Part shown: in pieces, positions 1 to 64,000 of the stretch | Position numbering within the stretch: the first letter of the stretch is position 1 | Layout: every line of letters begins with the position of its first letter | NCBI GenBank assembly: GCA_041494885.1 | Contig: JBGQBO010000007.1 | Location: 68,359 to 132,358, forward strand | Direction: 5' to 3' | Source: Terriglobia bacterium | GTDB taxonomy: Bacteria; Acidobacteriota; Terriglobia; JAIQFV01 | DNA length: 64,000 nucleotides | Made by a program: the position numbers and the translations under genes | The notes under the pieces: generated by a model | Seen by the model: only the letters and a program-made list of their open reading frames with translations | The model's database searches: none | What the model was told of the DNA's origin: nothing

Positions 1-2265
1 GTCAATGCCCTTCATGAAAGCATCGAGCAGGGCACCGGGGGCCTGAAAACCTTTCCAAAGATTGTGGGCGGCCGGTACGGATTGTCGTCCAAAGAATTCA
101 CCCCTGCCATGGTCAAGTCGGTCTTCGACAATCTCAAGGAGACCCGTCCGAAGAATCACTTCACCATCGGTATTCATGACGACGTTTCACATACCAGCCT
201 TTCCTTTGATCCCGAATTCTCAATCGAGCCGGAGAATGTGGTCCGTGCGCTCTTCTACGGTCTGGGATCGGACGGAACGGTGGGCGCCAATAAGAACTCC
301 ATCAAGATTATCGGTGAAAATACGGACAATTTTGCACAGGGTTACTTCGTGTACGACTCCAAGAAGGCGGGTGCGGTCACCGTGTCCCACCTGCGGTTCG
401 GTCCCAATCCAATCCGGTCCACTTACCTCGTCACGCAGGCCAATTTTGTGGGGTGCCACCAGCCTGTCTTTCTCGAGCGTTACGACATGCTGAAGGACAT
501 CGTCGAGGGAGGAACGTTTCTCCTGAATACCCCCTACGGCCCGGAAGAAGTCTGGAATGAGCTTCCTCGTACTGTTCAGCAACAGATCATTCAGAAGAAA
601 TTAAAGTTCTATGTGATCGATGCCGTCAAGGTGGCCCATGAGAGCGGGATGGGAGGGCGCATCAATACCGTTATGCAAGTGTGCTTTTTTGCCATCTCAA
701 AAGTCCTTCCCCGCGACGAGGCCCTGACTGCCATCATAGACTCTATTCAGAAGACCTATGGGAAGAAGGGTGATGAAATTGTCCAGATGAATCTGAAGGC
801 CATAGACCGGGCACTTGCCCACCTGTTCGAGGTCCACGTTCCTCAACACGCAGAAAGTCAGATCCAGTTGCCGCCTCCGGTCCCCAAGGAAGCACCGGAA
901 TTTGTCCAACAGGTCCTGGGAGAGATGATTGCGGGGCTTGGAGACGGTCTGCCGGTCAGCGCACTCCCCGCGGATGGCACCTATCCCACGGGGACTTCAA
1001 AGTGGGAGAAGCGGAACATCGCACTCGAAATCCCGGTGTGGGACCCCGCCGTGTGCATTCAGTGTGGCAAATGCGCGATGGTCTGTCCTCACAGCGTCAT
1101 TCGCATCAAAGCCTACGATCCAAAAATTCTTGAAGGCGCGCCGGCGACCTTTAAATCCAGCAACGCCGGGGACCGCGAGTGGAAGGATTTGAAATACACC
1201 ATTCAAGTGGCCCCGGAAGACTGCACGGGATGCGCCATCTGTGTGGACGTCTGTCCGGCCAAGAACAAATCGGAAACACGACTCAAAGCCATCAATATGG
1301 CGCCCCAGCCTCCCCTGCGGATTCCGGAGCGGGAGAACTGGGAATTCTTTTTGAAAATTCCAGAGATGGATCGCCGCCACATCAAGGTCTCAAGCCTCCG
1401 ACAGCAGCAGGTCCAGGAACCCCTGTTTGAGTTTTCAAGCGCCTGTGCAGGGTGCGGGGAAACCCCCTACCTCAAGTTGTTGACCCAATTGTTTGGCGAT
1501 CGCGCCCTGGTGGCCAACGCCACCGGCTGTTCCTCGATTTACGGCGGGAATCTGCCCACAACGCCCTGGACCAAGAATCTGGAGGGGCGTGGCCCCGCCT
1601 GGTCGAACTCGCTGTTTGAAGACAACGCCGAATTCGGGCTGGGCTTCCGGGTTTCCGTTGACAAGCAGAAAGAATTTGCGTCCGAACTGTTGAAAAAACT
1701 GGGGGGGAGCGTTGGAGAGGATTTGGCCACGGCCATTCTAACAGCTCAACAGAAAGACGAGGCGGATATCTACGAACAGCGGGGACGGATTGAGATCCTG
1801 AAAGAAAAACTTGAGCGCCTTAGCTCCGACGACGCCCGGCGGTTATTGTCGCTAGCCGACCTGCTGGTCAAAAAGAGTGTGTGGATTGTGGGTGGGGACG
1901 GATGGGCTTACGACATCGGCTTTGGGGGACTCGATCATGTTTTCGCGAGCGGCCGAAATGTCAATATCCTCGTCCTGGACACCGAAGTGTACTCCAACAC
2001 GGGGGGACAAATGTCCAAGGCTACTCCGCGCGCTGCTGTGGCCAAGTTTGCAGCCGGGGGAAAGCCCGTTGCCAAAAAAGATCTTGGTCTGATTGCCATG
2101 ACCTACGGCAGTGTTTACGTGGCCAGCGTGGCGATGGGCGCCAAGGATGAACACACCTTGAGGGCGTTTCTCGAAGCCGAGGCGTATGACGGCCCATCCT
2201 TGATCATCGCCTACAGCCATTGCATCGCCCATGGCATCAATATGACGACCGCCATGCACGACTAG
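1..2265 (+). CDS. nifJ: Pyruvate:ferredoxin (flavodoxin) oxidoreductase, 5'-partial (enters from upstream). The reading frame ends at an in-frame TAG at 2263-2265.
   Basis: The frame is open from nt 1. Translation shows two 4Fe-4S ferredoxin motifs (CIQCGKCAMVCP, CTGCAICVDVCP), the TPP-binding GDGWAYDIGFGG...LVLDTEVYSNTGGQ region, and a C-terminus ...AYSHCIAHGINM typical of NifJ/Por-type PFOR. Confidence 0.9.
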   Translation, partial: VNALHESIEQGTGGLKTFPKIVGGRYGLSSKEFTPAMVKSVFDNLKETRPKNHFTIGIHDDVSHTSLSFDPEFSIEPENVVRALFYGLGSDGTVGANKNSIKIIGENTDNFAQGYFVYDSKKAGAVTVSHLRFGPNPIRSTYLVTQANFVGCHQPVFLERYDMLKDIVEGGTFLLNTPYGPEEVWNELPRTVQQQIIQKKLKFYVIDAVKVAHESGMGGRINTVMQVCFFAISKVLPRDEALTAIIDSIQKTYGKKGDEIVQMNLKAIDRALAHLFEVHVPQHAESQIQLPPPVPKEAPEFVQQVLGEMIAGLGDGLPVSALPADGTYPTGTSKWEKRNIALEIPVWDPAVCIQCGKCAMVCPHSVIRIKAYDPKILEGAPATFKSSNAGDREWKDLKYTIQVAPEDCTGCAICVDVCPAKNKSETRLKAINMAPQPPLRIPERENWEFFLKIPEMDRRHIKVSSLRQQQVQEPLFEFSSACAGCGETPYLKLLTQLFGDRALVANATGCSSIYGGNLPTTPWTKNLEGRGPAWSNSLFEDNAEFGLGFRVSVDKQKEFASELLKKLGGSVGEDLATAILTAQQKDEADIYEQRGRIEILKEKLERLSSDDARRLLSLADLLVKKSVWIVGGDGWAYDIGFGGLDHVFASGRNVNILVLDTEVYSNTGGQMSKATPRAAVAKFAAGGKPVAKKDLGLIAMTYGSVYVASVAMGAKDEHTLRAFLEAEAYDGPSLIIAYSHCIAHGINMTTAMHD

Positions 2266-2532
2266 AAAGCCGCCGTCGATTCGGGACAGTGGCTGCTCTA
2301 TCGCTATCACCCCGATCGCGCGAAGCAGGGCGAGAATCCCATGATCCTCGACTCTCGGCCTCCCAAGATTCCCTTGCAGGATTATCTGTACATGGAAAAC
2401 AGATTCAAAATGCTGACCAAAATCAAACCCGATGAAGCAACCCGGTTGCTGAAGCGGGCTCAGGAAGACGTCCAGACACGCTGGCGCCTTTATGAGTACA
2501 TGGCGGCGAGGAAGGTGGAGAACAAAGTTTAA
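2266..2532 (+). other. In-frame continuation of the PFOR C-terminal domain after the TAG (KAAVDSGQWLLYRYHPD...YEYMAARKVENKV). It is either a readthrough or pseudogenised tail, or the TAG is a sequencing error.
   Basis: Same frame as the PFOR ORF. The translation matches the conserved PFOR C-terminal extension (..QQKAAVDSGYWPLYRYNP.. in characterised PFORs). The TAG sits where a Gln (CAG) is expected. Confidence 0.6.
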
Positions 2533-3136
2533 AGTTCAAAGTTCAAGGCTCAAAGTTAAGGGCTTACTGACCGGATGTTCAATGCTTCCAGGCGAGTCAT
2601 TTTGTCTCGTCAGCCGACTTTTTAGAGGCTCTGCAACGTGACAAAAATCGAGAGGTTTGAGGACATCGAGGCTTGGAAACGGGCAAGAGAGTTGGTGTCA
2701 GACATCTATCGAATTAGCTCGACGGGTAAGTTCAATAGGGATTTCTCACTTCGCGACCAGATGCGAAGTGCCTGCATCTCAATTCTGTCCAATATTGCAG
2801 AGGGCTTTGAACGAGGTGGAAACAGGGAGTTCTTACAGTTCCTCGCTTTCGCAAAGGGATCCGCCGGGGAGCTCAGGGCACAGCTTTATATAGCTCTGGA
2901 CCAACAATATATCGCTCACGATGAGTTCGAGAGAATCGCAGGTAAGATCATGGAAGTGAGCCGAATGCTTTCCGGCTTGATGAAATACCTGCAATCGTCG
3001 GAATTGCAAGGGACCAAATATAAATCGGTCTCTGAGCCGTAGAGGGAATTGTTTCTATTATGATTATTGAATCTCAAACTGGAACTTTGAACTAGGGGTT
3101 CCGACTTTGAACTTTGAACTTGGAACTTTGAACTCT
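2527..3136. repeat. Palindromic element 1. Inverted arrays of 7-bp tandem repeats (AAAGTTC units on the left, GAACTTT units on the right) flank a four-helix-bundle gene. It is inserted between PFOR and the DHOD-like gene.
   Basis: Left arm 2527-2560: aaagttcaaagttcaaggctcaaagtt. Right arm 3073-3136: ctggaactttgaactaggggttccgactttgaactttgaacttggaactttgaactc. This is its imperfect reverse complement. Confidence 0.8.
2638..3042 (+). CDS. Four-helix-bundle protein (PF05635 / TIGR02436, the 23S rRNA intervening-sequence protein family, Avd-like).
   Basis: 134-aa ORF with GTG start. Family-typical motifs are WKRARELVSDIYRIS, ...SNIAEGFERGGNREFLQFLAFAKGSAGELRAQLYIA. It lies between the inverted heptamer arrays. 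Confidence 0.8.
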   Translation: MTKIERFEDIEAWKRARELVSDIYRISSTGKFNRDFSLRDQMRSACISILSNIAEGFERGGNREFLQFLAFAKGSAGELRAQLYIALDQQYIAHDEFERIAGKIMEVSRMLSGLMKYLQSSELQGTKYKSVSEP

Positions 3137-3149
3137 TAGAGGAAAAACC

Positions 3150-4145
3150 ATGGACCTATCAACCACATATCTCGGCTTAAAACTCCGCACTCCGCTCGTT
3201 CCCTCGGCTTCGCCGCTTTCACAGGAGATTGACAACATCAAACGAATGGAGGACGCGGGCGCATCGGCGGTTGTCCTCCATTCGCTTTTTGAGGAGCAGT
3301 TGAGACAGGAGCGTTTTGAACTGCATCATCATCTCACCCAGGGGACCGAGAGTTTTGCTGAAGCCCTAACGTACTTCCCAGAGCCCGAAGAATTCCATCT
3401 CGGCCCCGATGCGTATCTGGAACACATCCGGAAGGCGAAAGAAGCCACCCGCATTCCCATCATTGCAAGCCTGAATGGAACCTCGGTCAGCGGTTGGACG
3501 GATTACGCCCGAAAGATAGAGGAGGCGGGGGCCGATGCCCTGGAATTGAACGTCTATTACATCCCCACCGATACGGATTTGAGTTCGGTTCAAGTCGAGC
3601 AAACCTACATTGATATCTTGAGGGCCGTCAAGTACGTCGTAAAAATCCCCGTGGCGTTCAAGCTGGGACCCTTCTTCAGCAACATGGCGAACATGGCCCG
3701 CCGCCTGGAGCAAGCCGGAGCCAACGGATTGGTTCTTTTCAATCGATTTTATCAACCGGACATCGACCTTGAAGAACTCGAAGTCAGGCCGAACGTCCTT
3801 TTGAGTACACCGCAGGCCCTGCGATTGCCGATGCGATGGATAGCGATCTTGTACGGACGTCTGCAATTGAGCTTTGCGGCTACCAGTGGCGTTCATGGCG
3901 CCCAGGATGCACTGAAAATGCTTATGGTCGGCGCCAGTGTGACCATGCTTTGCTCCGTTCTCTTCCGCGCGGGAATCGACCAGATCCGGACGATTGAGCA
4001 GGACATGCGTCAATGGATGGAAGACCACCAGTACGAATCGGTTCAACAGATGCAAGGGAGCATGAGCCAGAAGAATTGTGCCGATCCGGCCGCCTTCGAA
4101 CGTGCGCAGTACATGCGCGCTATCAAGAGCTATGTGCCGGCCTGA
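3150..4145 (+). CDS. Dihydroorotate dehydrogenase-like TIM-barrel flavoprotein (DHOD/DHPD family, function unassigned).
   Basis: 331-aa ORF with RBS ggaaaaacc before the ATG. Motifs RIPIIASLNG, ADALELNVYY, GVHGAQDALKMLMVGASVTMLCSVLF resemble class-1 DHOD-like proteins. It lies between PFOR and hypD. Confidence 0.55.
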   Translation: MDLSTTYLGLKLRTPLVPSASPLSQEIDNIKRMEDAGASAVVLHSLFEEQLRQERFELHHHLTQGTESFAEALTYFPEPEEFHLGPDAYLEHIRKAKEATRIPIIASLNGTSVSGWTDYARKIEEAGADALELNVYYIPTDTDLSSVQVEQTYIDILRAVKYVVKIPVAFKLGPFFSNMANMARRLEQAGANGLVLFNRFYQPDIDLEELEVRPNVLLSTPQALRLPMRWIAILYGRLQLSFAATSGVHGAQDALKMLMVGASVTMLCSVLFRAGIDQIRTIEQDMRQWMEDHQYESVQQMQGSMSQKNCADPAAFERAQYMRAIKSYVPA

Positions 4146-4281
4146 GAGACCTTTCGGAATGCCGTGGATCCCGGTGATTTCACCCGAATTGTAGAGCCCC
4201 GGGCAAGGGGTCGCTCGCGCCAGGAGAGGATGAACTCTCAATTCCCCGGTATATGGGAATGAGCCTGGCTGAGGGGGGGTT

Positions 4282-5400
4282 ATGAAATTCATCGATGAGT
4301 ACCGTGATCGCAAGGCAGCGGGGCAATTCTCGAAGGCGATTGCCAGCATGGCGACGAAGCCCTGGACGCTGATGGAGGTTTGCGGGGGCCAGACCCACTC
4401 CATCGTGAAGTTCGGCGTGGATGAATTACTCCCCAAAGACGTCACCCTGGTGCATGGTCCCGGCTGCCCGGTCTGTGTCACACCGGTCGAACTGATCGAA
4501 AAAGCGATCGAGATCGCCTCTCGCCCCGAGGTGATTTTTTGCTCCTTCGGCGACATGCTGCGCGTGCCTGCCCATGTGGGAAGTGGTCAGGAAGCTCCCG
4601 TTGATCTTCTTTCAATCAAGGCGAAGGGAGGCGATGTCCGGATCGTTTATTCCCCGCTGGATGCGATCAAGATTGCCAGCGCTCACCCCTCAAAGCAAGT
4701 CGTGTTCTTTGCGGTGGGATTTGAAACCACCGCCCCCGCTAATGCCATGGCCGTCTTCCAGGCCTACCAGCAAGGCATCGGGAATTTTTCACTCCTCGTT
4801 TCACACGTGCTGGTGCCCCCCGCGATGGAGGCCATCCTGTCTTCTCCGGACAATCGGGTGCAGGGATTTCTTGCGGCCGGACATGTGTGCACGGTGATGG
4901 GGTATACCGAGTACGAGCCCATTGCCAAAAAATATCACGTGCCCATCGTGGTCACAGGCTTCGAGCCGGTGGACATCCTGCAGGGCATCTACCTCTGCAT
5001 TAAGCAGTTGGAGGAGGGACGGGCAGAAGTGGAAAACCAATATGTCCGGGCCGTTCGTCGCGGAGGCAATCGGGCAGCGCAGCAGATCATTCACGAGGTG
5101 TTTCGAGTGGTGCCTCGCAAGTGGCGGGGCGTCGGCGAAATCCCTCAAAGCGGACTGGCTCTGCAGGAAAAATACGCTGAGTTTGACGCGGAACTTCGCT
5201 TTGGGGTCGCTCAACACACGACGGAAGAATCCACCGAATGTATCGCCGGCCTGGTTCTGCAAGGAATCAAGAAACCTCACGAATGCCCGGCCTTCGGCGC
5301 ACACTGCACGCCGGAACGCCCCCTGGGGGCACCCATGGTCTCCTCGGAGGGCGCCTGCGCGGCGTATTATCGATATCGTCGGCTTTCTTGCAGGAACTGA
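4282..5400 (+). CDS. hypD: [NiFe]-hydrogenase maturation factor HypD.
   Basis: 372-aa ORF with HypD signature motifs [14 protein letters not shown] and C-terminal [11 protein letters not shown]...EGACAAYY. Confidence 0.9.
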
Positions 5401-5429
5401 GAACGAAGCCGGAGACTGGAAAACGGAGG

Positions 5430-5982
5430 CCAGAAGTCAGAAGCCAGAAGTCGGAAGTCAGAGGTCGGAGGTCGGAAACCAGAAGTCAGAGGTCAGAGGT
5501 CAGAGAAAGAACCAATCTCTTTACCAGGGTGGGAAATAAGAAAGGACATTGATAAAATCATACAAGGATCTCCATGTGTATCAACTTTCGTATCGCCTTG
5601 CCATGAAGGTATTCATCGCGTCGAAAGGATTTCCCAAGGACGAATTGAATTCTCTGACGAATCAAATACGTCGGTCTTCTCGGTCGGTCGCGGCTAACAT
5701 AGTAGAGGGGTGGGCAAAACGGGGGTTCGAAAACATATTTAAGCGTCACCTGATCGATTCATTTGGATCTTGCGCCGAAACAAAACTCTGGCTGGATTTT
5801 GCTCGCGACTGCAACTACCTTTCGAGGGATGATCACTCAACGCTCGAGGGGGAATATGAAGAGTTGAGCAAAATGCTTCACCGTCTTTTTGAAAGCTGGG
5901 AAACCTACAATGTTAAGTAGTTCCCTTCCCCAGAATCCCTCAGTTGAGGGTCGGACTTCTGACTTCCGACCTCTGACTTCGG
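5430..5982. repeat. Palindromic element 2. Inverted arrays of 7-bp tandem repeats (CAGAAGT/CAGAGGT, about 11 units, on the left; GACTTCT/GACCTCT, about 4 units, on the right) flank a second four-helix-bundle gene. It is inserted between hypD and hypE.
   Basis: Left arm 5430-5505: ccagaagtcagaagccagaagtcggaagtcagaggtcggaggtcggaaaccagaagtcagaggtcagaggtcagag. Right arm 5949-5982: ggtcggacttctgacttccgacctctgacttcgg. This is its reverse complement. Confidence 0.8.
5549..5920 (+). CDS. Four-helix-bundle protein (PF05635 / 23S rRNA IVS protein family), second copy.
   Basis: 123-aa ORF with TTG start and RBS aaagga. Motifs YQLSYRLAMKVF, ...RSSRSVAANIVEGWAKRG...FGSCAETKLWLDFA. Confidence 0.8.
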   Translation: MIKSYKDLHVYQLSYRLAMKVFIASKGFPKDELNSLTNQIRRSSRSVAANIVEGWAKRGFENIFKRHLIDSFGSCAETKLWLDFARDCNYLSRDDHSTLEGEYEELSKMLHRLFESWETYNVK

Positions 5983-6007
5983 CCCCGATACGTCCAGCCC
6001 TTCGTCC

Positions 6008-7111
6008 TTGGAGCACGCATCCATGAACCCTAAGGACTCCCAGTTCGCCCTTTCCTGTCCCATCCCTCTCTCCGACTACCCGACTGTTCTGCTGGCTCAT
6101 GGAGGCGGGGGGAAGTTGATGCATCAGCTCATTGAAAAAATGTTTGTCAGCACTTTTGCAAATCCCCTTCTTGAATCGCGGCATGACGGGGCTGTCATTG
6201 AATTGGAGCAAAACGTAAAGCAGGGATTTCCCCGCCTGGCATTTACGACAGATTCTTACGTCGTGCATCCGCTTTTCTTTCCGGGCGGAGACATCGCTAC
6301 ACTGGCAGTCAATGGCACCGTTAACGATCTCGCGATGTGCGGCGCCCGCCCGTTGTACCTAAGTGCGGGTTTCATTCTTGAAGAGGGCCTCCCCATGGAA
6401 ACCCTGTGGCGGGTCGTCCGTTCCATGCGGGAGGCAGCGGATCTGGCCAGGGTACAAGTGGTGACGGGGGACACCAAGGTGGTCGATCGAGGCAAGGGGG
6501 ACGGCATTTTCATCAATACGGCCGGGATCGGAATAATCGAGCACAAGCGATCGATCAGCCCGGCCAATGTTCAACCGGGAGATGTGCTTCTCCTCAATGG
6601 AGACCTGGGCCGACATGGAATTGCGATCATGGCGGTCCGCGAAGGGCTCGAATTTGAGTCGGCGATTGAAAGCGATTGTGCTCCCCTCGCCCGCCCGGTT
6701 CTGGCGCTGCTCGACGCGGGAATCGAGGTGCACTGCATGCGAGATCTGACGCGCGGAGGTCTTGCCAGCGCCCTCGTGGAAATTTCAGAAGCCGGCGGTC
6801 TCAACATCCAGATCGATGAGAATGCCATCCCGGTTCGAGAAGACGTTCAGGGAGCCTGCGAGATCCTCGGGTTCGATCCTCTTTACGTCGCCAACGAGGG
6901 AAGGTTCGTCGCCTTCCTCGCACCATCCGATGCCGACCGCGCCCTGACTCTTCTTCGTGCCCATCCCCTCGGCGAGGGAGCATGTATCATCGGGAAGGTT
7001 GCGGCGACGAACGGCTCGTCCCGTGGAGGCCTCGTGACCATGAGAAGTAAAATTGGCGTTCTTCGTATTGTCGACATGATGAGCGGCGAGCAGCTGCCGA
7101 GAATTTGTTGA
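6008..7111 (+). CDS. hypE: Hydrogenase maturation carbamoyl dehydratase HypE.
   Basis: 367-aa [11 protein letters not shown] near the N-terminus, AIR-synthase-like domains, and the C-terminus ends with the HypE-specific PRIC. Confidence 0.9.
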
Positions 7112-7298
7112 CCTTCAAAGTGAACGACGAATCCAATCGCAACGATCGTCGCCCTTGAAACATTCCGCGCCATCTTTCATTGGATAACTGATTCCTCTCC
7201 TAGTCCCGACATGAATTGTGAAGAGACTCAAATCCGTCTTGTAACCGGAGCGCTGGCAAGCGGATTTTGGAGGACAACTCAAGAGATTTGATGTCCGC

Positions 7299-8699
7299 AT
7301 GCTAAAACTCAACGCGTCACTCCAGCTCCGTGTGAGAGTTCGCCGCGGGAACGAGCCTGATCCTGAGGGGAGGTGCGTTGTGTACTGGATGCAGCGGGCA
7401 CAGCGTGCCGCGGGTAATCCGGCGCTGGATGCGGCCATCGAGATTGCGAACGCGCTGCACAAGCCAGTCGTTGCTTTCTTGGGCCTGGTTCCCTTCTATC
7501 CCCATGCCAACCTCCGACACTATCAATTCCTTGTCGCTGGACTCGACGACATTGCCACGGGTCTCAAGGCGCGGAGGGTGGGGTTTGTGTTACGGCGATA
7601 CCCCCATCACCGCCTGGAGCAGTTCTGTGAGGAAGTGCACCCGGCGATCGTGATAGGCGATGAGAACCCTCTTCGCGATCCCGAACGTTGGCGTCAAGAA
7701 CTGGCCGGTCGTCTTCGTACCCCGCTATGGACGGTTGATGCCGATGTCGTCGTCCCCTCCGCTTTGCTTGAGAAGGAACAGTACGCGGCCCGGACCATTC
7801 GCCCCCGGATTCACGCCCAACTCCCTCACTTTCTAAAGGAGATTCCGGACAATACCGCCCATGTCACATGGGATCCCAGGCACCACGCTCAATCTCTTCG
7901 TCCCGAAGAGGGTTTACTTAAGGGATTCCCCGTGGACAGAACCGTCCAGCCGGTCACTGGCTTTGGCGGAGGGACTCAGGAGGCGCTGGCCGTGCTCAAG
8001 GGGTTCGTACGCGACCGGCTCAAGGGATATGGTGAGCAGAGAAACAAGCCCGAACTCGACGGCACCAGTCAGCTCTCCCCCTATCTTCATTTTGGTCACC
8101 TCAGCCCCGTGACTGTTGCCGTCGCCGTCCGGAAGGCCGATGCTCCTCAAAGTGACCGGGAGGCTTTTCTTGAAGAACTAATCGTAAGGCGAGAATTGGC
8201 CATTAACTTTGTCCGATTCAATCCGCGATATGACCAACTGAAAGGCTGTGAACCTTGGGCTCTCCGTTCTTTGAAAGCTCATTCGCCGGATCATCGAACG
8301 CACCGATACTCTGAGCGGCAACTTGAAAATGCGGAGACCCATGATCCTTTGTGGAATGCTGCACAAAAACAGATGGTGCTGACAGGCTGGATGCATGGCT
8401 ACCTGCGAATGTACTGGGCAAAGAAGATTCTGGAATGGAGCCCTGCACCGGGAAGAGCATTCGAAGTTGCCGTGCGGTTGAATGACCGCTACCAACTTGA
8501 CGGCCGCGACCCCAATGGATACGCGGGAATTGCCTGGGCGATCGGCGGGAAACATGACCGGGCCTGGGGACCAGAACGGCCCGTTTATGGAAAAGTCCGT
8601 TACATGTCTTATGAAAGCACTTCACGCAAGTTCGACAGCCGGCGATATATTGCCAACATCATGAAGTTGGAGCAACGAGGATCCGGTGGGTTTTATTGA
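7299..8699 (+). CDS. phr: Deoxyribodipyrimidine photolyase, class II CPD type.
   Basis: 466-aa ORF with VVYWMQRAQRA at the N-terminus and class II photolyase motifs LSPYLHFGHLSP, WMHGYLRMYWAKKILEW. Confidence 0.85.
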   Translation: MLKLNASLQLRVRVRRGNEPDPEGRCVVYWMQRAQRAAGNPALDAAIEIANALHKPVVAFLGLVPFYPHANLRHYQFLVAGLDDIATGLKARRVGFVLRRYPHHRLEQFCEEVHPAIVIGDENPLRDPERWRQELAGRLRTPLWTVDADVVVPSALLEKEQYAARTIRPRIHAQLPHFLKEIPDNTAHVTWDPRHHAQSLRPEEGLLKGFPVDRTVQPVTGFGGGTQEALAVLKGFVRDRLKGYGEQRNKPELDGTSQLSPYLHFGHLSPVTVAVAVRKADAPQSDREAFLEELIVRRELAINFVRFNPRYDQLKGCEPWALRSLKAHSPDHRTHRYSERQLENAETHDPLWNAAQKQMVLTGWMHGYLRMYWAKKILEWSPAPGRAFEVAVRLNDRYQLDGRDPNGYAGIAWAIGGKHDRAWGPERPVYGKVRYMSYESTSRKFDSRRYIANIMKLEQRGSGGFY

Positions 8700-8851
8700 G
8701 GGGGCATCGAGAATCAATCAGGCACTGTAAGGCCTTTGGAGTCGTCGTAGAACCTATGAATTGGGGGGCCTACCGCAGAACCAGTGGGTTTAAAAACAAA
8801 AAGGATACCCAACTCGGTTGCCCTAAACGCTGAGTATCCAAAGGAGGCTTT

Positions 8852-8953
8852 ATGTTATGTATTGAACTTATTATATCAAAACCGGATTTAATGCAAGTAC
8901 GAAAAGTTACATTCAACGTAAATTTTTGTATCCCTCGGTCTGGGTGGTCTTGA
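8852..8953 (+). CDS. Candidate 33-aa small ORF (MLCIELIISKPDLMQVRKVTFNVNFCIPRSGWS) in an AT-rich intergenic patch. Function unknown.
   Basis: A consensus RBS AAGGAGG lies 5 nt before the ATG at 8852. Local GC is far below the window average. There is no homology signal, so it could instead be part of an sRNA or regulatory region. Confidence 0.25.
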   Translation: MLCIELIISKPDLMQVRKVTFNVNFCIPRSGWS

Positions 8954-9161
8954 CCCCCAGAATGGTCATTGGCCTGTATAAGTTGCAAAGACCAACCGAC
9001 GGTTGAGCATGATCCAGACCTCTTAACTTCGAGCGAGACCGGGCCATGAACCTGAATTGACCCCCTCACCGCTTCTCATTCTGGCCTTGACACTGACAGG
9101 TTGCCGGCTATGATCTCCCTGTTTGATCTCGGAATGGCGTTATGTTTAGGATCCCTGTACT

Positions 9162-9959
9162 ATGTCGCAAACAATTGAAAAAAAAAGACCTGCTGTTCTC
9201 ACGATTGCCGGATTCGACCCCAGCGGTGGGGCCGGGATAGCCGCCGATTTAAAGACCTTTGCTGCCTGTGGCACTTATGGCATTGCTGCCATTACGGCCC
9301 TCACGATCCAGAATACCGTTGAGGTCCGCCAGATTGTCCCCATCGAGCCCCAGATCTTGATCCGGCAGATTGAGTGTGTGGTCAGCGACATTCCCCCTAG
9401 TGCAGTAAAGGTCGGCATGGTGGGCACAAAAGAAAATGTGGAGGCATTAATCAAGTACCTGAGGTCAAGCAAACTCCGAAATGTGGTGATCGATCCTGTC
9501 ATCCGCTCTTCCTCAGGCAGTCCCCTTCTTGCAGAAAATGCCATCGAGTTGTTTAGATCGCAATTACTGCCACTGGCTGATTGCCTCACCCCTAATATCG
9601 ATGAAGCCGGCATCCTTTCCGGCTCCAGGGTAAGTAATATTGAGGAAATGAAAAAGGCATCAAGGCAGATCGTCGCGTTGGGAGCCAGAGCGGTTGTCAT
9701 TACAGGCGGGCACTTGAATGAGCCGACCGATGTTCTATTTGACGGTGAGTCGTACGAAATCTTTGCCGGACGCAGAGTCGGTCCACAAGGCACCCATGGG
9801 ACGGGCTGCACTTTCTCCTCCGCCTTGGCCGCCTTTCTCGCCTTGGGACAAGCTTTGAACCTGGCAATCGCCAACGCGAAAAAATATGTCACCAAGGCGC
9901 TCCAACAATCCTACCCCATGGGTCGAGGGCGATCCCCCCTGAACCATTTCCCGGATTGA
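9162..9959 (+). CDS. thiD: Hydroxymethylpyrimidine/phosphomethylpyrimidine kinase ThiD.
   Basis: 265-aa ORF. LTIAGFDPSGGAGIAADLKTFAA and the PfkB-like fold are typical of ThiD. Confidence 0.85.
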   Translation: MSQTIEKKRPAVLTIAGFDPSGGAGIAADLKTFAACGTYGIAAITALTIQNTVEVRQIVPIEPQILIRQIECVVSDIPPSAVKVGMVGTKENVEALIKYLRSSKLRNVVIDPVIRSSSGSPLLAENAIELFRSQLLPLADCLTPNIDEAGILSGSRVSNIEEMKKASRQIVALGARAVVITGGHLNEPTDVLFDGESYEIFAGRRVGPQGTHGTGCTFSSALAAFLALGQALNLAIANAKKYVTKALQQSYPMGRGRSPLNHFPD

Positions 9960-10315
9960 TTCCGGTCATTCTTATCGATCCATGTCCCCTTGTCGCCTCC
10001 AAAAATTACCGGGATCCGAAGCAAATCTCAATTAACACCGGGCACTCATTTTCCTCTTGAGATTGTTCTCAAAAGGTACCCGAAGGCGAGTGGATCAGGT
10101 TCGAAAGAACCAATTTGAGTCTTTAGGTTGACATTTTCATGGCTAGTAAACTTGGAAAGATGATCTTCTGTAACCGTCTCATTCTGTTTCACAAATAAGA
10201 CCAAGCGTCATGATTCGTAAGTCACGATGAGGAATGATTCATCAAAAAACACCTTGCACCGTGTCGGTCGAAGTGATATAGCTTTGGCCGTTCTTGGTGG
10301 ATGGATGTGCTGACG

Positions 10316-10684
10316 ATGAAGCGAATAGCCTTTCGAATCCTGATAACAGTCTTTACCCTGGTACTGGGGACGCAGGTCTTGTGCGGTCAGACTCTATGCG
10401 ATTTATTGACCTCAATGCCCTGCTGCCCAAGTGAACAGGGTTCCACCATGCCAAAGGCGCCCTCTCCTGGTAATGATTGTTGCGTCATTGGCGCCCCTGC
10501 AGTCACCAATCATTTCACTGTAGATTCTCGTGTGAGTCCTGATTCCTCAAATCTTCAGACCTGCTCCATGCACTCGGAGGGTTTCAAGCTTCATTCGGTT
10601 GATCCTGCCGACACCGCGTTCTCATGGCATTCCCCGCAAACTCTCTACGATTGTCCTGAAAAACTCTCTGTCTTCCGCATCTGA
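10316..10684 (+). CDS. Small secreted Cys-rich protein (hypothetical, candidate periplasmic metal-binding or regulatory protein upstream of czcCBA).
   Basis: ORF with an N-terminal signal-peptide-like segment MKRIAFRILITVFTLVLG. Cys motifs are CGQTLC, PCCP, DCC. The start could be 10301 or 10316. Confidence 0.4.
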   Translation: MKRIAFRILITVFTLVLGTQVLCGQTLCDLLTSMPCCPSEQGSTMPKAPSPGNDCCVIGAPAVTNHFTVDSRVSPDSSNLQTCSMHSEGFKLHSVDPADTAFSWHSPQTLYDCPEKLSVFRI

Positions 10685-10841
10685 TCTAGTCCTCGCCCGT
10701 TTTGGCCTCAAAGCCGTTGTGTGTCTCCCATTCTGAAGCACCCTTCAGGCTTTGACCGTTCTCCATTCGCGCCTTCCCGATGGATGTCAGACCAACCTAT
10801 CGCGAAGAAACGAACATCAATTTTTACGACGAGGACTTAAC

Positions 10842-11273
10842 ATGAAACCAGATTCCTTTTTGAAGAAGGCGGCCCTGCTGATCCTGGCAACAGCAGTTTT
10901 AAGTCTCATTGCGAATACCCGGGCAGCAGCTCACGATCCAAAGCTCCACGCTGAGGCCAAGAAGGCAACTCAGGAGATCACCATCACCGGAGAGGTGATT
11001 GAACCTGGTTGTTTCCTTATCCACGGGGCCCGTGGCGCCGACCATAAATCTTGCGCCGAAATGTGTGCCAAGGGGGGTAGTACGCTGACCGTCCTCGATG
11101 AGAAAACGAACACCCTGTATATCCCCATTTCGCCGGAACATGGGAAAGACCCCAATGAAAAGCTGCTTCCTTACGCTGGCGAACGGGTGACCCTCAAGGG
11201 GCTTGCGATAAACAAATACGGTTATCACGCCATCGCGATCAAATCCGTGACCCGCGCCGAGGACAAGAAGTGA
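10842..11273 (+). CDS. Small secreted hypothetical protein with Cys/His cluster (GCFLIHGARGADHKSCAEMCAKGG).
   Basis: ATG at 10842 is preceded by RBS gagga. Signal peptide KKAALLILATAVLSLIANTRAAA. It lies immediately upstream of czcC. Confidence 0.45.
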   Translation: MKPDSFLKKAALLILATAVLSLIANTRAAAHDPKLHAEAKKATQEITITGEVIEPGCFLIHGARGADHKSCAEMCAKGGSTLTVLDEKTNTLYIPISPEHGKDPNEKLLPYAGERVTLKGLAINKYGYHAIAIKSVTRAEDKK

Positions 11274-11403
11274 GTGGCCTTCGGTCCGGGCATTTTGCGA
11301 GAAGCCTGGCAATGTCACCCCGTGGAGGCAGGCCACGACCCTGCGCTCCGCTGGATTCTCGCTGAAAAAGAAATTCCGAAATTCATGTACGGAGTTCAGA
11401 ACA

Positions 11404-12825
11404 ATGTCAAAACAAAACCATGGAATCATCCTCACCCTGGCCCTTTTAGCTTTGAGTTTGACCGCTCGGCCCCTGGTTGCCCAAACCTCCAGCCATGCGG
11501 AATCGCCCGTTTCGAAGAACCTTTTGACGCCGCGGCTCCCGGATCTTGCTCAATCGGCGGGGACAACCTCGAGCCTATCCCCTTCGAACAAAGACGCCCA
11601 ATACAATGTTCCCCCCGAGGAACTCTCGCCAAAGTCGGAGTCCGTCCTCCGTCTCCAGGATCTCATTGCGGAAGCATTGTCGAATAATCCGGAGATCCAG
11701 GCTGCGGAGCGAATGGTGGATTCGAAGCGGGCGGTCCCGCCGCAGCAGCGCTCACTTCCCGACCCCATGATTTCAGGCGGATGGATGGGCAATATTGTCC
11801 CGCCTTTTTCCATTCAGACGGGCGACCCCTCCAGCGCCCGGGTGCTGAGCCTTTCCCAGGAAATTCCTTTCCCGGGAAAGTTGGCGCTCCGGGGCCGTAT
11901 AGCGGACACAGAGGCTGATGCAGAACGGTGGAACTATGAGCGGACGAAATGGGCGGTCATTTCCAATCTCAAGCAGACCTATTACGATCTGGCTTTCATC
12001 GAGAAATCCATCCAGACGGTCGAAAAGGACAAAGACCTTCTCGAAAAACTGGCAAAGATCGCTGAGGTGCGCTATTCCGTAGGCAAAGGAATGCAGCAGG
12101 ACGTTATCCGGGCCCAGGTGGAAGTTTCCAAGCTCTTGGAGCGGTTGACGCTTCTGGAACAACGCAAAGGCGTCGCTGAAGCAATGCTCCGCAGCATTCT
12201 TTATCGTCCCCCTGACGCACCCCTGGGGGTTCCTGCCGAGGTCACAAAAGCAGAAGTTCCCTACTCGCTCACCGAACTCGAAGGCATCGCGGAGGCCAAT
12301 GCGCCTGATATGAAATCTCAGGAGCGGGAAATCGATAGGAACCAACTGGCCCTGAGCCTCGCAAGAAAAGACTACTACCCGGACTTCGGTGTCGGGTTCA
12401 CCTACTTCAACCGGCCTCAAATGCCGGAAATGTATGGGGTCAATTTCACTGCAAAAATCCCGCTCTACTTCTGGAAGAAGCAGCGATATGGCGTGGAGGA
12501 AGCGGCCTCTGGACTGGTCAGTTCAAAGAAGCGGACCGAAGCCGTCAAAGCCAACCTCTTTTTTAAGGTGAAGGACCAATACCTGGCCATGAAGGCTTCT
12601 GAACGACTGATGGACCTTTACTCGAAAGCCATTGTGCCCCAATCGACCCTGGCGCTCGACTCATCGCTCTCGGGTTACCAGGTAGGAAATATCGACTTTC
12701 TCAGCATGCTCAGCAATTTCCTGACCGTGCTTGATTACGAACTGAATTACTACGATTCCCTGACCAATTACCAGAAAGCGGTGGCCCGGCTCGAGGAAGT
12801 CGCAGGCACCGTTCTTTCAAAGTAG
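11404..12825 (+). CDS. czcC: TolC-family outer membrane efflux protein (CzcC/CusC-like), set 1.
   Basis: 473-aa ORF with a signal peptide and two OEP repeats. It is the first gene of a C-B-A operon whose stop/start codons overlap. Confidence 0.8.
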   Translation: MSKQNHGIILTLALLALSLTARPLVAQTSSHAESPVSKNLLTPRLPDLAQSAGTTSSLSPSNKDAQYNVPPEELSPKSESVLRLQDLIAEALSNNPEIQAAERMVDSKRAVPPQQRSLPDPMISGGWMGNIVPPFSIQTGDPSSARVLSLSQEIPFPGKLALRGRIADTEADAERWNYERTKWAVISNLKQTYYDLAFIEKSIQTVEKDKDLLEKLAKIAEVRYSVGKGMQQDVIRAQVEVSKLLERLTLLEQRKGVAEAMLRSILYRPPDAPLGVPAEVTKAEVPYSLTELEGIAEANAPDMKSQEREIDRNQLALSLARKDYYPDFGVGFTYFNRPQMPEMYGVNFTAKIPLYFWKKQRYGVEEAASGLVSSKKRTEAVKANLFFKVKDQYLAMKASERLMDLYSKAIVPQSTLALDSSLSGYQVGNIDFLSMLSNFLTVLDYELNYYDSLTNYQKAVARLEEVAGTVLSK

Positions 12826-12843
12826 CATAGCAAGGAGACGAGC

Positions 12844-14577
12844 ATGTTCTTAAACAAATCAAAGGGTCTTTTCATTTTATTCATTGTGGTCGCGCTGGCG
12901 GGCGCCTACTGGGTCCACGCCCGCGGTTATTTCGTTTTTCCCGTACGTCAAAGCTCGGATCCGCAGCAGCCGGTCTCCAAGGCGCCGGGTGAACGAAAAA
13001 TCCTCTACTGGGTCGATGCGATGAATCCGGCGCACAAATCCGACCGGCCTGGAAAGGCGCCCGACGGCATGGATCTCGTCCCGGTTTATGCTGAAGGTGA
13101 GAGGGCGACGGTGACGAGTAAACGAAAAATCCTCTACTGGGTGGATCCCATGCATCCCGCTTACAAATCCGACAAGCCCGGCACGGCCCCCGATTGCGGC
13201 ATGACTTTGGTCCCGGTGTATGCCGACGGCGGTGGAGAATCGGTCGGCGACAATCTACCCCCTGGCGCCGTTAAGATCTCAGCGACCAAACAACAGTTGA
13301 TCGGGGTACAGTTCGGTCAGGTTCAATATGGCCCGGTGGAGAGGACCATCCGTGCTGTCGGCCACATCGCCTTTGACGAGACAAAAATAGTCCGCGTTCA
13401 TACAAAAATTTCAGGCTGGATCGACAAGGTTTTCGTGGATTACACCGGACAATTGGTGAAAAAAGGCCAGCCGTTGTTCACGGTGTACTCCCCCGATCTC
13501 GTCTCCACTCAGGAAGAGTTCCTGATCGGTCTCAAAGCGAAACAATATTTGAGCGACAGCCAGTTCAAGGACGTCTCCATGGGGGCGCAGAGCCTTTACA
13601 ACGCATCCCGCCGACGGTTGCAGCTTTGGGACATCAGTGACAAACAAATTGAAGAACTCGAAAGAACCCAAAAACCGATGCGGGATATGACCCTCTACGC
13701 ACCTGATGACGGCTTCGTGACCAAGCGGAATGCCTTTCCTAAACAGCAAGTGAACCCCGACACGGAAGTTTACGAGCTCGCGGATCTTTCCACCATTTGG
13801 GTGCTCGCAGACGTTTATGAATACGAGCTTCCTGAAGTCAAACTCGGCCAGACGGCCAGAGTCAATCTCACCTACTTCCCGGGAAAGATCTTTGCCGGCA
13901 AAGTCTCTTACATTTATCCTGAAGTCGACAACACCACCCGCACCGCGAAAATCCGCATCGAGCTACCGAACGCGGACTTCCGGCTGAAACCCGACATGTA
14001 CGCCAGCGTGGAGTTGCAATTAAATTATGGCAAGCAGCTTTCCGTTCCTCAAGAAGCGGTGCTGGATTCAGGCACTGAGCAGACCGTTTTTGTCGCCCTG
14101 GGAAACGGCTATTTCGAGCCCCGCAAAGTCCAAGTGGGCGCCAAGGTCGACAATCGATACATTGTGCTCTCGGGACTGAAGCCGCAGGAAAATGTTGTCA
14201 CGTCCGGCAATTTCCTGATTGATTCGGAAAGCCAGTTGAAATCGGCCGTGGCAGCCATGGCGGGGATGCCGGGAATGAGCCAGGGAGAGCAAGGTGGTAA
14301 GCGAACGCAGAATCCGCAAGAACCGATGGCTCCGAAGCTGGGGTTGAGTCCCGCCCCACAGGAGCCAACCACTCCGACGGATCACTCCCAGCCTCCGATG
14401 AACAAACCCGCGAGTCCGCCGAAGAAATCGGCTCCCAAATCCTTATCCGGGATCGATCATTCCAAACACCCAATGGGAGGAGTGGATCATTCCGGGCACG
14501 AGCAGAAGTCATCAGGAAGCAGACACGCGGGACCTGCTGCCTCGACTAAGAAGAAACCGGCGGAGGATAAACAATGA
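12844..14577 (+). CDS. czcB: Heavy-metal efflux RND periplasmic adaptor (CzcB/CusB-like). It has two tandem degenerate N-terminal metal-binding-domain repeats and a His-rich C-terminal tail.
   Basis: 577-aa ORF with an HlyD/MFP core. The N-terminus has RKILYWVDAMNPAHKSDRPGKAPDGMDLVPVYA and RKILYWVDPMHPAYKSDKPGTAPDCGMTLVPVYA. The C-terminus has HSKHPMGGVDHSGHEQ. Confidence 0.85.
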   Translation: MFLNKSKGLFILFIVVALAGAYWVHARGYFVFPVRQSSDPQQPVSKAPGERKILYWVDAMNPAHKSDRPGKAPDGMDLVPVYAEGERATVTSKRKILYWVDPMHPAYKSDKPGTAPDCGMTLVPVYADGGGESVGDNLPPGAVKISATKQQLIGVQFGQVQYGPVERTIRAVGHIAFDETKIVRVHTKISGWIDKVFVDYTGQLVKKGQPLFTVYSPDLVSTQEEFLIGLKAKQYLSDSQFKDVSMGAQSLYNASRRRLQLWDISDKQIEELERTQKPMRDMTLYAPDDGFVTKRNAFPKQQVNPDTEVYELADLSTIWVLADVYEYELPEVKLGQTARVNLTYFPGKIFAGKVSYIYPEVDNTTRTAKIRIELPNADFRLKPDMYASVELQLNYGKQLSVPQEAVLDSGTEQTVFVALGNGYFEPRKVQVGAKVDNRYIVLSGLKPQENVVTSGNFLIDSESQLKSAVAAMAGMPGMSQGEQGGKRTQNPQEPMAPKLGLSPAPQEPTTPTDHSQPPMNKPASPPKKSAPKSLSGIDHSKHPMGGVDHSGHEQKSSGSRHAGPAASTKKKPAEDKQ

Positions 14578-17500
14578 TTAACAAGGTCATTGAAGCCTGC
14601 GCTCACAACAAATTCATCGTGTTCCTCCTCATCGGCATGGCCGTGCTGGCTGGTCTCTATTCGATGAAGAACATCACGCTCGATGCGATCCCGGATTTGT
14701 CGGACACACAAGTCATCATTTACTCACGCTGGGACCGAAGCCCGGACATCATGGAAGATCAGGTGACCTACCCGATCATTTCGGCGATGCTGGGGGTTCC
14801 TAAGGTCAAAGACATTCGTGGTTTTTCCGACTTCGGCTATTCCTACGTCTACATCATCTTCGAAGACGGCACCGACATCTACTGGGCTCGTTCGCGCACC
14901 CTGGAATACTTGAGCAACATCCTGCCCCGTCTGCCCCAGGGGGTGAACGTGGAATTAGCGCGCGATGAGACGGCGGTGGGATGGGTGTTTGAATATGCGC
15001 TGGTGGACAAGACTGGACAGAACAACCTGGCGCAGTTGCGGAGCTTCCAGGATTGGTATCTGCGCTATGCGCTCCAGGCAGTTCCCGGTGTTGCGGAAGT
15101 TGCTCCGATCGGCGGATTTGTCAAACAATACCAGGTCAACATCGATCCCAACGCGCTGTTGGCGTATGACATTCCCATAGACCGCGTCGTGCAGGCCGTG
15201 CGTCAAGGAAACAACGATGTCGGTGGCCGGCTGGTTGAGTTTTCCGGCCGTGAATACATGGTGCGCGGGCGTGGTTATATCAAGAAACTCGCAGACGTCG
15301 AAAACGTTGTCGTGGGGACAAGTAAACAAGGTGGAACTCCCATCCTGATCAAAAACCTGGGGACCGTGACTCTCGGCCCTGACATCCGGCGCGGCATCGC
15401 TGAACTGGATGGCGAGGGAGAGACCGTAGGCGCCGTGGTCATCATGCGCTATGGCGAAAATGCCTTGAAGGTGATCGAGAGGGTCCGGACCAAGCTTGAA
15501 GAGATGAAGGCGTCTCTGCCGCCGGGCGTCGAGATCGTGACCACCTATGATCGCGCGGAACTGATTCAACGCGCTATCGAGACCCTCAAAGGAACGCTGA
15601 TTGAAGAACTGACTATCGTCAGCATCGTTATTATGATCTTTCTCTGGCACATCCCCTCCGCCTTAGTCCCCATCGTCACGATTCCGATCACCATCATCAT
15701 CTCGTTTGTTCCGATGTACGCGATGGGACTGACCGCAAACATTATGAGTCTTGGGGGCATCGCGATCGCCATTGGCGCCATGGTCGATGCGGCCATTGTG
15801 GTCGTCGAGCAGACCCACAAGAAACTGGAGCACTGGGATACGGAAGGCCGCCATGGCAGCTACAAAGACGTCGTCATCGGCGCCGTGAAAGAGGTCGGTG
15901 GGCCGAGTTTCTTCGCCTTGCTGGTCATCGCTGTCGCCTTCATTCCCGTCTTCACGCTTCAAGGACAGGAAGGCCGGCTGTTCAAACCTCTCGCCTACAC
16001 GAAAAACTTTTCGATGGCCATTGCGGCTTTTCTTGCCATCACGCTTGACCCGGCGATCCGGTTACTGTTCACTCACATGGATCCTTACAAGTTTAAGCCC
16101 CGGTTCCTGGCCCGCATCGTCAATGCCGTGATGGTCGGCAAAATCCACAGCGAAGAGACGCACCCCATCAGCCGGCCGCTGATGAAACTCTATCATCCGG
16201 TCTGCGAATTTGTGCTGAGGTTTAAGTGGTTTGTGGTTGTGGCGGCGGTCCTCACGGTCGTCTTGACGATCCCGGTGTTCGAGAAACTCGGCTCAGAGTT
16301 CATGCCGCCGTTGAACGAAGGGGTGCTTCTCTACATGCCCACGACCTTGCCCGGCATGTCGGTCACTCAGAGTGCGCAATTGCTCCAGATCCAGGACAAG
16401 GTGCTCAAGAGCTTCCCCGAAGTGGAGCGCGTGTTTGGTAAGGCGGGACGTGCTGAGACCGCTACGGATCCTGCCCCTTTTTCAATGATGGAGACCGTCG
16501 TTGTGCTCAAGCCGGAATCCGAGTGGCCCAAGGTGCCGCAGTGGTATTCGTCCTGGGCGCCGAACTGGCTGCAAAATATCCTTCGGAAAGCATGGCCCGA
16601 CCATAAGCGGGTGGAAGATCTCATCTATGGACCCGGTGATTTGAATGAAGCCATGCAATTTCCCGGCGCCGTGAACGCGTGGACCATGCCCATTAAGGCC
16701 CGCGTGGACATGCTCACAACCGGGGTCCGCACACCCATCGGCATTAAGATCATGGGCGCCGATTTGGCGAAGGTGCAGGAGATCGGCGAGCACATTGAGA
16801 TAATTCTGCAAAAAGTGGGAGGCACGAAGAGCGTCTTCGCAGAGCGTACCGCGGGTGGTTACTTCCTGGATTTTGATCTCAAGCGGGAGCAACTTGCCCG
16901 TTACGGGATGACGATCGATCAGGCCAACGATGTCGTGATGTCGGCCATTGGGGGGGAAAACATAACGACGACGGTTGAAGGCCGCGAGCGCTATCCTGTC
17001 AACGTCCGATATATGCGTGACTATCGCAGCGACTTAAACCTCTTGGGACGTACCCTGGTCATGGCGCCTAACGGAACACAGATTCCTATCGCGCAGATCG
17101 CAGACATCAAAATGGTGACCGGTCCGGGAATGATTCGCGATGAAAACGGACGCTTGTCCGGCTATGTGTACGTCGATCTCGACACCACGAAGCGGGACAT
17201 CGGTGGTTACGTCGCGGATGCCAAGAAGGCTATCCGGTCCGAAGTACAACTTCCGCCCGGTTATCAATTGATCTGGAGCGGACAGTTCGAATACATGGAG
17301 CTTGCCAAGCAGCGCCTCTTTGTGGTGGTTCCCATCACGATCTTTGTGATTATCATGCTGCTCTACTTCAACACCCGTTCGATGACCAAGACCCTGATCA
17401 TCCTGGTGGCAGTCCCATTCTCCGCCGTTGGAGCGATCTGGTTCCTGTACTTCCTGGGATACAACATGAGCATCGCGGTATGGGTCGGACTGATTGCGTT

Positions 17501-17876
17501 GATGGGTGTGGACGCCGAGACGGGCATGTTCATGCTCCTGTACCTCGAGATCGCCTACCACGAAGCCCAAGCGAAGGGACTGATGAGGAACAAGGAAGAC
17601 TTGAAGGAGGCCATCCTGCACGGCGCGGTGAAGCGTCTCCGGCCCAAGGTGATGACGGTCGGGGTGATGTTCATGGGGCTCGTACCCATTATGTGGTCAA
17701 CCGGTAGTGGTGCTGATGTCATGAAACGCATCGCCGCGCCAATGATTGGAGGCATTTTCACCTCGTTTCTTCTGGAGCTGGCCGTCTATCCGGCCATCTA
17801 CGAGATCTGGAAGTGGTACTCCGAGGTGAGAAACAATTCCATCGCCGGCGCTGAACCCCCGGTGGTCACGAGTTAA
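14574..17876 (+). CDS. czcA: Heavy-metal efflux RND permease (HME family, CzcA/CusA-like), set 1.
   Basis: 1100-aa ORF with 12-TM AcrB/CzcA architecture. Its start overlaps the czcB stop. Confidence 0.9.
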   Translation: MINKVIEACAHNKFIVFLLIGMAVLAGLYSMKNITLDAIPDLSDTQVIIYSRWDRSPDIMEDQVTYPIISAMLGVPKVKDIRGFSDFGYSYVYIIFEDGTDIYWARSRTLEYLSNILPRLPQGVNVELARDETAVGWVFEYALVDKTGQNNLAQLRSFQDWYLRYALQAVPGVAEVAPIGGFVKQYQVNIDPNALLAYDIPIDRVVQAVRQGNNDVGGRLVEFSGREYMVRGRGYIKKLADVENVVVGTSKQGGTPILIKNLGTVTLGPDIRRGIAELDGEGETVGAVVIMRYGENALKVIERVRTKLEEMKASLPPGVEIVTTYDRAELIQRAIETLKGTLIEELTIVSIVIMIFLWHIPSALVPIVTIPITIIISFVPMYAMGLTANIMSLGGIAIAIGAMVDAAIVVVEQTHKKLEHWDTEGRHGSYKDVVIGAVKEVGGPSFFALLVIAVAFIPVFTLQGQEGRLFKPLAYTKNFSMAIAAFLAITLDPAIRLLFTHMDPYKFKPRFLARIVNAVMVGKIHSEETHPISRPLMKLYHPVCEFVLRFKWFVVVAAVLTVVLTIPVFEKLGSEFMPPLNEGVLLYMPTTLPGMSVTQSAQLLQIQDKVLKSFPEVERVFGKAGRAETATDPAPFSMMETVVVLKPESEWPKVPQWYSSWAPNWLQNILRKAWPDHKRVEDLIYGPGDLNEAMQFPGAVNAWTMPIKARVDMLTTGVRTPIGIKIMGADLAKVQEIGEHIEIILQKVGGTKSVFAERTAGGYFLDFDLKREQLARYGMTIDQANDVVMSAIGGENITTTVEGRERYPVNVRYMRDYRSDLNLLGRTLVMAPNGTQIPIAQIADIKMVTGPGMIRDENGRLSGYVYVDLDTTKRDIGGYVADAKKAIRSEVQLPPGYQLIWSGQFEYMELAKQRLFVVVPITIFVIIMLLYFNTRSMTKTLIILVAVPFSAVGAIWFLYFLGYNMSIAVWVGLIALMGVDAETGMFMLLYLEIAYHEAQAKGLMRNKEDLKEAILHGAVKRLRPKVMTVGVMFMGLVPIMWSTGSGADVMKRIAAPMIGGIFTSFLLELAVYPAIYEIWKWYSEVRNNSIAGAEPPVVTS

Positions 17877-17891
17877 GGAAGGATCGCTGTC

Positions 17892-19100
17892 TTGCCCTTT
17901 GTCCCCATTGCAGCCATCGCTGTTGGAACCATCGCCTTGCTGGTGAGCGGGCGCTCGGCTCTGAAGTTAGGCGTGAGTCAGGCGGCCGGGTTGAGCTTCG
18001 GCTTGTGTGCGATCGCCGTGGCTGTGGCGCTGATTCCGAATGAATGGCGTATGTGGCTGGGAGGCGACGCAACAGGCGATCACCTCCTGACATATGTCCG
18101 CGGAGTGGGATTAACCGGATTATTGTTTCTTGCGGGGTTGCGGCTCCATTCGGAGGAACCCCGCCGGGCAGGGCAAATCTGCTTCTTCGCGACGGGTATG
18201 AGCGCGTTGGGAGGAGTGGTGGCGATTCTGGTGTTGATGAAACTTGCGCGAGCAGAAGCCGGGCCGGCCGTGTTAATGACCGCAGCAATGCTCGGCTCAA
18301 GTGTGTGGATTGCTGGCGAGTTGTCATTCCACCCCGCGAACCCAGCAGCCAAGTCCATCGCATCCGCAAGAATCGCGTCCAGTTCGGTGATTTGTTTCTG
18401 GATCCTGGTTGTGCACTTTTTCTCGATTTTTCAAGAACTCGGTGCCAGACATGCGTCCCGATCCGCATTCCTAGTGGTCGGAAGCTATGAGCTGTTGAAA
18501 TGGGTGCTCTTCTTTGCTTCGGCTTATTGGATAGGGGCCCGGTTGCTCAGTCGCGCAGAAGTTCGGCCAAGGGCATGGTCTGCCTCCCCCCGCTTCCTGC
18601 TCTTTGCGGTTTTGGCCTTCGGTTTTGCTGTGTTTGCGCTTGGCCAGCTCGGAGCCTTCGCGTGGGCTTATCTGGCCGGTGCTCTCTTTAACCGAATCAA
18701 GACAGGAACAGAACTCAGCGAAAGCCGGCATCCCTTGAGCAATGCGCTCCTCGTTTGCTTTATCTTCCTTCCGATGTTCCTGCAGTCTCATGGGAGGAGA
18801 GTGACCGGTGTGGGGATACTTCTGGTCGTCGTGGGCCTTGTCCTACTGACTAAATTCGGTCTCATGAGATCGGTTGCACTATGGGGGGGCGATTCCCCAA
18901 GTGAGGCAAATGTCTTCGCTTCTGCAACCATGGCCTCCGGAGAGATGGCAATCATGTTTCTTGGATTTGGCATGACAAAATGGCTCATCGACGGCCCCAC
19001 TTACTTTGCCATACTCGCTTTTGCATTGCTATCGATCCTGCTCGGCCCCGTTCTTCTTCAATTCACAGGCCGGCAGAAAGATATTCTGGTTAGCTCATGA
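17892..19100 (+). CDS. Polytopic membrane protein, cation:proton antiporter-like (about 11-12 TM).
   Basis: 402-aa ORF with TTG start directly after czcA. It is almost entirely hydrophobic helices. It is not a CDF (CzcD) architecture. Confidence 0.45.
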   Translation: MPFVPIAAIAVGTIALLVSGRSALKLGVSQAAGLSFGLCAIAVAVALIPNEWRMWLGGDATGDHLLTYVRGVGLTGLLFLAGLRLHSEEPRRAGQICFFATGMSALGGVVAILVLMKLARAEAGPAVLMTAAMLGSSVWIAGELSFHPANPAAKSIASARIASSSVICFWILVVHFFSIFQELGARHASRSAFLVVGSYELLKWVLFFASAYWIGARLLSRAEVRPRAWSASPRFLLFAVLAFGFAVFALGQLGAFAWAYLAGALFNRIKTGTELSESRHPLSNALLVCFIFLPMFLQSHGRRVTGVGILLVVVGLVLLTKFGLMRSVALWGGDSPSEANVFASATMASGEMAIMFLGFGMTKWLIDGPTYFAILAFALLSILLGPVLLQFTGRQKDILVSS

Positions 19101-19304
19101 ATCCTGTGGAAACGGCGGAACAACTGGAAAGCAAACAATGAAAAAAGAGAGAGTGTTAACCCTTTCATAATCTGAGGTAGGCTGAGTTCGCGCCTTCAAG
19201 CAAATTGATTCTGGCTTATCACATGATGTAGCCTGATCTGAATCAGACCAGTTTGTATTGAACGATAATACAGCAGCATCTGCAGGACAGTTGGAGGAAA
19301 AGCC

Positions 19305-19814
19305 ATGTCCCTAAAGAGAGTGATTTCAGTCCTGGTCTTAGTTCTGATTGTTGTGGCAGCATTGTCGTTGTATGTCATGGAGAAACGGAGGCTTTCCGCC
19401 GCCATCTGTCGCGCCTGCGGCCGGGAAATTCACAGCGAATGGGCCTTCATGCTCGGGCTCAAGAACGGAAAACAGGAAAGGTTGTGCTGCGCCAAGTGTG
19501 GAATCCTTGAACAATTGCAGATGCAGCCGCAGGTCGCCTCGGCAATAGCAACCGATTATGCCACTGGAAGATCTGTTCAGGCTGAAAAGGCCGTTTACTT
19601 GTGGAACTCCGACCTTGAGCATTGTGCCATGCCCCAAAAGAGGGAATGGGCGGATCCACGACCCATGGACCTTACCTTCGACCGCTGCTTTCCGAGTTTG
19701 GTTGCATTTGAGAGCCGTGATGAGGCCGCAAGGTTTAAGGCCGACCATGGCGGGACGCTTGTTGATTACAGTGAAAGCATTCGACTGGCGAAATCGCTGC
19801 CAGCGAATCCCTGA
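19305..19814 (+). CDS. Membrane-anchored TRASH-domain (CxxC-x21-CxxxC) protein, a putative metal-trafficking protein.
   Basis: 169-aa ORF with an N-terminal TM helix, then CRAC...(21 aa)...CCAKC matching the TRASH/YHS-like zinc-ribbon spacing. The C-terminal tail is ...LVAFESRDEAARFKADHGGTLVDYSE. Confidence 0.5.
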   Translation: MSLKRVISVLVLVLIVVAALSLYVMEKRRLSAAICRACGREIHSEWAFMLGLKNGKQERLCCAKCGILEQLQMQPQVASAIATDYATGRSVQAEKAVYLWNSDLEHCAMPQKREWADPRPMDLTFDRCFPSLVAFESRDEAARFKADHGGTLVDYSESIRLAKSLPANP

Positions 19815-19832
19815 GGAAAAGGAGAAGGAAAG

Positions 19833-20621
19833 ATGTTCTTAAAGCTCATGAAAGAGAACCGGTCCAGTCCGCTGTGCGTTTGCGGCCTGCCACAGGTACT
19901 GGGGTTGCTGACTTTTTTCTTGCTGGCAGCGGATTCTGTTTCGTTCGGCGAAGAGTTCACGCTCAGGGCAAAACACGATCATCTGAAAGGAAGCTGCAGC
20001 GGAGAACTCACCGTCAGCGATAACGGAATTCGCTATCAAACGACCCATCTCCAGGATCAACGCCAATGGGCCTTCGCAGACATTCAGGAGGTACAGATTA
20101 TCAGCGAAAAGAAGCTGAACGTGATTAGTTACGAGGATTCACGAAAACGCCTGGGGGGCGATAAGATATTCAAATTCGAATTGCAGGGAGAAACTCTCCC
20201 CCCCACTCTGATCGCTTTGGTCGAGTCGAAGTTTTCAAAACCCATTTCCAATCGCATGGCTGCCCAGAATCTCAAGGGTCAATTCGAGATTCCTGTGAAG
20301 CATTTGCATCGCGTCGGTGGGTGTCAGGGCAAACTCATCATCACGGAAATTGGCATCTCTTTTGTCAGCGAGAAACCGAGGGAATCCCGGCAGTGGCGCT
20401 ACAGCGATCTTCAGACCGTTGCCTCCACAGAGCGATACGAATTACGGCTGGGAACTTATGAGCACGGACCGCTGCAATATGGCGACACCAAGGAATTTCG
20501 ATTCCAATTGAAAGAGCCATTGAGCGAAGTGGCCTATCGATCCCTGTGGGCTCGAATCAATCAGCTTCCCCCATGGAGACCCGAGGGGAGCGGCAAGTTT
20601 GAAGGAAACAACGAACAGTGA
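19833..20621 (+). CDS. Secreted hypothetical protein made of two tandem homologous domains of about 100 aa each.
   Basis: 262-aa ORF with a signal peptide. Internal repeat: LRAKHDHLKGSCSGELTVSDNGIRYQT...QWAFADIQEV versus IPVKHLHRVGGCQGKLIITEIGISFVSEKPRESRQWRYSDLQTV. Confidence 0.5.
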   Translation: MFLKLMKENRSSPLCVCGLPQVLGLLTFFLLAADSVSFGEEFTLRAKHDHLKGSCSGELTVSDNGIRYQTTHLQDQRQWAFADIQEVQIISEKKLNVISYEDSRKRLGGDKIFKFELQGETLPPTLIALVESKFSKPISNRMAAQNLKGQFEIPVKHLHRVGGCQGKLIITEIGISFVSEKPRESRQWRYSDLQTVASTERYELRLGTYEHGPLQYGDTKEFRFQLKEPLSEVAYRSLWARINQLPPWRPEGSGKFEGNNEQ

Positions 20622-20704
20622 AACAGCGTGAGTGACCAAGGGTCAGTGCTCAGTTGTCCACCCATTGCGGATCACATCAGTGGTTGAGAAGGGCCAGAGA
20701 AACA

Positions 20705-21814
20705 ATGACCTTAATTAAAAAAGCCCAATCCGGAAAAGTCAGGCGCCACGGCGCGGGGTGCAACGTCCTGGGTCTTCTTTTGGAAGCCACAGTGATCTTG
20801 TTGGCCTTTTCTTCATTCCTGCTCGCACAATCGCCAAACAGAGACTCGAATCTTGGACGAATGACCCCGCTGCTTTCCGAAGTCGAAGCAGGAATTAACC
20901 GTGCGGCTCTTGCAGCCCAGGCTCTTCAAAATGCCGTACCGCTGATTGAAGCAGCGCGGTCACAGCTGTCCCGAGGAAAACGGAAGGAGGCTCTAGCCAC
21001 CTTCCAGAAGGCCCAGTCCATGATTCAGGATTCCCCGCAATTCGCCTTGGACGCCGTATTGCTCCGGTCGTTTTCCGCTGATCTCAACCGGATCATCAGC
21101 GCCATCCCCTCCCATCGAGCGGCACCGGATGAGCCCCCCGATGATTCTTTGGTCGTGGACGAATTACAGCGCATGATCCAGCAATACATCGCTTATTACC
21201 AAGGAAAAGGCCGAGCTCAAATGGTCGCATCCTGGCAACGAATGAAGAATTACCAGCCCACTGTGGAATCAGTCCTGCATGAAAAAAATCTTCCCACAGA
21301 ATTGATGTACCTTGGCATTGTCGAGAGCGGGTTCAACCGGTTCGCACGATCAAAGAAGCAGGCGCGAGGGATTTGGCAGTTTGTTCCCGCAACGGCCAGG
21401 CGTTATGGGCTGGAACAAAGCGGAGGCTATGACGAGCGCACGGACCCTCTCAAATCGACGGTAGCAGCCGCCGAGTACCTGGAAGACCTCTACGCCTCTT
21501 TTGGGGACTGGTATCTTGCGTTGGCGGCTTACAACGCCGGAGAAGGTCGTATTCAGTCCATCATTTCCCGCACCGGCATCCGCGACTTTTGGCAAATGAG
21601 CCGGTTGAAGCTGTTACCGCAGGAAACTATCAATTACGTTCCTGCCGTCCTGGCGACTGTCGCCATTGCCCGCGATCCGGAGAAATTCGGGTTCGTGGGG
21701 TCTTCTCCCCTATTAAGCTTAGGAACCAGCATGAAAAAGCACGCCCCTAATTTCATTTTTGCCAAGGCCTCCTTCACACAATCGGAGGCACCGGAGGACG
21801 ATGACATACAGTGA
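20705..21814 (+). CDS. Lytic transglycosylase (SLT domain) with an N-terminal signal/anchor region.
   Basis: SLT catalytic region [34 protein letters not shown] and AYNAGEGR. The ORF could start at 20654 or 20705. Confidence 0.8.
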
Positions 21815-21908
21815 AGCGGCGCTGGACTCCCTACCCCACATCATCCGTGATCAACAAATCCGTGAGTCTCATTTGACCGATCAAAATCACTAGAATGCAG
21901 AGTATTAT

Positions 21909-24599
21909 ATGAGGGAAACATCGAATTCAAGCGGAAGAGGACCAGTGGCCATTGATGTGATTTGCCATATGACCGTGGACGAGCAGCACGCGGCCGGACA
22001 GTCGATCTACAACGGTAAGAATTACTATTTCTGTTCGCTCGGATGCAAACAGCGATTTGATGCTTCTCCTGAAAATTATGTAGTTGCCTCGATCGGAGCC
22101 GGGCCGTTACTCGTTGGGATTGATACAAGCGGGATTCCTGCACCCTCCTCTACGACTGGAGAATTCGTCACGGATCCCATTTGTGGAATGAACGTAAATC
22201 CCAGCACCGCAGCCGGATCATATGTTTACGAGGGCCAGACCTACTACTTTTGCAGTTCCCTCTGCTTGGAGAAATTTCGTTCGGAACCTCTTAAGTATTT
22301 AAAAGGATCGGCCGAAGGTCGTGTTACAGGTAAGCCTTCACTGTTGACTCCGGCTGTGCCCGGCGCTACGGGACGCGAATACGTCTGTCCCATGGATCCG
22401 GAAATCAAGAAGGAAGGTCCGGGTGCCTGTCCAAAGTGCGGAATGGCGTTGGAGCCGAGGGTGGTCTCCGCATCGACAATAAGGACGGAGTATGTGTGCC
22501 CCATGCATCCGGAGGTCGTCCGGACGGAACCCGGCGCGTGCCCCATTTGTGGTATGGCCCTGGAGCGCCGAACGGTGTCTGCTGAAGACGAGGTCAATCC
22601 GGAACTTGTGGAGATGAAGCGGAGGTTCTGGGTCGGCCTTTTGCTCACAGCCCCGACTCTTCTTCTGGCGATGTCGGACATGATCCCGGGGCAACCGTTG
22701 AAACATGTCATGGGGCCGCGTCCGATGACCTGGGCGCAACTCGTGTTGGCCACACCCGTCGTTTTGTGGGGCGGGTGGCCATTCTTCCAGCGCGGATGGG
22801 CTTCGCTTGTGAATCGCAGCCTGAACATGTTCACTTTAATCGCAATAGGTACCGGTACTGCTTATGCCTACAGTATAGTGGCGACTCTCGCGCCCGAGAT
22901 CTTTCCGAATTCATTCAGGGATCACCATGGCGAGGTGGCCGTTTACTTTGAAGCGGCGGCGGCTATTACGACCCTGGTCTTGTTGGGACAGGTGCTTGAA
23001 CTGAAGGCGCGCAGTAAAACCAGTAGTGCAATCAAGGCGCTCCTTGGCCTCGCACCGAAGACCGCGCGCCTCTTTGCAGAGGATGGCTCCGAGCACGATT
23101 TGCCCTTGGATCAAGTCAAACCGGGCGACCGGTTACGGGTCCGGCCAGGTGAAAGGGTCCCCGTGGATGGAATTGTTCTTGAAGGCCTTAGTTCCATCGA
23201 CGAATCCATGGTGACCGGGGAGCCCATTCCCGTGGAAAAAACCCCGGGGAACCGTGTCACGGGCGGAACGGTCAATGGGACAGGGAGCCTGATCATGCGA
23301 GCAGAACGGGTGGGCAGCGAAACGCTACTGGCACAGATCGTGCGCATGGTGGGTGAAGCACAGAGAAGCCGTGCACCCATCCAGCGCCTGGCGGATGTCG
23401 TCTCTTCGTACTTTGTCCCCGCCGTCGTGTTGATCGCGGTGGCCACGTTTATCATCTGGAGCCGTGTCGGTCCTGAACCGCGAATGGCCTACGCCCTGGT
23501 CAACGCCGTGGCGGTGTTGATCATCGCCTGTCCCTGCGCTCTTGGACTGGCCACCCCGATGTCGATTATGGTGGGAACAGGTCGCGGGGCCACCGCAGGA
23601 GTGCTGATCAAAAACGCGGAAGCCCTGGAGGTCATGGAGAAGGTCAACACCCTTGTGGTGGACAAGACGGGCACCCTCACTGAAGGCAAGCCGGTACTGA
23701 CCTCCGTGGTGGCTCTGCCGCCTTGGAACGAGTCGGAATTGCTTCAAATAGCAGCAAGCCTGGAACGCGAGAGCGAACATCCCCTGGCGGCAGCCATTGT
23801 GGCCGGCACTCAACAGCGGCGGCTGGGTCTCTACAACGCTACAGAATTCAAGTCCCTCACGGGAAAAGGAGTTAGAGGAAAAGTCAATGATCACGAGGTC
23901 GTTCTCGGCAGTCGCCAGTTTCTCGAAGAATTGAACATCCCTGCGGGCTCCCTGGCCGAGCGAGCCGAGGCGCTCCGACGAGAGGGCGAAACGCTCCTCT
24001 TCGCTGCTGTGGATGGCCGCTCCGCCGGTCTGCTCGGAGTCGTGGACCCCATCAAGTCGTCGACGCTCGAGGCCATAAGAACGCTCCACCGCGAAGGCAT
24101 TCAAATTCTCATGGTCACAGGAGACAGTCGTACGACTGCAGAAGCCATTGCGCGCAAGTTAGGGATCGATGAAGTGGTAGCGGAGGTTCTACCGCAACAG
24201 AAAGGAGAGGTCATCAAGCGCCTCCAAAAGGAAGGCCGCGTGGTGGCCATGGCCGGCGATGGAATCAACGATGCGCCGGCGCTCGCACAAGCTCACGTGG
24301 GCATCGCCATGGGCAACGGGACGGATGTGGCGATTGAAAGCGCGGGCATCACCCTGGTCAAAGGCGACCTGCGTGGAATCGTTCGGGCCCGGAAGTTGAG
24401 TCGGGCAACGATGCGTAATATCCGGCAAAACCTGTTGTTTGCCTTTCTCTATAACTCCATCGGTGTGCCTGTCGCGGCGGGCGTGCTTTATCCGTTCTTT
24501 GGATTGTTACTTAGTCCGATGCTTGCCAGCGCCGCAATGACCTTCAGTTCTGTCTCGGTTATCACAAACGCTTTGCGGCTGCGCAAAGTACAGTTGTAG
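21909..24599 (+). CDS. copA: Heavy-metal (Cu+-type) translocating P1B-type ATPase with an unusual N-terminus of 2 TRASH/YHS-like modules plus 2 CusB-type HMBD modules.
   Basis: 896-aa [11 protein letters not shown]...[12 protein letters not shown] and ICGMNVNP...[12 protein letters not shown] are the TRASH/YHS-like modules. [27 protein letters not shown] and [26 protein letters not shown] are the HMBD modules. Other motifs are TGE, CPC ([11 protein letters not shown]), [15 protein letters not shown]. Confidence 0.9.
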
Positions 24600-24766
24600 C
24601 AAAAGACGATCAGTCCCTACCATGTCTGCAGCCTTCAAGAATGCGGGTTCAAGAGGTTCGCCCCTGCTCAAAGCACGCCTTTTTCTTTAGAAAGGAAGGC
24701 GAGTTGGAACTCCTTATGGATTTCCACTCGCCCAAATGACCTGCTCTATCCTTCAATCCCAACCCG

Positions 24767-25216
24767 TCATGGTTTTTCGACGATATCGCTCTTCATGGGA
24801 CCCAGCAGGCCCAGCAGTTCATTTTTTTCCTTCTCGGGCACCTTGAACTTGTCGAGCGCCCCTACCAAATCCTCGACGAGGGCGCCGAAGTCAGCGGTGG
24901 ACACCCCCATCCCGGCATGAGCTGTTTTCATATCTTTTCCCGTGTATTTGCAGGGCCCGCCAGCTGCTGAGCAAATTTGATCGACTAGCTCCATCTTGAG
25001 ATGGGCGATGTCCGTGTGTCCAAAAAAAGAGTTGATGCGGTTGTCCGCAGCCACCCGCCCCACAAACTCGTCCACCACTGCAGTGATTGCCGGTTTACCG
25101 CCGAGTCGGTCGTACAAAGATTTCCCCTTCATCGCTTCTTTGGGTGCGGCCGACAGGATTGTCACCATCCCCATTACCAACATCGTCATTACCCATTTCT
25201 TTAAAACCCCTTGCAT
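24767..25216 (-). CDS. glbN: Truncated hemoglobin (group I trHb/GlbN family) with a predicted N-terminal signal peptide.
   Basis: ATG at 25216 is preceded by a perfect [42 protein letters not shown] is the trHb signature. The N-terminus is [25 protein letters not shown]. Confidence 0.8.
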
Positions 25217-25777
25217 AATCAATCTCCTTGTTTTTAGATGTGTGTTGCCGTCTGACCTCAAAACTCCCCACGCCATTCGACACTTTTCCTCAGCATCGAA
25301 GGGCCTCCTTTTGCCCATGCCGTCGCCGTCTCCGACTTGAGACGCCTTTCTTTGGCAGCGGATTTCGGTCTTCACACACTATTACGAAGGACACTCGCTT
25401 TCGGATTTGATCTCTGCAAGAAAATTAGAGGTGCACGAGGGCACGCGGGGATTACAGGGATCAAATTGAAGGAGATTTTGATTTTCTGAGAATCAATCTT
25501 CGACCTTCTGCCCTCTGGACAAGGATTCTGTGGGATCCAAGCGCAAACGAGCGTGCACTGTGTGGCAAGCTGCTGGGGCGAAATTCGATTGTGTGCCTGT
25601 TGCGCTTTTCCGTGGCCAGTTGTTAGAACAATGTTCCTGGCGATAAAACTTACGGCGCACAATTGCATTCCCGCGGAATCTGCATTAGAATGATATTTAT
25701 TTCATCACACCTCAAATGCCAACAAGGCGAAGGAAGATTTCTCCGAATCCTTGTGTGCTGACCCAAAGGGAGTTGCT

Positions 25778-26866
25778 ATGGAAGACCAGAGTGTCCAAGT
25801 CAGTGAATCCACGGTGCTCAATGCCCTAAAATCGATCAAAGATCCTGACCTACACCGCGACATTGTCAGCCTTGGCTTTGTTCAGGAAGTTAAGATTTGC
25901 GGTGGACAGGTGGCGTTCAAGATTGTGCTCACGACGCCTGCCTGCCCGGTTCGCGACAAGATGCGGGATGAGGCGAAGGCCGTGGTTTCAGCCCTCCCGG
26001 GAGTGACGCAGGTGAATGTTACAATGGATGCCAAGGTGGTGGCCACTCAAGGCATTCCCGAAAAACAAGCGATTCCCGGCATCCGCAATATTCTTGTAGT
26101 GGGCAGCGGCAAAGGTGGCGTTGGAAAATCCACAGTCGCCGCCAATCTTGCCATCTCGCTGGCTCAGATGGGGGCCCGCGTGGGTTTGATGGATGGGGAT
26201 ATCTATGGCCCCAACATTCCCTTGATGCTGGGAATCACCGAACAGCCCATCGTTCAGAACGAGCGCGTCGTCCCCGTCATCAAGCACGGCCTGAAAGTCA
26301 TTTCCATGGGGTTCTTCAACCGGGGCGATACGCCGGTCATCTGGCGCGGACCCATGCTCCACAGCGCAATTCAGCAGTTTTTGAAACAGGTGAGTTGGGG
26401 AGAACTCGATTATCTCATGGTGGATTTGCCGCCGGGAACCGGCGACGTTCAATTGACGATGGTGCAGTCGGTGCCCTTGACAGGCGCAGTCGTCGTCTCC
26501 ACTCCGCAGGACGTGGCGCTGCAGGACGCCCGTAAAGCAATTATGATGTTCAAGCAGATGAAGGTGGACATCCTGGGAGTGGTGGAGAATATGAGCTACT
26601 TCCTCTGTCCACAGTGCCACCACCGGAGTGACATTTTTTCGCACGGAGGAGCCAGGAAGGCGAGCGAGAAATTTGAAGTGCCGTTCCTGGGTGAAATCCC
26701 TCTGGACGTCTCCATTCGCGAGGGCGGGGATACCGGATTGCCCATCACCATCTCCCAACCCGACTCCGACCTTTCAAAAGTGTTTACCCGGGTCGCCGAG
26801 CAGCTCGCCGCCCAGATCAGCATATCGAATTTCAAACAACCCGGGGTCCCCGCCGTGGTTATGTGA
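25778..26866 (+). CDS. apbC: Mrp/NBP35-family Fe-S cluster carrier ATPase (ApbC) with an N-terminal DUF59/MIP18 domain.
   Basis: Walker A VVGSGKGGVGKST and C-terminal CPQCHH motif. RBS aaagggag lies before the ATG at 25778. Confidence 0.85.
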   Translation: MEDQSVQVSESTVLNALKSIKDPDLHRDIVSLGFVQEVKICGGQVAFKIVLTTPACPVRDKMRDEAKAVVSALPGVTQVNVTMDAKVVATQGIPEKQAIPGIRNILVVGSGKGGVGKSTVAANLAISLAQMGARVGLMDGDIYGPNIPLMLGITEQPIVQNERVVPVIKHGLKVISMGFFNRGDTPVIWRGPMLHSAIQQFLKQVSWGELDYLMVDLPPGTGDVQLTMVQSVPLTGAVVVSTPQDVALQDARKAIMMFKQMKVDILGVVENMSYFLCPQCHHRSDIFSHGGARKASEKFEVPFLGEIPLDVSIREGGDTGLPITISQPDSDLSKVFTRVAEQLAAQISISNFKQPGVPAVVM

Positions 26867-27266
26867 CAACTTCTGTCTTCCATTTTCAGGGGGTGAACTT
26901 CCGTTCACTCCCTTTTGATTTTCCGGAAGAGTCCAAAACAGGGAAGATTAAGAGGGAGGTGATTTGGACGCCCGAGGGTCCGGCCTCAAGATGCAGGGAA
27001 GTTTTCTCCCAGCCTCTGGAAAATTAACTCCGCCCAGTACAAACTGACAAATAGTCAGAAGAATCCCTGTGAGCGCTGGAGCAAATAGCGCCTTGCGCCC
27101 CCCTTCCGGAAGCGTCCGCTCCGCCTTTCGCAGATCCTTACCAGCCGAATGAATGGCAAGTTTGCCGGTTTATTCCGCAATCCGAAATCCGCAATCCCCA
27201 ATGAAAGAGTACCTCGCACGAAACCATCGGATCGGGTTGTTCTCCGAAAATTCAATCAACTCATCC

Positions 27267-28340
27267 TTAATTGAGAACCTTCAGTCGAAAGAATCCCAGG
27301 AAAAACCGGTTTGACTCAACGGGCCGAAGTCGCGGATCCGGATCCTGCTCGAGTGTGGCCAACCGGATCTCTTTCACCCCTGCCGGCTCGGCCGAGGTGT
27401 TCTCACGGTAATAAACCACGGTACTGGACTCACCCGAAACGCTGTTGGAGGCATCCTGCAAAAGGATCATGACAAGATATGGAGAGCTGCGGACCCAAGG
27501 GGTTGAAAAGAAAATCAGATCTCCTCTCTGCACTTGTGCCCGGGCTCTACCGATGAAGGTCACGTTAAACTGCTTCAGTGTGGCTACATCGACGTATTCA
27601 GAGAACACTCCTCCCGTGAGGTCCGTGGGCAGGTAGGCGCCCTCTCGTGTTCTGAAGATCTTCTCTCCCAGAGGAGTCGTCGGAAAATTATACTTCTCAA
27701 CAGACGGCACCGGACCCGGCCCGCCAAACCGCTTCTGCCATGTCTCTGAATGCCTTCTCAGGGCTTCCCGAAGCGCAAAGCAAACCAGCCCGGCCCCATC
27801 ATGATGTGCCGGCGGCCAATCCGGGCTTTCCTGAACGGACTGGAAGCCGGCGACTAATGCAAAGGCCCGGCGAAAATTCTCCCGGTCTGTGAACGAGGTC
27901 AGCTTGAAGGCGTCCGGAAACCCATCCTGCTTGGAATCGGTGTTGACGGTGTGAGTGAACACCCGCACCTGAGCCGCCGCTGCGTTATGCACCTTGAAGC
28001 GGATCACCCCCTCTCCTTCGGCTGCCCTGGACTTCACAAAGTAAGAGGTCCCCCGGTCGCCCAGTCGAACCTCCCCCGAGGGAAACAGATTGACGAACTC
28101 GATTCCTTGAACAATTTGGACAAAGATCCTGGGGTGAGGGAATAAGACTCTACGCGTGAACGGCATCTGCACTTGCACACGGACGGGGATCCGTGAGACG
28201 CCATCCGCCGGAAGGTCGATCTGAGAGGGTTCCACGACGAGGTTCGCCGGAAGAACAAAGGAAATGCCGAGAATCCCAACCAGAATCAGATAAATGCTGA
28301 CAAAGAGTTTCTTCCTCAAGGAGACTCGGGGAGAGGCCAT
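27267..28340 (-). CDS. N-terminally anchored secreted hypothetical protein (possibly DUF1175-like).
   Basis: Single N-terminal TM/signal (LFVSIYLILVGILGISFVL) followed by a soluble domain. It sits downstream of tgpA in the same orientation. The start is uncertain (28340 ATG or 28358 GTG). Confidence 0.4.
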   Translation of the reverse strand: MASPRVSLRKKLFVSIYLILVGILGISFVLPANLVVEPSQIDLPADGVSRIPVRVQVQMPFTRRVLFPHPRIFVQIVQGIEFVNLFPSGEVRLGDRGTSYFVKSRAAEGEGVIRFKVHNAAAAQVRVFTHTVNTDSKQDGFPDAFKLTSFTDRENFRRAFALVAGFQSVQESPDWPPAHHDGAGLVCFALREALRRHSETWQKRFGGPGPVPSVEKYNFPTTPLGEKIFRTREGAYLPTDLTGGVFSEYVDVATLKQFNVTFIGRARAQVQRGDLIFFSTPWVRSSPYLVMILLQDASNSVSGESSTVVYYRENTSAEPAGVKEIRLATLEQDPDPRLRPVESNRFFLGFFRLKVLN

Positions 28341-28433
28341 GGATGAAGAATGAGTCACTCGGGGGACAAATGAAATCTCAGCAGGCGCCCAATTCCACAG
28401 CGAGTAAAGCCTGTCATTCGTCCCTTCTGGAGG

Positions 28434-29387
28434 TCACATCTCGGAATCAACCAAGGAGGATTGCATCAGGGACGCCTCCTTAACCTGCGATTTTCCAAAC
28501 CGGAAGTTCACAAACTCAAACATCACAAAACACTCTACGCAAAACGGCGGAAATCCAAGAAATCCCGCCACCGGCATTTCAAAAATCTTGAAGCTTTGCA
28601 TGATCGGGAAGACGTATTTCCAGCGCGCGACCGCCCAGAAGTTCCAGAACTCCCAAAGAAAACCGCAGAACAGCCCTGCCAGCAGCATGCAGTAAATCTC
28701 CTGCCGGTGGCCACTCAGCCATTCCCGCCAGAGCGAGCGCTTGCCCAACCAATAATTGATGGGATCCAGCGCGAAGATCATGCCCAGCCAGACCGAGCCA
28801 AAAAGATAAGACGCCCTCGGTTGGGAAACCATCAGAGGAAAAACCAACATGACCAACCCAATCAATAGACTGCTCACCAGGAGACGTTTTGAGGGAAGGG
28901 CCGTATGACCCTCCTGGGAGGATTCGAAGATCTTTAGTGCGCTCAATAAATCGGTTGTTTCAAACAACGCCGGCCAGATGGTTGCGAAGGCCCACGCGTA
29001 CCCCACGTACCTCAGGAAAGCATCCTGTGGAAGATTGAGGTAAGCCCAGTTCCTCAGGTGAAGATTGTAGGCTTCAAACACAAGCCAAAGCGGGATCGAC
29101 CACAGGGCCAACTTCAAAAAATTCCCCAGGGAGTCATGAAGGCGTGACCGTGACGTCAACCGGTACACCGCTGCATCCGCGACCAGGATGTAACCCGACC
29201 ATACCAGGGGCGTGAAGTAATGGATGACGAAGTAGACCTTCATCCAAAGCAGTGTCTCCGAAGCAAGGATAATGACTAGCCCAATAAATCCATAGAGTGG
29301 CCAAGGCCGCCTCTCTTCACTTCGTCGAACACGGATGGCGAACCACCCGATCATCATCAGGAGCATCAAAATCCCCGTCCAAGCCAT
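28434..29387 (-). CDS. Polytopic integral membrane protein with an internal two-fold repeat (hypothetical).
   Basis: ATG at 29387 with GGAGG RBS. There are two homologous halves (..WLVFEAYNLHLRNWAYLNLP.. / ..WEFWNFWAVARWKYVFP..). It is 19 bp downstream of tgpA. Confidence 0.5.
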   Translation of the reverse strand: MAWTGILMLLMMIGWFAIRVRRSEERRPWPLYGFIGLVIILASETLLWMKVYFVIHYFTPLVWSGYILVADAAVYRLTSRSRLHDSLGNFLKLALWSIPLWLVFEAYNLHLRNWAYLNLPQDAFLRYVGYAWAFATIWPALFETTDLLSALKIFESSQEGHTALPSKRLLVSSLLIGLVMLVFPLMVSQPRASYLFGSVWLGMIFALDPINYWLGKRSLWREWLSGHRQEIYCMLLAGLFCGFLWEFWNFWAVARWKYVFPIMQSFKIFEMPVAGFLGFPPFCVECFVMFEFVNFRFGKSQVKEASLMQSSLVDSEM

Positions 29388-29456
29388 GAAACCTCCAAGA
29401 TTCGGTTTAAAAAAGAACAGACCGGGTGATTGTACCAATTTTTCCGGCCTTATCGC

Positions 29457-31673
29457 TCATAGGTTTTTTATTTCCATTTGAAGTCTTGATCTGAATGACA
29501 AATACGCTTGAGCGTCCAGGCGGGACGGATCAAACCGGAGACGGTTATAAAGCGTGGCCAGTTCAATGGCCGATGAGCGAAGCCGCGCATCACTGATTGA
29601 CTGTGAGAATTCCAAGGGGGTTTGGCACGGGTGACGGTCGAACCCGCGCCGTGCCAGCGCTCGCAGCCATTTCGAAAAGACCTCGGCAACCAGGTGGGGC
29701 CGAGGGGAGCGCAGGAGACGGCGGTGGCGAACGAAGCGCCCGATTGCCCATGGGCCTGCAAAAACAGCCAGCAAGCCCAGCCCCCACAGAAACTTTTGTC
29801 CCAGGTGTGTTAACAACTGCGATCGCTTTAAGGAGGCCTGGGGAGAAAAGAAGGTCGCCTGATAGAAATCAGAAAGACGAGTTGTCCAGGTGAGCCATAG
29901 TTGCTCTAGGCCATACTTAACCGCAAGCGTCCCGTTCTGGAGACCCTGAAAGAGGACAATCTGCCGGAAGGAATCAAAGCCCACAATCCAATTAATCCAG
30001 AACAACTCCAGGGCATCGAGATAATGGTTAAGCGCTACCCAGGCTGCAGACCGATGGGGCGGTGTCACCGCAGGAGTCGGATCAAAGGCCACCCAGCCAT
30101 ATCCGGGGAAGAACACCTCCACCCAACTGTGCGCGTCGGCCTCCCGAACAATGAAGTCCTTTCCCACTGCATTGTATTCCCCGGTTTGAAACCCATTGAC
30201 CACGCGGGAGGGAATTCCGAGCGTCCGCAACAGGATTGCCATGGAGGAAGCGAAGTACTCGCAGTGCCCCCGGCGGGATTCAAACAAGAACTGGCCGATC
30301 GGGTCGAGTTCTCGGGTAGAAGGCAAATCCAGGGTGTATCCATAGTTCTCTTTCAAGTAGCTTTCCACGCTTCGGGCGCGATCATAGTTATTTGTCTCGG
30401 CCCGCGTGATGTTCCGGGCCAACTCGTGAATTCGACGGTCGAATTCTGGCAGGGACAGATAGTCTTCTTCAAAGTTCGGGGGATACTCCGTCCCCGCCTT
30501 GCGAAGCGATGATGCCCAAGGCGGGGCGATATCTGAAATCACATTATAACGGACGCGGGAATAGGGATGATAATCCGTACTCAGTGTCTCCCCCGTGTCC
30601 ATCCGCAGCCGGGCCGAGGTCAGAACCGATCTGGCCCGGGCCGCGGCGAATAGGACCTCGGTTGAGATGGGTTCAAGAAGAATCTGGTATTGAACGAGAC
30701 GATGAGGGGGCGGGACCTGTTCGGGGAGAAGGCGATAACCGCCCCTCCCGTCTTTCAGCACAGATTTCGTGTCGCCTTCCATCTTCCTGCGCCAGGAGTT
30801 CCCTTCAAACCAGTTCAACGCAATGCCCCGCCATTTGACCCCGTCAAAGTCCCGCGGGTCTCCCTCAACACGCACCCGCATGACGACCGCCATGTTTTTT
30901 TTCAGGGAGCCTACGGCTCCAAACTGGACCAATGAAGAGAATCCCGTAATGGACTGGGTATTGGTATTCAGGCGAGTGAAGAATCCGGCTTCCACGCGCG
31001 GCAAAGCAAAGAAGAACAACGCCGCGAAAGCCACAATCCCCAGGCTCATTATCGCCGATGCCGCGGCCAGGGCACCATACAACCGGCGGGTCCCGTTGCC
31101 CAACCGCGAGAGAGAGGAGGTTTCTCCCCTCGGTGGATGGGATCTCCGTTCGGCATAAAGTTCCTGGGACCGCTTAATCTCAAAACTCATCAGGCTGGAG
31201 ATCACAAGTGCCAGGAAAACCAGGAAAGCGACCGAAAAGGATGGGCTGGTCGTCATGGCGGCCGCCGCCAGCAACTCCATGAAGGCAATCAGAATCATGT
31301 AGAAGTAGTCTCTGTCCTTCTTCTCGGAAAAGAATTTCAGAATCTGAATAAAAATAAGGAGGTGAATGGCGGCGTCGACGAACGACTTGGACAACCACCA
31401 CAGGTCCAAAAGAAACACCAAAATATAAATTTTAGAGAAGAAGGACACGCGCCCGGCTGACAGCAGCCAGACGCGTCGACGGAAACCGCCGACCACGTAA
31501 GCCGTGTAAGCCGCAGCAAAGCACAGCATGGAAGGAAGGTCCACTTTGCCGGTCGACGCCAGGGTGAAGAATCCGGTGGCCAGAAGGAGGTTTACGGAGG
31601 TTTGGAAGTAGAAATCAGCCCGGGATTTCATTGCAGTAGCAGCCCCATTGAGTCGTCGTTCGGCGGTCCGCAC
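29457..31673 (-). CDS. tgpA: Membrane transglutaminase TgpA-like (N-terminal DUF3488 TM domain, transglutaminase core, C-terminal DUF4129).
   Basis: The N-terminal half is multi-TM. The core GHCEYFASSMAILLRTLGIPSRVVNGF...DAHSWVEVFFPGYGWVAFDPTP carries the Cys-His-Asp triad context. The start is 31673 (GTG) or 31631 (ATG). Confidence 0.8.
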   Translation of the reverse strand: MRTAERRLNGAATAMKSRADFYFQTSVNLLLATGFFTLASTGKVDLPSMLCFAAAYTAYVVGGFRRRVWLLSAGRVSFFSKIYILVFLLDLWWLSKSFVDAAIHLLIFIQILKFFSEKKDRDYFYMILIAFMELLAAAAMTTSPSFSVAFLVFLALVISSLMSFEIKRSQELYAERRSHPPRGETSSLSRLGNGTRRLYGALAAASAIMSLGIVAFAALFFFALPRVEAGFFTRLNTNTQSITGFSSLVQFGAVGSLKKNMAVVMRVRVEGDPRDFDGVKWRGIALNWFEGNSWRRKMEGDTKSVLKDGRGGYRLLPEQVPPPHRLVQYQILLEPISTEVLFAAARARSVLTSARLRMDTGETLSTDYHPYSRVRYNVISDIAPPWASSLRKAGTEYPPNFEEDYLSLPEFDRRIHELARNITRAETNNYDRARSVESYLKENYGYTLDLPSTRELDPIGQFLFESRRGHCEYFASSMAILLRTLGIPSRVVNGFQTGEYNAVGKDFIVREADAHSWVEVFFPGYGWVAFDPTPAVTPPHRSAAWVALNHYLDALELFWINWIVGFDSFRQIVLFQGLQNGTLAVKYGLEQLWLTWTTRLSDFYQATFFSPQASLKRSQLLTHLGQKFLWGLGLLAVFAGPWAIGRFVRHRRLLRSPRPHLVAEVFSKWLRALARRGFDRHPCQTPLEFSQSISDARLRSSAIELATLYNRLRFDPSRLDAQAYLSFRSRLQMEIKNL

Positions 31674-31743
31674 GCAACAACAACTAAGGTATGGAAAAAC
31701 GGCACCTGGTGTGGGCCTGTAGAATCACCCTGGCGCAGTGTTT

Positions 31744-32559
31744 CTACAACGCGTTGACGAATTTCAGATAATCACGCACCTTTTTCATATCTTCCCACAC
31801 TTCGCGCTTCTTGTCTGGCCACCGCAAACAGTAGGCAGGATGAAAAGTTGCCATCAGCTTGATCCCGTCGCCATAGTCCAGCCACTGCCCACGAATTTGA
31901 GTGATCCCGGTCTTGATCTTCAACAGCGTTTGCATGGCCGGGGAGCCCAGGCAGACAATCACCCTGGGTTTCACCGCCTGAATTTGGCGCCTCAAGAACG
32001 GCTCGCACGACTCGATTTCATCGCGCTCCGGGGCGCGGTTCTCCGGAGGCCGACACTTGATGACATTGCAGATGTACACCTCTTCGCGCTTGAGGTTGAT
32101 CGCTTCAATGATCCGGGTCAACAACTGGCCCGCGCGTCCTACGAAGGGCAGTCCTTGTTCATCTTCATCGGCGCCCGGCGCCTCCCCCACAAACATCAAA
32201 GCGGCCTGTGGATTCCCTGAGCCAAACACAATATTCTTGCGAAGAGGCGCCAGCTTGCATCGCCGGCAGTCGCCCAGATCTGAGCGGATTTCTTCGAGAG
32301 TCTCACCGGGCCTTGTGGCTTCGGCAGGGGCAAACAAAGAACGAGTCTGCGGTGGAATAACCGGACTCACCGACAATGGGGAGGCAGGCCCCACCCCCGC
32401 CGGGGGGGTCTGTGAAAAGAAAGACTTCGGACCCGTTCCTGGCTCAGCGGTTAGCGGTTTATTCTTTTCTTGCTTGCGGATCCGATCTGAGCTGAGCTCG
32501 CTGATCCCGATTTCCTCAAAGTAATCGAGGATGTCTGTGATGGGTTTGGATGGGTTCAA
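31744..32559 (-). CDS. udg: Uracil-DNA glycosylase, family 4 (4Fe-4S UDG).
   Basis: GEAPGADEDEQGLPFVGRAGQLL and VYICNVIKCRPPENR motifs. Confidence 0.8.
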   Translation of the reverse strand: MNPSKPITDILDYFEEIGISELSSDRIRKQEKNKPLTAEPGTGPKSFFSQTPPAGVGPASPLSVSPVIPPQTRSLFAPAEATRPGETLEEIRSDLGDCRRCKLAPLRKNIVFGSGNPQAALMFVGEAPGADEDEQGLPFVGRAGQLLTRIIEAINLKREEVYICNVIKCRPPENRAPERDEIESCEPFLRRQIQAVKPRVIVCLGSPAMQTLLKIKTGITQIRGQWLDYGDGIKLMATFHPAYCLRWPDKKREVWEDMKKVRDYLKFVNAL

Positions 32560-32607
32560 AGGTGTGTTGGAACCGACCCCCTGAAAGTTATCGGGCCTGG
32601 GCGCCCG

Positions 32608-33810
32608 TCATCGCTTTCGCATTTCAATGATCTCATTGAGAATCTTCTCGGCCACTTTGGCCTTGGACATCAAAGGAACATCCTTCATGGAGCCATCGGG
32701 TCGTAACAACTGCACATGGTTCGTATCAACATCAAACCCGGCTCCCGCTTCGTTCAGATCGTTGGCGATGAGGAGATCGAGGTTCTTCGATTTTAACTTC
32801 CGACGTGCCCCTTCCAGTGTAAACCCCGTCTCGGCAGCAAACCCGACCAGGAATTTTCCGTCCTTCGAGCGGCCGAGGAAAGCCAGAATATCCTCCGTTG
32901 GTTCCACCTCGATCGCGCCGGGCAGTTTCTCCTTCTTGATTTTCGAGGGTCCCGGGTGGGCAGGGCGGACATCTGCGACGGCGGCCGCCTTGATCACAAT
33001 CGTCGAATTCTGGAAGTGCTTCTTGACCGCCGCGCTCATTTCAGCAGCCGATCGCACCGGCACGAATTCCACTCCCCGAGGAGGTTGAAGCGCGGTCGGA
33101 CCGCTGACCAGGATGACACGGGCTCCTCGACGCAGCGCCTCTTCGGCGAGGGCATATCCCATTTTCCCCGAGGAACGGTTGGTAATAAACCGGACCGGGT
33201 CGATATCTTCTTGCGTCGGCCCTGCGGTAATGAGGATCGACTCGCCGATCAAATCGTCCGTCAAACCCAGCGTTTCACGAACCAAGTCCAGAATTTTGTC
33301 ATTCGCAGCAAGCCGCCCCTGCCCCACCATCCCGCACGCGAGATATCCTTCCTCCGGCTCAACCACGCGCACTCCCCGTGCTTTGAGCGCGGCCACGTTC
33401 TGTTGAACCGCCGGATGGTCCCACATTTCGCAGTTCATTGCCGGGGCGACGACGACCGCGGCCCTTGTGGCCAAATAAAGCGTTGAAAGGAAATCATCGG
33501 CCACCCCGTGGGCGAATTTGCCCAGGATGTCGGCCGTCGCCGGCGCCACGAGAAGAAGATCAATCGATTGCGCCACCGCGATATGCTCGATGGCCGATTC
33601 AACATTGGAGGACGCCGTCCCCGAGCGGTCGAACATCTCGGTAATCACCTTTTGGCCGGAGAGGGCGGCAAAGGTCAAAGGCGCCACAAACTCCTGGGCG
33701 TGACGCGTCATGACCACCTGAACCTCCAGGTGACATTGCTGTAGCTGACGGAGCAGCTCAGCCGCCTTGTACGCAGCAATACATCCTGTCACTCCCAGTG
33801 CGACCTTCAT
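32608..33810 (-). CDS. coaBC: Bifunctional phosphopantothenoylcysteine decarboxylase / phosphopantothenate-cysteine ligase.
   Basis: 400-aa ORF with N-terminal flavoprotein domain MKVALGVTGCIAAYKA and C-terminal DFP ligase domain. Confidence 0.9.
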   Translation of the reverse strand: MKVALGVTGCIAAYKAAELLRQLQQCHLEVQVVMTRHAQEFVAPLTFAALSGQKVITEMFDRSGTASSNVESAIEHIAVAQSIDLLLVAPATADILGKFAHGVADDFLSTLYLATRAAVVVAPAMNCEMWDHPAVQQNVAALKARGVRVVEPEEGYLACGMVGQGRLAANDKILDLVRETLGLTDDLIGESILITAGPTQEDIDPVRFITNRSSGKMGYALAEEALRRGARVILVSGPTALQPPRGVEFVPVRSAAEMSAAVKKHFQNSTIVIKAAAVADVRPAHPGPSKIKKEKLPGAIEVEPTEDILAFLGRSKDGKFLVGFAAETGFTLEGARRKLKSKNLDLLIANDLNEAGAGFDVDTNHVQLLRPDGSMKDVPLMSKAKVAEKILNEIIEMRKR

Positions 33811-33868
33811 GTGTCGACCCGCCCTTGGACTGCCCTCCGTTTGACCTTGCGGTCAGGAGGGGGGTGAA

Positions 33869-34093
33869 CTATTTCCTTTTCTTTTTCTCGCTCACTTCTT
33901 CCCCCTCATCAACAGGAGGAAGGATTTCAAATTTCAGGGCGCGCAGCTCCAGCTCCTCGCGCGCCACCCGAGTCGGTTTCTTTCCCGTGGCGGGCATCAG
34001 CGGAGGGCTCCCGCTCTGCAGTTGTCGCGCCCGCTTGGCGGCGAGAAGCACATAACGAAATTTGCTGTCCACTCCGGGTGGAAGCTTAATCAT
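33869..34093 (-). CDS. rpoZ: DNA-directed RNA polymerase omega subunit.
   Basis: 74-aa ORF with SKFRYVLLAAKRARQL. It overlaps the gmk stop. Confidence 0.85.
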   Translation of the reverse strand: MIKLPPGVDSKFRYVLLAAKRARQLQSGSPPLMPATGKKPTRVAREELELRALKFEILPPVDEGEEVSEKKKRK

Positions 34094-34779
34094 TCTGGTT
34101 TGCCTCCGAAGGTATGAAGAATATTTTCGATTTGTTTTTCCAAACGCGGCTGACAGGCTCGATGGGCCAGAATGATGGACCGAAGCGCATCAGTAGCACT
34201 GTTGATTTCGTCGTTGATGATCACGTAATCGTATCTCGCATACTCCTGGATTTCCCGATGCGCCCTGTCCAGGCGCTGGCGGATCACTTCATCCCCATCC
34301 GAACTCCGTCCCCGCAACCGCTGTTCCAGGATCTGGAACGAGGGGGGAAGCACAAAAATGGAGGGCGCCTCCTTTCCAAAGCGCTGCTTCACTTGCGCCG
34401 CACCCTGAACGTCGATGTCCAGGATCACATCATCGCCGGACGAACGGGCGGCCTCGATCTCCTGCCAGCTCGTTCCGTAATAGTTGCCATAGACCACCGC
34501 ATGCTCGACAAACCTCTGCTCCCGGATCATTCGCTCGAACTCATCGCGGTTTACGAAGAAATAGTCAACCCCATTTTGTTCCCCCGGACGGGGAGTCCGC
34601 GTCGTATGAGAGATGGAAAACCGGACGCCGTCCACTTCCTTCATGACTCGTTTGACCAGGGTGGACTTTCCCGATCCCGAAGGGGCAGAGACGATAAACA
34701 ATATTCCCAGACCTTTCACATCCACGGCAGGCTCACCCCGATCAGGCAGCTCTCGAACACGGTTCGGCTCAGACGACAT
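34090..34779 (-). CDS. gmk: Guanylate kinase.
   Basis: P-loop SAPSGSGKSTL and GMP-binding region. The ORF extends to 34962 on the track, but the conserved protein begins at MSSEPN.. (about 34779). Confidence 0.85.
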   Translation of the reverse strand: MSSEPNRVRELPDRGEPAVDVKGLGILFIVSAPSGSGKSTLVKRVMKEVDGVRFSISHTTRTPRPGEQNGVDYFFVNRDEFERMIREQRFVEHAVVYGNYYGTSWQEIEAARSSGDDVILDIDVQGAAQVKQRFGKEAPSIFVLPPSFQILEQRLRGRSSDGDEVIRQRLDRAHREIQEYARYDYVIINDEINSATDALRSIILAHRACQPRLEKQIENILHTFGGKPE

Positions 34780-35671
34780 TCTGGACTTGCTCGCGTAACT
34801 TTTCAATCTCCGCTTTGATCTCAAGCGCATGATCGCTGGCTTCGCGGGCCCCGCCCAACACGCTGGAGGTTTTAGACAGGATGGTGTTGGCCTCCCGGTG
34901 CATCTCCTGGAGCAGGAAATCGAGCCTCTTTCCAGTCTCACCCTCGGCGTCGAGCAGGGCAAGAAACTGCTTGACGTGACTCTTGAGCCGGGTCACTTCC
35001 TCCGTGACATCACTTTTCTCCGCCAGGTAGGCCACCTCCTGCGCCAATCGGCCGGGATCCACGTTGGCCGACTGGGTGAGCCGTAAAACCTCCTCCTTCA
35101 GTTTCTCGTAAATGGCCTGCACGTTGGACTCCAAGGCCTTTTCGATGGCGTCGACGCGTTGCCCGATGGCACCCGTCCTTCCCCGCAAATCCTCTTCCAG
35201 TTGTTTCCCTTCCAACTTCCGCATTGCCAGCATTTCAGAAAGGGCCTTCTGGAGCGCGTGTTCAAGCGCCGGGCGAAATTTCTCCCTCATTTGATCCTGA
35301 CTCACGAGATCGCCATTACCGAAAGTAACGACGTTGGGCAGCCGAAGGATGGAATCCAGGTTCAGGTCGCTGCTGAGATTAAACTTCTCTTTGAGTTCAT
35401 TCGCGGCACGCAGATAGGCCGCTGCCACGGGCGCGTTGATTTTTACCGGGATCTCGCCCATGCTCTCCATGTTCACGGCAGCCGTAACCGAGCCCCGGAC
35501 GAGTCTTTCCTTGAGGACATTCTTCAGCTCATTCTCGAACGGCTGCAATTCCTGCGGCATTCTGAAACTGGCATCAAAATGGCGATGATTGACAGACTTC
35601 AAGCTGATGGTAATGACAAAATCATCACCCCTGTATTGCCCTTGCCCGAATCCGGTCATGCTAAGAATCAT
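34769..35671 (-). CDS. yicC: YicC/YloC-family protein (stress-induced, putative endoribonuclease).
   Basis: MTGFGQGQ N-terminus and C-terminal DUF1732 coiled-coil region. Confidence 0.8.
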   Translation of the reverse strand: MILSMTGFGQGQYRGDDFVITISLKSVNHRHFDASFRMPQELQPFENELKNVLKERLVRGSVTAAVNMESMGEIPVKINAPVAAAYLRAANELKEKFNLSSDLNLDSILRLPNVVTFGNGDLVSQDQMREKFRPALEHALQKALSEMLAMRKLEGKQLEEDLRGRTGAIGQRVDAIEKALESNVQAIYEKLKEEVLRLTQSANVDPGRLAQEVAYLAEKSDVTEEVTRLKSHVKQFLALLDAEGETGKRLDFLLQEMHREANTILSKTSSVLGGAREASDHALEIKAEIEKLREQVQNVV

Positions 35672-35692
35672 TGATCGTTTCCTAATGCAAAC

Positions 35693-35878
35693 TGTCAGCT
35701 ATCAGCGATCAGCTATCAGTCCTTCAGTAATTTTCTTTGAAGAAGAAAGCGATCGGGCCTCAGTAACAACTATAAACTTAAAGCAAAACCCGTCTTCAGG
35801 GTTGATGGCTGATAACTGATTGCTGATAGCTGACGGCTGATTGCTGATAGCTGAAAGCTGACCACTGATAGCTGACCT
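35693..35878. repeat. Palindromic element 3. Inverted arrays of 7-bp tandem repeats (CAGCTAT / CTGATAG-type units) around a roughly 80-bp core with no gene.
   Basis: Left arm cagctatcagcgatcagctatcagtcc. Right arm ggctgataactgattgctgatagctgacggctgattgctgatagctgaaagctgaccactgatagctgacc. It sits between yicC and the msbA-like gene. Confidence 0.75.
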
Positions 35879-35886
35879 CTTTCTTC

Positions 35887-37713
35887 CTAGCTCGCTTCCA
35901 CCCAGGGCGCAAGATCCGTCTCCGCAAATTGCAGTTCATACAAGCGCTGGTAAACTCCGCCATGATCCAGGAGGTCCTGATGGGTGCCCACTTCCCGGAC
36001 CTGACCGTCCTGCAGCACAACGATCTTGTCGGCGCTCCGGACCGTGGAGAGCCGGTGGGCGATGACAAACACCGTTCGCCCTGTCATCAGGTTTCCCAAG
36101 GCACGCTGAACGTAGAGTTCCGATTCCGAATCCAGGGCCGAAGTCGCCTCATCCAGAATCAGAATGGGCGGGTTCTTCAGGAGGGCCCTTGCGATGGCGA
36201 TTCTCTGGCGCTCTCCCCCAGAGAGTCGCTGTCCCCGCTCTCCGATCACCGTTTCATAGCCCTTCGGCATCTGCATGATGAAATCGTGGGCCAACGCCGC
36301 GCGCGCCGCCTGTTCGATGTCTTCCTGGCGAGTCTGAGGGCGACCGTAGGCGATGTTATTCCGGACGGTGTCGTTAAACAGAATCGTCTCCTGGGTCACA
36401 ATGCCAATGTGTGCGCGGAGGGATTCCCGTGTGAATTCCCGGATGTCACTCCCGTCCACCAGGATGTGCCCCCCGCTCACTTCGAAGAACCGGGGAATCA
36501 AATTGAGCAGGGTCGTCTTGCCGGATCCGCTCGAACCGACAACGGCCGCGACCTCTCCTTTTCTCACGATCAAAGAGACATCCTTCAGAATCGCGCCCTC
36601 GTGGTCATATCCGAAGCTCACCTTGTCGAAAATGATCTGGTCCCGGAACTCGACCAGCGGCCGGGCGCTGGCGTCGTCGGCCTTCTCTTCCGGCAATTCC
36701 AGAAACTCAAACACCCGGGAGGTGGATCCTTTGGCCTGCTGAAATGCATTGTTGATCCCGCTCATCCGTCGGACGGGGTCATACATTTTGAACAACGCAA
36801 ACATGAACGCTATAAAGGTCGCCGGCTTCATTCTCCCGGAGTGGATTTCCGTCTGCGCATAATACAACAGCCCGCCGATCACGACGGCCCCCAGCACTTC
36901 CATCAACGGCGAGGAGAGGGATTGCACGCGGACCCACTTCAGGTTCAGGTGCAGCAACCTCCGGCTCGCTTCCTTGAACTTCAGAAATTCAAACTTCTCC
37001 ATCACAAAAGCTTTCACGATCCGGATTCCGCTGATCGTCTCATGGAGGATGTTAGAAATATCCGCCATGTTATCCTGGCTGGAGCGTGTGGTGCGCCGTA
37101 TCTTCCGTCCGAATTTCACCGACGGGAGAGCCACCAGGGGCGCCAGAAGCACCGCCACCAGGGCCAACAGCCAATTCATCGACACCAGGACGCAGGCCAT
37201 GGCCATCAAGGTAAAAGCCTGCCGCAAGGCATCGGCCAACACCGTGGAGGCGGCATTTTGGATTTTCTCAATATCATTGGTGACCCGAGAGATGAGCCGG
37301 CCGGTCGAGTTGCCATGGAAGAACACAGCCGGTTGGTTGAGAATCTTCTTATACAAATCGTTCCTTAAATTCATCACCACCGACTGTCCTACGAAACTAA
37401 TCAGGTAGTTTCCAAAATAATCACAAATGGCCTTGCCTAAAGCCGTCCCGACGATGAATAGGGCAATCCCCAACCATAACGAATAGGTTCTAAACGGGAT
37501 CAAGACCATTAGATCAACGGTCCGATGCAGCAGGGGAAGCGGAAGAACTGAATTGCCAGGATTCTCCGTGAGAATCTTATCGAAGACAATCTTCAGGGTT
37601 AACGGAACCAACCCTTCAAAGGCGCCTACCGCCGCCATGAGCAGGACGGCGAGCAGGAAGATTGCCAGATAATTGCGAACGTAATGGAGGAGTTTTCGGG
37701 TGTCGTTTTGCAT
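35887..37713 (-). CDS. msbA: ABC transporter, fused permease/ATPase exporter (MsbA-like).
   Basis: 608-aa ORF with a 6-TM N-terminal domain, then Walker A GSSGSGKTT, signature LSGGERQRIAIARAL, Walker B ILILDEATS. Confidence 0.75.
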   Translation of the reverse strand: MQNDTRKLLHYVRNYLAIFLLAVLLMAAVGAFEGLVPLTLKIVFDKILTENPGNSVLPLPLLHRTVDLMVLIPFRTYSLWLGIALFIVGTALGKAICDYFGNYLISFVGQSVVMNLRNDLYKKILNQPAVFFHGNSTGRLISRVTNDIEKIQNAASTVLADALRQAFTLMAMACVLVSMNWLLALVAVLLAPLVALPSVKFGRKIRRTTRSSQDNMADISNILHETISGIRIVKAFVMEKFEFLKFKEASRRLLHLNLKWVRVQSLSSPLMEVLGAVVIGGLLYYAQTEIHSGRMKPATFIAFMFALFKMYDPVRRMSGINNAFQQAKGSTSRVFEFLELPEEKADDASARPLVEFRDQIIFDKVSFGYDHEGAILKDVSLIVRKGEVAAVVGSSGSGKTTLLNLIPRFFEVSGGHILVDGSDIREFTRESLRAHIGIVTQETILFNDTVRNNIAYGRPQTRQEDIEQAARAALAHDFIMQMPKGYETVIGERGQRLSGGERQRIAIARALLKNPPILILDEATSALDSESELYVQRALGNLMTGRTVFVIAHRLSTVRSADKIVVLQDGQVREVGTHQDLLDHGGVYQRLYELQFAETDLAPWVEAS

Positions 37714-37865
37714 GCGTCAAGACAAGTAATAAAAACCATTCATTATACTGGGCTTTTGGGAAAAAGACAATTTTCAGGACTGCAGCTTCCCAAAGCTCAG
37801 CTCTGCTAGGACGGTCAGAAAAAGCGACCAGCCGCTTGCCCATAAAAATTCATATTAGGTAAATC

Positions 37866-38276
37866 TCATTTCAGCCAGCCGATTTTGATTTCGCCTTCAA
37901 CCGCTTTGAAGTCGGGGTCGCCAGTGACGAGTTCGGCGTTGCGCAGTTTGGCCAGAGCGGCAGCGAAGGCGTCGGCGTAAGGGAGTTTTTTCGTGCCTTT
38001 GTAGATGGCGGCCTGCCGCACCAAGTCGAGGTTCTTGTCGTCCACACCGACAATCTCAATGGTCAACCCGGCAATTTCCTTCGCCTTCTGTTCGGCGGCC
38101 TCCTGGGACACCTTGCGCATGGTGTTGTAGTAAATCTCGCCCCAGTTGATCACACAGAGGAGCAGCTTGTGCGTTCCAGCCTCAGCCTTGACCAACAGCT
38201 TCTCCACTTCTTCGGCGGCAGGCTCGTCCTCAAAAAACGCGATCAGCGCCCAGCTATCCAATACCTTGGTGGCCAT
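37866..38276 (-). CDS. vapC: PIN-domain toxin VapC.
   Basis: 136-aa ORF immediately downstream of the antitoxin with a 1-bp gap. PIN-like acidic residues are present. Confidence 0.7.
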   Translation of the reverse strand: MATKVLDSWALIAFFEDEPAAEEVEKLLVKAEAGTHKLLLCVINWGEIYYNTMRKVSQEAAEQKAKEIAGLTIEIVGVDDKNLDLVRQAAIYKGTKKLPYADAFAAALAKLRNAELVTGDPDFKAVEGEIKIGWLK

Positions 38277-38277
38277 G

Positions 38278-38523
38278 TCAGAATTCCCGCTCGCGCTTGC
38301 GATCGTCCATCAGCGCCTTCAGTACGCCAGCACCCTTCAATGAGCCGCGCAGGGTCCGGATGTGCCGCGTTGTGATCGGTTTGAGCACAATGGCGTCCGC
38401 CTCCCCATATACCAGGGCGCGCGTGCCCTCTTCGATATCGAACTCCTTGCGCAGCCAGCGTGGAATCACCACCTGACCTTTTACAGTAAACCGGATGGTG
38501 TCGGTCTTGTGTGTTGTCTTCAT
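38278..38523 (-). CDS. vapB: AbrB/SpoVT-type antitoxin VapB.
   Basis: 81-aa ORF. IRFTVKGQVVIPRWLRKEF is a swapped-hairpin AbrB-type motif. Confidence 0.7.
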   Translation of the reverse strand: MKTTHKTDTIRFTVKGQVVIPRWLRKEFDIEEGTRALVYGEADAIVLKPITTRHIRTLRGSLKGAGVLKALMDDRKREREF

Positions 38524-38575
38524 GGCTTGAAATCATACACATTGGCATAAAGTAAGTCAATAGCCTACTTAGTAG
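38524..38575 (-). promoter_or_regulatory. Candidate vapBC promoter (TTGACT-N17-TATGAT on the minus strand) with an adjacent perfect palindrome CCTACTaAGTAGG. It would give a near-leaderless vapB transcript.
   Basis: Reverse complement of 38524-38575: ..cctactaagtaggctaTTGACTtactttatgccaatgtgTATGATttcaagcc then ATG. Confidence 0.4.
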
Positions 38576-38899
38576 GAATTCATTTCCTGTGTTATACTTT
38601 CCGGAAGTCGATCATATGCCATTATTTGGCTTCCCACAGTCAAAACAACAGAGGCTGGTTGGGCCTCTTTTTCTTGAACCGTCGGCTAATTCAGTTATTC
38701 CGCCAGCGTTCACACGCTCAAATGAAAACACGGCCGGCTGCAGTGGATTTCTACGACCTTCCGGTCTAGAAGGAACCAGTCATCACTCCCGGAGAGTTAT
38801 GGTCACGCGTAAGCACAGGCTGCTTCAACCAGATGTTCGTCAGGAGACGGAAGTTGTCTGAGCCAGGATATTAAATCAAGACATTAAATTAGGAATGAC

Positions 38900-39736
38900 C
38901 TACGGCTTCGCCCCCTTGGTGTCAAAGAAATCGCGCAACGCATCTCCAAGAAAATTGAACGCCAGGACCGCCATCATCACGGCCACAGCAGGGAAGATGA
39001 CGAGATGGGGGGCATCGAAAAGGTGGATACGGCCGTCATTCAGCATGGACCCCCAACTGGGAGTTGGAGGAGGAACGCCCAGACCCAGAAAACTAAGGGT
39101 GGCCTCGGCCAGGATGGTGTTCGCCATTCCCAGGCAAGCCTGGACCACGATCGGCTGGATGGTGTTGGGAACCATGTGAATGAAGATGACCCGGCCGCTG
39201 GAAGCGCCCGAAGCGCGGGCGGCTGTGACGTAATCCATTTCCTTTGTCTTTAGGAATTGCCCGCGTGCCAGACGGGCAAACCCAATCCACCCGATCAGGG
39301 ACAGCGCCAGGATCAATCGTGAGAGACCCGGACCCAGAAAAGCGATAAAGGCGATGGCCAGCAGCACCCCCGGGAAGGCCATAAAACTGTTAATCAAAAC
39401 GAGGTTCAAAACCTGATCGAGTGTGCCGTTAAAATATCCACTGATCGCGCCAAGGTAACATCCGACCAGAAACGAGACCAGCATCACCGCCACACTGACG
39501 CTGATCGAAATTCGAGTGCCGTAAATCACCCGGGAAAGGACGTCTCGACCCAGCTCGTCACTTCCCAACCAGTGGGAGCCTGACGGGCCATTGAGCCGGC
39601 TTGCCAAATCCTGAACCGCCGGATCGTAGGGGGAAATCCATCCCGCCAACACCGCCACCGCCATCAATAGCACGATGAAGATTGCGCTGACGTAAGCGAG
39701 CCGGTTCTTCAGAAACACCGTACGAAGAAACATCAT
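38900..39736 (-). CDS. dppC: ABC transporter permease, DppC/OppC family.
   Basis: 278-aa ORF with 6 TM helices and an EAA-loop region. It overlaps the upstream permease. Confidence 0.75.
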   Translation of the reverse strand: MMFLRTVFLKNRLAYVSAIFIVLLMAVAVLAGWISPYDPAVQDLASRLNGPSGSHWLGSDELGRDVLSRVIYGTRISISVSVAVMLVSFLVGCYLGAISGYFNGTLDQVLNLVLINSFMAFPGVLLAIAFIAFLGPGLSRLILALSLIGWIGFARLARGQFLKTKEMDYVTAARASGASSGRVIFIHMVPNTIQPIVVQACLGMANTILAEATLSFLGLGVPPPTPSWGSMLNDGRIHLFDAPHLVIFPAVAVMMAVLAFNFLGDALRDFFDTKGAKP

Positions 39737-40653
39737 TCTATCCGAATACGCGGATCGACGAGGATATAGGCCATGTCCGTCAAAAAATTAACCACGATAT
39801 AAGTCAGGGCAATGGCCAAGATGCATCCCTGGACCAGGGGATAATCACGAAACTGGATCGCCTGCAGCGTGAGGCGGCCGATGCCCGGCCACGAAAAAAT
39901 GGACTCCGTGACAAAGGTTCCGGCAAGCAGGTTTCCAAATTGCAGTCCCACCACGGTTACAATGGGGATCAAGGAGTTTTTCAAAGCATGCTTGTAGAGG
40001 ACCGTGCGTCGTGGTAACCCCTTTGAGAAGGCGGTCCGGAGATAATCCTGGCCGAGTTCTTCAAGCATGGCCGAGCGGACCATTCGAGTGGTCACCGCCG
40101 CCAACCCAAGTCCGAGGGTGACCGCAGGAAGCACGAGATGTTTCAACCCGCCGATTCCAGATACCGGGAACCACATCAACTGTATTGAAAAAAGAAGTAT
40201 CAGCAGAGGCCCGAGGGCAAAGTTGGGGAGCGAAAGCCCCAGAAGTGAAACAAAACTGATCCAACGATCCTGCCCGGTATTCGATTTGACGGCTGCTTGA
40301 ACACCCGCGGGAATCGAGAACAACAAGGCCAGCACCAGGCTCGCCAGGCTGAGTTCCAAGGTTGCGGGATAACGTTTAAGCAGGGTTTTCAACACCGGTT
40401 CCTGGTAGCGAAAGGAGAGACCCAGATCGCCGTGCGCCAGGTTGTGCAGGTAATGCAAGTACTGGGTCTGGATAGATTGATCCAACCCCAGCGCGTGCCG
40501 GAGTTGTTGAACATCCGCGGGCTGGGCTCCTTCACCCAACATTTGAAGAACCGGGTCACCGGGAACGAGGTGAACCAGCAGGAAAATAAAGGTGACGACG
40601 ACAAAGATGCTGAGCCCCATGAATGCAAATCGTCGAAGGAGAATGAGCCACAT
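39733..40653 (-). CDS. dppB: ABC transporter permease, DppB/OppB family.
   Basis: 306-aa ORF with N-terminal MWLILLRRFAFMGLSIFVV and the BPD_transp_1 fold. Confidence 0.75.
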   Translation of the reverse strand: MWLILLRRFAFMGLSIFVVVTFIFLLVHLVPGDPVLQMLGEGAQPADVQQLRHALGLDQSIQTQYLHYLHNLAHGDLGLSFRYQEPVLKTLLKRYPATLELSLASLVLALLFSIPAGVQAAVKSNTGQDRWISFVSLLGLSLPNFALGPLLILLFSIQLMWFPVSGIGGLKHLVLPAVTLGLGLAAVTTRMVRSAMLEELGQDYLRTAFSKGLPRRTVLYKHALKNSLIPIVTVVGLQFGNLLAGTFVTESIFSWPGIGRLTLQAIQFRDYPLVQGCILAIALTYIVVNFLTDMAYILVDPRIRIE

Positions 40654-41507
40654 AAGTTCTGCGTTTCAGTGCCGGTTGAGTATCTGCTCCATCAATTGTC
40701 TCTGCTAACGCGATTTCTTCCCATTAAGGTCCGGGACTCCCCTTCCATACCCCGGGAGTAAGGTTCAAAACCTCCACCCTTCGATCCTGGACTCGAGCCC
40801 GTCACCCGAGCGGGCATTATAACAAAATCCCCCTCTGAGACCGACCCGACCTCATGGGCGAGTTGACCCCAGGCAACCCAAGCGCCCCCTGATGAATCAA
40901 CAGGCCTGTCGTGATAAGAGGTTGATATTTAGAAATTCATTCTGTTAGAATGTTGTCCTCTGATGAGACAGCCCTTGACCCTGACAAAGAAGCCCTTGCG
41001 CCGCGGTATGCGGCGCTTGACCGCCTTTCTAGCGCTTTGCGCTTTTTCCTTCTTTTCTTTTTCGCTGGGCCTGGAGCACACCTGCCTGACTCAGAGAGGA
41101 CCCGACTCCCCTGCACTTGCCTCAAGGATTACAAATGTGTCCGGGGGGGTTGAGGCTCCTGTTTGCTCCCGGCTCTTGGTTTCCAGCCAGCGCCGGGCGA
41201 CCACGAACCCGGGCGATGGAGTTTGCCTGGCCTGCGCCTGGTCGCAGTCACTGATCAAGCAAATTTCGATTGTACAACTCATAAGCCCTGCCCTGGTTAA
41301 TTCACTGTTGCTGACGCCTACCCAACGGATCATTCCATTTCATGATCTCTGCTGCGCAACTCTAAAACGAGGCCCTCCCAGCTTGTCCTCCGTCTAATTT
41401 CCTTTACTTCAATTGCTCAACAGTCGCCGCGTTCTACCTGCAAGATGTGTATTTCCCTTGCGGCGAGACTTTTGCCAACGCATTATCATTGTGAGGAGTG
41501 CCAATCC

Positions 41508-42809
41508 ATGTTTCCAAGGGCAAACCGTTCCATTGCCTTGGCTTTCATTGTTGTTTCATTCTTGTCCTCTCGTCTTCTGGAGGCTCAACCCCCGGCAACG
41601 CCTTCCGCCTCAAAACCGGCCTCCGTGATCACGATGAGCGTGGCCCTTCAGCTCGCCATTGAGCACAACCAGAGCATGCGAGCGCAACGCCTGAATGTGG
41701 ATCAGTCGAAGGCGAACGAGATCACGGCCGCGTTAAAGCCGAACCCTGTTTACACCACCACAAACGAGGATTTTCCGATTTTTAATCCCAATCAGCTGAT
41801 CGCAGACAATCTCCGGAACAATCAGGAGTTTCTTCAGTCGATCAGTTATACCTTCGAGCGTGGTGGAAAAAGACAGAAACGAATCACGGTGGCCCAGGAC
41901 ACGACGGACGTCGTTTCAAAAAGTGTCGCCGACTTCGAGCGCCAACTGAAATTCCAGGTGGCCCAGGCCTTCGTCAACGTGTTGCTTGCAAAATCCAGTC
42001 TAGAATTTTCGAAGGATGATCTCAAGGACTTCTCCGAGGTGGTATCGATCAACAAGAGTCGCCTCGATGCCGGGGACATTTCTGAGGCCGACTATCTGAA
42101 GATCGCCCTGCAAAAACTCCAGCTTGAACAGGATGTATCGGCCGCGGAACTGGGCCTCGAACAGAGTAAGGCGGTCTTGCGTCAACTCGTCGGATTCGAG
42201 ACGGTGGCCGAAGATTACGACGTGCTGGGCGAGTTGGGGCATAAGAAATATGTCATCGGTCCCGATGAAATCGCGCGCCAGGCGTTGCTTCAGCGTCCCG
42301 ACTTCCTGGCTGCTCAAAGCGCCGTCAAACTCGCCGACGACACCGTCGCACTCGCTTATGGCAACCGGGCGCGAGACCTCACAGGGGAATGGGAATACAA
42401 GCGCAACGGGCCGGTCAATGGAGTCGGATTCGGGTTCTCCATTGACCTGCCCGTCCATGACCGCAATCAGGGGGAAATAGCGCGCAGCAAGGTGGCCGCA
42501 CGGCAGGCCGGGGAATCACAATCGGCAGCGCGCGCCAGTGTGCTTACCGATGTCGTCAACGCCTACTCCGGTTTCAAGGCGAATGATCGTATCGTGTCCC
42601 TCTATGAATCGGGCTATCTCGAACAGGCCACCCAGTCCCGACAAATCAGCAACTACGCCTATCGCAAAGGAGCCACCAGCTTGCTTGATTTGCTCGACGC
42701 CGAGCGAAGCTACCGCGCTGTTCAACTTGCTTATCGTCAGGCCCTGTCCGCTTACATGCTCAGCGCTGAACAAATCAACCTAGTGGTCGGAAAGCAGGTG
42801 TTGCAATGA
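41508..42809 (+). CDS. czcC: TolC-family outer membrane efflux protein (CzcC-like), set 2.
   Basis: ATG at 41508 with GAGGAG RBS. Signal peptide plus OEP repeats. Confidence 0.8.
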   Translation: MFPRANRSIALAFIVVSFLSSRLLEAQPPATPSASKPASVITMSVALQLAIEHNQSMRAQRLNVDQSKANEITAALKPNPVYTTTNEDFPIFNPNQLIADNLRNNQEFLQSISYTFERGGKRQKRITVAQDTTDVVSKSVADFERQLKFQVAQAFVNVLLAKSSLEFSKDDLKDFSEVVSINKSRLDAGDISEADYLKIALQKLQLEQDVSAAELGLEQSKAVLRQLVGFETVAEDYDVLGELGHKKYVIGPDEIARQALLQRPDFLAAQSAVKLADDTVALAYGNRARDLTGEWEYKRNGPVNGVGFGFSIDLPVHDRNQGEIARSKVAARQAGESQSAARASVLTDVVNAYSGFKANDRIVSLYESGYLEQATQSRQISNYAYRKGATSLLDLLDAERSYRAVQLAYRQALSAYMLSAEQINLVVGKQVLQ

Positions 42810-44017
42810 CAAACACTCAACGAAGAACCGCGGATGAACTGGAGAAATTCGTTCCGGGGAGGAGTCGCTGCCTGGCTCTTCTCCTCTCGGGCCTTTTGGC
42901 AATGATGGCGGGTGCATGCAGCACGTCGAAGGAAGCCACACGTTCCGCCGCGCACGAAGCCGAGAATAACGAACCCAGCTTGTTCGTCATCCCTGCAAAC
43001 CAGCTCCCGCATCTTCAAATCATCCCGGTTCAGAAGGCCGCCTGGGCACTCACGATTCGCACCACGGGGACTGTCGACTGGGATAACGACCACACCACAC
43101 CCACGATCACGCAGGTGACCGGGCCGATTACCCGGATTCTGGCGGACACCGGGGCAGAGGTCAGGGTGGGACAGCCGCTCCTGGAGGTTTCAAGCCCCGA
43201 TGTGACCGGCGCCATCGCAGCGTACCGGGTGGCGAGGAATCGCCTGAATCTCGCGACTTCGACTCTGAACCGGAGCCGGGACTTGTTGGATCATCACGCC
43301 CTATCGCAGAAGGATTTCGAAGGCGCTCAAGCCGACTATAACGATGCCACCACACAGGTTCAAACCAGCCTGCAGGCATTGCGAATCTTCGGAATCACCC
43401 AAAAAGAGATCGAAGAAGGCGAAAAACAGGGCGTCCCCATTAATCCTCAACTGACCGTGAGAGCCCCCATCAGCGGGATGGTGGTTCAGAAGCTCGTATT
43501 TCCCGGCCAACTCATCCAGGCCGGCGCCACCACCTGCTTCCTGATCAGCAACGTGTCGACCGTGTGGGTTCAGGGTCACATTTATGAAAAGGATTTGACC
43601 TCCGTGCGGGTGGGAGATCTTGTGGATGAGACGAATACGGCTGTCTCCGAGAACTTTCACGGGGTCATTTCTTACATTGGGGCGATGGTGGACCCCGCGA
43701 CTCGCACGACCCCGGTCCGGATTGTCACACGCAATCGCAATGGGCTCCTGAAAAAGGACTTGTTCATGGACGTCGTCATTCACACCCGCACCAAGAAGGA
43801 TGTCCTCGCAGTGCCCGCCTCCGCCGTTCTCTATAACGCGGAGAATCAGCCTTTTGTTTACACCCAAGTGGAGGCCGATAAATTTGCTCAACGGTTGGTC
43901 ACCATTGGGTCTCAACAGAAAAATCAAATGGAAATCGTGAGCGGGTTGAAAGAGGGGGACAAGATCGTGTCGGAAGGGAGCCTCTTCCTGCAGTTTGCCA
44001 ACAGCTATCAGCATTAG
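42806..44017 (+). CDS. czcB: Efflux RND periplasmic adaptor subunit (CzcB-like), set 2, without an N-terminal HMBD.
   Basis: 403-aa ORF with HlyD/MFP barrel-sandwich motifs. Its start overlaps the czcC stop. Confidence 0.8.
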   Translation: MTNTQRRTADELEKFVPGRSRCLALLLSGLLAMMAGACSTSKEATRSAAHEAENNEPSLFVIPANQLPHLQIIPVQKAAWALTIRTTGTVDWDNDHTTPTITQVTGPITRILADTGAEVRVGQPLLEVSSPDVTGAIAAYRVARNRLNLATSTLNRSRDLLDHHALSQKDFEGAQADYNDATTQVQTSLQALRIFGITQKEIEEGEKQGVPINPQLTVRAPISGMVVQKLVFPGQLIQAGATTCFLISNVSTVWVQGHIYEKDLTSVRVGDLVDETNTAVSENFHGVISYIGAMVDPATRTTPVRIVTRNRNGLLKKDLFMDVVIHTRTKKDVLAVPASAVLYNAENQPFVYTQVEADKFAQRLVTIGSQQKNQMEIVSGLKEGDKIVSEGSLFLQFANSYQH

Positions 44018-44101
44018 TGGGTGGGGCGCGGCCCGCTTGGTCATCCACCGCGGCCGGGACCGGGAGGCTTCCCTGGGCCTCGCGTTCCAGAGAAAACATC
44101 T

Positions 44102-47100
44102 ATGATCAATCGCATCGTATCCTTCGCGCTTTCCCAGCGGTTTCTCATTATCATGACCATGATCTTCTTGATGATCTGGGGGATCATTTCGTTTCAAAAG
44201 CTGCCCATTGATGCGTATCCCGATCTTTCGCCGCCGCACGTGCAAATCATCACTCAATGGCCGGGCCACGCGGCCGAGGAGGTGGAGCGGCTCATTACCA
44301 TCCCGATCGAACTGGAAATGAATGGGATCCCCCAACTTCAGGCCCTGCGCTCGATCTCCCTGTACGGGCTGTCCTCGGTCCAAATGAACTTCCAGTACGA
44401 TACGGATCCTTATTTTGTACGCGAGCAGTCGTTCGAAAGACTCCCCAACGCCGCGGTGCCGGCGGGCATCCAGCCCACCCTCGCTCCCTTGTTCAGCCCG
44501 AGTGGATTGATTTATCGTTATGTCCTCCAAAGTCCCGACCGGACGCCTCAGGAGTTGAAGACTTTTGAAGATTGGGTGGTGGAACGGCATTATCGCGCCA
44601 TCCAGGGTGTGGCTGACGATTCAGGCTTTGGTGGAGCAACGATGCAGTACCACGTCCTCCTGGATCCGAACAAGCTCCTCTCCTACAGTGTCACGGTCCC
44701 TCAGGTTGTCCAGCAGCTGGGCAATAACAACGCCAACGCGGGGGGAGGGTTCTATTCATCCGGGGGCCAGTTTTACTATGTCCGGGGCCTGGGCCTGGTG
44801 AGCACCCCTCAGGACATCGGAAACATCGTCGTCGCGACGCACAACGGGATCCCCACTTATGTCCGGGATGTGGGCAAAGTCGAGATTGGGCACGCCGTGC
44901 GACTGGGCCAGTTCGGCTACATGAAGCAGGACGACGCCGTTGAGGGTGTGATTCTCATGCGGGTGGGCGAGCAGGCGCAGGTGGTTCTCGACAAGGTGGA
45001 GCAGGTGACTGAAGACTTGAACAAAAACGTCCTCCCCCCGGATGTGAAGGTCGTCCCCTTTTACGACCGGCACTATCTCATCGAGGAAACAACACGCACG
45101 GTGGAAAAGAATCTCCTGCTCGGCATGGGGCTGGTCCTGATCATCCTGGGCTTGCTTCTGTTCAGTGTCCGCACGGCGTTGATTGTGGCGGTGACCATCC
45201 CCTTCTCTCTTCTGTTTTCATTCATCTGTCTGGACTGGAAACACATTCCGGCCAACTTGCTTTCGATTGGGGCCATTGACTTCGGCATCATCGTCGATGG
45301 CGCGGTGGTCATGGTCGAGAATATCTTTCGCGAACTCGCGGCGCGCCGCGAACAGGAGTACCACCTTATCGACGTCATCCGCGCGGCGGCGCGGGATGTG
45401 GAACGGCCGATTTTCTATGCGATTGCCGTAATCATTGCCGGGTACCTGCCTATTTACGCACTGACGGGGCCTGCCGGAAGGCTGTTTCAGCCAATGGCCG
45501 ACACGATGTCTTTTGCCCTGGTGGGGTCGTTGATCTGCTCGCTGACACTGCTTCCGGTCCTTTGTTTCTTCTTTCTACGGAAACACATCAAGGAGCCCGA
45601 CGTCAGGATCTATGAGCGCCTTCGCAGTCTCTACGGAGTGGCGCTGGCCTGGTGTCTGAAGCACCGCGCGGTCACTACCTTGATTTGCCTGGGAATCTTC
45701 GGGGCCTCCCTGCTGCTGATCCCTTTCATCGGTGCGGAGTTCATGCCTCATCTCGACGAAGGCGCCTTATGGGTGCGCGCCACAACGCCTTACACGATTT
45801 CCTTTGATGAGGCCGCCAAACTGGCGCCGAAAATCCGGAGCATCCTGATGAGTTTCCCTCAAGTCACGACGGTCGCCAACGAATTGGGACGCCCGGACGA
45901 CGGCACCGATCCCATTGGGTTCTTCAACGATGAGTTCTACGTCGGCTTGAAGCCTTACGATGACTCTTCATGGCAGGGCGAGATTCGAACCAAGCCAAAA
46001 TTGATCGATGCCATCCAGGAAAAACTGTCCGCCTTCCCCGGAGTCATTTTTAATTACACGCAACCCGCCGAAGACGCCGTCGACGAGGCTGAAACCGGAC
46101 TGAAGAGTGCTCTGGCAGTGAAGATTTTCGGCACCGACCTTGCCACCCTGGAAAGTAAGGCCAAGGAGGTCAAGAGGATTATTTCCAGTGTGCCGGGAAT
46201 CACGCATATCAGCATTGTCCAGGAACTTGGCCAGCCCAGTCTCATTATCGTGCCGGATCGCGACAAGATCGCCCGCTTTGGCCTCAACGTCGGAGATATC
46301 AACACGCTGATCGAGACGGCGATTGGCGGAAAGGCAGCCACCCAGGTCATCCAGGGAGAACGTCAGTTTGATTTGATCGTGCGGATGCAGGAGCCCTTCC
46401 GGGAAAACATGGAGGCCATCAAAAATCTGCTGATCGCCACTCCGGACGGCCAGCATCTGCCCTTAAGCCAGTTTGCCGATATCAAGGTGAGCAACGGCGC
46501 CTCTTTTGTCTATCGTGAATCGAATTCGCGTTACATCGGGATTCAGTTCAGCGTGGAGGGCAGGGATCTGGCCAGCGCTATCGGAGAAGCGCGAAGCAAG
46601 GTGGACCAGCAGGTCAAGCTTCCTATTGGTTATTCGTTTGACTGGGGAGGTGAGTACAAGGAATACCTGGCGGCACGCTCGCAAATGAAGCTTATTGTTC
46701 CGCTGACGGTTTTGATTATTCTCCTCATCCTCTTTGCCCTCTATGGCAATATGAAATTTCCATTCATTATCATGTTTAGCGTGCTCGTCACCCAACCGGT
46801 GGGGGGCTTGCTGGCCCTCAAGCTGACCGGCACAGACTTCAGCGTTTCCTCAGGGCTTGGGTTTGTCGCCCTGATGGGCGTCGCTGTTCAAACCAGCGTG
46901 ATTCTCTACTCCTTCATCAACAAGCTTCGACTCGAAGGGAAGGATCCGCTCACAGCGACGTATGAGGCCTCGCTCCTGAGATTGCGCCCCATTCTGATGA
47001 CCGCACTCGTGGCGTGTTTCGGCCTCCTTCCTGCCGCCATGTCGACTGGGATCGGCAGCGATTCGCAAAAGCCATTTGCCATCGTTATCGTCGGCGGAAT

Positions 47101-47185
47101 GATCTCCCGCCTGCTTTTATCCATCTTTCTCGCCCCTGTTCTGTATGCCCTCGTTGCGCGCAAGGATGATGTGCTGAAGGTTTGA
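44102..47185 (+). CDS. czcA: Heavy-metal efflux RND permease (CzcA/CusA-like), set 2.
   Basis: Starts MINRIVSFALSQRFLIIMTM. Length is about 1027 aa. The C-terminus is ...GIGSDSQKPFAIVIVGGMISRLLLSIFLAPVLYALVARKDDVLKV. Confidence 0.9.
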   Translation: MINRIVSFALSQRFLIIMTMIFLMIWGIISFQKLPIDAYPDLSPPHVQIITQWPGHAAEEVERLITIPIELEMNGIPQLQALRSISLYGLSSVQMNFQYDTDPYFVREQSFERLPNAAVPAGIQPTLAPLFSPSGLIYRYVLQSPDRTPQELKTFEDWVVERHYRAIQGVADDSGFGGATMQYHVLLDPNKLLSYSVTVPQVVQQLGNNNANAGGGFYSSGGQFYYVRGLGLVSTPQDIGNIVVATHNGIPTYVRDVGKVEIGHAVRLGQFGYMKQDDAVEGVILMRVGEQAQVVLDKVEQVTEDLNKNVLPPDVKVVPFYDRHYLIEETTRTVEKNLLLGMGLVLIILGLLLFSVRTALIVAVTIPFSLLFSFICLDWKHIPANLLSIGAIDFGIIVDGAVVMVENIFRELAARREQEYHLIDVIRAAARDVERPIFYAIAVIIAGYLPIYALTGPAGRLFQPMADTMSFALVGSLICSLTLLPVLCFFFLRKHIKEPDVRIYERLRSLYGVALAWCLKHRAVTTLICLGIFGASLLLIPFIGAEFMPHLDEGALWVRATTPYTISFDEAAKLAPKIRSILMSFPQVTTVANELGRPDDGTDPIGFFNDEFYVGLKPYDDSSWQGEIRTKPKLIDAIQEKLSAFPGVIFNYTQPAEDAVDEAETGLKSALAVKIFGTDLATLESKAKEVKRIISSVPGITHISIVQELGQPSLIIVPDRDKIARFGLNVGDINTLIETAIGGKAATQVIQGERQFDLIVRMQEPFRENMEAIKNLLIATPDGQHLPLSQFADIKVSNGASFVYRESNSRYIGIQFSVEGRDLASAIGEARSKVDQQVKLPIGYSFDWGGEYKEYLAARSQMKLIVPLTVLIILLILFALYGNMKFPFIIMFSVLVTQPVGGLLALKLTGTDFSVSSGLGFVALMGVAVQTSVILYSFINKLRLEGKDPLTATYEASLLRLRPILMTALVACFGLLPAAMSTGIGSDSQKPFAIVIVGGMISRLLLSIFLAPVLYALVARKDDVLKV

Positions 47186-47368
47186 GGGGGGAGTGAATCA
47201 GGATTTGCTACCAGCAGATCCGGGTAGAGTATTGAGACCCTCCTACCCATAGGCCTGGTCTTTGAGTAGGTGTCCTGATTTGGAATCTAGGTTTAAGGAC
47301 GTTGTCATTAATCCGGTTTTTTTGTGCGTTGGCATCGACGTGGTTTTTTCTAGCTTGTTCGGGTAACT

Positions 47369-47728
47369 ATGAACTCAAAGCAGAGAGACAGGCTGCTTAT
47401 CGGAGCACTCATTGCGCAGGTTGTGGTTGTGCAGTTTGCGCTAGATGCCCACTATTACCTGCACTTGCCGAGTTTGCTCCGATCCCAACGCACGGCGTTT
47501 AAGAGTACATCCTCAGTAGTCTCCCCAACGCCTCACTCCGACTGTGAGTTTTGCAGAACCGCCCAGTCGTATCACAGCCTTGAGGCAGTCCAAACCTATC
47601 TGAGAGTCCGCATTCCTGAGGTGTTGGCAGCGCGGGAGCTCGAGGCGGAAGGGCCCTTCGCCCTTTTTGTTTTTCCCCATGCCAGCCGTGGTCCCCCTCG
47701 TTTGAATCTCCGATCAATCCCAATTTGA
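47369..47728 (+). CDS. Candidate small protein (119 aa) between czcA2 and the receptor gene, with a His/Cys-containing hydrophobic N-terminal part. An alternative 66-aa Cys-rich ORF at 47302-47502 lies in another frame.
   Basis: Hydrophobic N-terminal segment LLIGALIAQVVVVQFAL, then HYYLH and HSDCEFC. There is no clear RBS. Codon usage is more genome-like than the overlapping 47302 ORF. Confidence 0.3.
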   Translation: MNSKQRDRLLIGALIAQVVVVQFALDAHYYLHLPSLLRSQRTAFKSTSSVVSPTPHSDCEFCRTAQSYHSLEAVQTYLRVRIPEVLAARELEAEGPFALFVFPHASRGPPRLNLRSIPI

Positions 47729-47826
47729 CTCTACCCAACGAAGCCTCGATTGAACGTCGCCAAGCGCCATCATTCGAGAGCCGTATTCACATATCATCTT
47801 AAAAACATTTGGATGGGAGATTTCAT

Positions 47827-50418
47827 ATGAAGAAGCAGATTATTTTTATCATTCTTTTGATCGGGCTCGTGGCTGGGAACTTCAATGCTCATGCACAATC
47901 CATGGGACAAGCAGGAACGATCACCGGGACCGTTGCTGACCCTTCAGGGGGCGTCGTCCCAGGGGCTAAGGTCGAGATTAAGAATTTCATGACCGGTTAT
48001 GACCGCACGGAGACGAGTGATGCCTCGGGAAATTTCCGCTTTCTGGATGTGCCTCCCAACAACTATCACCTTCAAGTCGTTGCGAAGGGATTCCAGACTT
48101 TCCAACAGGATCTCAACGTGAGAACCTCAGTCCCCATTCATCTCAATGTCCAGTTAAGACTCGCGGCCGAATCAACAACGGTAGATGTTCATTCCGACAA
48201 TGAGAGCATGATTGAGAATGTTCCCACGGCACACACCGACGTGGATAGCTCGGTTTTCTCAAAACTTCCTACTACGTCGCCCGGCTCTGGGGTGAGTGAC
48301 GCCATCACTCTTGCCACGCCCGGAGTGGTCGCGGATTCCAACGGCTTCTTTCATCCCATCGGAGATCATGCCCAAACCGGGTTCTCCGTGGACAACCAGC
48401 CCATCACGGATCAGCAGAGCAAGCTGTTTTCGACCTCTCTGCCACTAAACGCCTTTCAATCCATGGAGGTGATTGCGGGCGCACCACCGGCTGAGTACGG
48501 GGACAAGACCAGTTTAGTGGTCAACGCCATCACACGCTCCGGTGTCGGGGCGAAGAAACCGTTTGGAAGCCTATCTTTGAATTACGGCTCCTTCGGAACT
48601 TACGGCGAGAACTTTTCCTTTGGGTTTGGCAATCTTAAGGCAGGCAATTTTCTTGTGGCCGATACGGTTCGATCTGGACGGTATCTCGACACACCGGAAT
48701 TTTCACCCCTACATGGCAAGGGGAACGGTGAGACCGTCTTTGACCGGATTGATTATGAGCCCACGGCACACGATTTCTTTCATTTGAATCTCTTCTTCGC
48801 CCGTAGCTGGTTTCAAACTCCGAATACCTTTGATCAACAGGCTTCGGGACAGGACCAAAGACAACAAATTCGTTCATTCAACCTCGCGCCGGGTTATGTC
48901 CACATCTTTGGTACCTCGGCGACCCTGACGGTGAGCCCGTTTTTCCGCCATGATGAAGTTCAATATTTCCCAAGCCTGGACAGTGCCGCGGATCTCCCGG
49001 CCACCATCCGGCAAACACGCTTCCTCAGCAATCTGGGGATCAAAGCGGATATTGCTTACGTCCATGGGATTCACAACCTCAAGGTTGGGGCTCAGCTCCA
49101 GCACACCTTTTTGAGTGAGAACTTCAGATTGGGGATTACTGATCCAACATTCAACCCCATTTGCCTCAACGTCGATGGTCACCCAGTGGTCGATCCCCAA
49201 TTCACCAATCCAAGACAATGTGCCGGAGCCGGCTTCACGGTCAATCCCGGCTTGTCTCTGGGGCTGATTCCGTTCGATCTTTCACGCAAGGGCAGCCTGT
49301 TCGGATTTCTGGATCACACCGACGTCAAGGAAGAGGCGTTCTATGTCCAGGACAGCATCACTTGGGGCGGGGCGAACATCCAAGCGGGTCTCCGCGGCGA
49401 TATTTATCGAGGATTGTCCGCCGCTTCGTCCATCGAGCCCCGAATCGGGCTTTCCTATCTGTTTAAACCAACGGGGACGGTTCTTCGACTGGCCTACTCG
49501 CGGTTCTTCGAAACCCCTTACAACGAGAACTTAATTCTTTCCAGTGCCACCGGCGCGGGCGGCCTAGCAACCAATGTCTTTGGTGCTTTTGGTGTGACGC
49601 CCCTGGAACCAGGACGCCGCAATCAGTTTAACGCCGGTTTTCAACAGGCCGTGGGTAAGCATGTCACGGTTGACGCCAGCTACATCTGGAAATACACCGA
49701 CAATGCCTATGATTTTGACACGTTGTTCAGCACGCCCGTGGCCTTTCCCATTGCATGGAGGAAATCTAAGATTGATGGGCTCTCCGTGCGCGTCAATCTG
49801 GCCGAGATTAAGGGATTCAGCGCTTTCACTGTGCTTGGCCACACACGCTCTCGGTTCTTTGGGCCCGAGATCGGCGGGTTGATATTTAATTCACCCATCA
49901 ACAGTTTCGTGTTCCGCATTGACCACGACCAGGTCCTTCAACAAACCACAAATTTCCGGTACCAGTACAAGAAGAATGGTCCCTGGGTTTCCTTTATTTG
50001 GCGTTACGACAGCGGGCTGGTTGCCGGAAGCGTTCCCGACTTGGACACGGCGTTTTCGCTGACTGCAGATCAACAGGCCGCCATCGGCCTCTTTTGCGCA
50101 AATACCTTTGCAACGGTGACTGGCCCCCTCACAGGTTGCCCCTCAGGTTTGGTGGCTGGCGCAACCCGGCTCAGAATTCCGGCCTCAGGAACGGAAAGTG
50201 ACGATACTAACCCTCCGCGAATTGCCCCACGCCACCTATTTGATGTCGGCTTCGGAATTGATAACCTTTTTCACACCGATCGTCCTCGATTTACGCTCCG
50301 GTTGACCGCGGTTAACATCACCAATAGAGTGGCCTTGTACAACTTCCTTTCCACCTTCAGCGGCACTCATTTTGTGACCCCACGGGGCTATACGGCCGAA
50401 CTCGGGATTGTTTGGTAA
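47827..50418 (+). CDS. TonB-dependent-receptor-like outer membrane protein with an N-terminal carboxypeptidase-regulatory-like domain.
   Basis: Signal peptide MKKQIIFIILLIGLVAGNFNAHA, then GTITGTVADPSGGVVPGAKVEIKN...GNFRFLDVPPNNYHLQV (a CarboxypepD_reg-like domain), a long beta-barrel region, and a C-terminal aromatic residue ..ELGIVW. Confidence 0.7.
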   Translation: MKKQIIFIILLIGLVAGNFNAHAQSMGQAGTITGTVADPSGGVVPGAKVEIKNFMTGYDRTETSDASGNFRFLDVPPNNYHLQVVAKGFQTFQQDLNVRTSVPIHLNVQLRLAAESTTVDVHSDNESMIENVPTAHTDVDSSVFSKLPTTSPGSGVSDAITLATPGVVADSNGFFHPIGDHAQTGFSVDNQPITDQQSKLFSTSLPLNAFQSMEVIAGAPPAEYGDKTSLVVNAITRSGVGAKKPFGSLSLNYGSFGTYGENFSFGFGNLKAGNFLVADTVRSGRYLDTPEFSPLHGKGNGETVFDRIDYEPTAHDFFHLNLFFARSWFQTPNTFDQQASGQDQRQQIRSFNLAPGYVHIFGTSATLTVSPFFRHDEVQYFPSLDSAADLPATIRQTRFLSNLGIKADIAYVHGIHNLKVGAQLQHTFLSENFRLGITDPTFNPICLNVDGHPVVDPQFTNPRQCAGAGFTVNPGLSLGLIPFDLSRKGSLFGFLDHTDVKEEAFYVQDSITWGGANIQAGLRGDIYRGLSAASSIEPRIGLSYLFKPTGTVLRLAYSRFFETPYNENLILSSATGAGGLATNVFGAFGVTPLEPGRRNQFNAGFQQAVGKHVTVDASYIWKYTDNAYDFDTLFSTPVAFPIAWRKSKIDGLSVRVNLAEIKGFSAFTVLGHTRSRFFGPEIGGLIFNSPINSFVFRIDHDQVLQQTTNFRYQYKKNGPWVSFIWRYDSGLVAGSVPDLDTAFSLTADQQAAIGLFCANTFATVTGPLTGCPSGLVAGATRLRIPASGTESDDTNPPRIAPRHLFDVGFGIDNLFHTDRPRFTLRLTAVNITNRVALYNFLSTFSGTHFVTPRGYTAELGIVW

Positions 50419-50542
50419 GGTTCGATTGGCACCTCGAAGCTCGGTCTTGGGGTGGTCAGGTAGGATCTCATCTCGGACACACTGTCCGCGAGGATCACCC
50501 CTACACTCTGTTCGGGAAGGAGACAATCTAATTGCGGTTGCT

Positions 50543-50684
50543 GTCGACTGGGATCGGCAGCGATTCGCAAAAGCCGTTTGCCATCGTCATCGTCGGCGGA
50601 ATGATCTCCCGCGTTTCTGTCCATCTTTCTGGCCCCCGTGCTGTATGCGCTGGTCGCCCGGAAGGACGATGTCCTGAAGGTGTA
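50543..50684 (+). pseudogene. Orphan duplicated 3' end of a czcA gene (about 142 bp, roughly 88% identical to 47041-47185, with an indel that frameshifts it).
   Basis: gtcgactgggatcggcagcgattcgcaaaagcc(g/a)tttgccatcgt(c/t)atcgtcggcggaatgatctcccgc... ending ..gatgtcctgaaggtgtag. It translates to ..STGIGSDSQKPFAIVIVGGMISR and then shifts frame. Confidence 0.8.
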
Positions 50685-50844
50685 GTTGATGCAGGAAAAC
50701 ATCGGATCCTTGTCACCTTGAAGCGGACAATCCTATTCATCCCTCAATTGGCCCTTTGCACCTCCGTGCAGCCTTCATGAGCCAATGGTATAATGCCCCT
50801 TCAATTCAGTTTACATGTGACTTTACAAGCATAAGGAGCCTCTC

Positions 50845-52320
50845 ATGAGTGCAACTTCGGTCCCCGCAATTCAAGCGCAGCGACTCTTCATCGCCGGTGA
50901 ATGGCGCGATGGCGCGAAGGGAAAGACGTTCGACACGATCAATCCGGCCACAGGCGAAGTCATCACCACCCTCGCCTCCGCGGAAAAAGAGGATGTCGAC
51001 GCAGCGGTGGCGGCGGCGCGCCAAGCCTTTGACGATCGTGAGAGCGCATGGAAGAAGATGAGCGCCGCTGACCGCGGCAAGCTGCTCTGGAGGATGGCGG
51101 ACCTGATTGAGAAGAACATCGACGAATTCGCGCGCCTCGAAACCCTGGACAACGGCAAGCCCATCTTTGAATCCCGGTATGTGGATATGCCCATGGTGGT
51201 TGAGGTGTTTCAGTATTACGCCGGCTGGGCGACGAAGATTCTCGGCGAGACGATCCCCGTCAAAGGGAACTATTTCAGTTACACCCTGCGCGAACCGGTC
51301 GGCGTCGTGGCGGCGATTACCCCGTGGAATTTTCCATTGCTCCTGGCAAGTTGGAAGATCGCTCCGGCATTGGCGGCAGGCAATACCGTCATTCACAAAC
51401 CTGCCTCTCTCACCCCCCTGACCGCGCTGAAACTGGCTGCGATTGCACAGGAAGCCGGTGTCCCACCCGGAGTGTTCAATGTGATTACCGGCAAGGGCGC
51501 AACCGTGGGGGATGCCCTGGTCGAGCACAAGGGTGTGGACAAGATCGCTTTTACAGGCTCGACCGAAGTCGGGCGCGAGGTGATGCGTAAGGCAGCGGGC
51601 ACAGTGAAAAGGGTCTCTCTCGAACTCGGAGGAAAGTCCCCCAACATCGTTTTCGCCGACGCCGACTTGGACGCCGCCGCCCGGGGCGCCTACCTGGGCA
51701 TCTTTTATGGGAAGGGTGAAGTCTGTGCTGCCGGTTCTCGCCTCTTTGTGGAGGAATCCGTTCACGATCAGTTGATGGAAAAGCTCATCGCCCGTACCAA
51801 GAAGTTGCAGCCGGCGGATCCCATGGACCCCAAGACCCGATTGGGGGCACTGGTCAGCGAGGGTCAATTGGATTCCGTGCTGCGCTACATCGAATCGGGA
51901 AAGGCGGAAGGAGGGCAGCTGGTTGCCGGTGGCCAACGGGTACTGGTCAATGGCAAGGGCAGCTTCCTCCAGCCAACGATTTTTGACCACGTTGATCCAC
52001 GCATGACCATCGCGCGCGATGAGATCTTCGGGCCCGTGCTCGCCACCCTTTCTTTCAAGGGCATGGACGAGGGATTGAGCCTGGCGAATGACACCCTTTA
52101 CGGCTTGGCCGCCGCCGTGTGGACACGCGATATCAAGAGAGCGCATCGCGCTGCCCGCGAGTTAAGGGCCGGCACCATCTGGATTAACACCTACAACGTC
52201 TATGATCCCACCATGCCTTTTGGGGGGTACAAACAATCCGGATTCGGACGCGAACTCGGCATGCAGGCGCTTGACTTGTACACCCAAACCAAAAGCGTCT
52301 GTGTTGACTTAAGTGAATGA
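50845..52320 (+). CDS. NAD(P)-dependent aldehyde dehydrogenase.
   Basis: 491-aa ORF with ITPWNFPL, catalytic Cys region GEVCAAGSR and ELGGKSP. Confidence 0.85.
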   Translation: MSATSVPAIQAQRLFIAGEWRDGAKGKTFDTINPATGEVITTLASAEKEDVDAAVAAARQAFDDRESAWKKMSAADRGKLLWRMADLIEKNIDEFARLETLDNGKPIFESRYVDMPMVVEVFQYYAGWATKILGETIPVKGNYFSYTLREPVGVVAAITPWNFPLLLASWKIAPALAAGNTVIHKPASLTPLTALKLAAIAQEAGVPPGVFNVITGKGATVGDALVEHKGVDKIAFTGSTEVGREVMRKAAGTVKRVSLELGGKSPNIVFADADLDAAARGAYLGIFYGKGEVCAAGSRLFVEESVHDQLMEKLIARTKKLQPADPMDPKTRLGALVSEGQLDSVLRYIESGKAEGGQLVAGGQRVLVNGKGSFLQPTIFDHVDPRMTIARDEIFGPVLATLSFKGMDEGLSLANDTLYGLAAAVWTRDIKRAHRAARELRAGTIWINTYNVYDPTMPFGGYKQSGFGRELGMQALDLYTQTKSVCVDLSE

Positions 52321-52554
52321 TGTGTTTTATGATGCATGGTTTTCGCGGGCTGCCTTGCGATGCCATAGGCTTGGAGCACCCTTTGACCTATGACCTCCCG
52401 CCGGGCCATGAAAGCGGGACCCCAGGGTTTTGACCTCATCGTTCACATTGTGTAGATCCACTCCTTGCCCGACCCCGACCTGATGGGTGGCCAGGGTCGA
52501 TTCTCCCGGGATCCAACTCGTAGGACTTAAAGCATTCCTCATCAAGGAGATTCA

Positions 52555-53139
52555 ATGAAGACTAGACTTGTCGCTGGAGTATTCTTTGTATCGCTTGGAC
52601 TGCTGTCCTCCACCTTTCTCTTCGCGCAGGCTTCCAACGCTTCTCGAGTGGGTGTGATTAACATGCAGACTGCCATTCTCGAGTCCGTCGAGGGAAAGAA
52701 GGCCGCGGAGACGTTGAAAGCCAAATACGATGCCAAAGCTGCCGAGCTTGAGAAGAAAAGGAAGGAAATCGAAGATTTGACCGCCGAGTTGAAGAAGCAG
52801 GAGAAGAACCTCAGCGAAGATGCCCAGGCGCAAAAAACAAAGGCCATCGACACTAAGCAGAAGGAGTTGACCCGCGCGGGCGAAGATGCAAGTAACGAGT
52901 TCAAGCAACTTCAGGACGAGACCATTAATACAATCGGCAACAAAATCCTGAGGATTATCCAAGCCTACGCTGCAGAACAAAGCTATTCTCTTGTGGTTGA
53001 CAGCTCCTCCGCCCAGAGTGGAGTGCTTTACTTCAGTCCGACTACCGACATTACGACTGAAATCATCCGCCGGTTTGATACACAATCCACCACGGCCTCG
53101 ACGCCCAAACCAACTGCACCCGCCACGCCGAAGAAGTAA
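52555..53139 (+). CDS. skp: OmpH/Skp-family periplasmic chaperone.
   Basis: 194-aa ORF with a signal peptide, then a Lys/Glu-rich coiled coil typical of Skp. Confidence 0.7.
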   Translation: MKTRLVAGVFFVSLGLLSSTFLFAQASNASRVGVINMQTAILESVEGKKAAETLKAKYDAKAAELEKKRKEIEDLTAELKKQEKNLSEDAQAQKTKAIDTKQKELTRAGEDASNEFKQLQDETINTIGNKILRIIQAYAAEQSYSLVVDSSSAQSGVLYFSPTTDITTEIIRRFDTQSTTASTPKPTAPATPKK

Positions 53140-53256
53140 GACGCGCCGGAAGGGGGCGATTCTGCGAGCTGGAGAAGTGTATGAGAGACAACAACCTCGA
53201 AGTCCTTTGATGAATCAAAGTGATCAGTGCCATTGAAAGGAATCAGGGCTTAGCTT

Positions 53257-54237
53257 ATGAATACCAGTTTTCGGGAGAGAAATTCAGTTCTTGCCTTTGT
53301 TTTATTCGTTGCAATGATAATCGCCACCGCGGTTCCGCTCCAGGCAGTGGATCCCCAGACCACGGCCCCTCCCAAGCCGGCGCCCGAAACCGCCAAGAAA
53401 CCGGAGCCCAAGGGATCCCCGACTCCCGGGACGGCAAAAACAGACTTCGATAAAACCAATCAACGACTGATTGATATTATCCAGAATGCCTTCACGAGTA
53501 GGATCCCGCCGAACACGGAAATATCGGTCGCTGGAAGAACTCCGTCCAAGCTGGGCGGGCTGGACTCGGTGACGCTTGAGTTTAAGAACGGGGCTAACAC
53601 AAACCGTCTCGACATTTTGGTGACCGCCGACAATAAGTTTGCCGTGGTGGGACAGATCCTTGATCTTTCGAAAGACCCCTTTGCCGAAAACGTCGACAAG
53701 ATCAGCATGACGAACTCACCCGTGTTCGGAAACAAAAACGCCAAGGTGACGATTGTCGAGTATTCTGATTTTCAGTGCCCGTATTGCAGCCAGGCCTATC
53801 GTACCGTCGAAGACGATGTGATGAAGCAATTTGGAGATAAGGTGAAGTTGGTCTACAAGAACTTTCCGCTGCCCGGCCACGCGTGGGCCGAGAGCGCGGC
53901 CATTGCCGGCCTATGTGCCAATCGACAAAGCAACGACGCCTTTTGGGTCCTCTACCGGAGCTTCTTTGAGAACCAGTCGGAAATTAAACCGGAAAACGTG
54001 AAAGCCAAGACCCTCGAATACGCGGCAAAGGCTCAAATCGATACCAAGAAATTTGAAGACTGCTACGATAACAAGCTAACGCTGCCGCAGGTCAAAGCCG
54101 AGATGACCGAGGCGCAGTCGCTGGGCATTACGGGGACCCCTTTGTTTGTGATCAACGGCCATCCGCTTTCCGGGGTCCAGCCATTCAGTTCCTTCCAGAA
54201 AGTGATTGAGGACGAATTGAAGAAGAACCCCAACTGA
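53257..54237 (+). CDS. Secreted DsbA-family thioredoxin-fold protein.
   Basis: Signal peptide, Pro-rich linker, and CPYC active site (SDFQCPYCSQ). Confidence 0.7.
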   Translation: MNTSFRERNSVLAFVLFVAMIIATAVPLQAVDPQTTAPPKPAPETAKKPEPKGSPTPGTAKTDFDKTNQRLIDIIQNAFTSRIPPNTEISVAGRTPSKLGGLDSVTLEFKNGANTNRLDILVTADNKFAVVGQILDLSKDPFAENVDKISMTNSPVFGNKNAKVTIVEYSDFQCPYCSQAYRTVEDDVMKQFGDKVKLVYKNFPLPGHAWAESAAIAGLCANRQSNDAFWVLYRSFFENQSEIKPENVKAKTLEYAAKAQIDTKKFEDCYDNKLTLPQVKAEMTEAQSLGITGTPLFVINGHPLSGVQPFSSFQKVIEDELKKNPN

Positions 54238-54563
54238 GGATGTATGCCATGATTTCAAGGACCTACTACGGAGCTTTTCGGGGGCAAAGGGAACGGTCCG
54301 GTTTTTCCTCGAAGGTTAAACAGAACGTGCCCTGGCGGTGAGACCCCCATGCATCCGCGCGTATAGGTCTCGAAACTCAGACCAGACCCTTTTTGCAGTC
54401 TCGGATTAGGGATGCTGAACCAGAACTCGAACCAACCGGCTCTGCTTCAGCGCTGCCTCCCCTCGAATCGGACTCCCCTATTAATTGGGCTTAAGATCCC
54501 GCCACAATCTTGACAAAGTCTTTTAGTCTACTTACCATCGGGGCAATACCTTAAGAGGCCATC

Positions 54564-56603
54564 GTGACTTCAGAATCCCAATTCCCCGAACCTGAACAGC
54601 AGGCAGAGCACACGGTGCGGGTGTGTGTTCCGGCGGGGTTTTTTGAGCGCCTCACTGCCGCGTGCGATTTCAGGCTGGTCACTCAGCCCGTGTTCGCCTT
54701 GCATGATCTCCGGCCTCAGTCTTCCGAGGTTGACCCCGTTCTCTTTTTTAAGATTGTTTTCCTGGAATACATCCTCGATGTCAGCAGTGATGCCCTGAGG
54801 AAGGAATTCACCGCCCATTCCGGATTGCGCCTTTTCTTGAATATTGACGATCGGACCGCCTTGCCTGCCCCCGAGGAGATTGTTCTCTTCAGGGGAAGGC
54901 TAGGGTGGCTGGGTTTCAAAAGCCTGCTGGATGAAGCCATCCGTGTGGCCAGGAAGAAGGGACTGCCGGAAGCGGACTGTGCAATCATGGAGAAGCGTTA
55001 TGACAATCCACTTGTTGAGGTCATCCGCGAAATGTCTCCTGGCTCACCCGCCACAATCACCCCCTCTTCCCCAGTCGGCCCCAATCCACCTTCAGCAGGA
55101 TTGCGTCACGTCTTCCAAACCGAGGATTTGATGCCTTTTTTCGGCGAACCAGCCCCCTCTGTACTCTCTGAGCAAGAGCCGGTGCGGCCACCCATAGGTC
55201 AAATCAAGACAGTGGAGAGTTCGGTCTACGTGGAGAGATCTCTTCATGCCGCAGCACGGATGTTGTGGGGAGATCAACCGGAGACAAACGAATCCTTGAG
55301 CAAACCTGGTTTCAAGTCTCAAACCACCCCCCCGAGTGGGTTCGGTCTACATACCCCGGCGCCGATCGACCCGCTCCACTCGATCATCGAATCTCTCGAT
55401 GGGGAGCGTGCGGAAAGGACCCCTAAAGGAGGGAAAGGAGAGCCCTCCGATTCTCTGAGCGACGCATCCACAAAGTCATCGAGGACCCAGCCCACCTCCG
55501 GACAGTCGATTACTCTCTCCAGTGCAGTCAGGCCTCCCGATGCCGAATTTGATCCACTCGGAATCGAATCCTTTTTCGACGGATTGTATTCAGCGCCCCC
55601 GGGAAGGGGATCTCAACTATCCGGGGAAACAGAATCCCAAGGGCACTTTGCGCCCCCTCTCCAGTTGAGTTCGAATGCAAAATCACCCGCCCCGCTTCGC
55701 GGAGCACCGGAACACGGGGCCTCCTCGTCCGAGTTCCGGATTTCTTATGATGAAACCCAGGCGAAAATGAACACGCATCAGGAAGTACGGAACTCATTGG
55801 GTACGTCTTCGGGTGACGGGAGTAAAGAGGGGTGGGAGAATTCTTCAGCCTGGGCACGACGGAAAAAATCTGAGGCTGAGGATCGGAGCGGGGAACAACC
55901 CGGAAGATTATTCGATTCGGATGGCGAGGGGGAGTCAACCCCGCAAGAGCAGGAGTGGAATTCTTCTTTAGCCGCGGAGGTGCAAACTCGCCTCACCCAA
56001 GCCGAAGAATCCTTTTCAAAAAGTGGAAAAGAGAGACTCTCCCTTTCCTCGATGGCGGCGTCCTCGCGGCCAAAACGATTCCTTTCAACCGAGTTGATCG
56101 TGAAGGGTCTCTACATTGCGGTACCGCTTCTGGTGTTGTTGGCAGTCTATGTGATGATCGGGGTCTTGAGGAATGCCCAGCCCGTGCCTGCGGCCGTCGA
56201 ATCGGCAAAGCCTGCCCCCTCCGCAGAAGGCAGTCGGAAAACCACGAATTCCCCTGTTCCACAAACTTCGCCAGCGCCGACGAATACCATAACCGGCCGA
56301 GGGTCGCCTTCACCCATCCCTCCAAAGCAGGAATCAAACATGCCCCTGCCAAAGGGAAAGCCCGCTTCCGAAACAGTGCGAATGCCAGGGACGACAGCGA
56401 GGACAACGAGCCGGGTGACTGAGAATCGTCCGCCCGTTCAATCCACAAACGGTTCTTCAGATGAAGTGAAGAAGTTAACATTGATTCGCCATCTTAAGCA
56501 ACAATACGGCCTGGACTTTCAACCCGGTCTCTACACTTACCGGGAACTGAAAGACATCAATGACCGGATGGAAGAAACCCTCAAGAAGGCCGTCAAACGA
56601 TGA
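54564..56603 (+). CDS. Hypothetical 679-aa protein. It has an N-terminal IS5/InsH-transposase N-terminal-like domain (DUF772-like), a long Pro/Ser-rich disordered region, one TM helix and a basic C-terminal tail. There is no DDE domain.
   Basis: GTG start with RBS aagagg. A TTGACA-N17-TACCAT promoter-like motif lies upstream. VDPVLFFKIVFLEYILDVSSDALRKEFTAHSGLRLFLNIDDRTALPAPEEIVLFRGRLGWLGFKSLLDEAIRVARKKGL matches the InsH_N pattern. The TM segment is LYIAVPLLVLLAVYVMIGVL. Confidence 0.5.
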   Translation: MTSESQFPEPEQQAEHTVRVCVPAGFFERLTAACDFRLVTQPVFALHDLRPQSSEVDPVLFFKIVFLEYILDVSSDALRKEFTAHSGLRLFLNIDDRTALPAPEEIVLFRGRLGWLGFKSLLDEAIRVARKKGLPEADCAIMEKRYDNPLVEVIREMSPGSPATITPSSPVGPNPPSAGLRHVFQTEDLMPFFGEPAPSVLSEQEPVRPPIGQIKTVESSVYVERSLHAAARMLWGDQPETNESLSKPGFKSQTTPPSGFGLHTPAPIDPLHSIIESLDGERAERTPKGGKGEPSDSLSDASTKSSRTQPTSGQSITLSSAVRPPDAEFDPLGIESFFDGLYSAPPGRGSQLSGETESQGHFAPPLQLSSNAKSPAPLRGAPEHGASSSEFRISYDETQAKMNTHQEVRNSLGTSSGDGSKEGWENSSAWARRKKSEAEDRSGEQPGRLFDSDGEGESTPQEQEWNSSLAAEVQTRLTQAEESFSKSGKERLSLSSMAASSRPKRFLSTELIVKGLYIAVPLLVLLAVYVMIGVLRNAQPVPAAVESAKPAPSAEGSRKTTNSPVPQTSPAPTNTITGRGSPSPIPPKQESNMPLPKGKPASETVRMPGTTARTTSRVTENRPPVQSTNGSSDEVKKLTLIRHLKQQYGLDFQPGLYTYRELKDINDRMEETLKKAVKR

Positions 56604-56679
56604 AGGGATCCCCCTTCAAACAGACGGGAAATGCAAAGCAACAGGACGGGCAATTCACAGTCAGTGCGAAAGCCGTTTC

Positions 56680-56730
56680 TCGATCAGATTTCAAGATCTG
56701 AAATTTCAGATTTGAGATCAGGCACTGCTT
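56680..56730. terminator. Cluster of overlapping perfect palindromes between convergent genes (candidate bidirectional terminator or hairpin).
   Basis: tcgatcagatttcaagatctgaaatttcagatttgagatcagg contains ATCTGAAA|TTTCAGAT (a 16-bp perfect palindrome) and cagat...atctg. Confidence 0.35.
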
Positions 56731-56923
56731 CGAAACGGGGTTAAAGATCAGCGCCGATGAGGGTGCTTTGAGCAGATCCAAAGTCCGGAACTCTGACGGG
56801 AGATCGCACCTGCAGGAAAAGAGATTTTGAAGTTTTTACTTATTCAGTCCAGTCCTCTCGAGATCTTCCTCCCACCGATTGGGAGAGGGCGTGTTTACCG
56901 AGGTACTGGGTTCGGAATTCGGG

Positions 56924-58963
56924 TTAAGTCAAAGAATCTTCCACGAGTTCCACCACATCGAGCATTTGTATCGTTTCTTCTGCGTTTTTTGCCTTCACGC
57001 CATCGCTGAGCATAATCATGCAAAACGGGCAGGACACGGCGATGGCGTCCGGGTGCGTCTCCATAGACTGTTCCACTCGAAGATGGCTCACCCTCTTGTC
57101 CTGGGGTTCTTCCATCCACATCCAGCCTCCCCCACCCCCGCAGCACATCCCGGTCTGCTTGTGACGTTCCATTTCCTGTAGCGTTGCGCCGGGAATGCGG
57201 GTCAGAATCTCCCGCGGAGAGTCATAGATTTCATTGTAGCGGCCATAGTAGCAGGAATCATGATACGTCACCCGCAGGGGCTTGGTTATCTCGCTGCGGA
57301 GTTTGAGCTTGCCCTTTTCGATAAGATCAGAGATCAACTCTGCCGCATGGATCACCTCATAGTTCCCGCCGAATTGAGGGTACTCATTCTTGAAGGTGTT
57401 ATAGCAGTGCGGACAGTTGACAATAATCTTCTTCACCCCGTACTTGCTGAATAGTCCGATGGCATGCTCGACCATGTTCTGGAACAAGTACTCGTTTCCC
57501 AGGCGCCGTGCCGTCTCGCCATTGCAGGGTTCCTCGGTGCCGAGTATGGCGAACTTGACTCCGGCCTTCTTTAAGATTTTCGTAAAGGCGATGGTGACTT
57601 TCTTGTTCCGGTCATCGAACGCCCCGGCACACCCGACGAAGTAGAGGTATTCCGCCTCCGGATGTTGCGAGATCAGGGGGACATCGAGACCCACGGCCCA
57701 GTCCGCTCGCTTGTGGGAACCCAGGCCCCAGGGATTGCTGTGCGTCTCCATTCCATTAAAAGCGCGGATGATTTCCGGGGGAAACCGGGCTTCATCCAGC
57801 ACGAGGTGGCGCCGCATGTCCACGATCTTGTCCACGTACTCGATCAGCACGGGACACGCCTCTTCGCAGGCACGGCAAGTTGTGCAAGCCCACAGCACTT
57901 CATCGTGGATCAATGTCTCGCCGACAATGTTTTCTCCGACCTCCCCTTCCTCCCTTGTTCGTTTCTTCTCGATCATCTCGCGCTGGTTCGTGTAGAGGTA
58001 ATCTCTCAAATCGAGAAGGAGCTGCCGCGGGGCCAATGCCTTCCCACTCAGGGTGGCGGGGCAATGCGAAGTGCAGCGGCCGCACTCGGTGCAACTGAAC
58101 ATGTCGAGGTCCTGCTTCCAGGTAAACTGGCTGATGTGCGATGTGCCGAAGGCCTCGGAATTCTCCAGATCCATTTTGCTGAGCGCCCCGGCGGGCTCGA
58201 GCTTGCGGAAAAACACATTCGGGATCGAAGTAACAATATGGAAATGCTTGGACCGAGGAAGGAGATTCAGGAAGACGAGGACCACCAGGTTATGAACCCA
58301 CCAGGCCCCCTGGCTGATCCACCGGGCCCATTGAGGACCCAGGGGAGCCAGCACATAAGTGCTGACCAGTCCACTGATCGGTTCCCATCGACGCTCCGCT
58401 TCCACCCAGCGGTCGCCCGCCAGGAACAAGAGACGACCGCCGTCATACAACAAGCCTCCCGCCATGATGGCAAAAATGAACAGGAGAATCAGCGGGCCTT
58501 CCCAATGCGACTGACCCGCGAGGCGGGATTCAGCCGGACGAAACCCCTGAAGGCGCTGGGGATGAGAGATCTTCCATCGATACAACCCCACCAGCGCGGC
58601 CCCCATCACCACCACCTCCATCAAGTCTCTGAGAAAGAGAAAGGGACCGCCCCACCCCTGGGGCGAAAAACCCGGAACAAAGAAGTGTGGCGAGAAGGCC
58701 CGCCCGAACATGGTGAGAATTTGCAGACCCAGAATGACGAATCCCCAGAAGATAAAAAAATGCATCCAGCCGGCAGGCTGCTCCCCTACCACAAATTTCT
58801 TTTGACCTAAGGCGTAAACCAACACCGCCTTCAGTCGCTGTCCCGGATGGTCCCAGCGGTCAGCAGGCCGGGCAGCCTTCAGTAGACGAAATCGGTTCAG
58901 GACGGTGCGCAGGAAGTATCCCGCCGCAGCCAATACAACCGCGGCAAAGATGAGAGGGGTCAT
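56924..58963 (-). CDS. Fused membrane heme-b (NarI/HdrE-like) plus HdrD/DsrK-like Fe-S, CCG-domain protein.
   Basis: 679-aa ORF. The N-terminus is a roughly 5-TM NarI-like domain. It is followed by two 4Fe-4S motifs (CTECGRCTSHCP, CTTCRACEEACP) and two CCG-type Cys-rich motifs (CPHCYNTF.., MCCGGGGG). Confidence 0.7.
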   Translation of the reverse strand: MTPLIFAAVVLAAAGYFLRTVLNRFRLLKAARPADRWDHPGQRLKAVLVYALGQKKFVVGEQPAGWMHFFIFWGFVILGLQILTMFGRAFSPHFFVPGFSPQGWGGPFLFLRDLMEVVVMGAALVGLYRWKISHPQRLQGFRPAESRLAGQSHWEGPLILLFIFAIMAGGLLYDGGRLLFLAGDRWVEAERRWEPISGLVSTYVLAPLGPQWARWISQGAWWVHNLVVLVFLNLLPRSKHFHIVTSIPNVFFRKLEPAGALSKMDLENSEAFGTSHISQFTWKQDLDMFSCTECGRCTSHCPATLSGKALAPRQLLLDLRDYLYTNQREMIEKKRTREEGEVGENIVGETLIHDEVLWACTTCRACEEACPVLIEYVDKIVDMRRHLVLDEARFPPEIIRAFNGMETHSNPWGLGSHKRADWAVGLDVPLISQHPEAEYLYFVGCAGAFDDRNKKVTIAFTKILKKAGVKFAILGTEEPCNGETARRLGNEYLFQNMVEHAIGLFSKYGVKKIIVNCPHCYNTFKNEYPQFGGNYEVIHAAELISDLIEKGKLKLRSEITKPLRVTYHDSCYYGRYNEIYDSPREILTRIPGATLQEMERHKQTGMCCGGGGGWMWMEEPQDKRVSHLRVEQSMETHPDAIAVSCPFCMIMLSDGVKAKNAEETIQMLDVVELVEDSLT

Positions 58964-59156
58964 TGGAAGGATCCTTTCTCCGGGTTTCTTTGGGTGTCAG
59001 TGTGCCTTCGATAGAAAGTCGTAAGGCTGAATGAGCCGCTGTCTAGAGATGAATGAAGCCCAGCCGGGATGGCTCCCTTTCGAGCGGGAAGTCCGGTCCT
59101 TCCCGAAGCCCCGAAGCCTTGGTCTCCTTGGGCCAGCCCTCCGAGCTTAGGTGCTC

Positions 59157-59975
59157 TCACTCCATCCTCTCCCCGTGAGGCTTCGTGTTCTCTTTACAGT
59201 TCGCGGGTTTTCGACTTGCACACCAAAAGTCGTACACCCGGTCTGGCATATGCTTCAAGAACCAGTAAACCACCCTCATGGGTCCAGGAAATACATAGCG
59301 CTTCTTCCCGGACTCGATCGCAAGGGCGATCCGGAGCGCGGCGGTTTGGGCATCTATCAACCAGGGCATGCGTTGGTTTTGTGCAGTCATTGGAGTCCGG
59401 ACAAAACCGGGATGAATCGAAATGACGTCGATGCCGCCACCCGCAAGTTCACCTCGAATGGACTCGAGATAAGTTGCCAAAGCAGCCTTCGAGGTGCAAT
59501 ACGCGGCGGTTTTCGGAAAGCCCCGGACTGCCGCCACCGAGCTGACGCCCACTAACTTTCCCGGACCCTGATGAGAGAGAAAGTAATTCTTTGCGATTTC
59601 CAGCGTGTGTATCGCGCCCAAGACATTCACCGCCAGCGTCTCCCGGGCAATCTCCCACTGGTGGGAACTGAAGGCACTCCGCCTCTCTCCAATGCCACTA
59701 TTGGCAATGGCGATGTCCAGACCACCCAGTTGATCGGTCAGTGCTTCCATCGCCGCTTCAAGCTCGGCTTCTTTTCGAACATCCGCCGGCTGGCAGCAGA
59801 ATATTTGTCGGGGAAAACGAGTACGCAATTCCCGGCACAGCGTTTGCATTTCAGGCTCACGGCGGGACAGGGTCCCTACATGTGCCCCCCGTCGGGCGAA
59901 CTCCCAAACCAAGGCGGCTCCAATTCCCGAAGTCCCGCCAGTGATGATGACTCGCTTGCCCGCTGATCGAAACAT
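59157..59975 (-). CDS. Short-chain dehydrogenase/reductase (SDR).
   Basis: TGGTSGIGAAL Rossmann motif. The catalytic YxxxK context (AYCTSKAAL) is present. The ATG at 59975 has an RBS. Confidence 0.8.
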   Translation of the reverse strand: MFRSAGKRVIITGGTSGIGAALVWEFARRGAHVGTLSRREPEMQTLCRELRTRFPRQIFCCQPADVRKEAELEAAMEALTDQLGGLDIAIANSGIGERRSAFSSHQWEIARETLAVNVLGAIHTLEIAKNYFLSHQGPGKLVGVSSVAAVRGFPKTAAYCTSKAALATYLESIRGELAGGGIDVISIHPGFVRTPMTAQNQRMPWLIDAQTAALRIALAIESGKKRYVFPGPMRVVYWFLKHMPDRVYDFWCASRKPANCKENTKPHGERME

Positions 59976-60177
59976 GATTGCCTTTCGAGACCACACGGTG
60001 CCTGCATATCTCCTTCTGATGGCAATGAAGCCCCCGAAAGACTCAGAAGGTTTGAGAATAATAGCAGATGGTATGGAGTCGTTTGGGAAGAAAAAAACAG
60101 GGGAATTCAGCAGGCCCTGCCAATGATTCCGTTCGCGGGGAACAAGCTCGCTCGAAGGCAGACCCCCCGGTCCCCGC

Positions 60178-61044
60178 TCATTTTCGAATCAGCGTGAAGA
60201 CAGGGCACGGCGCGTGGCGTACGACCCGGAGTGTCGTTGTGCCCACGATCGTGGAATCAAAGAATTTCCGGTGCTGTGCGCCGAGAACAATCAAGTCGAT
60301 TTTTTCATCCTCGGCATATGAAACAATCCTCTCAGCTCCCTCCCCTTTAATGACGACCTCTTGAATTTCACATTTCTTGCGGACCTCGGGGGGCACCCAG
60401 GCGTGCAGCCTCGTCATCTCGTCGGTTTCATCGCAGGGCTCTTCAATCGGTTCGATGGCACGCAGGACGGACACCGTAGCCCCAAAACACTCGGCAATGC
60501 GTGCCGCAGACACCAGGGCCATCCTTGAGACGACGGAAAAATTAATGGGGACCAGGATATTTCGGATGCTGGCCGAAGGCTTGACCTCGCCTTTTTTCAG
60601 CCGGACGGTGAGGACTGGACAGCCCGATTCCCGCAGGACTCGCTCCGCCACTGAACCCAGCAACATGCGGGTCTCACCCCCCTGCCCATGCGTCCCCATC
60701 ACAATCAAATCGACGGAGCGTGATTCCGCCGTCTCCACGATGGCATTGACCGGCGCGGATTCGACAACGATCAATTCAATTCCCGTCTTGGATTCGCCTA
60801 GTTGTTTTTCAACAAAGGAGGCCAGGTACTCCTCCGTTGAGCGTTTTGATTCTTTCCAAGCCTCTGCCAGTTGGTCAATGTGCGAGCCGCTCAGTTGCGG
60901 GGGAGGAAGGAACGGGTTTGCAAACAAGATTAAGAGGTCTCCCCCCGAGCACTTTCTAAAATCGGCAGCATACTTCAATGCCAGGGCAGAGAGATCACTG
61001 AAATCCACCGGACAGAGAATTGTCTTCAGTCCAAATTCCGACAT
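60178..61044 (-). CDS. Tandem-domain universal stress protein (UspA family).
   Basis: Two Usp domains, each with ATP-binding G-x2-G-x9-G(S/T)-like motifs (VMGTHGQGG.., IVLGAQHRK..). Confidence 0.8.
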   Translation of the reverse strand: MSEFGLKTILCPVDFSDLSALALKYAADFRKCSGGDLLILFANPFLPPPQLSGSHIDQLAEAWKESKRSTEEYLASFVEKQLGESKTGIELIVVESAPVNAIVETAESRSVDLIVMGTHGQGGETRMLLGSVAERVLRESGCPVLTVRLKKGEVKPSASIRNILVPINFSVVSRMALVSAARIAECFGATVSVLRAIEPIEEPCDETDEMTRLHAWVPPEVRKKCEIQEVVIKGEGAERIVSYAEDEKIDLIVLGAQHRKFFDSTIVGTTTLRVVRHAPCPVFTLIRK

Positions 61045-61632
61045 GGTCTCTTTCCTTTTCGAGGATCTTTCTGATGAAGTGAAATGAACTGGGTCGGGGA
61101 CAGTGGCGGAAGTCCTCGGTCAGCCCTCGTTAGCCCGGTCAGTCCAAAAGGTATGGTTTTTTGTTAAATTCGTACTGTGACCTGCAGTCATAGCCGAGGG
61201 TTCACTTTGGTCTCCTGATCGCCCTGCACCGTCGGGAACGCGGGCTCTCCTTCAAACAACCCGGAGAATCCTCAATGCATTTCAATAATTGCACTTAGCT
61301 ATTGCAAGAAAAAAAAGAGCTTGGTGGCTTGCCTCGACACAAGCCCTGCCATTCCCCATGGCGCTCAGCCATGAATGCAATCTGAGGGAACCCCAAAAGG
61401 GCTTCACATGGCTCACACGCAATGCGCATCGCAGTCTTTTCGGTCAACAACCTCAATTCTTTCGACTTTCAGTCATTATTCTGCTCCGACGAGCAAGAAT
61501 AATCAAGGAGGTAAACCTCATGGAGGTTAGATACATCAAACAAACTGTTCTAATTGGAGAAAAATGGGCAATTCAGTTGAGCCAAACCGTGGTAGGGGTT
61601 GTGTAAATCGGCTTATCTAAGGCCATCTGAAT

Positions 61633-61680
61633 GTGTATTTGAATACATCGTCTAATTGCCAAGTGTCGTGTATAATGGAG
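61633..61680 (+). promoter_or_regulatory. Candidate operator/promoter upstream of the second receptor gene. A 6-2-6 palindrome TGTATTtgAATACA sits next to an extended -10 TGTATAAT.
   Basis: Sequence tgaatgtgtatttgaatacatcgtctaattgccaagtgtcgtgtataatgg lies about 70-110 bp upstream of the ATG at 61749. Confidence 0.3.
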
Positions 61681-61748
61681 GGTTGGAAAAGGAGGCTGCA
61701 ATACCTCCCGCCTCCAGGATCTGAACACTAAGTGAGCGAGAGCAACTA

Positions 61749-64000
61749 ATGTCGAAGGCTATTTTCATCCTGTTCCGGTTATCCATTGTCTTGTGCACGA
61801 TGATCATCTCTCTCCCTCTCCGGGCCCAGGCCCCGGTTTCCCCCAAGTATGGATCCATTTCGGGCACCTTGATCGATGCTAATTCCAAACCAGTAAGCGA
61901 TGCCAAGGTGGAAGTCTCGCAAGATCAATTTGTAACCACCCTAAAAACGCTCAACTCCAACGAAAAAGGGAGATTCACCTTTGAGCCCTTGTCCCCTGGG
62001 TCCTATCAGGTCCGTTTCTCAAAAGAAGGCTTCGAAATGCTGACCCAGGATCACGTGGAGGTCAAGGCGGAAATTGTGACGGAACTGGATGTCCTGATGG
62101 TTCCGAAGATCACAATGACCCAGGAAATCACGGTCACAGAACAGCCCACCAACGAAGTGGCGGTGGGCTCAAGCCCCACGGCCGGGAAGATTACAGAAAA
62201 GACTATCGAGACCTTACCCCTGAAGATCAAGAAGATTGAAGAGACCCTGCCCATTATCCCCGGCGTCATTCGAACTGCGGATGGGAGGATCAGCATTAAG
62301 GGTGGGCAGGAATCTCAGAGCACTGTTTTAGTGAACCAGGCGGTGTCCAGCGATCCTGTCACGGGAAATTTTGTCATTAACATCCCCGTGGATGCCGTCG
62401 AGTCGGTCCAGGTTTTTAAGAGCCCTTATCTGTCGGAATACGGCCGATTCTCAGGCGGAGTTACCACCGTCGAAACCAAACCCGCAGGGCAAAAATGGGA
62501 CTTTTCTCTTAGTGATTTTCTGCCCAGTCCTCGGATCAAGGGAGGAAAAATCGTTGGCATCGCCGACGATACCCCCCGGCTTTCATTCGGAGGCCCTTTG
62601 ATCAAGGACCGCATCAGTTGGGCTCAGAGTTTTGAATACGACATTATCAAATCACCCGTCCGGGGCCTGACTTTCCCTCAGAACGAGATGAAGAGGGAAA
62701 CATTCAATTCCTATTCCCGCTTCGATTTCACCCTCTCCAACCGTAATATTTTGACCACGAGCTTCAATTTTTTCCCAGAAACCAAGAATTTCCTGAACCT
62801 AAATCATTTCAATCCGCAGGAAGTCACCCCCAATTTCCGCCAGCGGGGATACTCAATCAATGCCACGGATAATTTCAGCACAAAATCCGGCGGATTTCTC
62901 ACCACATTGGTTCAATTTACCAATTTCGACGCTTACATCTGGGGCCAGGGATTGAACCCGATGCTGTTGCAGCCGCAGACTTATAGTGGCAACTACTTCA
63001 ACATTCAAAATCGTTTCAGTGACCGTTTAGAGACGCTCCTGGTATACACCTTGCCCCCCAAACACGCAGGGGGCACCCACCAGTTGAAATACGGGGGAGG
63101 CGTGACCTACTCCCGGTACAGCGGATTTTCCCGGTCGCTTCCCGTCGAGGTCCTGCGCCTGAACGGAACGCTAGCAGAGAAGGACGAGTTCATTGGAAGC
63201 GGAAATCTGTCGCAATCCAATACGGAGTTTGCGTTGTTTTTCCAGGACCAGTGGCTGATCCATCCACGCTTTCAACTCGATCTCGGGCTCCGATACAATA
63301 ACCAGACGATCGCCGACGCCGTCAACCTTGCCCCACGAGCCGGATTTGCCTTCTCTCCATTTAAAAACGGGAAGACCGTTTTGCGAGGTGGCTTTGGACT
63401 TTTTTACGACAAGGTTCCACTCAATGCGACCAATTTCCAGCAGCAGCAGAATCGGATGGTCACGTTCTTCGGACCCGATGGGATCACACCGCTGGGGCCG
63501 GCGCAGGTATTTCAAAACCTCATCGTCGACGTGGGGCCCAAGGGACGACTGACAGAAGTTCGAGAGAATCCCGATTTCAGCTTCACTCCCTACAATGTCA
63601 GTTGGAACATTGAATTCGATCACAATCCCTTGCCGTGGGCCAGGATCCGCTTGAATTTCCTGAAGAGTTATTCCAAACGGCTATTCATGGTGGAGCCGGG
63701 CGTCCTCTCCCCCACCGATTTAACACCCACGACCGTTCTCAGCAACCGTGGTCAGGGCCGATACTATGAATTCGATACCATTGTGGAGTTGAAACTCCGC
63801 AAGAATGACATGCTCACGACCTCGTTTGTGCAAAGCAGGGCGCAGGGCGATTTGAATAACTTCAATGCCTTTTATGGAAACACCCCCAATCCCCTGCTCC
63901 GGCCGAACCAGTTTTCGAATCTTCCGTTTGACACGCCTCAACGCTTCATCTCCTGGGGAGTCTTCCATTTGCCCTGGAGTGTAACACTCTCCCCGATCTT
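61749..64000 (+). CDS. TonB-dependent-receptor-like outer membrane protein with an N-terminal carboxypeptidase-regulatory-like domain, 3'-partial (runs off the window).
   Basis: The frame is open from the ATG at 61749 to the window end; I translated it by hand. Signal peptide MSKAIFILFRLSIVLCTMIISLPLRAQA, then GSISGTLIDANSKPVSDAKVEV...GRFTFEPLSPGSYQV, then plug-like RISIKGGQESQSTVLVNQ. It is not in the ORF track because no stop codon is reached. Confidence 0.7.
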   Translation, partial: MSKAIFILFRLSIVLCTMIISLPLRAQAPVSPKYGSISGTLIDANSKPVSDAKVEVSQDQFVTTLKTLNSNEKGRFTFEPLSPGSYQVRFSKEGFEMLTQDHVEVKAEIVTELDVLMVPKITMTQEITVTEQPTNEVAVGSSPTAGKITEKTIETLPLKIKKIEETLPIIPGVIRTADGRISIKGGQESQSTVLVNQAVSSDPVTGNFVINIPVDAVESVQVFKSPYLSEYGRFSGGVTTVETKPAGQKWDFSLSDFLPSPRIKGGKIVGIADDTPRLSFGGPLIKDRISWAQSFEYDIIKSPVRGLTFPQNEMKRETFNSYSRFDFTLSNRNILTTSFNFFPETKNFLNLNHFNPQEVTPNFRQRGYSINATDNFSTKSGGFLTTLVQFTNFDAYIWGQGLNPMLLQPQTYSGNYFNIQNRFSDRLETLLVYTLPPKHAGGTHQLKYGGGVTYSRYSGFSRSLPVEVLRLNGTLAEKDEFIGSGNLSQSNTEFALFFQDQWLIHPRFQLDLGLRYNNQTIADAVNLAPRAGFAFSPFKNGKTVLRGGFGLFYDKVPLNATNFQQQQNRMVTFFGPDGITPLGPAQVFQNLIVDVGPKGRLTEVRENPDFSFTPYNVSWNIEFDHNPLPWARIRLNFLKSYSKRLFMVEPGVLSPTDLTPTTVLSNRGQGRYYEFDTIVELKLRKNDMLTTSFVQSRAQGDLNNFNAFYGNTPNPLLRPNQFSNLPFDTPQRFISWGVFHLPWSVTLSPI

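Follow-up and report, generated by a model that had tools for sequence, protein, structure and literature searches.

A private amber codon near the 3′ end of the PFOR gene in a Terriglobia MAG: nonsense allele or single-base error

The stretch of DNA analysed here (the window, 64 kb) opens inside the gene for a pyruvate:ferredoxin oxidoreductase (PFOR), of which it holds the C-terminal 843 codons; the 5′ end of the gene lies outside. PFOR is embedded in a NiFe-hydrogenase maturation cluster (window positions 1–7111; 1–13962 in contigs L001–L003 of the same lineage, described below), in the order hypA, hypB (cobW), hypF, hypC, PFOR, IVP protein, DHO_dh-family protein, hypD, a second IVP protein and hypE (AIRS). 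This neighbourhood is unusual for a PFOR, and it hints at a functional link of pyruvate oxidation or ferredoxin to hydrogen metabolism. The two 23S_rRNA_IVP genes (PF05635; 2638–3042 and 5549–5920), which display weak bAvd-like matches, are situated between PFOR and hyp genes. The second of them encodes 126 aa in L001, L002, L004 and L005 and 114 aa in L003 and L006. The segment around it (5507–6043) does not align with L001, L002, L004 or L005, and it looks like a strain-variable cassette.

Elsewhere in the window, metal-efflux genes are concentrated at 11404–17876, 21909–24599 and 42806–47185. The first set comprises an outer-membrane efflux protein (OEP), a CusB-like fusion protein with heavy-metal-binding domains and then a 1100-aa ORF (putative pump); the gene at 21909–24599 encodes a P-type ATPase with YHS and HMBD domains; the last set is a second pair of fusion protein and AcrB. 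Two convergent ORFs (54564–56603 on the forward and 56924–58963 on the reverse strand) are each exactly 679 aa long and unrelated to each other (BLASTP E = 6). One carries a Fer4/CCG domain, and the other displays only a weak, sub-threshold match to the DUF772 transposase domain.

Translation of the window in frame 1 of the forward strand gives ...HCIAHGINMTTAMHD, an in-frame TAG, and KAAVDSGQWLLYRYHPD... The residues before the stop end in ...AYSHCIAHGINMTTAMHD, and the frame runs on behind it for 88 sense codons to a TAA, or 89 codons with one of the two stops included. The position and the translation that a first, sequence-only reading had given for this interrupted frame are correct. The normal allele reads ...TAMHD-Q-KAAVDSGQWLLYR across the site. 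The TAG is a single transition away from CAG (Gln), and the stop cuts 7% from the protein. The coordinates are listed in Table 1. The heptamer CAAAGTT is present in about five tandem copies at 2523–2557, a repeat that spans the true PFOR stop and reaches into the intergenic region.

Table 1. Parts of the PFOR gene within the window, by window position
Feature	Positions	Strand	Remarks
PFOR coding sequence upstream of the TAG	1–2262	+	codons 362–1115 of 1204; the first 361 codons are outside the window
Amber codon TAG, Gln-1116 (CAG) in all other assemblies	2263–2265	+	C to T at base 2263
C-terminal end of PFOR domain VI, 88 codons severed by the TAG	2266–2529	+	base-identical to the intact genes of L003 and L006
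Ancestral PFOR stop TAA	2530–2532	+	genes called in L001–L003 stop here; position 9383 in L003

The identity of the gene was established by homology on both sides of the stop. The Pfam families recorded on the 1204-aa product of L001–L003 are POR_N, PFOR_II, POR, EKR, Fer4 (two-ferredoxin domain) and TPP_enzyme_C. Domains I–VI thus lie in one chain, as in a single-polypeptide PFOR of the OFOR superfamily, and the homology with solved structures runs from end to end (6CIN, 1B0P and 7PLM, all E = 0); in the window copy, the unbroken frame for a full domain VI is lost at codon 1116. A 304-residue query across the site, with X at the stop, retrieved thousands of PFOR matches, and all figures given here for columns and identities refer to the best 120 of these. 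The best 120 cover 95–100% of the query (98–100% in nearly all) at 71–82% identity, and the named taxa among them are Blastocatellia, Candidatus Sulfotelmatobacter and other Acidobacteriota. In the column under the TAG, Gln is found in 117 of these 120 homologues and His in the remaining 3. The 88-residue tail displays a mean identity of 62% to the best 120 homologues, and it aligns with the solved PFOR structures as far as their C-termini. Since homologues and structures align through it, the frame after the TAG is true PFOR sequence and no chance open frame.

Relatives of the window were located by the exact product of the neighbouring 331-aa gene (3150–4145), which yielded six contigs of the same lineage: two JGI metagenome contigs (3300053057, 3300053058), two NCBI MAG contigs (GCA_041490505.1, GCA_041484385.1) and two Logan contigs (SRR29604879, SRR29604912). 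PFOR is called intact, with 1204 aa, in three of the six (L001–L003). A pattern scan of one genome per species added one further relative, the Terriglobia MAG L007, which is 94.5% identical to the window and reads CAG. CAG is likewise present in L001, L002 and L004, each about 99% identical to the window. The closest contigs are L003 (JGI 3300053058, a 146-kb contig) and L006 (Logan SRR29604912), where base 2263, C in L003 and T in the window, is the sole mismatch over 14,145 nt and 4,155 nt, respectively. Altogether, the codon is CAG in 6 of 6 other public assemblies of this Terriglobia lineage, which are 94.5–100% identical elsewhere. The comparison with close relatives that the sequence-only reading had proposed hence turned out uniform, inclusive of two assemblies otherwise identical over tens of kb, and its expectation of Gln (CAG) in place of the TAG is borne out by these assemblies and by the homologues.

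Two more Logan contigs of SRR29604912 extend the comparison within the strain: one covers 15993–24260 with a single difference, at 19122, and the other covers 50546–64000 with none. Against the four same-strain contigs (JGI 3300053058 and Logan SRR29604912), the window therefore displays 2 substitutions in 35.9 kb and no indels, namely base 2263 and the intergenic base 19122 (A in the window, C in Logan contig L010), which lies between a gene ending at 19100 and a gene starting at 19305. Two scans of metagenome contigs with site-spanning patterns (Y at 2263) returned no match. An exact-sequence look-up of the truncated 1115-aa product in a public protein collection found one entry, which belongs to a 154,775-nt NCBI contig that carries no annotation. 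The T does therefore sit in a deposited MAG, and the window most probably stems from this contig. The sequence for this look-up was built from L003, and the N-terminal 361 codons beyond the window are accordingly intact as well. The 90% cluster of the truncated product has seven other members, all of full length (1201–1204 aa).

The TAG might mark an established pseudogene, in which PFOR was inactivated, fixed in the lineage and left to decay. An in-frame stop that takes 7% off the protein would suit such a case. However, no further lesion is present: positions 1–2262 agree fully with the L003 gene, whose intact product has 1204 aa, all 1115 residues before the stop match the L003 protein exactly, and the 88 codons after it display zero base differences from the intact L003 and L006 genes. 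Same-strain assemblies moreover read CAG. A decaying pseudogene, recognizable by several lesions or by relaxed constraint past the stop, was thus rejected. There has been no time for decay, which excludes inactivation of long standing, and we regard this explanation as very unlikely. In the comparison with L007, the tail differs by 12 synonymous codons and 1 nonsynonymous codon, and the upstream part by 76 and 15, respectively; judged from these sequences, the PFOR tail is under purifying selection in the relatives. Relaxation of the tail was also considered on the basis of identity to distant homologues, which is 80% upstream and 62% downstream of the site. This gap is uninformative about relaxation, because pairs of homologues display the same trend (84% versus 73%) and because the tail in the window is identical to that of the intact allele.

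A functional split of the gene was considered next to inactivation. In this case, the 1115-aa enzyme would reassemble with a separately initiated C-terminal fragment, for which an in-frame ATG at 2341 opens an ORF of 63 codons (2341–2532). The fragment would miss 25 residues of the tail, its 63-aa product is not on record by exact look-up, no relative displays such an arrangement, and, read by eye, the sequence ahead of 2341 has no obvious ribosome-binding site. We therefore give the split next to no credence.

On the other hand, the TAG might be decoded, by programmed readthrough, by an amber-suppressor tRNA that inserts Gln, by reassignment of TAG or as pyrrolysine, and a full-length PFOR would then be made. 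The perfectly intact frame downstream would be in line with this, and UAG can occasionally be misread by near-cognate tRNA-Gln, an event that would restore the wild-type residue. Against decoding, the stop occurs in none of the 6 lineage assemblies and in none of the best 120 homologues, and no gene of the window other than PFOR is split. The residue expected at the site is Gln and the context is not one of pyrrolysine; with Gln as the ancestral residue, pyrrolysine is implausible.

The use of TAG in the remainder of the window tells the same story for the genetic code. TAG terminates 8 of the 43 genes called at near-identical loci. The sequence-only reading had pointed to TAG as an ordinary stop of several other genes when it called reassignment unlikely, and this judgement is supported. 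Pfam profiles are complete before the TAG in the two 23S_rRNA_IVP proteins, the outer-membrane efflux protein, the P-type ATPase and the membrane-fusion protein, and the in-frame continuation past the TAG of the P-type ATPase (24600–24917) has no Pfam match. A six-frame scan of the window for frames broken by one stop revealed no other gene with homology continuing across. Two same-frame TAG junctions were inspected as candidates and proved to be ordinary neighbours: an OEP followed by a membrane-fusion protein (11404–12825 / 12844–14577), and a membrane-fusion protein followed by an AcrB-type pump (42806–44017 / 44021–47185). The 64-kb window contains no tRNA gene, and consequently neither a tRNA with a CUA anticodon nor pylT. 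Reassignment or suppression would be expected to leave TAG rare as a terminator and in-frame TAGs in many genes, and neither is found here. Code reassignment and pyrrolysine were rejected on the use of TAG as a terminator, the profiles completed before it and the lack of a tRNA gene in the window. Programmed readthrough, which the sequence-only reading had listed among its options, was rejected as well: no relative shares the stop, the RNA from just before the TAG onward (2257–2350, 94 nt) folds no better than shuffled sequences (z = −0.49), the window matches no Rfam family, and it holds no suppressor tRNA. Decoding of the TAG in any of these forms appears extremely improbable.

Two of the options raised at the outset are left standing: a nonsense mutation of very recent date, and an error of assembly or sequencing. 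Based on these comparisons of sequence, we conclude that the TAG is an ordinary single-base nonsense change or a sequence error, private to one deposited assembly, with nothing programmed about it. Our favoured reading, at roughly even odds (probability about 0.5), sees in the T a genuine allele that either arose very recently or is of low frequency in the sampled Terriglobia population. A private C-to-T transition at base 2263 would have turned Gln-1116 (CAG) of the single-polypeptide PFOR into an amber stop, and one assembler would have carried the T allele into the deposited MAG contig. Ribosomes would stop at codon 1116 and release a PFOR of 1115 residues, in which the TPP-binding domain VI would be short of its final 89 residues. 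Such a protein would probably be unstable or inactive and presumably without function. The normal PFOR gene of the population is the intact form of 1204 codons. If the change is real, it would have to be new, since the tail is base-identical to the intact allele and has had no time for decay.

A sister case bears on the question whether the T is real. Between NCBI MAG contig L002 and JGI contig L001, 28 of 20,995 bases differ, and L001 is identical to Logan contig L005. Nine of these differences can be checked against a third strain, and at 8 of the 9, L002 carries the allele of strain L003. Differences between assemblies are hence mostly real strain polymorphism in this material. The sister case, together with a clean assembly free of indels, favours T-carrying reads, the existence of which we infer for the data behind the deposited MAG. 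C-to-T is, in addition, the commonest spontaneous transition. However, the T is a singleton, and two assemblies of what seems to be the same sample lack it. Purifying selection acts on the gene, in which the T would be strongly deleterious, and the data agree almost as well with an error of sequencing or consensus.

Such an error, whether of sequencing, consensus or polishing, would be confined to one MAG assembly, and the organism would have CAG and a full-length PFOR. We consider this a serious possibility, if somewhat short of even odds. It would account for a singleton at a base that is C in six other assemblies, inclusive of the JGI and Logan ones otherwise identical to the window, for the lack of secondary decay of any kind, and for a change that would disable a strongly conserved gene. 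The second NCBI MAG contig, L002, carries a private missense change of its own in the same gene, which might indicate a class of C:G-to-T:A artefacts in these MAG assemblies. On the other hand, the assembly is otherwise extremely clean, with only the 2 substitutions and no indels in 35.9 kb, and the differences between assemblies in the sister case are mostly genuine strain alleles. De Bruijn graph assemblers, moreover, seldom emit bases that are absent from the reads.

The change in L002 is described here as an observation in its own right. At position 7987 of this contig (GCA_041490505.1), which corresponds to window position 1136, a private G-to-A converts GGC to GAC (Gly to Asp) and is absent from L001 and L003. 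It is a second private C:G-to-T:A change in PFOR, and the MAG apparently belongs to the same deposit series, as its accession number is a neighbouring one.

A genuine T allele might also be kept in a subpopulation and still yield a useful amount of full-length PFOR if UAG is read as Gln by a suppressor or near-cognate tRNA-Gln. We rate this version as extremely doubtful; if true, it would represent a natural, tolerated amber leakiness in an enzyme of central metabolism of Terriglobia.

The biological weight of the finding is little, and its practical value is that of an annotation warning: the PFOR of this MAG should be counted neither as a loss nor as a pseudogene or a recoded gene. This soil-type Terriglobia lineage carries an intact PFOR gene of 1204 codons within a hyp cluster. 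A real T would be an example of a natural population in which a transient loss-of-function allele segregates, and a spurious T would amount to one wrong base in a deposited MAG. The change is ordinary in kind, with no signal of recoding or readthrough. A single C-to-T at a CAG codon, private, with no other lesions and with intact conspecifics, is what ordinary nonsense polymorphisms or consensus errors in MAGs look like, and no feature sets the change in the window apart from them.

Comparison with solved structures defines what the stop removes. Gln-1116 is located 14 residues past Cys-1102 of the motif AYSHCIAHG, and this cysteine aligns with Cys1071 of the Desulfovibrio (Desulfocurvibacter) africanus enzyme, a residue that binds the proximal [4Fe-4S] cluster as its fourth Cys ligand. 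A truncated product would accordingly keep all cofactor ligands and lose the last 89 residues of domain VI. The PFOR of Moorella thermoacetica (6CIN) aligns with the intact 1204-aa allele at residues 5–1169 versus 24–1196 (E = 0). Both share the domain order I–VI, and neither has a domain VII. The tail after the TAG aligns to residues 1090–1169 of 1171 in 6CIN, and the codon of the TAG corresponds to Ala-1089 in Moorella, whereas Gln is present in this clade.

The D. africanus enzyme (1B0P, 7PLM) is homologous over domains I–VI (query 22–1200 versus chain 4–1170, E = 0), and the tail aligns to about residues 1088–1170 of 1B0P. In this enzyme, domain VI comprises residues 786–1170, followed by a domain-swapping domain VII (1171–1232) with a disulfide between Cys1195 and Cys1212 (PMC8945911). 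Domain VII is linked to oxygen stability, and of the solved PFORs, the D. africanus enzyme is described as the only one to have it (PMC12337175). It has no counterpart in the PFOR of the window: the alignment stops at chain position 1170–1171, the query ends 4 residues later, and the extension of about 60 residues past domain VI with its Cys1195–Cys1212 pair is absent. As the alignment ends at residue 1170–1171 in D. africanus and at 1169 in Moorella, the residues behind the TAG form the final portion of domain VI, and domain VII is missing. The sequence-only reading had taken this segment for the conserved C-terminal extension that contributes to oxygen stability in D. africanus. The conserved C-terminal PFOR sequence stands, and the attribution is corrected: the segment closes the core TPP-binding domain VI and is distinct from the oxygen-protective extension. 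In the four-subunit PFOR of Methanosarcina (9BT4 chain C), the tail segment is conserved in a separate beta subunit, where it aligns up to residue 276 of 296. Conservation even in a separate subunit places the tail within the core fold of the enzyme.

Follow-up and report, generated by a model that had tools for sequence, protein, structure and literature searches.

PF05635 four-helix-bundle genes and their flanking inverted heptamer arrays form discrete cassettes in operon spacers and in 23S rRNA

A 64,000-nt stretch of Terriglobia bacterium DNA (the window) carries, at positions 2518-3139, a single discrete genetic cassette made up of a tandem heptamer array, a leader with a ribosome binding site, a PF05635 gene, and a second array in the reverse complement of the first. 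Examination of homologous loci showed that arrays and gene constitute one cassette with subfamily-specific units, which is found in rRNA and in operon spacers in at least five phyla. We propose, with a probability of roughly 0.55, that the cassettes are mobile or selfish elements of the intervening sequence (IVS) type living in operon spacers, i.e., the same kind of element as the IVSs of 23S rRNA. The S23p/PF05635 ORF of the 23S rRNA IVSs was first described in 1993, and we know of no function assigned to it since. Reports of tandem heptanucleotide arrays go back to 1990 for cyanobacteria, with Xanthomonas, Beggiatoaceae and Geobacter following later. The cassette joins these two old puzzles.

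The cassette at 2518-3139 (cassette 1) lies in the spacer between two cistrons of an operon and, like both neighbours, on the plus strand. The features of the region are as follows.

64..2532, plus strand: upstream host gene, 3' part of PFOR (Pfam POR, EKR, Fer4, TPP_enzyme_C)
2518..2559, plus strand: left heptamer array, five AAAGTTC-type units (sequence, TRF, period scan)
2560..2637, plus strand: leader, running from the left array up to the start codon (sequence)
2638..3042, plus strand: cassette 1 gene, 134 aa, GTG start, PF05635/TIGR02436 four-helix-bundle protein of subfamily A
3075..3139, plus strand: right heptamer array, GAACTTT-type units (sequence, TRF, period scan)
3150..4145, plus strand: downstream host gene, DHO_dh family, dihydroorotate dehydrogenase-like (DHODH-like; Pfam PF01180, E 7.5e-17)

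The first units of the left array overlap the last codons and stop codon of PFOR, and the SD sequence and ATG of the DHODH-like gene lie directly 3' of the right array. The leader has an SD-like GAGG about 9 nt 5' of the GTG, and its counterpart is conserved between two same-genome paralogues, L026 and L029. An earlier note on this DNA had described an element at 2527-3136 with a 134-aa gene, inserted between PFOR and its downstream gene; the gene, its position and the identity of both flanks proved correct, with the slightly wider extent given here. The note's count of four AAAGTTC and seven GAACTTT units holds if degenerate units are included and fails for exact units, which number two on the left (plus three variants) and three on the right (plus four variants). 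TRF located the left array at 2523-2557 (period 7, 5.0 copies, 78% match) and the right array at 3104-3134 (period 7, 4.4 copies, 91% match). In full, the right array consists of a main block at 3098-3139 (4.4 units) and about two more units at 3075-3097. The arms are 87% complementary over 31 nt (left array vs 3104-3134) and, as had been predicted, formed a stem on folding: the MFE and the centroid structure of the complete element both pair them, and the arm cofold energy was -47.6 kcal/mol, compared to -27.4 +/- 3.3 for dinucleotide shuffles (z -6.1). As a separate observation, the PFOR reading frame has an in-frame TAG at 2263-2265, a single C to T difference from assembly L001.

The encoded proteins belong clearly to the four-helix-bundle family that had been named for cassette 1. 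Against PF05635 (cut-off 33.8 bits), ORF 2638..3042 scored 116.7 bits (E 7e-34) and the gene of a second cassette, ORF 5549..5920, scored 105.8 bits (E 1.6e-30); the corresponding TIGR02436 scores (cut-off 24) were 113.1 bits (E 7e-33) and 97.5 bits (E 4.9e-28). An AlphaFold model of the cassette 1 protein (pLDDT 90.2, pTM 0.83) had four helices, at residues 11-34, 36-59, 62-88 and 94-120. Its top Foldseek match was 2GSC (Xcc0516; rmsd 1.5 A, TM 0.79/0.90), which was also related by sequence (E 9e-14), and 2RLD matched with TM 0.73/0.86. The PDB entries 2GSC and 2RLD each contain five chains, and a pentamer has been described (PMC4990558); by analogy with these relatives, we infer that the window proteins are homopentamers. 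Residues S48, N52, E55, G56 and R59 were invariant in 32 sequences from both subfamilies, and R43 was invariant in an 11-sequence alignment. The family motif is reportedly GxxRxxxSxxxNxxE (Lin 2006, Zhang & Ye 2014); the conserved polar motif R..S...N..E was found in the family alignment of the window proteins, in which the leading G of the published motif was not conserved. The cassette proteins are basic, and searches of Pfam, NCBIfam and PADLOC gave no catalytic-domain match. Purifying selection acts on the protein, dN/dS among cassette orthologues being about 0.10-0.11 at a dS near saturation. Our search put the PF05635 family at about 17,800 clusters at 50% identity.

The fold is shared with Avd, the accessory protein of DGRs: 4DWL and DGR RNP structures matched the cassette 1 model with TM of about 0.7, 2GSC, 2RLD and 4DWL are all homopentameric barrels, and one subfamily B homologue is labelled a bAvd family protein by a source. 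Is the gene, then, an Avd gene left after loss of the reverse transcriptase (RT), with the repeats as TR/VR remnants? The bAvd matches were weak, at 28.4 and 21.3 bits for PF22296 (curated cut-off 40) and 26.4 bits for NF033474 (cut-off 80). The earlier note's statement that no RT is present holds for the cassette and its neighbours, and no RT adjoined the gene in the window or at any inspected locus, where the neighbours were ordinary operon genes. The cassettes are self-contained and operon-embedded, the duplication unit identified below holds the four-helix-bundle gene only, the flanking repeats are inverted 7-nt tandem arrays rather than direct TR/VR repeats of about 100 nt, and tblastn against a phage collection matched no phage record. 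Among the tandem and inverted repeats analysed around the cassettes, no long direct repeat was noticed. We regard a degenerate DGR as exceedingly improbable, and an Avd identity was rejected on the sub-threshold scores and the lack of RT at the cassettes or their neighbours.

When the 64-kb window was scanned at period 7 and at periods 4-6 and 8-11, all eight array segments were of period 7, which is more than chance. Three further heptamer elements, a second cassette, a gene-less hairpin and a solo array, do not appear in the earlier note.

4282..5400, plus strand: hypD, upstream host gene of cassette 2 (Pfam HypD, E 4e-153)
5423..5982, plus strand: cassette 2, between hypD and hypE, unit CAGAAGT
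5423..5509, plus strand: cassette 2 left array, about 11 units (CAGAAGT, CGGAAGT, CAGAGGT; sequence, TRF, period scan)
5549..5920, plus strand: cassette 2 gene, 123 aa, TTG start, PF05635/TIGR02436, subfamily B
5950..5982, plus strand: cassette 2 right array, about four GACTTCT-type units, reverse-complementary to those on the left (TRF 5954-5980)
6008..7111, plus strand: hypE, downstream host gene of cassette 2 (Pfam AIRS and AIRS_C)
27170..27204, no strand assigned: solo heptamer array, TCCGCAA x4, between convergent genes (sequence, TRF, ORFs)
35686..35868, minus strand: gene-less inverted heptamer hairpin (sequence, TRF, inverted repeats)

The left array of cassette 2 starts about 25 nt 3' of the hypD stop codon (TRF 5431-5504, period 7, 10.6 copies, with a period-21 superstructure), and hypE lies downstream of the right array, a synteny also seen at loci L002, L003 and L173. 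The cassette 2 protein is 28% identical to that of cassette 1, and its homologues begin with MIKSYKDL or MIASYKDL. The inverted repeats are up to 92% complementary; the whole element folded with z -3.8, and the arms cofolded at -64.2 kcal/mol (z -5.4). The gene-less hairpin lies between co-directional minus-strand msbA-like and yicC-like genes and consists of arms at 35686-35723 (TCAGCTA x4) and 35800-35868 (CTGATAG-type x10) around a loop of about 80 nt, with no PF05635 ORF inside. Its arms are 92% complementary (fold z -5.05; cofold -58.6 kcal/mol, z -9.0). The period scan found no inverted partner units near the solo array, whose TCCGCAA unit also occurs within hypF of the relative L002. 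The units of the gene-less arrays are unlike those of both resident PF05635 proteins. An Rfam search of the window matched no rRNA or other Rfam family, a defence-system identity was rejected as PADLOC gave no hit, and a consensus scan, a weak method for Acidobacteriota, found no plus-strand promoter or terminator inside the cassettes.

We surveyed 80 homologous loci from many genomes, representing about 25-31 independent contexts. Period-7 arrays were found within 300 nt of the gene in 74 of the 80 loci, on both sides in 51, and six loci had no arrays at the threshold used. Within this distance there were 128 period-7 arrays (2.72 per kb) versus 0-1 for each other period; the density in distal flanks was 0.083 per kb, giving a 33-fold enrichment beside the gene. 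Across the survey the left and right units were mutually reverse-complementary, in fixed orientation relative to the gene. Exceptions were Pseudanabaena, where the flanking arrays are direct instead of inverted, and one copy with period 8. Further carriers, in other phyla, were Riemerella, Nostoc, Anabaena, Calothrix and Geminocystis. From the other direction, in an unbiased census every long-loop inverted heptamer pair enclosed a PF05635 gene. Each protein subfamily keeps its heptamer unit, with conservation at individual positions, in different genomes, contexts and phyla: the subfamily A unit is A-A-n-G-T-Y-C, with G4 and T5 about 95% conserved and position 3 nearly free, and the subfamily B unit YAGARGT is retained in four unrelated contexts at 58-69% protein identity. 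Copy number differs between relatives, and array lengths peak at five units on the left and four on the right in a distribution that is peaked, not geometric.

In many bacteria heptanucleotides reportedly outnumber all other classes of long SSR, and polymerase slippage has been proposed as their source (PMC4679880, PMC4692102). Slippage-prone repeats, common for mutational reasons, might by chance lie beside a small gene, and the variable copy number is what slippage would give. Coincidence is scarcely credible and is effectively refuted by the enrichment, the fixed orientation and matching arms, the position-specific conservation over the independent contexts in several phyla, the peaked length distribution, and the duplication of arrays and gene together.

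Pairing of the arms can give a stem of some 25-40 bp in which mismatches recur periodically. Mean arm-pairing energy over 67 loci was -40 kcal/mol; the stems were about 85% complementary, and the roughly 15% mismatches were concentrated at unit position 3 (33%) and at positions 7 and 1 (21-24%), a periodicity that could weaken RNase III cleavage. Because two arrays of one motif facing opposite ways must pair, much of this complementarity is trivial. Applied to the full 200-nt flanks, duplexfold paired some 110 nt in either orientation and did not isolate the arrays, so array-only analyses were used. Unit order was mirrored between the arms, weakly but significantly (p 5e-5). G.U outnumbered A.C 128:98 (p 0.053) in one analysis and 71:48 in another, and the sense duplex was more stable than the antisense by only 1.3 kcal/mol, in 20 versus 10 independent contexts (p about 0.1-0.17). 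Strand-specific selection for RNA pairing is thus marginal, and because the G.U asymmetry and the sense/antisense difference are suggestive only, we do not claim selection at the RNA level. Pairing is constrained far less than the heptamer motif itself. This disparity was absent from the earlier interpretation, as were purifying selection, the several window elements and the multi-phylum spread.

In 68 of 73 loci both neighbours were co-directional with the cassette, with median spacers of 75 and 45 nt. Host contexts included the spacers between RND adaptor and pump, ABC SBP and ATPase, GrpE and DnaJ, HypD and HypE, and cas6 and cas4. Empty sites were sought using orthologues of the DHO_dh-family gene 3150..4145, and 53 of 64 orthologous PFOR/DHODH-like junctions were at most 118 nt long and without the gene. 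The divergent subfamily at the PFOR junction escaped an HMM made from alignment A1 and was recovered through gap ORFs that Pfam confirmed. The same junction is occupied by three different PF05635 subfamilies and, in other genomes, shows a decay series down to gene-less heptamer hairpins; frameshifted or decayed copies were also seen at L090, L127 and L169. The paralogues L026 and L029 of one MAG share 89% identity over a stretch that runs precisely from one array to the other, and their flanks are unrelated. The cassette is thus inherited and duplicated as a unit that ends at the outer array ends. The empty sites, which the earlier note had advised looking for, the array-to-array duplicate and the three subfamilies at one junction all fit its suggestion of a small mobile or selfish cassette. 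The L026/L029 ends show no target-site duplication, and the duplication unit has no transposase, integrase or RT, the four-helix-bundle gene being its sole gene; for these reasons we speak of mobility without a mechanism. Spread over phyla at similar identity suggests horizontal transfer.

Presence or absence at orthologous sites and dispersed paralogues with sharp ends, both seen for the cassettes, are traits of transposons and MITE-like elements. REP/BIME elements with RAYT, and MITEs, are likewise short, palindromic, dispersed intergenic elements often found in operon spacers, and REP/BIME-RAYT shares with the cassettes a protein gene between inverted repeat copies and many gene-less derivatives. 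A transposable element acting at the DNA level would use its inverted arrays as terminal multi-site binding platforms, comparable to the subterminal repeats of transposons, either for the pentamer or for a recombinase encoded elsewhere, as RAYT does on REPs; the gene-less hairpins would be MITE-like and RNA pairing incidental. The sharp duplication ends, the several paralogous copies per genome, the empty sites with repeated colonisation of one junction, the gene-less series and the similar identity across phyla are as such an element would leave them, and so is a motif constraint much greater than the pairing constraint with no clear sense-strand bias. Ralph and McClelland also proposed that the IVS ORF is a mobility component (as cited in PMC4990558). 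Yet cassette arms are tandem 7-nt arrays and not a single palindrome, and the protein is, unlike RAYT, a small helical bundle without an HUH or transposase domain, of a fold for which nuclease or recombinase activity is not known, and with neither a catalytic-domain match nor a target-site duplication to its credit. DNA transposition would not require the fixed gene orientation relative to the arms or the near-universal co-orientation with host transcription, although promoter dependence could explain the latter, and for the rRNA elements it has been demonstrated that the arms work as a stem in RNA. We find this explanation quite unlikely.

Sets of 29 and 14 species have kept orthologous cassettes at the same junction, with dN/dS of about 0.1, a pattern that suits a domesticated module useful to its host no less than a purely selfish one. 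The heptamer stem-loops would then be processing or stability elements of host mRNA that set the relative expression of the neighbouring cistrons, the pentamer would be a trans-acting RNA-binding regulator, also of gene-less hairpins, and selfish spread would not be the main cause of persistence. Placement between functionally linked operon genes, the 4-5-unit length peak, and the existence of gene-less arrays with conserved units, candidate trans targets, agree with such a role, and the authors of Nostoc and Geobacter (PMC2700814) studies independently proposed an unidentified factor that binds heptamer arrays. Several observations make domestication unlikely as the main explanation. Most orthologous junctions function without the element, some copies are frameshifted or decayed, and the element also lies within rRNA genes and cas operons of all types. 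Related lineages carry different, non-interchangeable subfamilies and units at the same junction, which is unexpected for a conserved regulatory need, and the window's gene-less arrays differ in unit from those of both resident proteins.

The IVS-type reading draws on close likeness to the rRNA elements. IVSs of 23S rRNA lie at helix 9, 25 or 45 in hosts including Leptospira, Coxiella burnetii, Brucella and Azospirillum. In them, as in the window cassettes, a PF05635 ORF of about 110-135 aa is enclosed between terminal inverted repeats whose pairing gives a long stem; their sporadic distribution suggests horizontal spread, and they are transcribed within host RNA, as we propose for the cassettes. 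The earlier note had drawn this resemblance from geometry, and it goes further: tandem heptamers lie at the element ends in Azospirillum and Coxiella, a feature not previously taken as defining. Azospirillum L180 is inside a 23S rRNA gene (Rfam, 2142 bits), and its PF05635 ORF (E 1.7e-33) is closed by a near-perfect stem of about 25 bp formed by inverted heptamer arrays. The Coxiella IVS has tandem GACAGAT heptamers in variable copy number upstream of the S23p ORF (PMC4990558). There are differences. The window cassettes lie in intercistronic spacers of protein-coding operons and not in helix 25 or 45 of rRNA, window-type stems are about 85% matched versus near-perfect in L180, and the Coxiella ORF is decaying whereas the window-type protein is under purifying selection. 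Because the window elements match no rRNA and have protein-coding neighbours, we do not file them as rRNA IVSs, but as the same element type in another host context.

A cassette of the IVS type would probably work as follows. With no promoter of its own, it would be transcribed by read-through from the host operon, and its arms would pair within the host transcript. RNase III excision without religation has been established experimentally for the rRNA IVSs of Coxiella and Leptospira (PMC4990558); it is demonstrated for rRNA IVSs only, and for operon cassettes we propose by analogy that RNase III cuts the stem, so that the element removes itself from host RNA. Excision would release a stem-capped mRNA for the four-helix-bundle protein without inactivating the flanking cistrons; any uncoupling of these genes, as the earlier note had raised, would follow by the same analogy. 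The homopentameric protein would then recognise the heptamer units, probably as structured RNA, as its homologue may suggest: Avd, as a pentamer, binds an RNA stem-loop that is dedicated to it and has flipped-out bases (bioRxiv 10.1101/2023.10.23.563531). This interaction would maintain the arrays and the element.

The cassette arrays resemble, by description, the published heptamer arrays, i.e., the cyanobacterial STRRs, GGGGAYT and TTTTGAA of Nostoc, GGGAATC of Xanthomonas, TAACTGA of Beggiatoaceae, and MTYCTGA and GGACCGG of Geobacter. Those too have about 4-5 copies, variable in number, lie between mostly co-directional ORFs near stop or start codons, and often form convergent inverted pairs; Xanthomonas GGGAATC has 70-75 such pairs (PMC4692102), and Geobacter has 15 paired sites of five units (PMC2700814). 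The Geobacter unit MTYCTGA is the right-arm unit of cassette 2. The published arrays were treated as stand-alone G-quadruplexes, regulator sites or translation signals with no partner named, and those reports mention neither an enclosed gene nor PF05635. The cassette arrays are, in contrast, the termini of a gene cassette, of which gene-less arrays look like deletion derivatives, and the cassette offers a possible origin for gene-less heptamer hairpins. A targeted literature search, covering few subscription journals, found no published link between heptamer arrays and PF05635.

These parallels allow a bolder and quite tentative proposal, which we hold to be possible but doubtful. PF05635 pentamers may be sequence-specific readers of tandem heptamers, with about one unit per protomer and subfamily-specific recognition. 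Array-gene-array cassettes would then be an unrecognised class of autonomous element that has colonised transcribed spacers in many phyla, whether in rRNA helices, at operon junctions or within cas operons. Many unexplained arrays, such as the cyanobacterial STRRs, Xanthomonas GGGAATC and Geobacter MTYCTGA, would descend from its gene-less deletion derivatives. If this were true, the 30-year-old IVS ORF would gain a function and the heptamer arrays a partner. The correspondence of one unit per protomer, five units for a pentamer, is kept as speculation since the 4-5-unit peak equally fits the need for a 28-35 bp stem.

In genome annotation such a cassette, which is common and embedded in operons, can be misread as belonging to the host pathway. 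Genes named '23S_rRNA_IVP' that lie between cas genes (cas6/cas4, cmr2/cmr3) have been reported as candidate CRISPR-associated genes (PMC3936711), and they belong to the same family as the cassette proteins. Because many unrelated operon genes have the same cassettes between them, insertion into operon spacers is probably the simpler account of the cas association, suggesting that these genes are insertions rather than cas components.

The 134-aa gene that the earlier note had placed in the four-helix-bundle (4HB) family PF05635 was confirmed as a member: its product matched PF05635 (E 7e-34, 116.7 bits; cut-off 33.8) and TIGR02436 (E 7e-33), its sequence matched the solved structure 2GSC (E 9e-14), and its AlphaFold model was a four-helix bundle (pLDDT 90.2) that superposed on 2GSC at 1.5 Å. 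The flanking genes are pyruvate:ferredoxin oxidoreductase (PFOR) upstream and a DHO_dh-family gene (DHODH-like) downstream. The note had described a single element; it missed another, built in the same way, that lies between hypD and hypE. The proteins of the two cassettes are only 28% identical, and are called here subfamilies A (cassette 1) and B (cassette 2). A custom HMM found no further PF05635-family members in the 64-kb window, which comes from a Terriglobia-like MAG of the Acidobacteriota. The heptamer elements of the window are:

2518-2559, left array of cassette 1: five AAAGTTC-type units, the first ones overlapping the last codons and stop codon of PFOR
2638..3042, + strand, cassette 1 gene: 134 aa, GTG start
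3075-3139, right array of cassette 1: about 6-7 GAACTTT-type units, ending just 5' of the Shine-Dalgarno sequence and ATG of the next gene
5423-5509, left array of cassette 2: about 11 units, CAGAAGT/CGGAGGT
5549..5920, cassette 2 gene: 123 aa, TTG start, PF05635 E 1.6e-30
5950-5982, right array of cassette 2: GACTTCT x4
27170-27204, solo TCCGCAA x4 array between convergent genes
35686-35723 (TCAGCTA) and 35800-35868 (CTGATAG), arms of an inverted heptamer pair with a loop of ~80 nt and no gene inside, between two co-directional minus-strand genes

When the entire window was scanned for periodicity, eight array segments appeared at period 7 and none at periods 4-6 or 8-11. The counts first reported for cassette 1, AAAGTTC x4 and GAACTTT x7, hold if degenerate units are included and fail otherwise. 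The proposed stem was borne out by folding: over 31 nt the arms show 87% complementarity, the MFE and centroid structures of the entire element both pair them, and they cofold at −47.6 kcal/mol versus −27.4 ± 3.3 in dinucleotide shuffles. Arm lengths are often very unequal in favour of the upstream (sense) arm over the downstream one, with 11 versus 4 units in cassette 2, 10 versus 4 in the gene-less pair, and about 38 versus 5 in a cyanobacterial plasmid locus (L172:1141-1410 versus 1937-1981). Because the excess units of the longer arm have no pairing partner, we argue that the arrays have a role beyond the stem. For the two longest arrays (5426-5504 and 35803-35875) Tandem Repeats Finder also gave a period of 21, a superstructure in which three units repeat together. 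A TCCGCAA array occurs again in a close relative (L002:496-530), this time within the hypF reading frame, where it encodes ...TPQSGIRNPNS...; coding sequence can thus harbour heptamer arrays as well. Both 4HB genes of the window lack an ATG start, the N-termini of their products aligning with homologues that start MAKI... or MIKSY..., and the GTG and TTG codons may reflect deliberately weak translation initiation.

With a family alignment, 80 loci were retrieved from species-representative genomes, mostly of Pyrinomonadaceae, Blastocatellia or Chloracidobacterium, with Verrucomicrobia, Nitrospiraceae, Pirellulaceae, Latescibacterota, Bacteroidetes and others also included. Within 300 nt of the gene there were 128 period-7 arrays (2.72 per kb, versus 0.083 per kb in distal flanks), and each other period gave 0-1. 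An array was present in 74 of the 80 loci and on both sides in 51; the right unit was always the reverse complement of the left, with orientation fixed relative to the gene. The unit logo is A-A-n-G-T-Y-C, in which G4 and T5 are ~95% conserved and position 3 is almost unconstrained. The arrays fill the intercistronic spacer, and their lengths peak at 4-5 units in a distribution that is not geometric. Chance slippage of repeats was considered and rejected in view of the enrichment, the conserved unit, the peaked lengths and the joint duplication of arrays and gene described below. The host junctions included RND adaptor/pump, ABC substrate-binding/ATPase, GrpE/DnaJ, HypD/HypE and cas6/cas4. Since the loci collapse to about 25-31 independent contexts, with orthologous groups of 29 and 14 species among them, the effective sample is smaller than 80.

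Relatives of the cassette 2 protein (58-69% identity) were found in four unrelated contexts and taxa, and these subfamily B members keep a distinct unit, Y-A-G-A-R-G-T, with its complement downstream. Family members with the same architecture are carried by annotated plasmids of Riemerella (R. anatipestifer locus in NZ_CP081938.1), Nostoc (N. punctiforme pNPUN01), Anabaena sp. 90 (pANA02, cas6/cas4), Calothrix and Geminocystis; the unit in Riemerella (Bacteroidota), GGTTYAA, is that of subfamily A. There were three exceptions. One copy was disrupted by an IS, the arrays that flank the gene on a Pseudanabaena galeata plasmid (L170) are direct (AAAGCTA x16 and AAAGCCA x14; inverse arrays lie beyond them, at each of the neighbouring junctions), and on a Picosynechococcus plasmid (L183) the repeat period is 8 (GGAGATAA / CTCCTAAT). 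In the cyanobacterial plasmids L170, L172 and L183, family members lie between cas6 and cas4 (type I-D) and between cmr2 and cmr3 (type III-B), in agreement with earlier work that counted the family among candidate cas-associated genes; Zhang & Ye reported 18 members within cas operons of all types (PMC3936711). We suggest that the cas-operon members are ordinary operon-spacer insertions. Inverted heptamer arrays are a previously unrecognised hallmark of these cassettes that different phyla share.

Empty sites were sought in a second set of 80 loci, fetched around DHODH-like orthologues (71-76% identity), of which 64 included the PFOR end. In 53 of these 64 the junction was 12-118 nt long and lacked the 4HB gene, and several were virgin 13-nt spacers. 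One lineage, with PFOR ending …DQQP*, showed a graded series of decay. At its head stands an intact cassette of 439 nt, whose 118-aa PF05635 gene belongs to a third subfamily (E about 1e-15) and whose arrays are GATTTAY / ATCRTAA; next come a frameshifted remnant of 333 nt, gene-less hairpins of 80-104 nt built of the same types of unit and, finally, spacers of 12-15 nt with about one unit left. In other lineages the junction held units of other types, yet another PF05635 gene, or a DUF559 gene. The latter, an endonuclease-like gene (L095:2293-2709, minus strand; PF04480, E 9e-38), is on the opposite strand, and that junction has no 4HB cassette. Many heptamer-free junctions carry a different recurrent palindrome, about AGAGACGTTGCTTGCAACGTCTC (L109, L126, L138, L144, L150, L160, L162 and L166), which is a REP-like element of these Acidobacteriota. 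In the close relatives of the window, whose 4HB proteins are 96% and 74% identical, both cassettes occupy the same sites with the same unit types and different copy numbers.

One MAG holds a duplicate pair, L026 and L029. The two copies share 89% identity over a stretch that starts with the first left-array unit and ends with the last right-array unit, their flanks outside the arrays are unrelated, and the duplicated unit contains no recombinase or RT gene. Such sharp ends and the dominance of motif constraint favour a DNA-level transposon whose arrays would be terminal binding platforms; against it, a catalytic domain is absent, and no target-site duplication is visible at the ends of L026 or L029. 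In an unbiased census of 443 kb, all long-loop inverted heptamer pairs enclosed a PF05635 gene; five inverted pairs were gene-less, and none enclosed another type of gene. The cassette is a discrete unit that can be inherited, duplicated and lost, that resides in operon spacers, and whose protein and repeat unit are conserved. The transposon explanation is compatible with our preferred reading, that of an element of the type of the 23S rRNA intervening sequence (IVS).

The 4HB proteins are mildly basic (median pI 8.9), and dN/dS was about 0.10-0.11 in both large orthologous groups, a rough value given near-saturated dS and few usable pairs. Low dN/dS and long vertical retention would also fit a domesticated regulatory module, again compatible with an IVS-type cassette, although the cassette is dispensable at most orthologous junctions and has been replaced at the junction by other subfamilies. 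The arm-to-arm duplexes averaged −40 kcal/mol. Their mismatches are periodic: position 3 of the unit is mismatched in 33% of cases, positions 7 and 1 in 21-24%, and G-T-Y in 4-6%, so that most of the complementarity follows from one conserved motif arrayed in opposite orientations. A sequence-specific reader of the heptamer unit is strongly implied. The order of units is weakly mirrored between arms (85.8% versus 83.2% for shuffled order, p about 5e-5). G·U-type mismatches outnumbered A·C-type mismatches 128:98 (p 0.053; 71:48 in a second count), a marginal result for selection on the sense-strand RNA, and the sense duplex was 1.3 kcal/mol more stable than the antisense (independent contexts 20 versus 10, p about 0.1-0.17). 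Arm pairing is therefore possible and probably used, with marginal support for strand-specific RNA selection.

The likeness to the rRNA IVS that had been proposed extends to the architecture of the whole element. An Azospirillum lipoferum 4B plasmid copy lies wholly within a 23S rRNA gene (Rfam LSU_rRNA_bacteria, 2142 bits), and its PF05635 ORF (E 1.7e-33) is enclosed by CAGAGGA/CGGAGGA arrays and inverse copies of them, which form a continuous stem of ~25 bp (z −7.7). The Coxiella IVS, for which RNase III excision was shown by Warrier et al. 2016, has 2-3 tandem GACAGAT heptamers 5' of the ORF, in strain-variable copy number (PMC4990558). The rRNA IVS and the window cassettes thus have the PF05635 ORF and heptamer arrays in common and differ in host, a 23S rRNA gene versus mRNA operons. 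An Rfam scan of the window showed that its elements lack the rRNA location that defines an IVS, so we class them with the IVS by kind and regard the host context as new. The original finding is real, and larger than first reported.

The cassette would be transcribed by read-through from the host operon (a scan of the cassettes found no plus-strand promoter or terminator consensus, the method being weak for this phylum), the arms would pair in the transcript, and RNase III would cut the stem as in the rRNA IVS, excising a stem-capped 4HB mRNA and leaving the flanking cistrons functional. The 4HB protein, as a pentamer, would bind the heptamer units. In the DGR ribonucleoprotein, a pentamer of its homologue Avd grips an RNA stem-loop whose bases are flipped out (bioRxiv 10.1101/2023.10.23.563531), and the periodic position-3 mismatches would supply such bases. 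An orphan DGR Avd was rejected, as the protein scores below the cut-offs of the Avd models and the duplicated unit has no RT.

Heptanucleotide arrays themselves have been described in Xanthomonas (GGGAATC, in 70-75 convergent pairs, most of which separate co-directional ORFs; PMC4692102), Nostoc (PMC4692102; bioRxiv 10.1101/2022.06.06.494920), Beggiatoaceae (PMC4679880) and Geobacter metallireducens, where 15 paired sites have five MTYCTGA units each (PMC2700814), the unit of the cassette 2 right arm. Several of these papers postulate a binding factor, and none mentions PF05635 or an enclosed gene. Targeted full-text searches, which covered few subscription journals, revealed no literature connecting heptamer arrays with the family, so that a prior description is possible. 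Two long-standing questions, what S23p/PF05635 does and where the heptamer arrays come from and with what they interact, become open to simple experiment.

The host operon (64-7111), hypF-hypC-PFOR-[4HB]-DHODH-like-hypD-[4HB]-hypE, is unusual, a hydrogenase-maturation cluster with PFOR and a DHO_dh-family gene lodged inside it, and its order is kept in relatives L002 and L003. PFOR has an in-frame TAG at 2263-2265, 88 codons upstream of the natural stop. At that codon L001, in which the same sequence was independently assembled, reads CAG, the sole difference in 4155 nt. The TAG represents a nonsense mutation at strain level or else an assembly/consensus error.

Follow-up and report, generated by a model that had tools for sequence, protein, structure and literature searches.

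The Coxiella IVS, which RNase III excises, has an S23p ORF flanked by complementary ends (PMC4990558). The cassette described here (element 2), which lies between hypD and hypE in a 64-kb window, i.e. the whole stretch of 64,000 nucleotides analysed from a Terriglobia MAG, shares with the 23S rRNA IVSs of Leptospira, Coxiella and Brucella the PF05635 family, a single small ORF, complementary stem-forming ends that enclose this ORF (80-92 % match, with the stem appearing in both MFE and centroid folds) and an apparent carriage within the host transcript without a transposase. It differs from them in its site, which is the spacer of an mRNA operon between two protein genes and not the inside of a 23S/16S rRNA helix, and in its ends, which are tandem 7-nt arrays, whereas those of the classical IVSs, taken by description, are a unique inverted repeat.

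A second likeness is to the cyanobacterial STRR sequences, hairpin-capable tandem 7-bp units that are found in operon spacers, including those of hydrogenase operons (PMC2670836). STRRs have been described as repeats alone and from filamentous cyanobacteria, whereas the arrays considered here flank one particular gene family, are present in Acidobacteriota among other phyla, and are built from a unit that follows the protein subfamily. Nor do they form a dispersed multi-copy family of one unit as STRRs do, the four arrays or array pairs in the 64 kb of genome covered by the window using four different units. Gene-less versions, one at 35.7 kb of the window and another in a different genome (locus L039), resemble STRRs. 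To our knowledge, the STRR heptamers have been left unexplained since their first description.

Avd, the third relative, has the same fold and is a pentamer. It binds structured RNA via repeated contacts in the crevices between its protomers, and in DGR RNA the regions on either side of the template pair with one another (bioRxiv 10.1101/2023.10.23.563531). The present locus differs in having no reverse transcriptase, template or variable repeat nearby, and its proteins score below the cut-offs of the Avd models. Small GxxExxY genes (TIGR04256, PD-(D/E)XK-like) also sit between co-directional housekeeping genes with inverted tandem arrays flanking them; at the six loci inspected, which include a hypD|hypE junction (L065), a fabD|fabG junction and a radA|FAD-dependent protein junction, they differ from the cassette studied here in their unrelated fold and in units of 9-10 nt (CRCAGAGGA, CACGAAAANN). 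MITE and REP-BIME elements, finally, are likewise short, intergenic, of inverted symmetry, capable of forming hairpins and without a transposase of their own, but here tandem micro-arrays take the place of unique terminal inverted repeats, the cargo is a conserved gene other than a transposase, target-site duplication was not observed, and the window holds no multi-copy family of identical elements. In the literature that we searched, no paper linked the PF05635/S23p four-helix-bundle family to heptad arrays.

Anatomy of the hypD-hypE cassette and of its relatives in the window

The features of the hypD-hypE region are as follows (window coordinates).
4282-5400 (+): hypD, upstream host gene (PF01924, E=4.2e-153), with its TGA stop at 5398-5400
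5405-5505 (+): left (upstream) heptad array, purine-rich; Tandem Repeats Finder (TRF) core 5431-5504
5506-5548 (+): leader, with AAAGGA 6 nt upstream of the TTG start
5549-5920 (+): gene for the 123-aa four-helix-bundle protein of the 23S_rRNA_IVP / S23p / Avd-like family (PF05635, TIGR02436, AlphaFold)
5951-5985 (+): right (downstream) heptad array, reverse complement of the left one; TRF core 5954-5980
6023-7111 (+): hypE, downstream host gene, 362 aa in the public record (AIRS/AIRS_C domains; tblastn matches to hypE of relatives)

This cassette occupies the spacer from the hypD stop almost to the hypE start, in a neighbourhood formed by PFOR, a DHO_dh-family gene, hypD, hypE and a photolyase gene. 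A preliminary description of the locus had noted inverted 7-bp arrays of about 11 and 4 units around a 123-aa PF05635 gene, and both observations were borne out: the left core has period 7, 10.6 copies and the consensus CAGAAGT, the right core has period 7, 3.9 copies and the consensus GACTTCT, and the ORF at 5549-5920 matches PF05635 with E=1.6e-30 (105.8 bits, cut-off 33.8) and TIGR02436 with E=4.9e-28 (97.5 bits, cut-off 24). The left units are CAGAAGT, CAGAGGT and CGGAGGT, arranged with a 21-nt super-period, and degenerate heptads reach back to about 5405, 5 nt past the hypD stop; the right units are GACTTCT, GACTTCC and GACCTCT. The TTG start at 5549 agrees with homologues beginning MIKSYKDL. 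One public gene call places the start at GTG 5576, giving a protein of 114 aa. As for the distances first reported, the 148 nt between hypD and the cassette gene are exact, and the 87 nt between this gene and hypE hold only if hypE begins at TTG 6008, where its frame opens; from ATG 6023, which has GGAG 9 nt upstream, the distance is 102 nt.

The four-helix bundle is the sole gene of element 2, which has no transposase. Inspection of the boundaries revealed no direct repeat outside the arms, and no second copy with the same unit was found in the 64-kb window. Searches of Rfam over positions 2300-6300 and of the PADLOC anti-phage defence models with the proteins of both elements gave no match.

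Structural predictions agree with this family assignment, the AlphaFold model having four helices and a pLDDT of 92.6 and the best Foldseek matches being 2GSC (TM 0.84-0.92) and 2RLD (TM 0.74-0.88), followed by Avd (4DWL; TM 0.74 normalised to the query and 0.85 to the target). The PF05635/TIGR02436 family is large, with thousands of homologues retrieved by one search, and has had solved structures since 2006; we know of no function for it outside DGR Avd. PDB entries 2GSC and 2RLD contain five chains of one sequence each, a Xanthomonas protein of the family has been described as a homopentamer, and the protein encoded by element 2 is probably a pentamer as well.

Three further arrays or array pairs were mapped in the window.
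2523-2564 (+): left array of element 1, CAAAGTT x5-6; the PFOR stop codon TAA falls within it
2638-3042 (+): element 1 four-helix-bundle gene, 134 aa (PF05635, E=7e-34)
3077-3136 (+): right array of element 1, ACTTTGA units (TRF core 3104-3134, x4.4), ending 14 nt before the ATG of the next gene
27174-27202 (+): solo array of four TCCGCAA heptads, flanked by convergent genes
35695-35875 (-): element with this layout but no gene, flanked by an ABC transporter gene and a yicC-like gene

Element 1 has the same layout as element 2 and encodes a homologous protein (phmmer E=1e-10, 25 % identity), which agrees with the earlier view of the hypD-hypE insert as a second copy of one architecture. The motifs NIxEG and GSxxE are common to both proteins; conserved motifs had been expected in helices 2 and 4, but the AlphaFold model puts these two in helices 2 and 3. 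On the (-) strand, the one transcribed, the gene-less element, with CAGCTAT as its unit, opens with a long array of about 10 units (35803-35875), from which a short inverted array of 3.6 units (35695-35719) is separated by 83 nt. The unit of the solo TCCGCAA array is the one flanking a third four-helix-bundle subfamily in another locus (L156). Under one scoring rule the window contains seven array segments of period 7 and none of periods 5, 6, 8, 9 or 10, and five shuffles of the window gave no segment under the same rule.

The arms of element 2 match over 24 nt at 92 % (5454-5477 vs 5957-5980) and over 35 nt at 80 % (5428-5462 vs 5951-5985), and the right array is predicted to pair with 5424-5467 in both MFE and centroid RNA folds. 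Both kinds of fold contain such a long-range stem in all three window elements, with z=-2.6, z=-2.4 and, for the gene-less element, z=-5.05.

Recurrence, subfamily-specific units and age of the cassettes

The gene flanked by inverted arrays recurs across many unrelated metagenomic contigs from several phyla. In a flank survey of 80 metagenomic homologues of the four-helix-bundle gene, with 567 control segments, the best tandem period was 7 in 50 of the 72 upstream and 48 of the 76 downstream flanks versus 38/567 controls; the arm units were reverse-complementary (at least 6 of 7 positions) in 31 out of 47 loci, and the upstream arm was purine-rich (0.76 vs 0.23). Small cassettes of this class, to which element 2 belongs, are widespread in spacers between co-directional operon genes and consist of one S23p/23S_rRNA_IVP/Avd-like gene between inverted short-unit arrays, usually of 7 nt, whose unit is subfamily-specific. 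The period is not universal, since periods of 6, 8 and 9 also occur (L157, L158, Nostoc plasmids). On the Nostoc plasmids four-helix-bundle genes are flanked by such arrays with 8-nt units; these genes thereby link the STRR and cassette phenomena, and on their account we softened the proposal that the period is set by the cargo family. Scans of viral_contigs with single-protein queries (GxxExxY; element 1) returned no match.

The preliminary description had concluded that the architecture is conserved while the repeat sequence is not. This is true between elements 1 and 2, whose units differ, but within each subfamily, at 45-68 % amino acid identity, the unit is conserved: CAGAAG[G/T] among the relatives of element 2 and CAA[A/G/T]GT[C/T] among those of element 1. 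Other subfamilies keep period 7 with other units (e.g. GATTGCG, GTGAATK, TGAGTRC), and heptad similarity follows protein similarity (Mantel r=0.48, p=0.001). Conservation of the heptad per subfamily together with this correlation points to a sequence constraint co-diverging with the protein and does not support the earlier suggestion that the protein recognises structure rather than sequence.

The hypD and hypE genes are normally adjacent, as had been assumed, hypE lying within about 60 nt of hypD in 59 of 71 informative genome loci. Independent, analogous inserts at this junction were found in Chloroflexi, Holophagaceae and Planctomycetales genomes (loci L066, L065, L039 and L063), that of L039 being a gene-less array version and that of L065 a GxxExxY gene with its own inverted arrays. 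Relatives having the same spacer devoid of arms or gene, which the preliminary description had named as a sign of an ancestral intergenic gene, were not encountered.

In L180, a relative with no more than 88 % HypD identity, both window cassettes are found again at these two positions. With gene and arms in place there, the insertion is not recent, and the cassette has long been inherited between hypD and hypE. The number of left-array units has drifted meanwhile (about 11, 12 and 24 in three related genomes), in line with the slippage of the arms proposed earlier, and the arms co-vary between orthologous elements (AGAAGTC/GACTTCT in the window, AGAAGCC/GGCTTCT in L001). Slippage alters the number of units, and homogenisation affects both arms jointly. 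In the one usable, unsaturated comparison, that of the element 1 gene with its L001 orthologue, dN/dS was 0.105, which shows purifying selection on the protein, whereas the Coxiella IVS ORF is decaying. For element 2, dS was saturated and a functional gene is suggested by motif conservation only. Rapid divergence in situ was considered for the L001 allele and rejected: L001 is 60-62 % identical to both other alleles, while identity between the alleles of the window and of L180, the more distant genome, is 76 %, so that the L001 allele has been replaced. Neither a fresh insertion nor an empty site in a close relative turned up, and target-site duplications were likewise not seen, so that any designation of these cassettes as selfish or mobile rests on their scattered distribution only.

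Possible roles of the arrays and their proteins

We tentatively favour, with slightly less than even confidence, the reading of element 2 as a long-lived cassette built like the ORF-bearing rRNA IVSs, whose arms are able to form a long stem within the operon mRNA and are probably read by the cassette's own Avd-like protein. Its transcription would be by read-through from hypD, in favour of which we count that a promoter/terminator scan of the + strand inside the elements found no sigma-70-like promoter and no intrinsic terminator, that no promoter-like leader motif is conserved upstream of the start codon across homologues, and that the upstream neighbour is co-directional in 53 of 61 loci. 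In the hypD transcript the arrays would then pair into a long imperfect stem looping out the ORF and, by analogy with the RNase III-cut stem of the 23S rRNA IVSs, the hypD-hypE mRNA may undergo processing around the cassette, so that the insertion would be tolerated. The protein, in turn, could bind its own repeat units much as Avd grips an RNA stem-loop.

This reading can be extended, more doubtfully, to a cognate recognition system in which every subfamily would recognise a 7-nt unit of its own, with one such unit for each protomer of the ring. Proteins and arrays would then make up a hitherto unrecognised, phylum-spanning class of autonomous operon-spacer elements, to which ORF-bearing rRNA IVSs, STRR hairpins and the GxxExxY/9-mer cassettes would relate as special cases, derivatives or analogues, and their persistence could come from holding expression of the downstream gene hostage to the protein. 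Array length proved uninformative as a signature of a pentamer, the medians being 4.4 and 4.1 units with a wide range. If the proteins do read subfamily-specific heptads, they would represent a natural and modular nucleic-acid recognition system. The association in any case ties the PF05635/TIGR02436 family to the STRR heptamer repeats, supplies a testable cis partner for the protein and accounts for the position of these four-helix-bundle genes in the midst of conserved operons; it can be tested in cultured carriers such as Nostoc punctiforme PCC 73102 and Nostoc sp. PCC 7120, of which the annotated four-helix-bundle genes NPUN_RS36250 and PCC7120DELTA_RS00990, respectively, were inspected.

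The same units could instead be sites in duplex DNA, resembling iterons or operators with one unit per subunit of the four-helix-bundle oligomer and serving recombination or mobility as terminal inverted repeats, or else as an autoregulatory operator, the RNA hairpin being incidental. We judge this unlikely, although several results agree with it. Arm mismatches of the G·U type (73) and of the A·C type (73) are equally frequent, i.e. the wobble test gave no RNA-specific signal, and the energy of the array duplexes is the same on the two strands (mean -38.6 vs -38.2 kcal/mol, p=0.53). An apparent advantage of the coding strand in a duplex test on 200-nt flanks (p=0.013) was discounted because those duplexes included non-array sequence. 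Since strand asymmetry is lacking and complementarity between the arms is no more than about 80 %, transversions being numerous, pairing could matter in DNA or be a by-product of arm copying. The unit is moreover conserved more deeply than a pure stem needs, its co-divergence with the protein would suit a DNA site, and the 21-nt super-period, present in two arrays, corresponds to three units, or roughly two B-DNA turns. A precedent is the omega repressor of pSM19035, whose successive dimers bind 7-bp heptad arrays. Against a DNA-level role, we know of no DNA-binding or recombinase activity in the family, and Avd, its only characterised relative, binds RNA and a reverse transcriptase; neither target-site duplication nor excision polymorphism came to light, the two cassettes of the window have kept their positions over 12 % or more of HypD divergence, and no promoter-like site was found beside the arrays.

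Less probable still is that the arrays serve the host as STRR-type hairpins stabilising or uncoupling segments of the polycistronic mRNA, with the gene as a passenger or an accessory RNA chaperone. The gene-less versions at 35695-35875 of the window and at the L039 hypD|hypE junction would suit such a function, as would the fact that sites of this kind can also house another cargo, GxxExxY, between inverted arrays of its own. A role in transcript stability or translational coupling has indeed been proposed for the 7-bp STRR hairpins between hupS and hupL in cyanobacteria (PMC2670836). However, the arrays are strongly enriched beside the four-helix-bundle family (about 65-70 % of flanks vs 7 % of controls), subfamily-specific units are unexpected for a gene-independent host feature, and 59 of the 71 hypDE junctions work without such a spacer.

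An ordinary ancestral intergenic gene, flanked by functionally unlinked products of neutral slippage, would be consistent with the age of the cassette at its site and with the drifting copy number, but this reading is very improbable and largely contradicted by the flank statistics; neutral slippage leaves the inverted arms, their co-variation and the conservation of units at about 50 % protein identity unexplained, as it does the recurrence in many phyla and contexts, and hypDE is compact in most lineages. Descent from a DGR that lost its reverse transcriptase and template repeat and left avd behind as an orphan is hardly credible and already contradicted by the genomic context, given that, in spite of the structural similarity to Avd and of sub-threshold matches to bAvd (PF22296, 21 and 28 bits, element 2 scoring 21.3; cut-off 40) and, for element 1 only, to NF033474 (26 bits, cut-off 80), the family scores far higher to PF05635/TIGR02436 than to Avd models, no reverse transcriptase lies within several kb and no template/variable repeat pair adjoins the elements, and the same gene-plus-arrays unit is found in dozens of unrelated operon spacers.

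Whatever their role, these cassettes lengthen intergenic distances and provide their neighbours with stop codons and start regions, and they can thereby confuse operon and repeat annotation.

The hypD|hypE cassette and related arrays in the window

The arrangement that the preliminary description had proposed, inverted 7-nt arrays around a PF05635 gene between hypD and hypE, was confirmed (element 2). Its parts, a like cassette (element 1) and two arrays without a gene are listed here.

Repeat elements and the hypD gene in the window
2523-3134: element 1, on the same plan as element 2 (CAAAGTT units 2523-2564; gene 2638-3042; ACTTTGA units to 3134)
4282-5400: hypD
5431-5504: left array of element 2, 10.6 copies, consensus CAGAAGT (Tandem Repeats Finder)
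5549-5920: four-helix-bundle gene of element 2, TTG start with AAAGGA six nt 5', 123 aa
5954-5980: right array of element 2, 3.9 copies of GACTTCT (Tandem Repeats Finder)
27174-27202: solo array, TCCGCAA x4, between convergent Mrp/ApbC-like and DUF1175 genes
35695-35875, minus strand: gene-less inverted heptad element, about 10 CAGCTAT-type units, 83 nt, 3.6 inverted units

Sequence inspection resolved the left array of element 2 into CAGAAGT, CAGAAGC, CGGAAGT, CAGAGGT and CGGAGGT units, degenerate copies stretching it back to 5405, five nt past the hypD stop, and its two arms are mutually reverse-complementary (92 % over 24 nt, 80 % over 35 nt). The protein matches PF05635 (E=1.6e-30) and TIGR02436 (E=4.9e-28), the TTG start being favoured because homologues start MIKSYKDL. 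Since ATG 6023, rather than TTG 6008, is the most likely start of hypE, the downstream spacer, previously put at 87 nt, becomes 102 nt. The AlphaFold model of the protein is a four-helix bundle (pLDDT 92.6) whose nearest structures are 2GSC and 2RLD, of the S23 ribosomal protein family, followed by Avd of diversity-generating retroelements (DGRs). The element 1 and element 2 proteins are 25 % identical and have the NIxEG and GSxxE motifs in common; these are conserved, as had been anticipated, but they lie on helices 2 and 3 of the model and not on 2 and 4. The left array of element 1 contains the PFOR stop codon, PFOR ending …NKV-TAA within CAAAGTT units (2523-2535).

A single scoring rule detected seven period-7 array segments in the window, and none of period 5, 6, 8, 9 or 10, nor any in five shuffles of the window. 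Tandem Repeats Finder scored period 21 (three units) above period 7 for the arrays at 5426-5504 and 35803-35875, which indicates expansion of both long arrays by three-unit blocks; 21 nt equals seven codons and also about two turns of B-DNA. The gene-less element fills the gap separating an ABC-transporter gene from a gene for a yicC-like endoribonuclease, has its long arm first, as does element 2, and gives an RNA fold z-score of -5.05. Neither partner arm nor gene was found near the solo array, whose unit is that of the arrays surrounding a third, distant four-helix-bundle subfamily at the metagenome locus L156 (GATTGCG upstream, AATCYGM downstream).

Age of the cassette and state of the junction elsewhere

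The window matches a Terriglobia (Acidobacteriota) metagenome bin. The relative L001, whose HypD is 98.7 % identical, carries both cassettes in the same places; identity is 90-100 % in the flanking DNA and 95 % in element 1 but only about 60 % between block 5416-6045 and its L001 counterpart (7130-7760). This block spans both arrays, the four-helix-bundle gene and codons 1-8 of hypE, and the L001 arms are altered in concert, being mostly AGAAGCC/GGCTTCT as against AGAAGTC/GACTTCT in the window. The second relative, L180 (HypD 88 % identical), preserves the order hypF-hypC-PFOR|4HB|DHO_dh|hypD|4HB|hypE (4HB, four-helix-bundle gene), with arrays of about 24 + 9 units and element 1 and element 2 proteins 73 % and 76 % identical to those of the window. 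Given that the L001 element 2 protein has 60-62 % identity to both other versions, the L001 allele must be the replaced one, and the cassette itself is old at this site. The replaced block alters the HypE N-terminus (MNFDDQSF… in L001, MNPKDSQF… in the window).

Between the window and L001, dN/dS was 0.105 for element 1 and 0.061 for hypD, and between the window and L180 the cassette genes are synonymously saturated (hypD dS 0.89). Judged against L001, the element 1 gene is thus under purifying selection, and both cassette genes diverge faster than their neighbours. Two differences lie outside the cassettes. The photolyase gene (ORF 7299-8699) is mostly missing from L001 (window 7298-8498), its last approximately 200 nt being kept; as L180 has the full gene, the loss is a deletion in L001. 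An in-frame TAG at 2263-2265 within the pyruvate:ferredoxin oxidoreductase gene (…MHD*KAAVDSGQW…) is replaced by CAG (Gln) in L001 and in two further assemblies of this sequence, which over 4-9 kb are identical to the window but for position 2263; the choice lies between a single-base variant or error in the record and a fresh nonsense mutation.

Among 80 genome loci retrieved with HypD, hypE follows on the same strand in 71, and the two genes are normally adjacent, as had been supposed, lying at most about 60 nt apart in 59/71. The gap is wider in the other 12. In L066 (Chloroflexi) a further TIGR02436 gene lies in it, with GTGAATK on one side and the inverse on the other; L065 (Holophagaceae) has a GxxExxY gene between inverted repeats there and L039 (Planctomycetales) inverted GATGAGR arrays without a gene, and two larger gaps contain genes for a flavodoxin-domain protein and for an AAA_14/DUF4143 ATPase. 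One of the 59 adjacent loci, L063 (Planctomycetaceae), has a solo TGAGTAC array right after the hypD stop. The junction is thus normally compact and has been colonised on several independent occasions.

Generality of the heptad-flanked cassette

The heptad-flanked four-helix-bundle cassette is real and general. A metagenome scan with an alignment of element 2 relatives gave 80 loci (45-68 % identity), in whose 250-nt flanks (period-7 score >=8) period 7 was the best tandem period in 50/72 upstream and 48/76 downstream cases, as against 38/567 control segments from these loci, each lying 700 nt or more away from the gene; period 6 or 9 was seen in few (L157, L158). Arm consensus units were reverse-complementary (>=6/7) in 31/47 loci. 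Purine content was 0.76 in the purine-rich upstream arm and 0.23 in the pyrimidine-rich downstream arm. The consensus unit of the element 2 subfamily is C-A-G-A-A-G-G/T, and across its loci the units are more alike the closer the proteins are (Mantel r=0.48, p=0.001). Remoter subfamilies use GATTGCG, GTGAATK or TGAGTRC.

All six element 1 relatives examined (61-74 % identity) carry period-7 CAA[A/G/T]GT[C/T] arrays, inverted downstream, and such cassettes lie between co-directional pairs (periplasmic binding protein|ABC ATPase, ornithine decarboxylase|permease, CN hydrolase|oxidoreductase). Their arrays often begin at the stop codon of the gene before them, or inside it, and finish 4-10 nt before the next ATG, where a recognisable Shine-Dalgarno is sometimes absent. 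The upstream array often provides the stop codon of the preceding gene, sometimes its last two or three codons (the window, L168, L172, L177), the first unit in L172, TAAGTCC, providing the stop.

Among cyanobacterial plasmids, most matches came from Nostoc. The units are 8 nt long in Nostoc punctiforme and Nostoc sp. C052 (GCAGGGGA, GCAGAGGA), and plasmids gamma and alpha of Nostoc sp. PCC 7120 (L184, L185) carry identical four-helix-bundle genes with a downstream CTTCTGC/CCTCTGC array only. The upstream side adjoins an ISL3-family transposase gene end in gamma, with near-identical sequence in alpha, which suggests a cassette secondarily disrupted. A large CRISPR survey names '23S rRNA IVP' as one of its novel CRISPR-associated proteins (PMC10910872); because 23S rRNA IVP genes are flanked by tandem arrays, part of this association could reflect repeat detection rather than biology.

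Possible mode of action and relation to other systems

The descriptive claims (recurring architecture, a co-diverging subfamily-specific unit, complementary arms changing together, copy-number drift, spacer filling, long residence at the hypD|hypE site and purifying selection on element 1) are strong; the mechanistic ones are tentative, falling just short of evenly balanced. No site resembling a promoter or a terminator was found on the + strand of the elements, nor was a conserved leader, and a crude ORF heuristic gave a co-directional upstream neighbour in 53/61 loci, which points to read-through transcription of the cassette. In the transcript the arms would pair into a long stem, as they do in 3/3 window elements in both the MFE and the centroid fold; mean arm duplex energy is -38.6 kcal/mol. 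Intervening sequences (IVSs) of 23S rRNA carry the same protein family, and RNase III cleaves their terminal stem (PMC4990558); by analogy, RNase III processing around the cassette would be the simplest mechanism. Avd holds an RNA stem-loop via identical contacts in successive inter-protomer crevices (bioRxiv 10.1101/2023.10.23.563531), so that a ring of this fold could plausibly bind a repeat array. An RNA-only reading has against it the lack of G·U bias among arm mismatches (73 vs 73), the equal folding of arrays of both strands and a unit conservation exceeding what a stem requires; a role of the arrays at the DNA level is a serious rival.

The cassette combines known kinds, an IVS-type cassette and a repeat of the short tandemly repeated repetitive (STRR) type, and is not categorically new. 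ORF-bearing rRNA IVSs resemble it in protein family and stem-bracketed ORF but differ in host molecule; cyanobacterial STRR hairpins resemble it in repeat kind and in lying in operon spacers but were not tied to a gene (PMC2670836); and DGR Avd has the same fold, whereas no reverse transcriptase or repeat pair accompanies the cassette. Neither Rfam nor PADLOC gave a match. Our search of full texts, covering few subscription journals and no database family descriptions, found no paper tying PF05635 genes to flanking heptad arrays, and a prior mention is possible.

A parallel class with an unrelated protein is formed by GxxExxY (TIGR04256) cassettes, inspected at six loci (L065 7100-7620, L139 4700-5230 and L164-L167) between co-directional housekeeping genes. 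Their sites are hypD|hypE, fabD|fabG, radA|FAD-dependent protein and adenine deaminase|mannose-1-P guanylyltransferase, and the genes are bracketed by inverted arrays of 9-10-nt units (CRCAGAGGA/TCCTCTGYG; CACGAAAANN).

Follow-up and report, generated by a model that had tools for sequence, protein, structure and literature searches.

Cus-type pumps are the textbook route of periplasmic metal detoxification, and CusF, encoded in the E. coli cusCFBA operon, is a periplasmic Cu(I)/Ag(I) metallochaperone with a single OB-fold and a His/Met/Met/Trp site that is thought to deliver copper to the pump. CopL/YdhK is a Gram-positive copper-binding lipoprotein with two tandem DUF1541 domains. The TRASH motif, C-X2-C-X19-22-C-X3-C, is a consensus that reportedly goes back to Ettema et al. 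2003. In soil, Acidobacteria rank with the most abundant bacteria. [quoted passage not shown]

The window analysed here is a stretch of 64,000 nucleotides from a Terriglobia bacterium of the Acidobacteriota (contig JBGQBO010000007.1). On balance we regard its region 11404-24599 as an island for copper/silver export that is typical of the Acidobacteriota, with CusC-CusB-CusA and a CopA ATPase as its core. The features of this region are the following.

11404..12825, + strand, CusC-like outer-membrane factor (Pfam OEP E=7.4e-52)
12844..14577, + strand, CusB-like membrane fusion protein (Pfam HlyD_D23 E=2.3e-80; NCBIfam CusB subfamily E=1e-69)
14574..17876, + strand, CusA-type heavy-metal RND pump (TIGR00914, 1075 bits)
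17892..19100, + strand, polytopic membrane protein of 402 aa with distant similarity to CPA (Na+/H+ exchanger) proteins (Pfam Na_H_Exchanger E=4.7e-5, sub-threshold)
19305..19814, + strand, membrane-anchored NosL-fold protein, 169 aa (predicted fold and Cys motif)
19833..20621, + strand, secreted tandem PH-like protein, here called tPH, 262 aa (signal peptide and two domains)
19833-19949, + strand, tPH signal peptide, aa ~1-39, cleavable-looking
19956-20228, + strand, tPH domain 1, aa 42-132, PH-like
20283-20558, + strand, tPH domain 2, aa 151-242, PH-like
H48/H50/C55 and H157/H159/C164 of tPH, + strand, candidate metal sites (conserved residues)
20654..21814, + strand, membrane-anchored MltD-like lytic transglycosylase, 386 aa (Pfam SLT E=1.3e-29)
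21284-21595, + strand, SLT domain of the former, aa 211-314 (PF01464, 102.6 bits against a cutoff of 21.3)
21909..24599, + strand, P1B-type Cu(I)-exporting ATPase, CopA (NCBIfam CopA E=2.2e-206)

Pump, ATPase and the CPA-like gene

The arrangement OEP-MFP-RND-tPH, with the OMF gene first, was found in most related loci. The CusB-like protein carries at its N-terminus two largely Cys-free HMBD modules (Pfam HMBD E=8.2e-19, two stretches; aa ~60-130), and the stop of cusB overlaps the start of cusA by 4 nt. The top PDB match of the window RND pump was E. coli CusA (E=1e-302; ZneA, 1.7e-138), and the Met triad M573/M623/M672 of E. coli CusA corresponds to M588/M638/M713 of the window pump, all three residues being aligned. 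The triad was kept in 66/66 loci with all three positions readable, a count drawn from L001-L077 and made up of 65 distinct loci and the window's own contig. Judged from its sequence, the upstream pump is of the CusA type with an intact Cu(I) Met triad; its similarity to CusA and this triad rule out a Czc (Zn/Co/Cd) pump. The preliminary description, which placed a block of exported proteins between "czcA1" and the Cu ATPase, was correct as to position but not as to the name of the pump, and the CPA-like gene also lies between the two. A promoter and terminator scan of positions 10000-25500 gave counts at or below shuffle expectation and is therefore uninformative on operon boundaries.

The ATPase scored 620.8 bits against TIGR01511, above the cutoff of 397, and the CPC, YN and MxxSS transmembrane motifs are readable in its translation, MxxSS as MTFSSVS; by the subfamily model and these motifs it is classed as a P1B-1 Cu(I) ATPase. 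Its N-terminus holds the two YHS/TRASH modules already recognized in the preliminary description (Pfam YHS E=1.3e-29, two stretches), together with two Cys-rich HMBD modules (E=1.4e-21).

The CPA-like gene sits between the pump and the three-gene block, outside the block flagged earlier. In close relatives its product is part of the same module: in four loci (L002-L004 and L010) it forms an in-frame fusion with the SLT protein, and in L078 it has shrunk to a 57-aa remnant.

Three proteins, probably periplasm-facing, between pump and ATPase

Three same-strand (+) ORFs occupy 19305-19814, 19833-20621 and 20654-21814 (169, 262 and 386 aa), as first reported, and all three products are predicted to face the periplasm. 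We lean towards viewing these "uncharacterised" genes as a conserved accessory module of the copper/silver export system of soil Acidobacteria.

The 169-aa protein had been presented as a membrane-anchored TRASH-domain protein. The anchor was confirmed by an N-terminal hydrophobic helix at residues 3-30 in the AF2 model (TM anchor ~aa 5-25, soluble domain aa 33-169), and the Cys4 motif C35-x2-C38-x22-C61-x3-C65 (nt 19407-19499) has the TRASH Cys spacing, but the protein as a whole has a predicted NosL/MerB-like fold of two beta-beta-alpha-beta halves. The TRASH call is compatible with this fold because the NosL/MerB fold itself arose by duplication of treble clefs of the TRASH type (PMC4999995). 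Searches with Pfam TRASH-type models gave no match for the protein, and L24e profile matches were weak (E ~0.09). Pfam NosL (PF05573) reached 21.0 bits against a cutoff of 24, over C-terminal residues 130-157 only, and the profile comparison with PDB NosL gave E=0.18-1.

Alignment of 44 NosL-like proteins revealed seven invariant Cys, which comprise C62, C107 and C128 in addition to the Cys4 motif. When aligned by motif, not by the printed structural alignment, the window motif falls on the Zn/Cu ligands C59, C62, C88 and D92 of SdNosL (PMC8457098). The equivalent of SdNosL Cys62 is the invariant C38, the position of Met64 is taken by an invariant Arg (R40), and M121, the candidate for Met145, is not conserved among distant homologues; the canonical Cu-ligand set (Cys62/Met64/Met145) is thus incomplete in the NosL-like protein. 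Its TM anchor looks uncleaved, with charged flanks (KR...EKRR), and the protein is not a lipoprotein. Export is nevertheless likely from sequence, because the homologues of L036, L045, L059 and L062 carry lipoboxes and the others have neutral or acidic C-flanks. A cytoplasmic location of the domain, considered in view of its many Cys and the positive C-flank of the anchor, was rejected, since distant homologues have lipoprotein signals or classical signal anchors and since periplasmic SdNosL uses a Cys-rich Zn/Cu site (PMC8457098).

Analysis of the 262-aa protein bore out that it is built from two tandem homologous domains, each with a Cys (C55/C164) and a Trp (W79/W188); BLASTP aligned the two halves with 31% identity over 78 aa (E=3e-15). 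Its secretion was likewise upheld by a signal peptide in all tPH homologues, the position of which is kept and the sequence not. That it has "no recognisable family" holds in sequence libraries: Pfam returned sub-threshold matches only (POB3_N, 18.6 bits; PH_SPT16, 15.8 bits), no NCBIfam model matched, no PDB sequence matched even at E<=10, and tPH falls outside the curated PH and bPH sequence families. Structure prediction, however, gave each domain a PH-like fold, with a seven-stranded bent antiparallel sheet and a C-terminal helix cap. There was no match of tPH to Pfam CusF_Ec (PF11604), and its fold is not the OB-fold of CusF.

Within the window clade, a His-x-His...Cys cluster is predicted on the first beta-hairpin of each domain, a placement deduced from hairpin register only, and all members of the close tPH clade have H157-L-H159-R-x2-G-C164. 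We infer from these conserved residues that the His/His/Cys clusters may be Cu(I)/Ag(I) sites. The complete triad was missing from both domains in 61/150 distant tPH representatives (~41%), and its positions are frequently Arg or Lys in other members, where the hairpin could alternatively bind anions, like that of classical PH domains. None of the residues that all members share, G57/G166, L59/L168, W79/W188, R186, Y100, F115/F224 and K227, is an obvious metal ligand. An exhaustive profile search indicated a family of 660 clusters at 50% identity and ruled out that tPH is very rare, as a word-indexed search had suggested with 20 relatives; the latter type of search gave 3-16 relatives for the NosL-like protein. 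Among ten distant or fused tPH proteins that were looked up, the single named cluster member was a 'hypothetical protein'.

The third product had been called a lytic transglycosylase, and this assignment stands: besides the SLT domain, the translation contains the catalytic E-S motif (VESGF) and AAYNAGEG, as in family-1 SLT enzymes. NCBIfam MltD (NF008050) matched with E=2.4e-38, at 131.6 bits against a cutoff of 508 and over positions 74-252 of 457 only, which places the protein outside the MltD equivalog, and no LysM match was found in it with Pfam or NCBIfam. The protein is MltD-like by sequence, lacks LysM, and its activity is predicted. On identical contigs, gene callers place the start at the ATG at 20705, which gives 369 aa and is the probable start.

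Conservation of the module and readings of its function

The same genes recur, in permuted order, in all close relatives, and the NosL-like and tPH genes are neighbours at every close-relative locus examined, with a spacing of ~16-18 nt where it was read. Further tPH relatives, with 28-38% identity, were found in 65 acidobacterial genome loci, with the exception of L013, a 90%-identical close relative. Upstream sequence was sufficient in 51 of these 65, and cusA lay upstream on the same strand in 50 of the 51; in 46 of those 50, cusA ends between -150 and +400 nt relative to the start of tPH. tPH is co-oriented with cusA and frequently overlaps it. Across the phylum, tPH is mainly a partner of CusCBA and the fourth gene of its operon. 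Other members of the module are less constant in the 65 loci: a full-length CopA lies <=8 kb from tPH in 5, an SLT gene <=8 kb from it in 18, a NosL-like gene is present in 30, and a secreted Cys/His-rich DUF5818-like gene lies 3' of tPH in 37. The cultivable Paludibaculum fermentans (L059) has cusCBA-tPH-DUF5818 together with a NosL-like gene. In two further lineages tPH is missing and the NosL-like gene stands between the cusA and OMF genes. A metagenome scan for related loci gave only two. Neither the window nor loci L001-L077 yielded a CusF-like sequence by tblastn with a CusF query (E>0.7 everywhere).

The preliminary description conceded that the three might prove to be scattered housekeeping genes in relatives, without linkage to metal genes; this is not so, because all relatives examined keep them linked to copper-export genes. 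That they are unrelated neighbours, placed by chance between two metal transporters, is hardly credible and is refuted by the conserved synteny, which is kept over 28-96% protein identity and despite permuted gene order, with multiple independent gene fusions.

Fusion partners of tPH are Cupredoxin_1, YtkA/FixH, DUF5818 and SLT domains, and direct tPH-SLT fusions were seen five times (P0068, P0075, P0084, P0117 and L072). The repeated fusions to lytic transglycosylases suggest a cell-wall-related role. They also bear on a different reading, which we consider rather unlikely, that tPH is a structural or targeting adaptor and not a metal carrier, coupling the Cus pump to peptidoglycan remodelling. 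Such an adaptor would bind cell wall, membrane or pump and would bring in the lytic transglycosylase or control it, comparable to the LysM domains of MltD or to the targeting of dedicated transglycosylases to secretion systems. Besides the tPH-SLT fusions, the fusion of the SLT protein itself to the CPA-like membrane protein, the MltD-like character of the window SLT protein without LysM, the missing and often basic triads in 41% of distant tPH, and the typical use of PH-like folds as ligand- or protein-binding modules agree with it. Yet 47/65 tPH loci have no SLT gene <=8 kb away and nearly all follow cusA, the other fusion partners are of a copper type (cupredoxin, YtkA/FixH and the Cys/His-rich DUF5818), and the window clade has both triads throughout.

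The cupredoxin and FixH/YtkA-type fusions might also point to copper supply instead of detoxification, in which the NosL-like protein and tPH would pass CopA-exported Cu(I) to periplasmic cuproenzymes as NosL does for N2O reductase; the maturation role of NosL and the occurrence of its homologues outside nos clusters (PMC8457098) are in line with this. We judge it improbable. No nosZ or nosDFY was found among the window ORFs scanned, nor were other cuproenzyme genes there, nor any of these in the gene tables of close relatives; Cus/CopA genes are the neighbours in all loci, the constant partner is the Met-triad CusA export pump, and the canonical NosL Cu ligands are not conserved.

In ~26 related loci the operon is preceded by a divergently oriented HisKA/HATPase kinase gene. 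With its two similar sites, tPH could then be a periplasmic metal sensor or regulator that modulates a nearby two-component histidine kinase or gates the pump, but the kinase is not adjacent in the window or in close relatives, and co-orientation and frequent overlap with cusA are typical of a stoichiometric operon partner; we give this reading slightly less credence than copper supply.

Our leading account, held with some reserve, is a Cus/CopA export island in which the flagged block supplies that system with three accessory proteins facing the periplasm. A hand-off of copper in the periplasm, in line with the metal route first proposed for the block, is plausible and supported by context. 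From the folds, export signals, conserved residues, synteny and fusions described above we infer metal binding, a direction of transfer and a purpose of cell-wall cleavage, as follows. The NosL-fold protein would be a metallochaperone that its N-terminal anchor keeps at the inner membrane; its Cys4 TRASH motif most likely binds structural Zn, by analogy with S. denitrificans NosL, and the invariant C62, C107 and C128 would carry Cu(I). As a soluble periplasmic fourth component of the Cus pump, tPH would shuttle or buffer metal from the anchored chaperone or the CopA exit to the CusB/CusA entry, comparable to CusF. The SLT protein would cut peptidoglycan as an enzyme dedicated and physically coupled to the pump machinery, and its cleavage would probably let the envelope-spanning pump pass the cell wall. 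Taken to its full extent, this account would give the Cus pump of Acidobacteria three parts new to RND systems, namely a tandem PH-like metallochaperone replacing CusF, a seven-cysteine membrane-tethered NosL-type chaperone linking the CopA exit to the pump, and a dedicated, sometimes fused lytic transglycosylase needed to thread the pump through the wall; in this form it is possible, though doubtful.

Comparison with known systems

Literature searches on DUF5818, on PH domains in periplasmic copper handling, on NosL with CusA in Acidobacteria and on RND-dedicated transglycosylases found nothing relevant. The locus shows what Acidobacteria, without CusF, carry: a widespread unnamed secreted family tied almost invariably to cusA. 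This family merits a name, since annotation pipelines now say 'hypothetical protein'. Should tPH prove to bind Cu(I) or Ag(I), periplasmic metal trafficking would have a structural solution of a new kind; we know of no metal-related role for a bacterial PH-like domain, and tPH would be the first if this is true.

The NosL-like protein appears as a NosL-type chaperone moved from enzyme maturation to an efflux context. It differs from NosL (PDB 7og7, 2hq3) in having a TM anchor where NosL has a lipobox, in its full Cys4 and three more invariant Cys, in the invariant Arg in place of Met64, in scoring below the Pfam threshold (21 vs 24 bits, C-terminal part only) and in its genomic setting, which is Cus/CopA efflux clusters in place of nos clusters. 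With the TRASH proteins of archaeal cop clusters (CopM/CopT) and the YHS modules of P1B ATPases it shares the CX2CX22CX3C spacing and the genomic link to a Cu ATPase, itself with YHS/TRASH modules; those, however, are cytoplasmic single zinc ribbons, whereas the window motif lies inside a larger exported NosL fold.

The SLT protein resembles VirB1, EtgA, FlgJ-type enzymes and MltD in its family-1 SLT domain with ES and AYNAG motifs. As with VirB1, EtgA and FlgJ-type enzymes, it is encoded within a trans-envelope apparatus, and it is fused to components of that apparatus in relatives; unlike MltD, it is without LysM domains. To our knowledge no RND efflux pump has a dedicated transglycosylase, and the SLT fusions raise the question of how envelope-spanning efflux pumps cross peptidoglycan.

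CopL/YdhK is, like tPH, an extracytoplasmic copper-resistance accessory with a tandem small beta-rich domain and one conserved metal site per repeat (a candidate site in tPH), encoded with a Cu ATPase; the two differ in fold and sequence family, and CopL is lipid-anchored while tPH is soluble. CusF offers a further parallel: tPH too is a small secreted protein encoded within a CusCBA operon beside a Met-triad CusA, with a presumed role in feeding the pump and with a conserved Trp, as at the CusF site. Because no CusF homologue was found here, tPH is placed in the CusF-equivalent operon niche. It has two PH-like domains with His/His/Cys candidate ligands, and is unrelated to CusF in sequence and fold, so that the operon position alone is analogous.

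Gene organization of the Cu/Ag export island

Analyses of the window indicated that the flagged block of three ORFs (19305-21814) belongs to a Cu/Ag export island conserved in Acidobacteria and composed of eight consecutive genes on the + strand between 11404 and 24599.

Genes of the Cu/Ag export island, with the basis of each assignment
11404-12825, +, outer-membrane factor (OMF); Pfam OEP
12844-14577, +, CusB-like membrane fusion protein with two HMBD modules; NCBIfam CusB subfamily
14574-17876, +, RND pump, CusA-type; best PDB relative E. coli CusA
17892-19100, +, 402-aa polytopic membrane protein (CPA-like); weak Pfam Na_H_Exchanger match
19305-19814, +, 169-aa NosL-like protein; AlphaFold fold and Cys motif
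19833-20621, +, 262-aa secreted tandem PH-like protein (tPH); tandem homologous halves and signal peptide
20654-21814, +, 386-aa SLT lytic transglycosylase; SLT family E=1.3e-29
21909-24599, +, P1B ATPase (CopA); Cu-ATPase subfamily model

The intergenic gaps measure 15-94 nt, except for a 4-nt overlap of cusB and cusA and 204 nt before 19305; a scan of the island for consensus promoters and terminators did no better than on shuffled sequence. Metagenome contigs of Terriglobia (Acidobacteriota) match the window at 96-100% protein identity. No sign of a mobile element was found around the island, the GC content is flat (0.52-0.58), and the upstream genes, among them a pyruvate:ferredoxin oxidoreductase fragment, HypD (hydrogenase maturation) and a photolyase (64-2265, 4282-5400 and 7299-8699), are an ordinary chromosomal context. 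Two small ORFs without family match precede the OMF gene (10301-10684 and 10752-11273). Immediately past copA lies a truncated-haemoglobin-type globin gene with a hydrophobic N-terminal extension (24767-25375, - strand; Bac_globin E=2.4e-16), followed by a gene for an Mrp/ApbC-type Fe-S carrier ATPase (25751-26866, + strand; FeS_assembly_P and ParA); since an Mrp gene also follows copA in the related locus L010, the synteny reaches past the metal genes.

The pump, which the preliminary description had named CzcA, is instead of the CusA type: E. coli CusA is the best match (E=1e-302; the Zn pump ZneA gives 1.7e-138), and M588, M638 and M713 align with the Cu(I)/Ag(I)-binding M573, M623 and M672 of CusA. 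The ATPase scored above the Cu-ATPase subfamily cutoff and contains the CPC, YN and MxxSS motifs, while the two extra TRASH/YHS modules ascribed to it were recovered as two YHS stretches, besides two HMBD stretches (Pfam). The two periplasmic HMBD modules of CusB are nearly Cys-free (WVDAMNPAH…, WVDPMHPAY…) while each of the two in the cytoplasmic N-terminus of CopA carries three Cys (YVCPMDPE…CPKCGM); HMBD appears to be tuned to its compartment. In a second OMF-MFP-RND operon (41445-47185; OEP, HlyD_D23, ACR_tran) the accessory genes are missing and a gene for a CarboxypepD_reg-domain protein (47809-50418) comes next; the block accompanies the Met-triad Cus pump alone.

Gene neighbourhood in related loci

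Close relatives (50-96% tPH identity) always carried OMF, CusB, CusA, CPA-like, NosL-like, tPH, SLT and CopA genes in permuted order, CopA lying on either side of the NosL-like/tPH pair and the NosL-like gene always adjoining tPH. In the close relative L078 (78-86% identity) the CPA-like protein is reduced to a 57-aa remnant between cusA and the NosL-like gene (L078:2324-2479), hence the module can apparently do without it. In L002-L004 and L010 the CPA-like and SLT proteins form a single polypeptide of 740-755 aa. Between cusB and cusA, the close relatives L001 (1507-1899) and L005 (1769-2161) carry an extra gene that the window lacks, encoding 130 aa with a 23S_rRNA_IVP (four-helix-bundle) domain.

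A scan for distant loci by pattern and tblastn, with one genome per species, yielded 65 loci, all from Acidobacteriota (Terriglobia, Bryobacterales, Blastocatellia and the cultured Paludibaculum fermentans); the tPH relatives were 28-38% identical in 64 of them, the exception being L013 (90%). A cusA-like gene was located upstream of tPH on the same strand in 50 of the 51 loci having at least 3.3 kb of upstream sequence, and in 46 of those 50 its end lay between -150 and +400 nt from the tPH match, overlaps being frequent. The Met triad was kept in all 66 cusA sequences with the three positions readable (L001-L077 and the window). Within 8 kb of tPH, the 65 loci carried genes for NosL-like (30), SLT (18), full-length CopA (5) and CPA-like (3) proteins. 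In two further lineages (L011/L012 and L079) tPH is missing and a NosL-like gene is flanked by cusA and the OMF gene. Thus the genes of the block are clearly not scattered housekeeping genes in relatives, the outcome that the preliminary description had set against its proposal; their linkage to Cu/Ag genes is conserved.

Downstream of tPH, 37 of the 65 loci encode a small secreted Cys/His-rich protein weakly matching DUF5818, which is absent from the window. It has about 106 aa, the motifs TMCGxxH and CVRECV and at times a GHSGHSH tail (e.g. L067:8679-8996, L062:8627-8947, L059:8681-9007), and looks like a further uncharacterised periplasmic metal-binding protein. In about 26 distant loci a divergent histidine kinase gene (DUF4118, HisKA, HATPase_c) is found upstream of the cus-tPH operon (e.g. 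L062:780-1874 and L054:537-1631, both - strand); no regulator of this type adjoins the island in the window.

Features of the accessory proteins

The 169-aa protein has the membrane anchor (helix 3-30 in the AlphaFold model) and the TRASH-like cysteines (C35-x2-C38-x22-C61-x3-C65) reported previously, and its entire soluble part is modelled as a NosL fold (pLDDT 83, pTM 0.71). At the sequence level the NosL signal is weak (Pfam NosL, 21 bits against a 24-bit cutoff, over the C-terminal 28 residues); other hits are to L24e zinc ribbons (E about 0.09) and to PDB NosL (E 0.18-1). Both readings are compatible, since the NosL/MerB fold is thought to stem from duplicated treble clefs of the TRASH type, a group that includes L24e and YHS (PMC4999995). 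The NosL of S. denitrificans binds a structural Zn through C59, C62, C88 and D92 and Cu(I) through C62, M64 and M145 (PMC8457098). The counterpart of its Zn motif is C35, C38, C61 and C65, Cys taking the position of Asp. At the position of M64 the residue is invariably Arg (R40), and the M145 candidate varies among homologues. Alignment of 44 homologues (28-100% identity) revealed that C35, C38, R40, C61, C62, C65, C107, D126, R127, C128, P130 and F135 are invariant, which sets the protein apart in a NosL-like subfamily with seven cysteines, whose metal site probably holds Zn and Cu(I) on thiolates. With positive charges on both flanks of the anchor, the window sequence taken by itself does not fix the side of the membrane on which the domain lies. 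Several homologues carry lipoprotein signals (…LWAASC in L036; …LGGC following an RR motif in L045, L059 and L062) and in others the C-flank of the anchor is neutral or acidic, from which the domain is predicted to be periplasmic.

The tandem homologous domains noticed previously in tPH were recovered (halves 31% identical, E=3e-15), and all relatives have a variable hydrophobic N-terminus with a small-x-small end, that is, a Sec signal peptide. The claim that it belongs to no recognisable family held for Pfam and NCBIfam, where only sub-threshold POB3_N and SPT16 PH matches occurred, and for PDB sequences, where no relative was found, but not for its fold, which is PH-like. An exhaustive profile search recovered 660 clusters at E<=1e-3 and 357 at E<=1e-10, against just 20 relatives by word-indexed search; members mostly have 220-260 aa with a signal peptide, and the longer ones are fusions. 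In the clade of the window, K-H157-L-H159-R-x-x-G-C164-x-G is invariant in domain 2, and domain 1 retains H48/H50 in nearly all members and C55 in most. From the register of the first beta-hairpin (strands 42-50/53-61 and 151-158/163-170), the two His and the Cys should share one face in each domain. Among 150 distant representatives G57/G166, L59/L168, W79/W188, R186, Y100, F115/F224 and K227 are universally conserved, and the complete triad occurs in domain 1 of 56, domain 2 of 62, both domains of 29 and neither of 61. Blastocatellia-type loci also carry, upstream of the tPH signal/TM segment, a separate or fused Cys-containing module of about 150-200 aa without Pfam match (…VWPE…GRR.Q.GF.L.LCG…; L070:6695-7321 and the N-termini of L070:7341-8654 and P0068).

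The main rival to a metal carrier is that tPH is an adaptor between the pump and cell-wall remodelling, a reading supported by fusions to SLT (P0068, P0075, P0084, P0117, L072) and by the 41% of distant members without triads. The absence of SLT from most tPH loci argues against it, as do copper-type partners among the remaining fusions, which join tPH to Cupredoxin_1 (P0041, P0045, P0063, L014), YtkA/FixH (P0122) and DUF5818 (P0056, L035, L053).

The third ORF is a lytic transglycosylase, as previously assigned, with ES and AYNAG motifs, a signal anchor and a helical N-terminal region of roughly 150 aa. It resembles the catalytic part of MltD but lacks LysM.

Proposed route and comparison with known systems

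What the data show directly are the folds, the export signals, the conserved residues, the synteny and the fusions. The genomic association of the block with Cu/Ag export is strong and readily testable; the mechanism is inferential as to whether metal is bound, which way it is passed on and what the transglycosylase is for. In the most economical reading, Cu(I) expelled into the periplasm by CopA would be captured at the membrane surface by the membrane-tethered NosL-type protein; soluble tPH, which consistently accompanies the pump, would buffer it or hand it to the CusB HMBD modules or the CusA Met triad, and its export from the cell through CusCBA would follow. The transglycosylase, which recurs in fusion with either tPH or the adjoining membrane protein, may open peptidoglycan locally for the envelope-spanning complex. 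Compared with this route, roles in cuproenzyme maturation or in sensing are less likely.

The Cus/CopA island itself is of a known kind while its accessory set differs, and no description of this NosL-like, tandem PH-like or pump-associated transglycosylase accessory was found in the searchable literature. A search of the window and of L001-L077 revealed no CusF-like sequence, which is a weak negative, and no nos genes were present among the window ORFs scanned. Unlike in E. coli Cus, the operon niche of CusF is filled by an unnamed tandem PH-like family; unlike NosL, the NosL-fold protein stands outside any nos context and has a different ligand set; and, as a departure from Cus/CopA islands, a lytic transglycosylase is associated with the pump.
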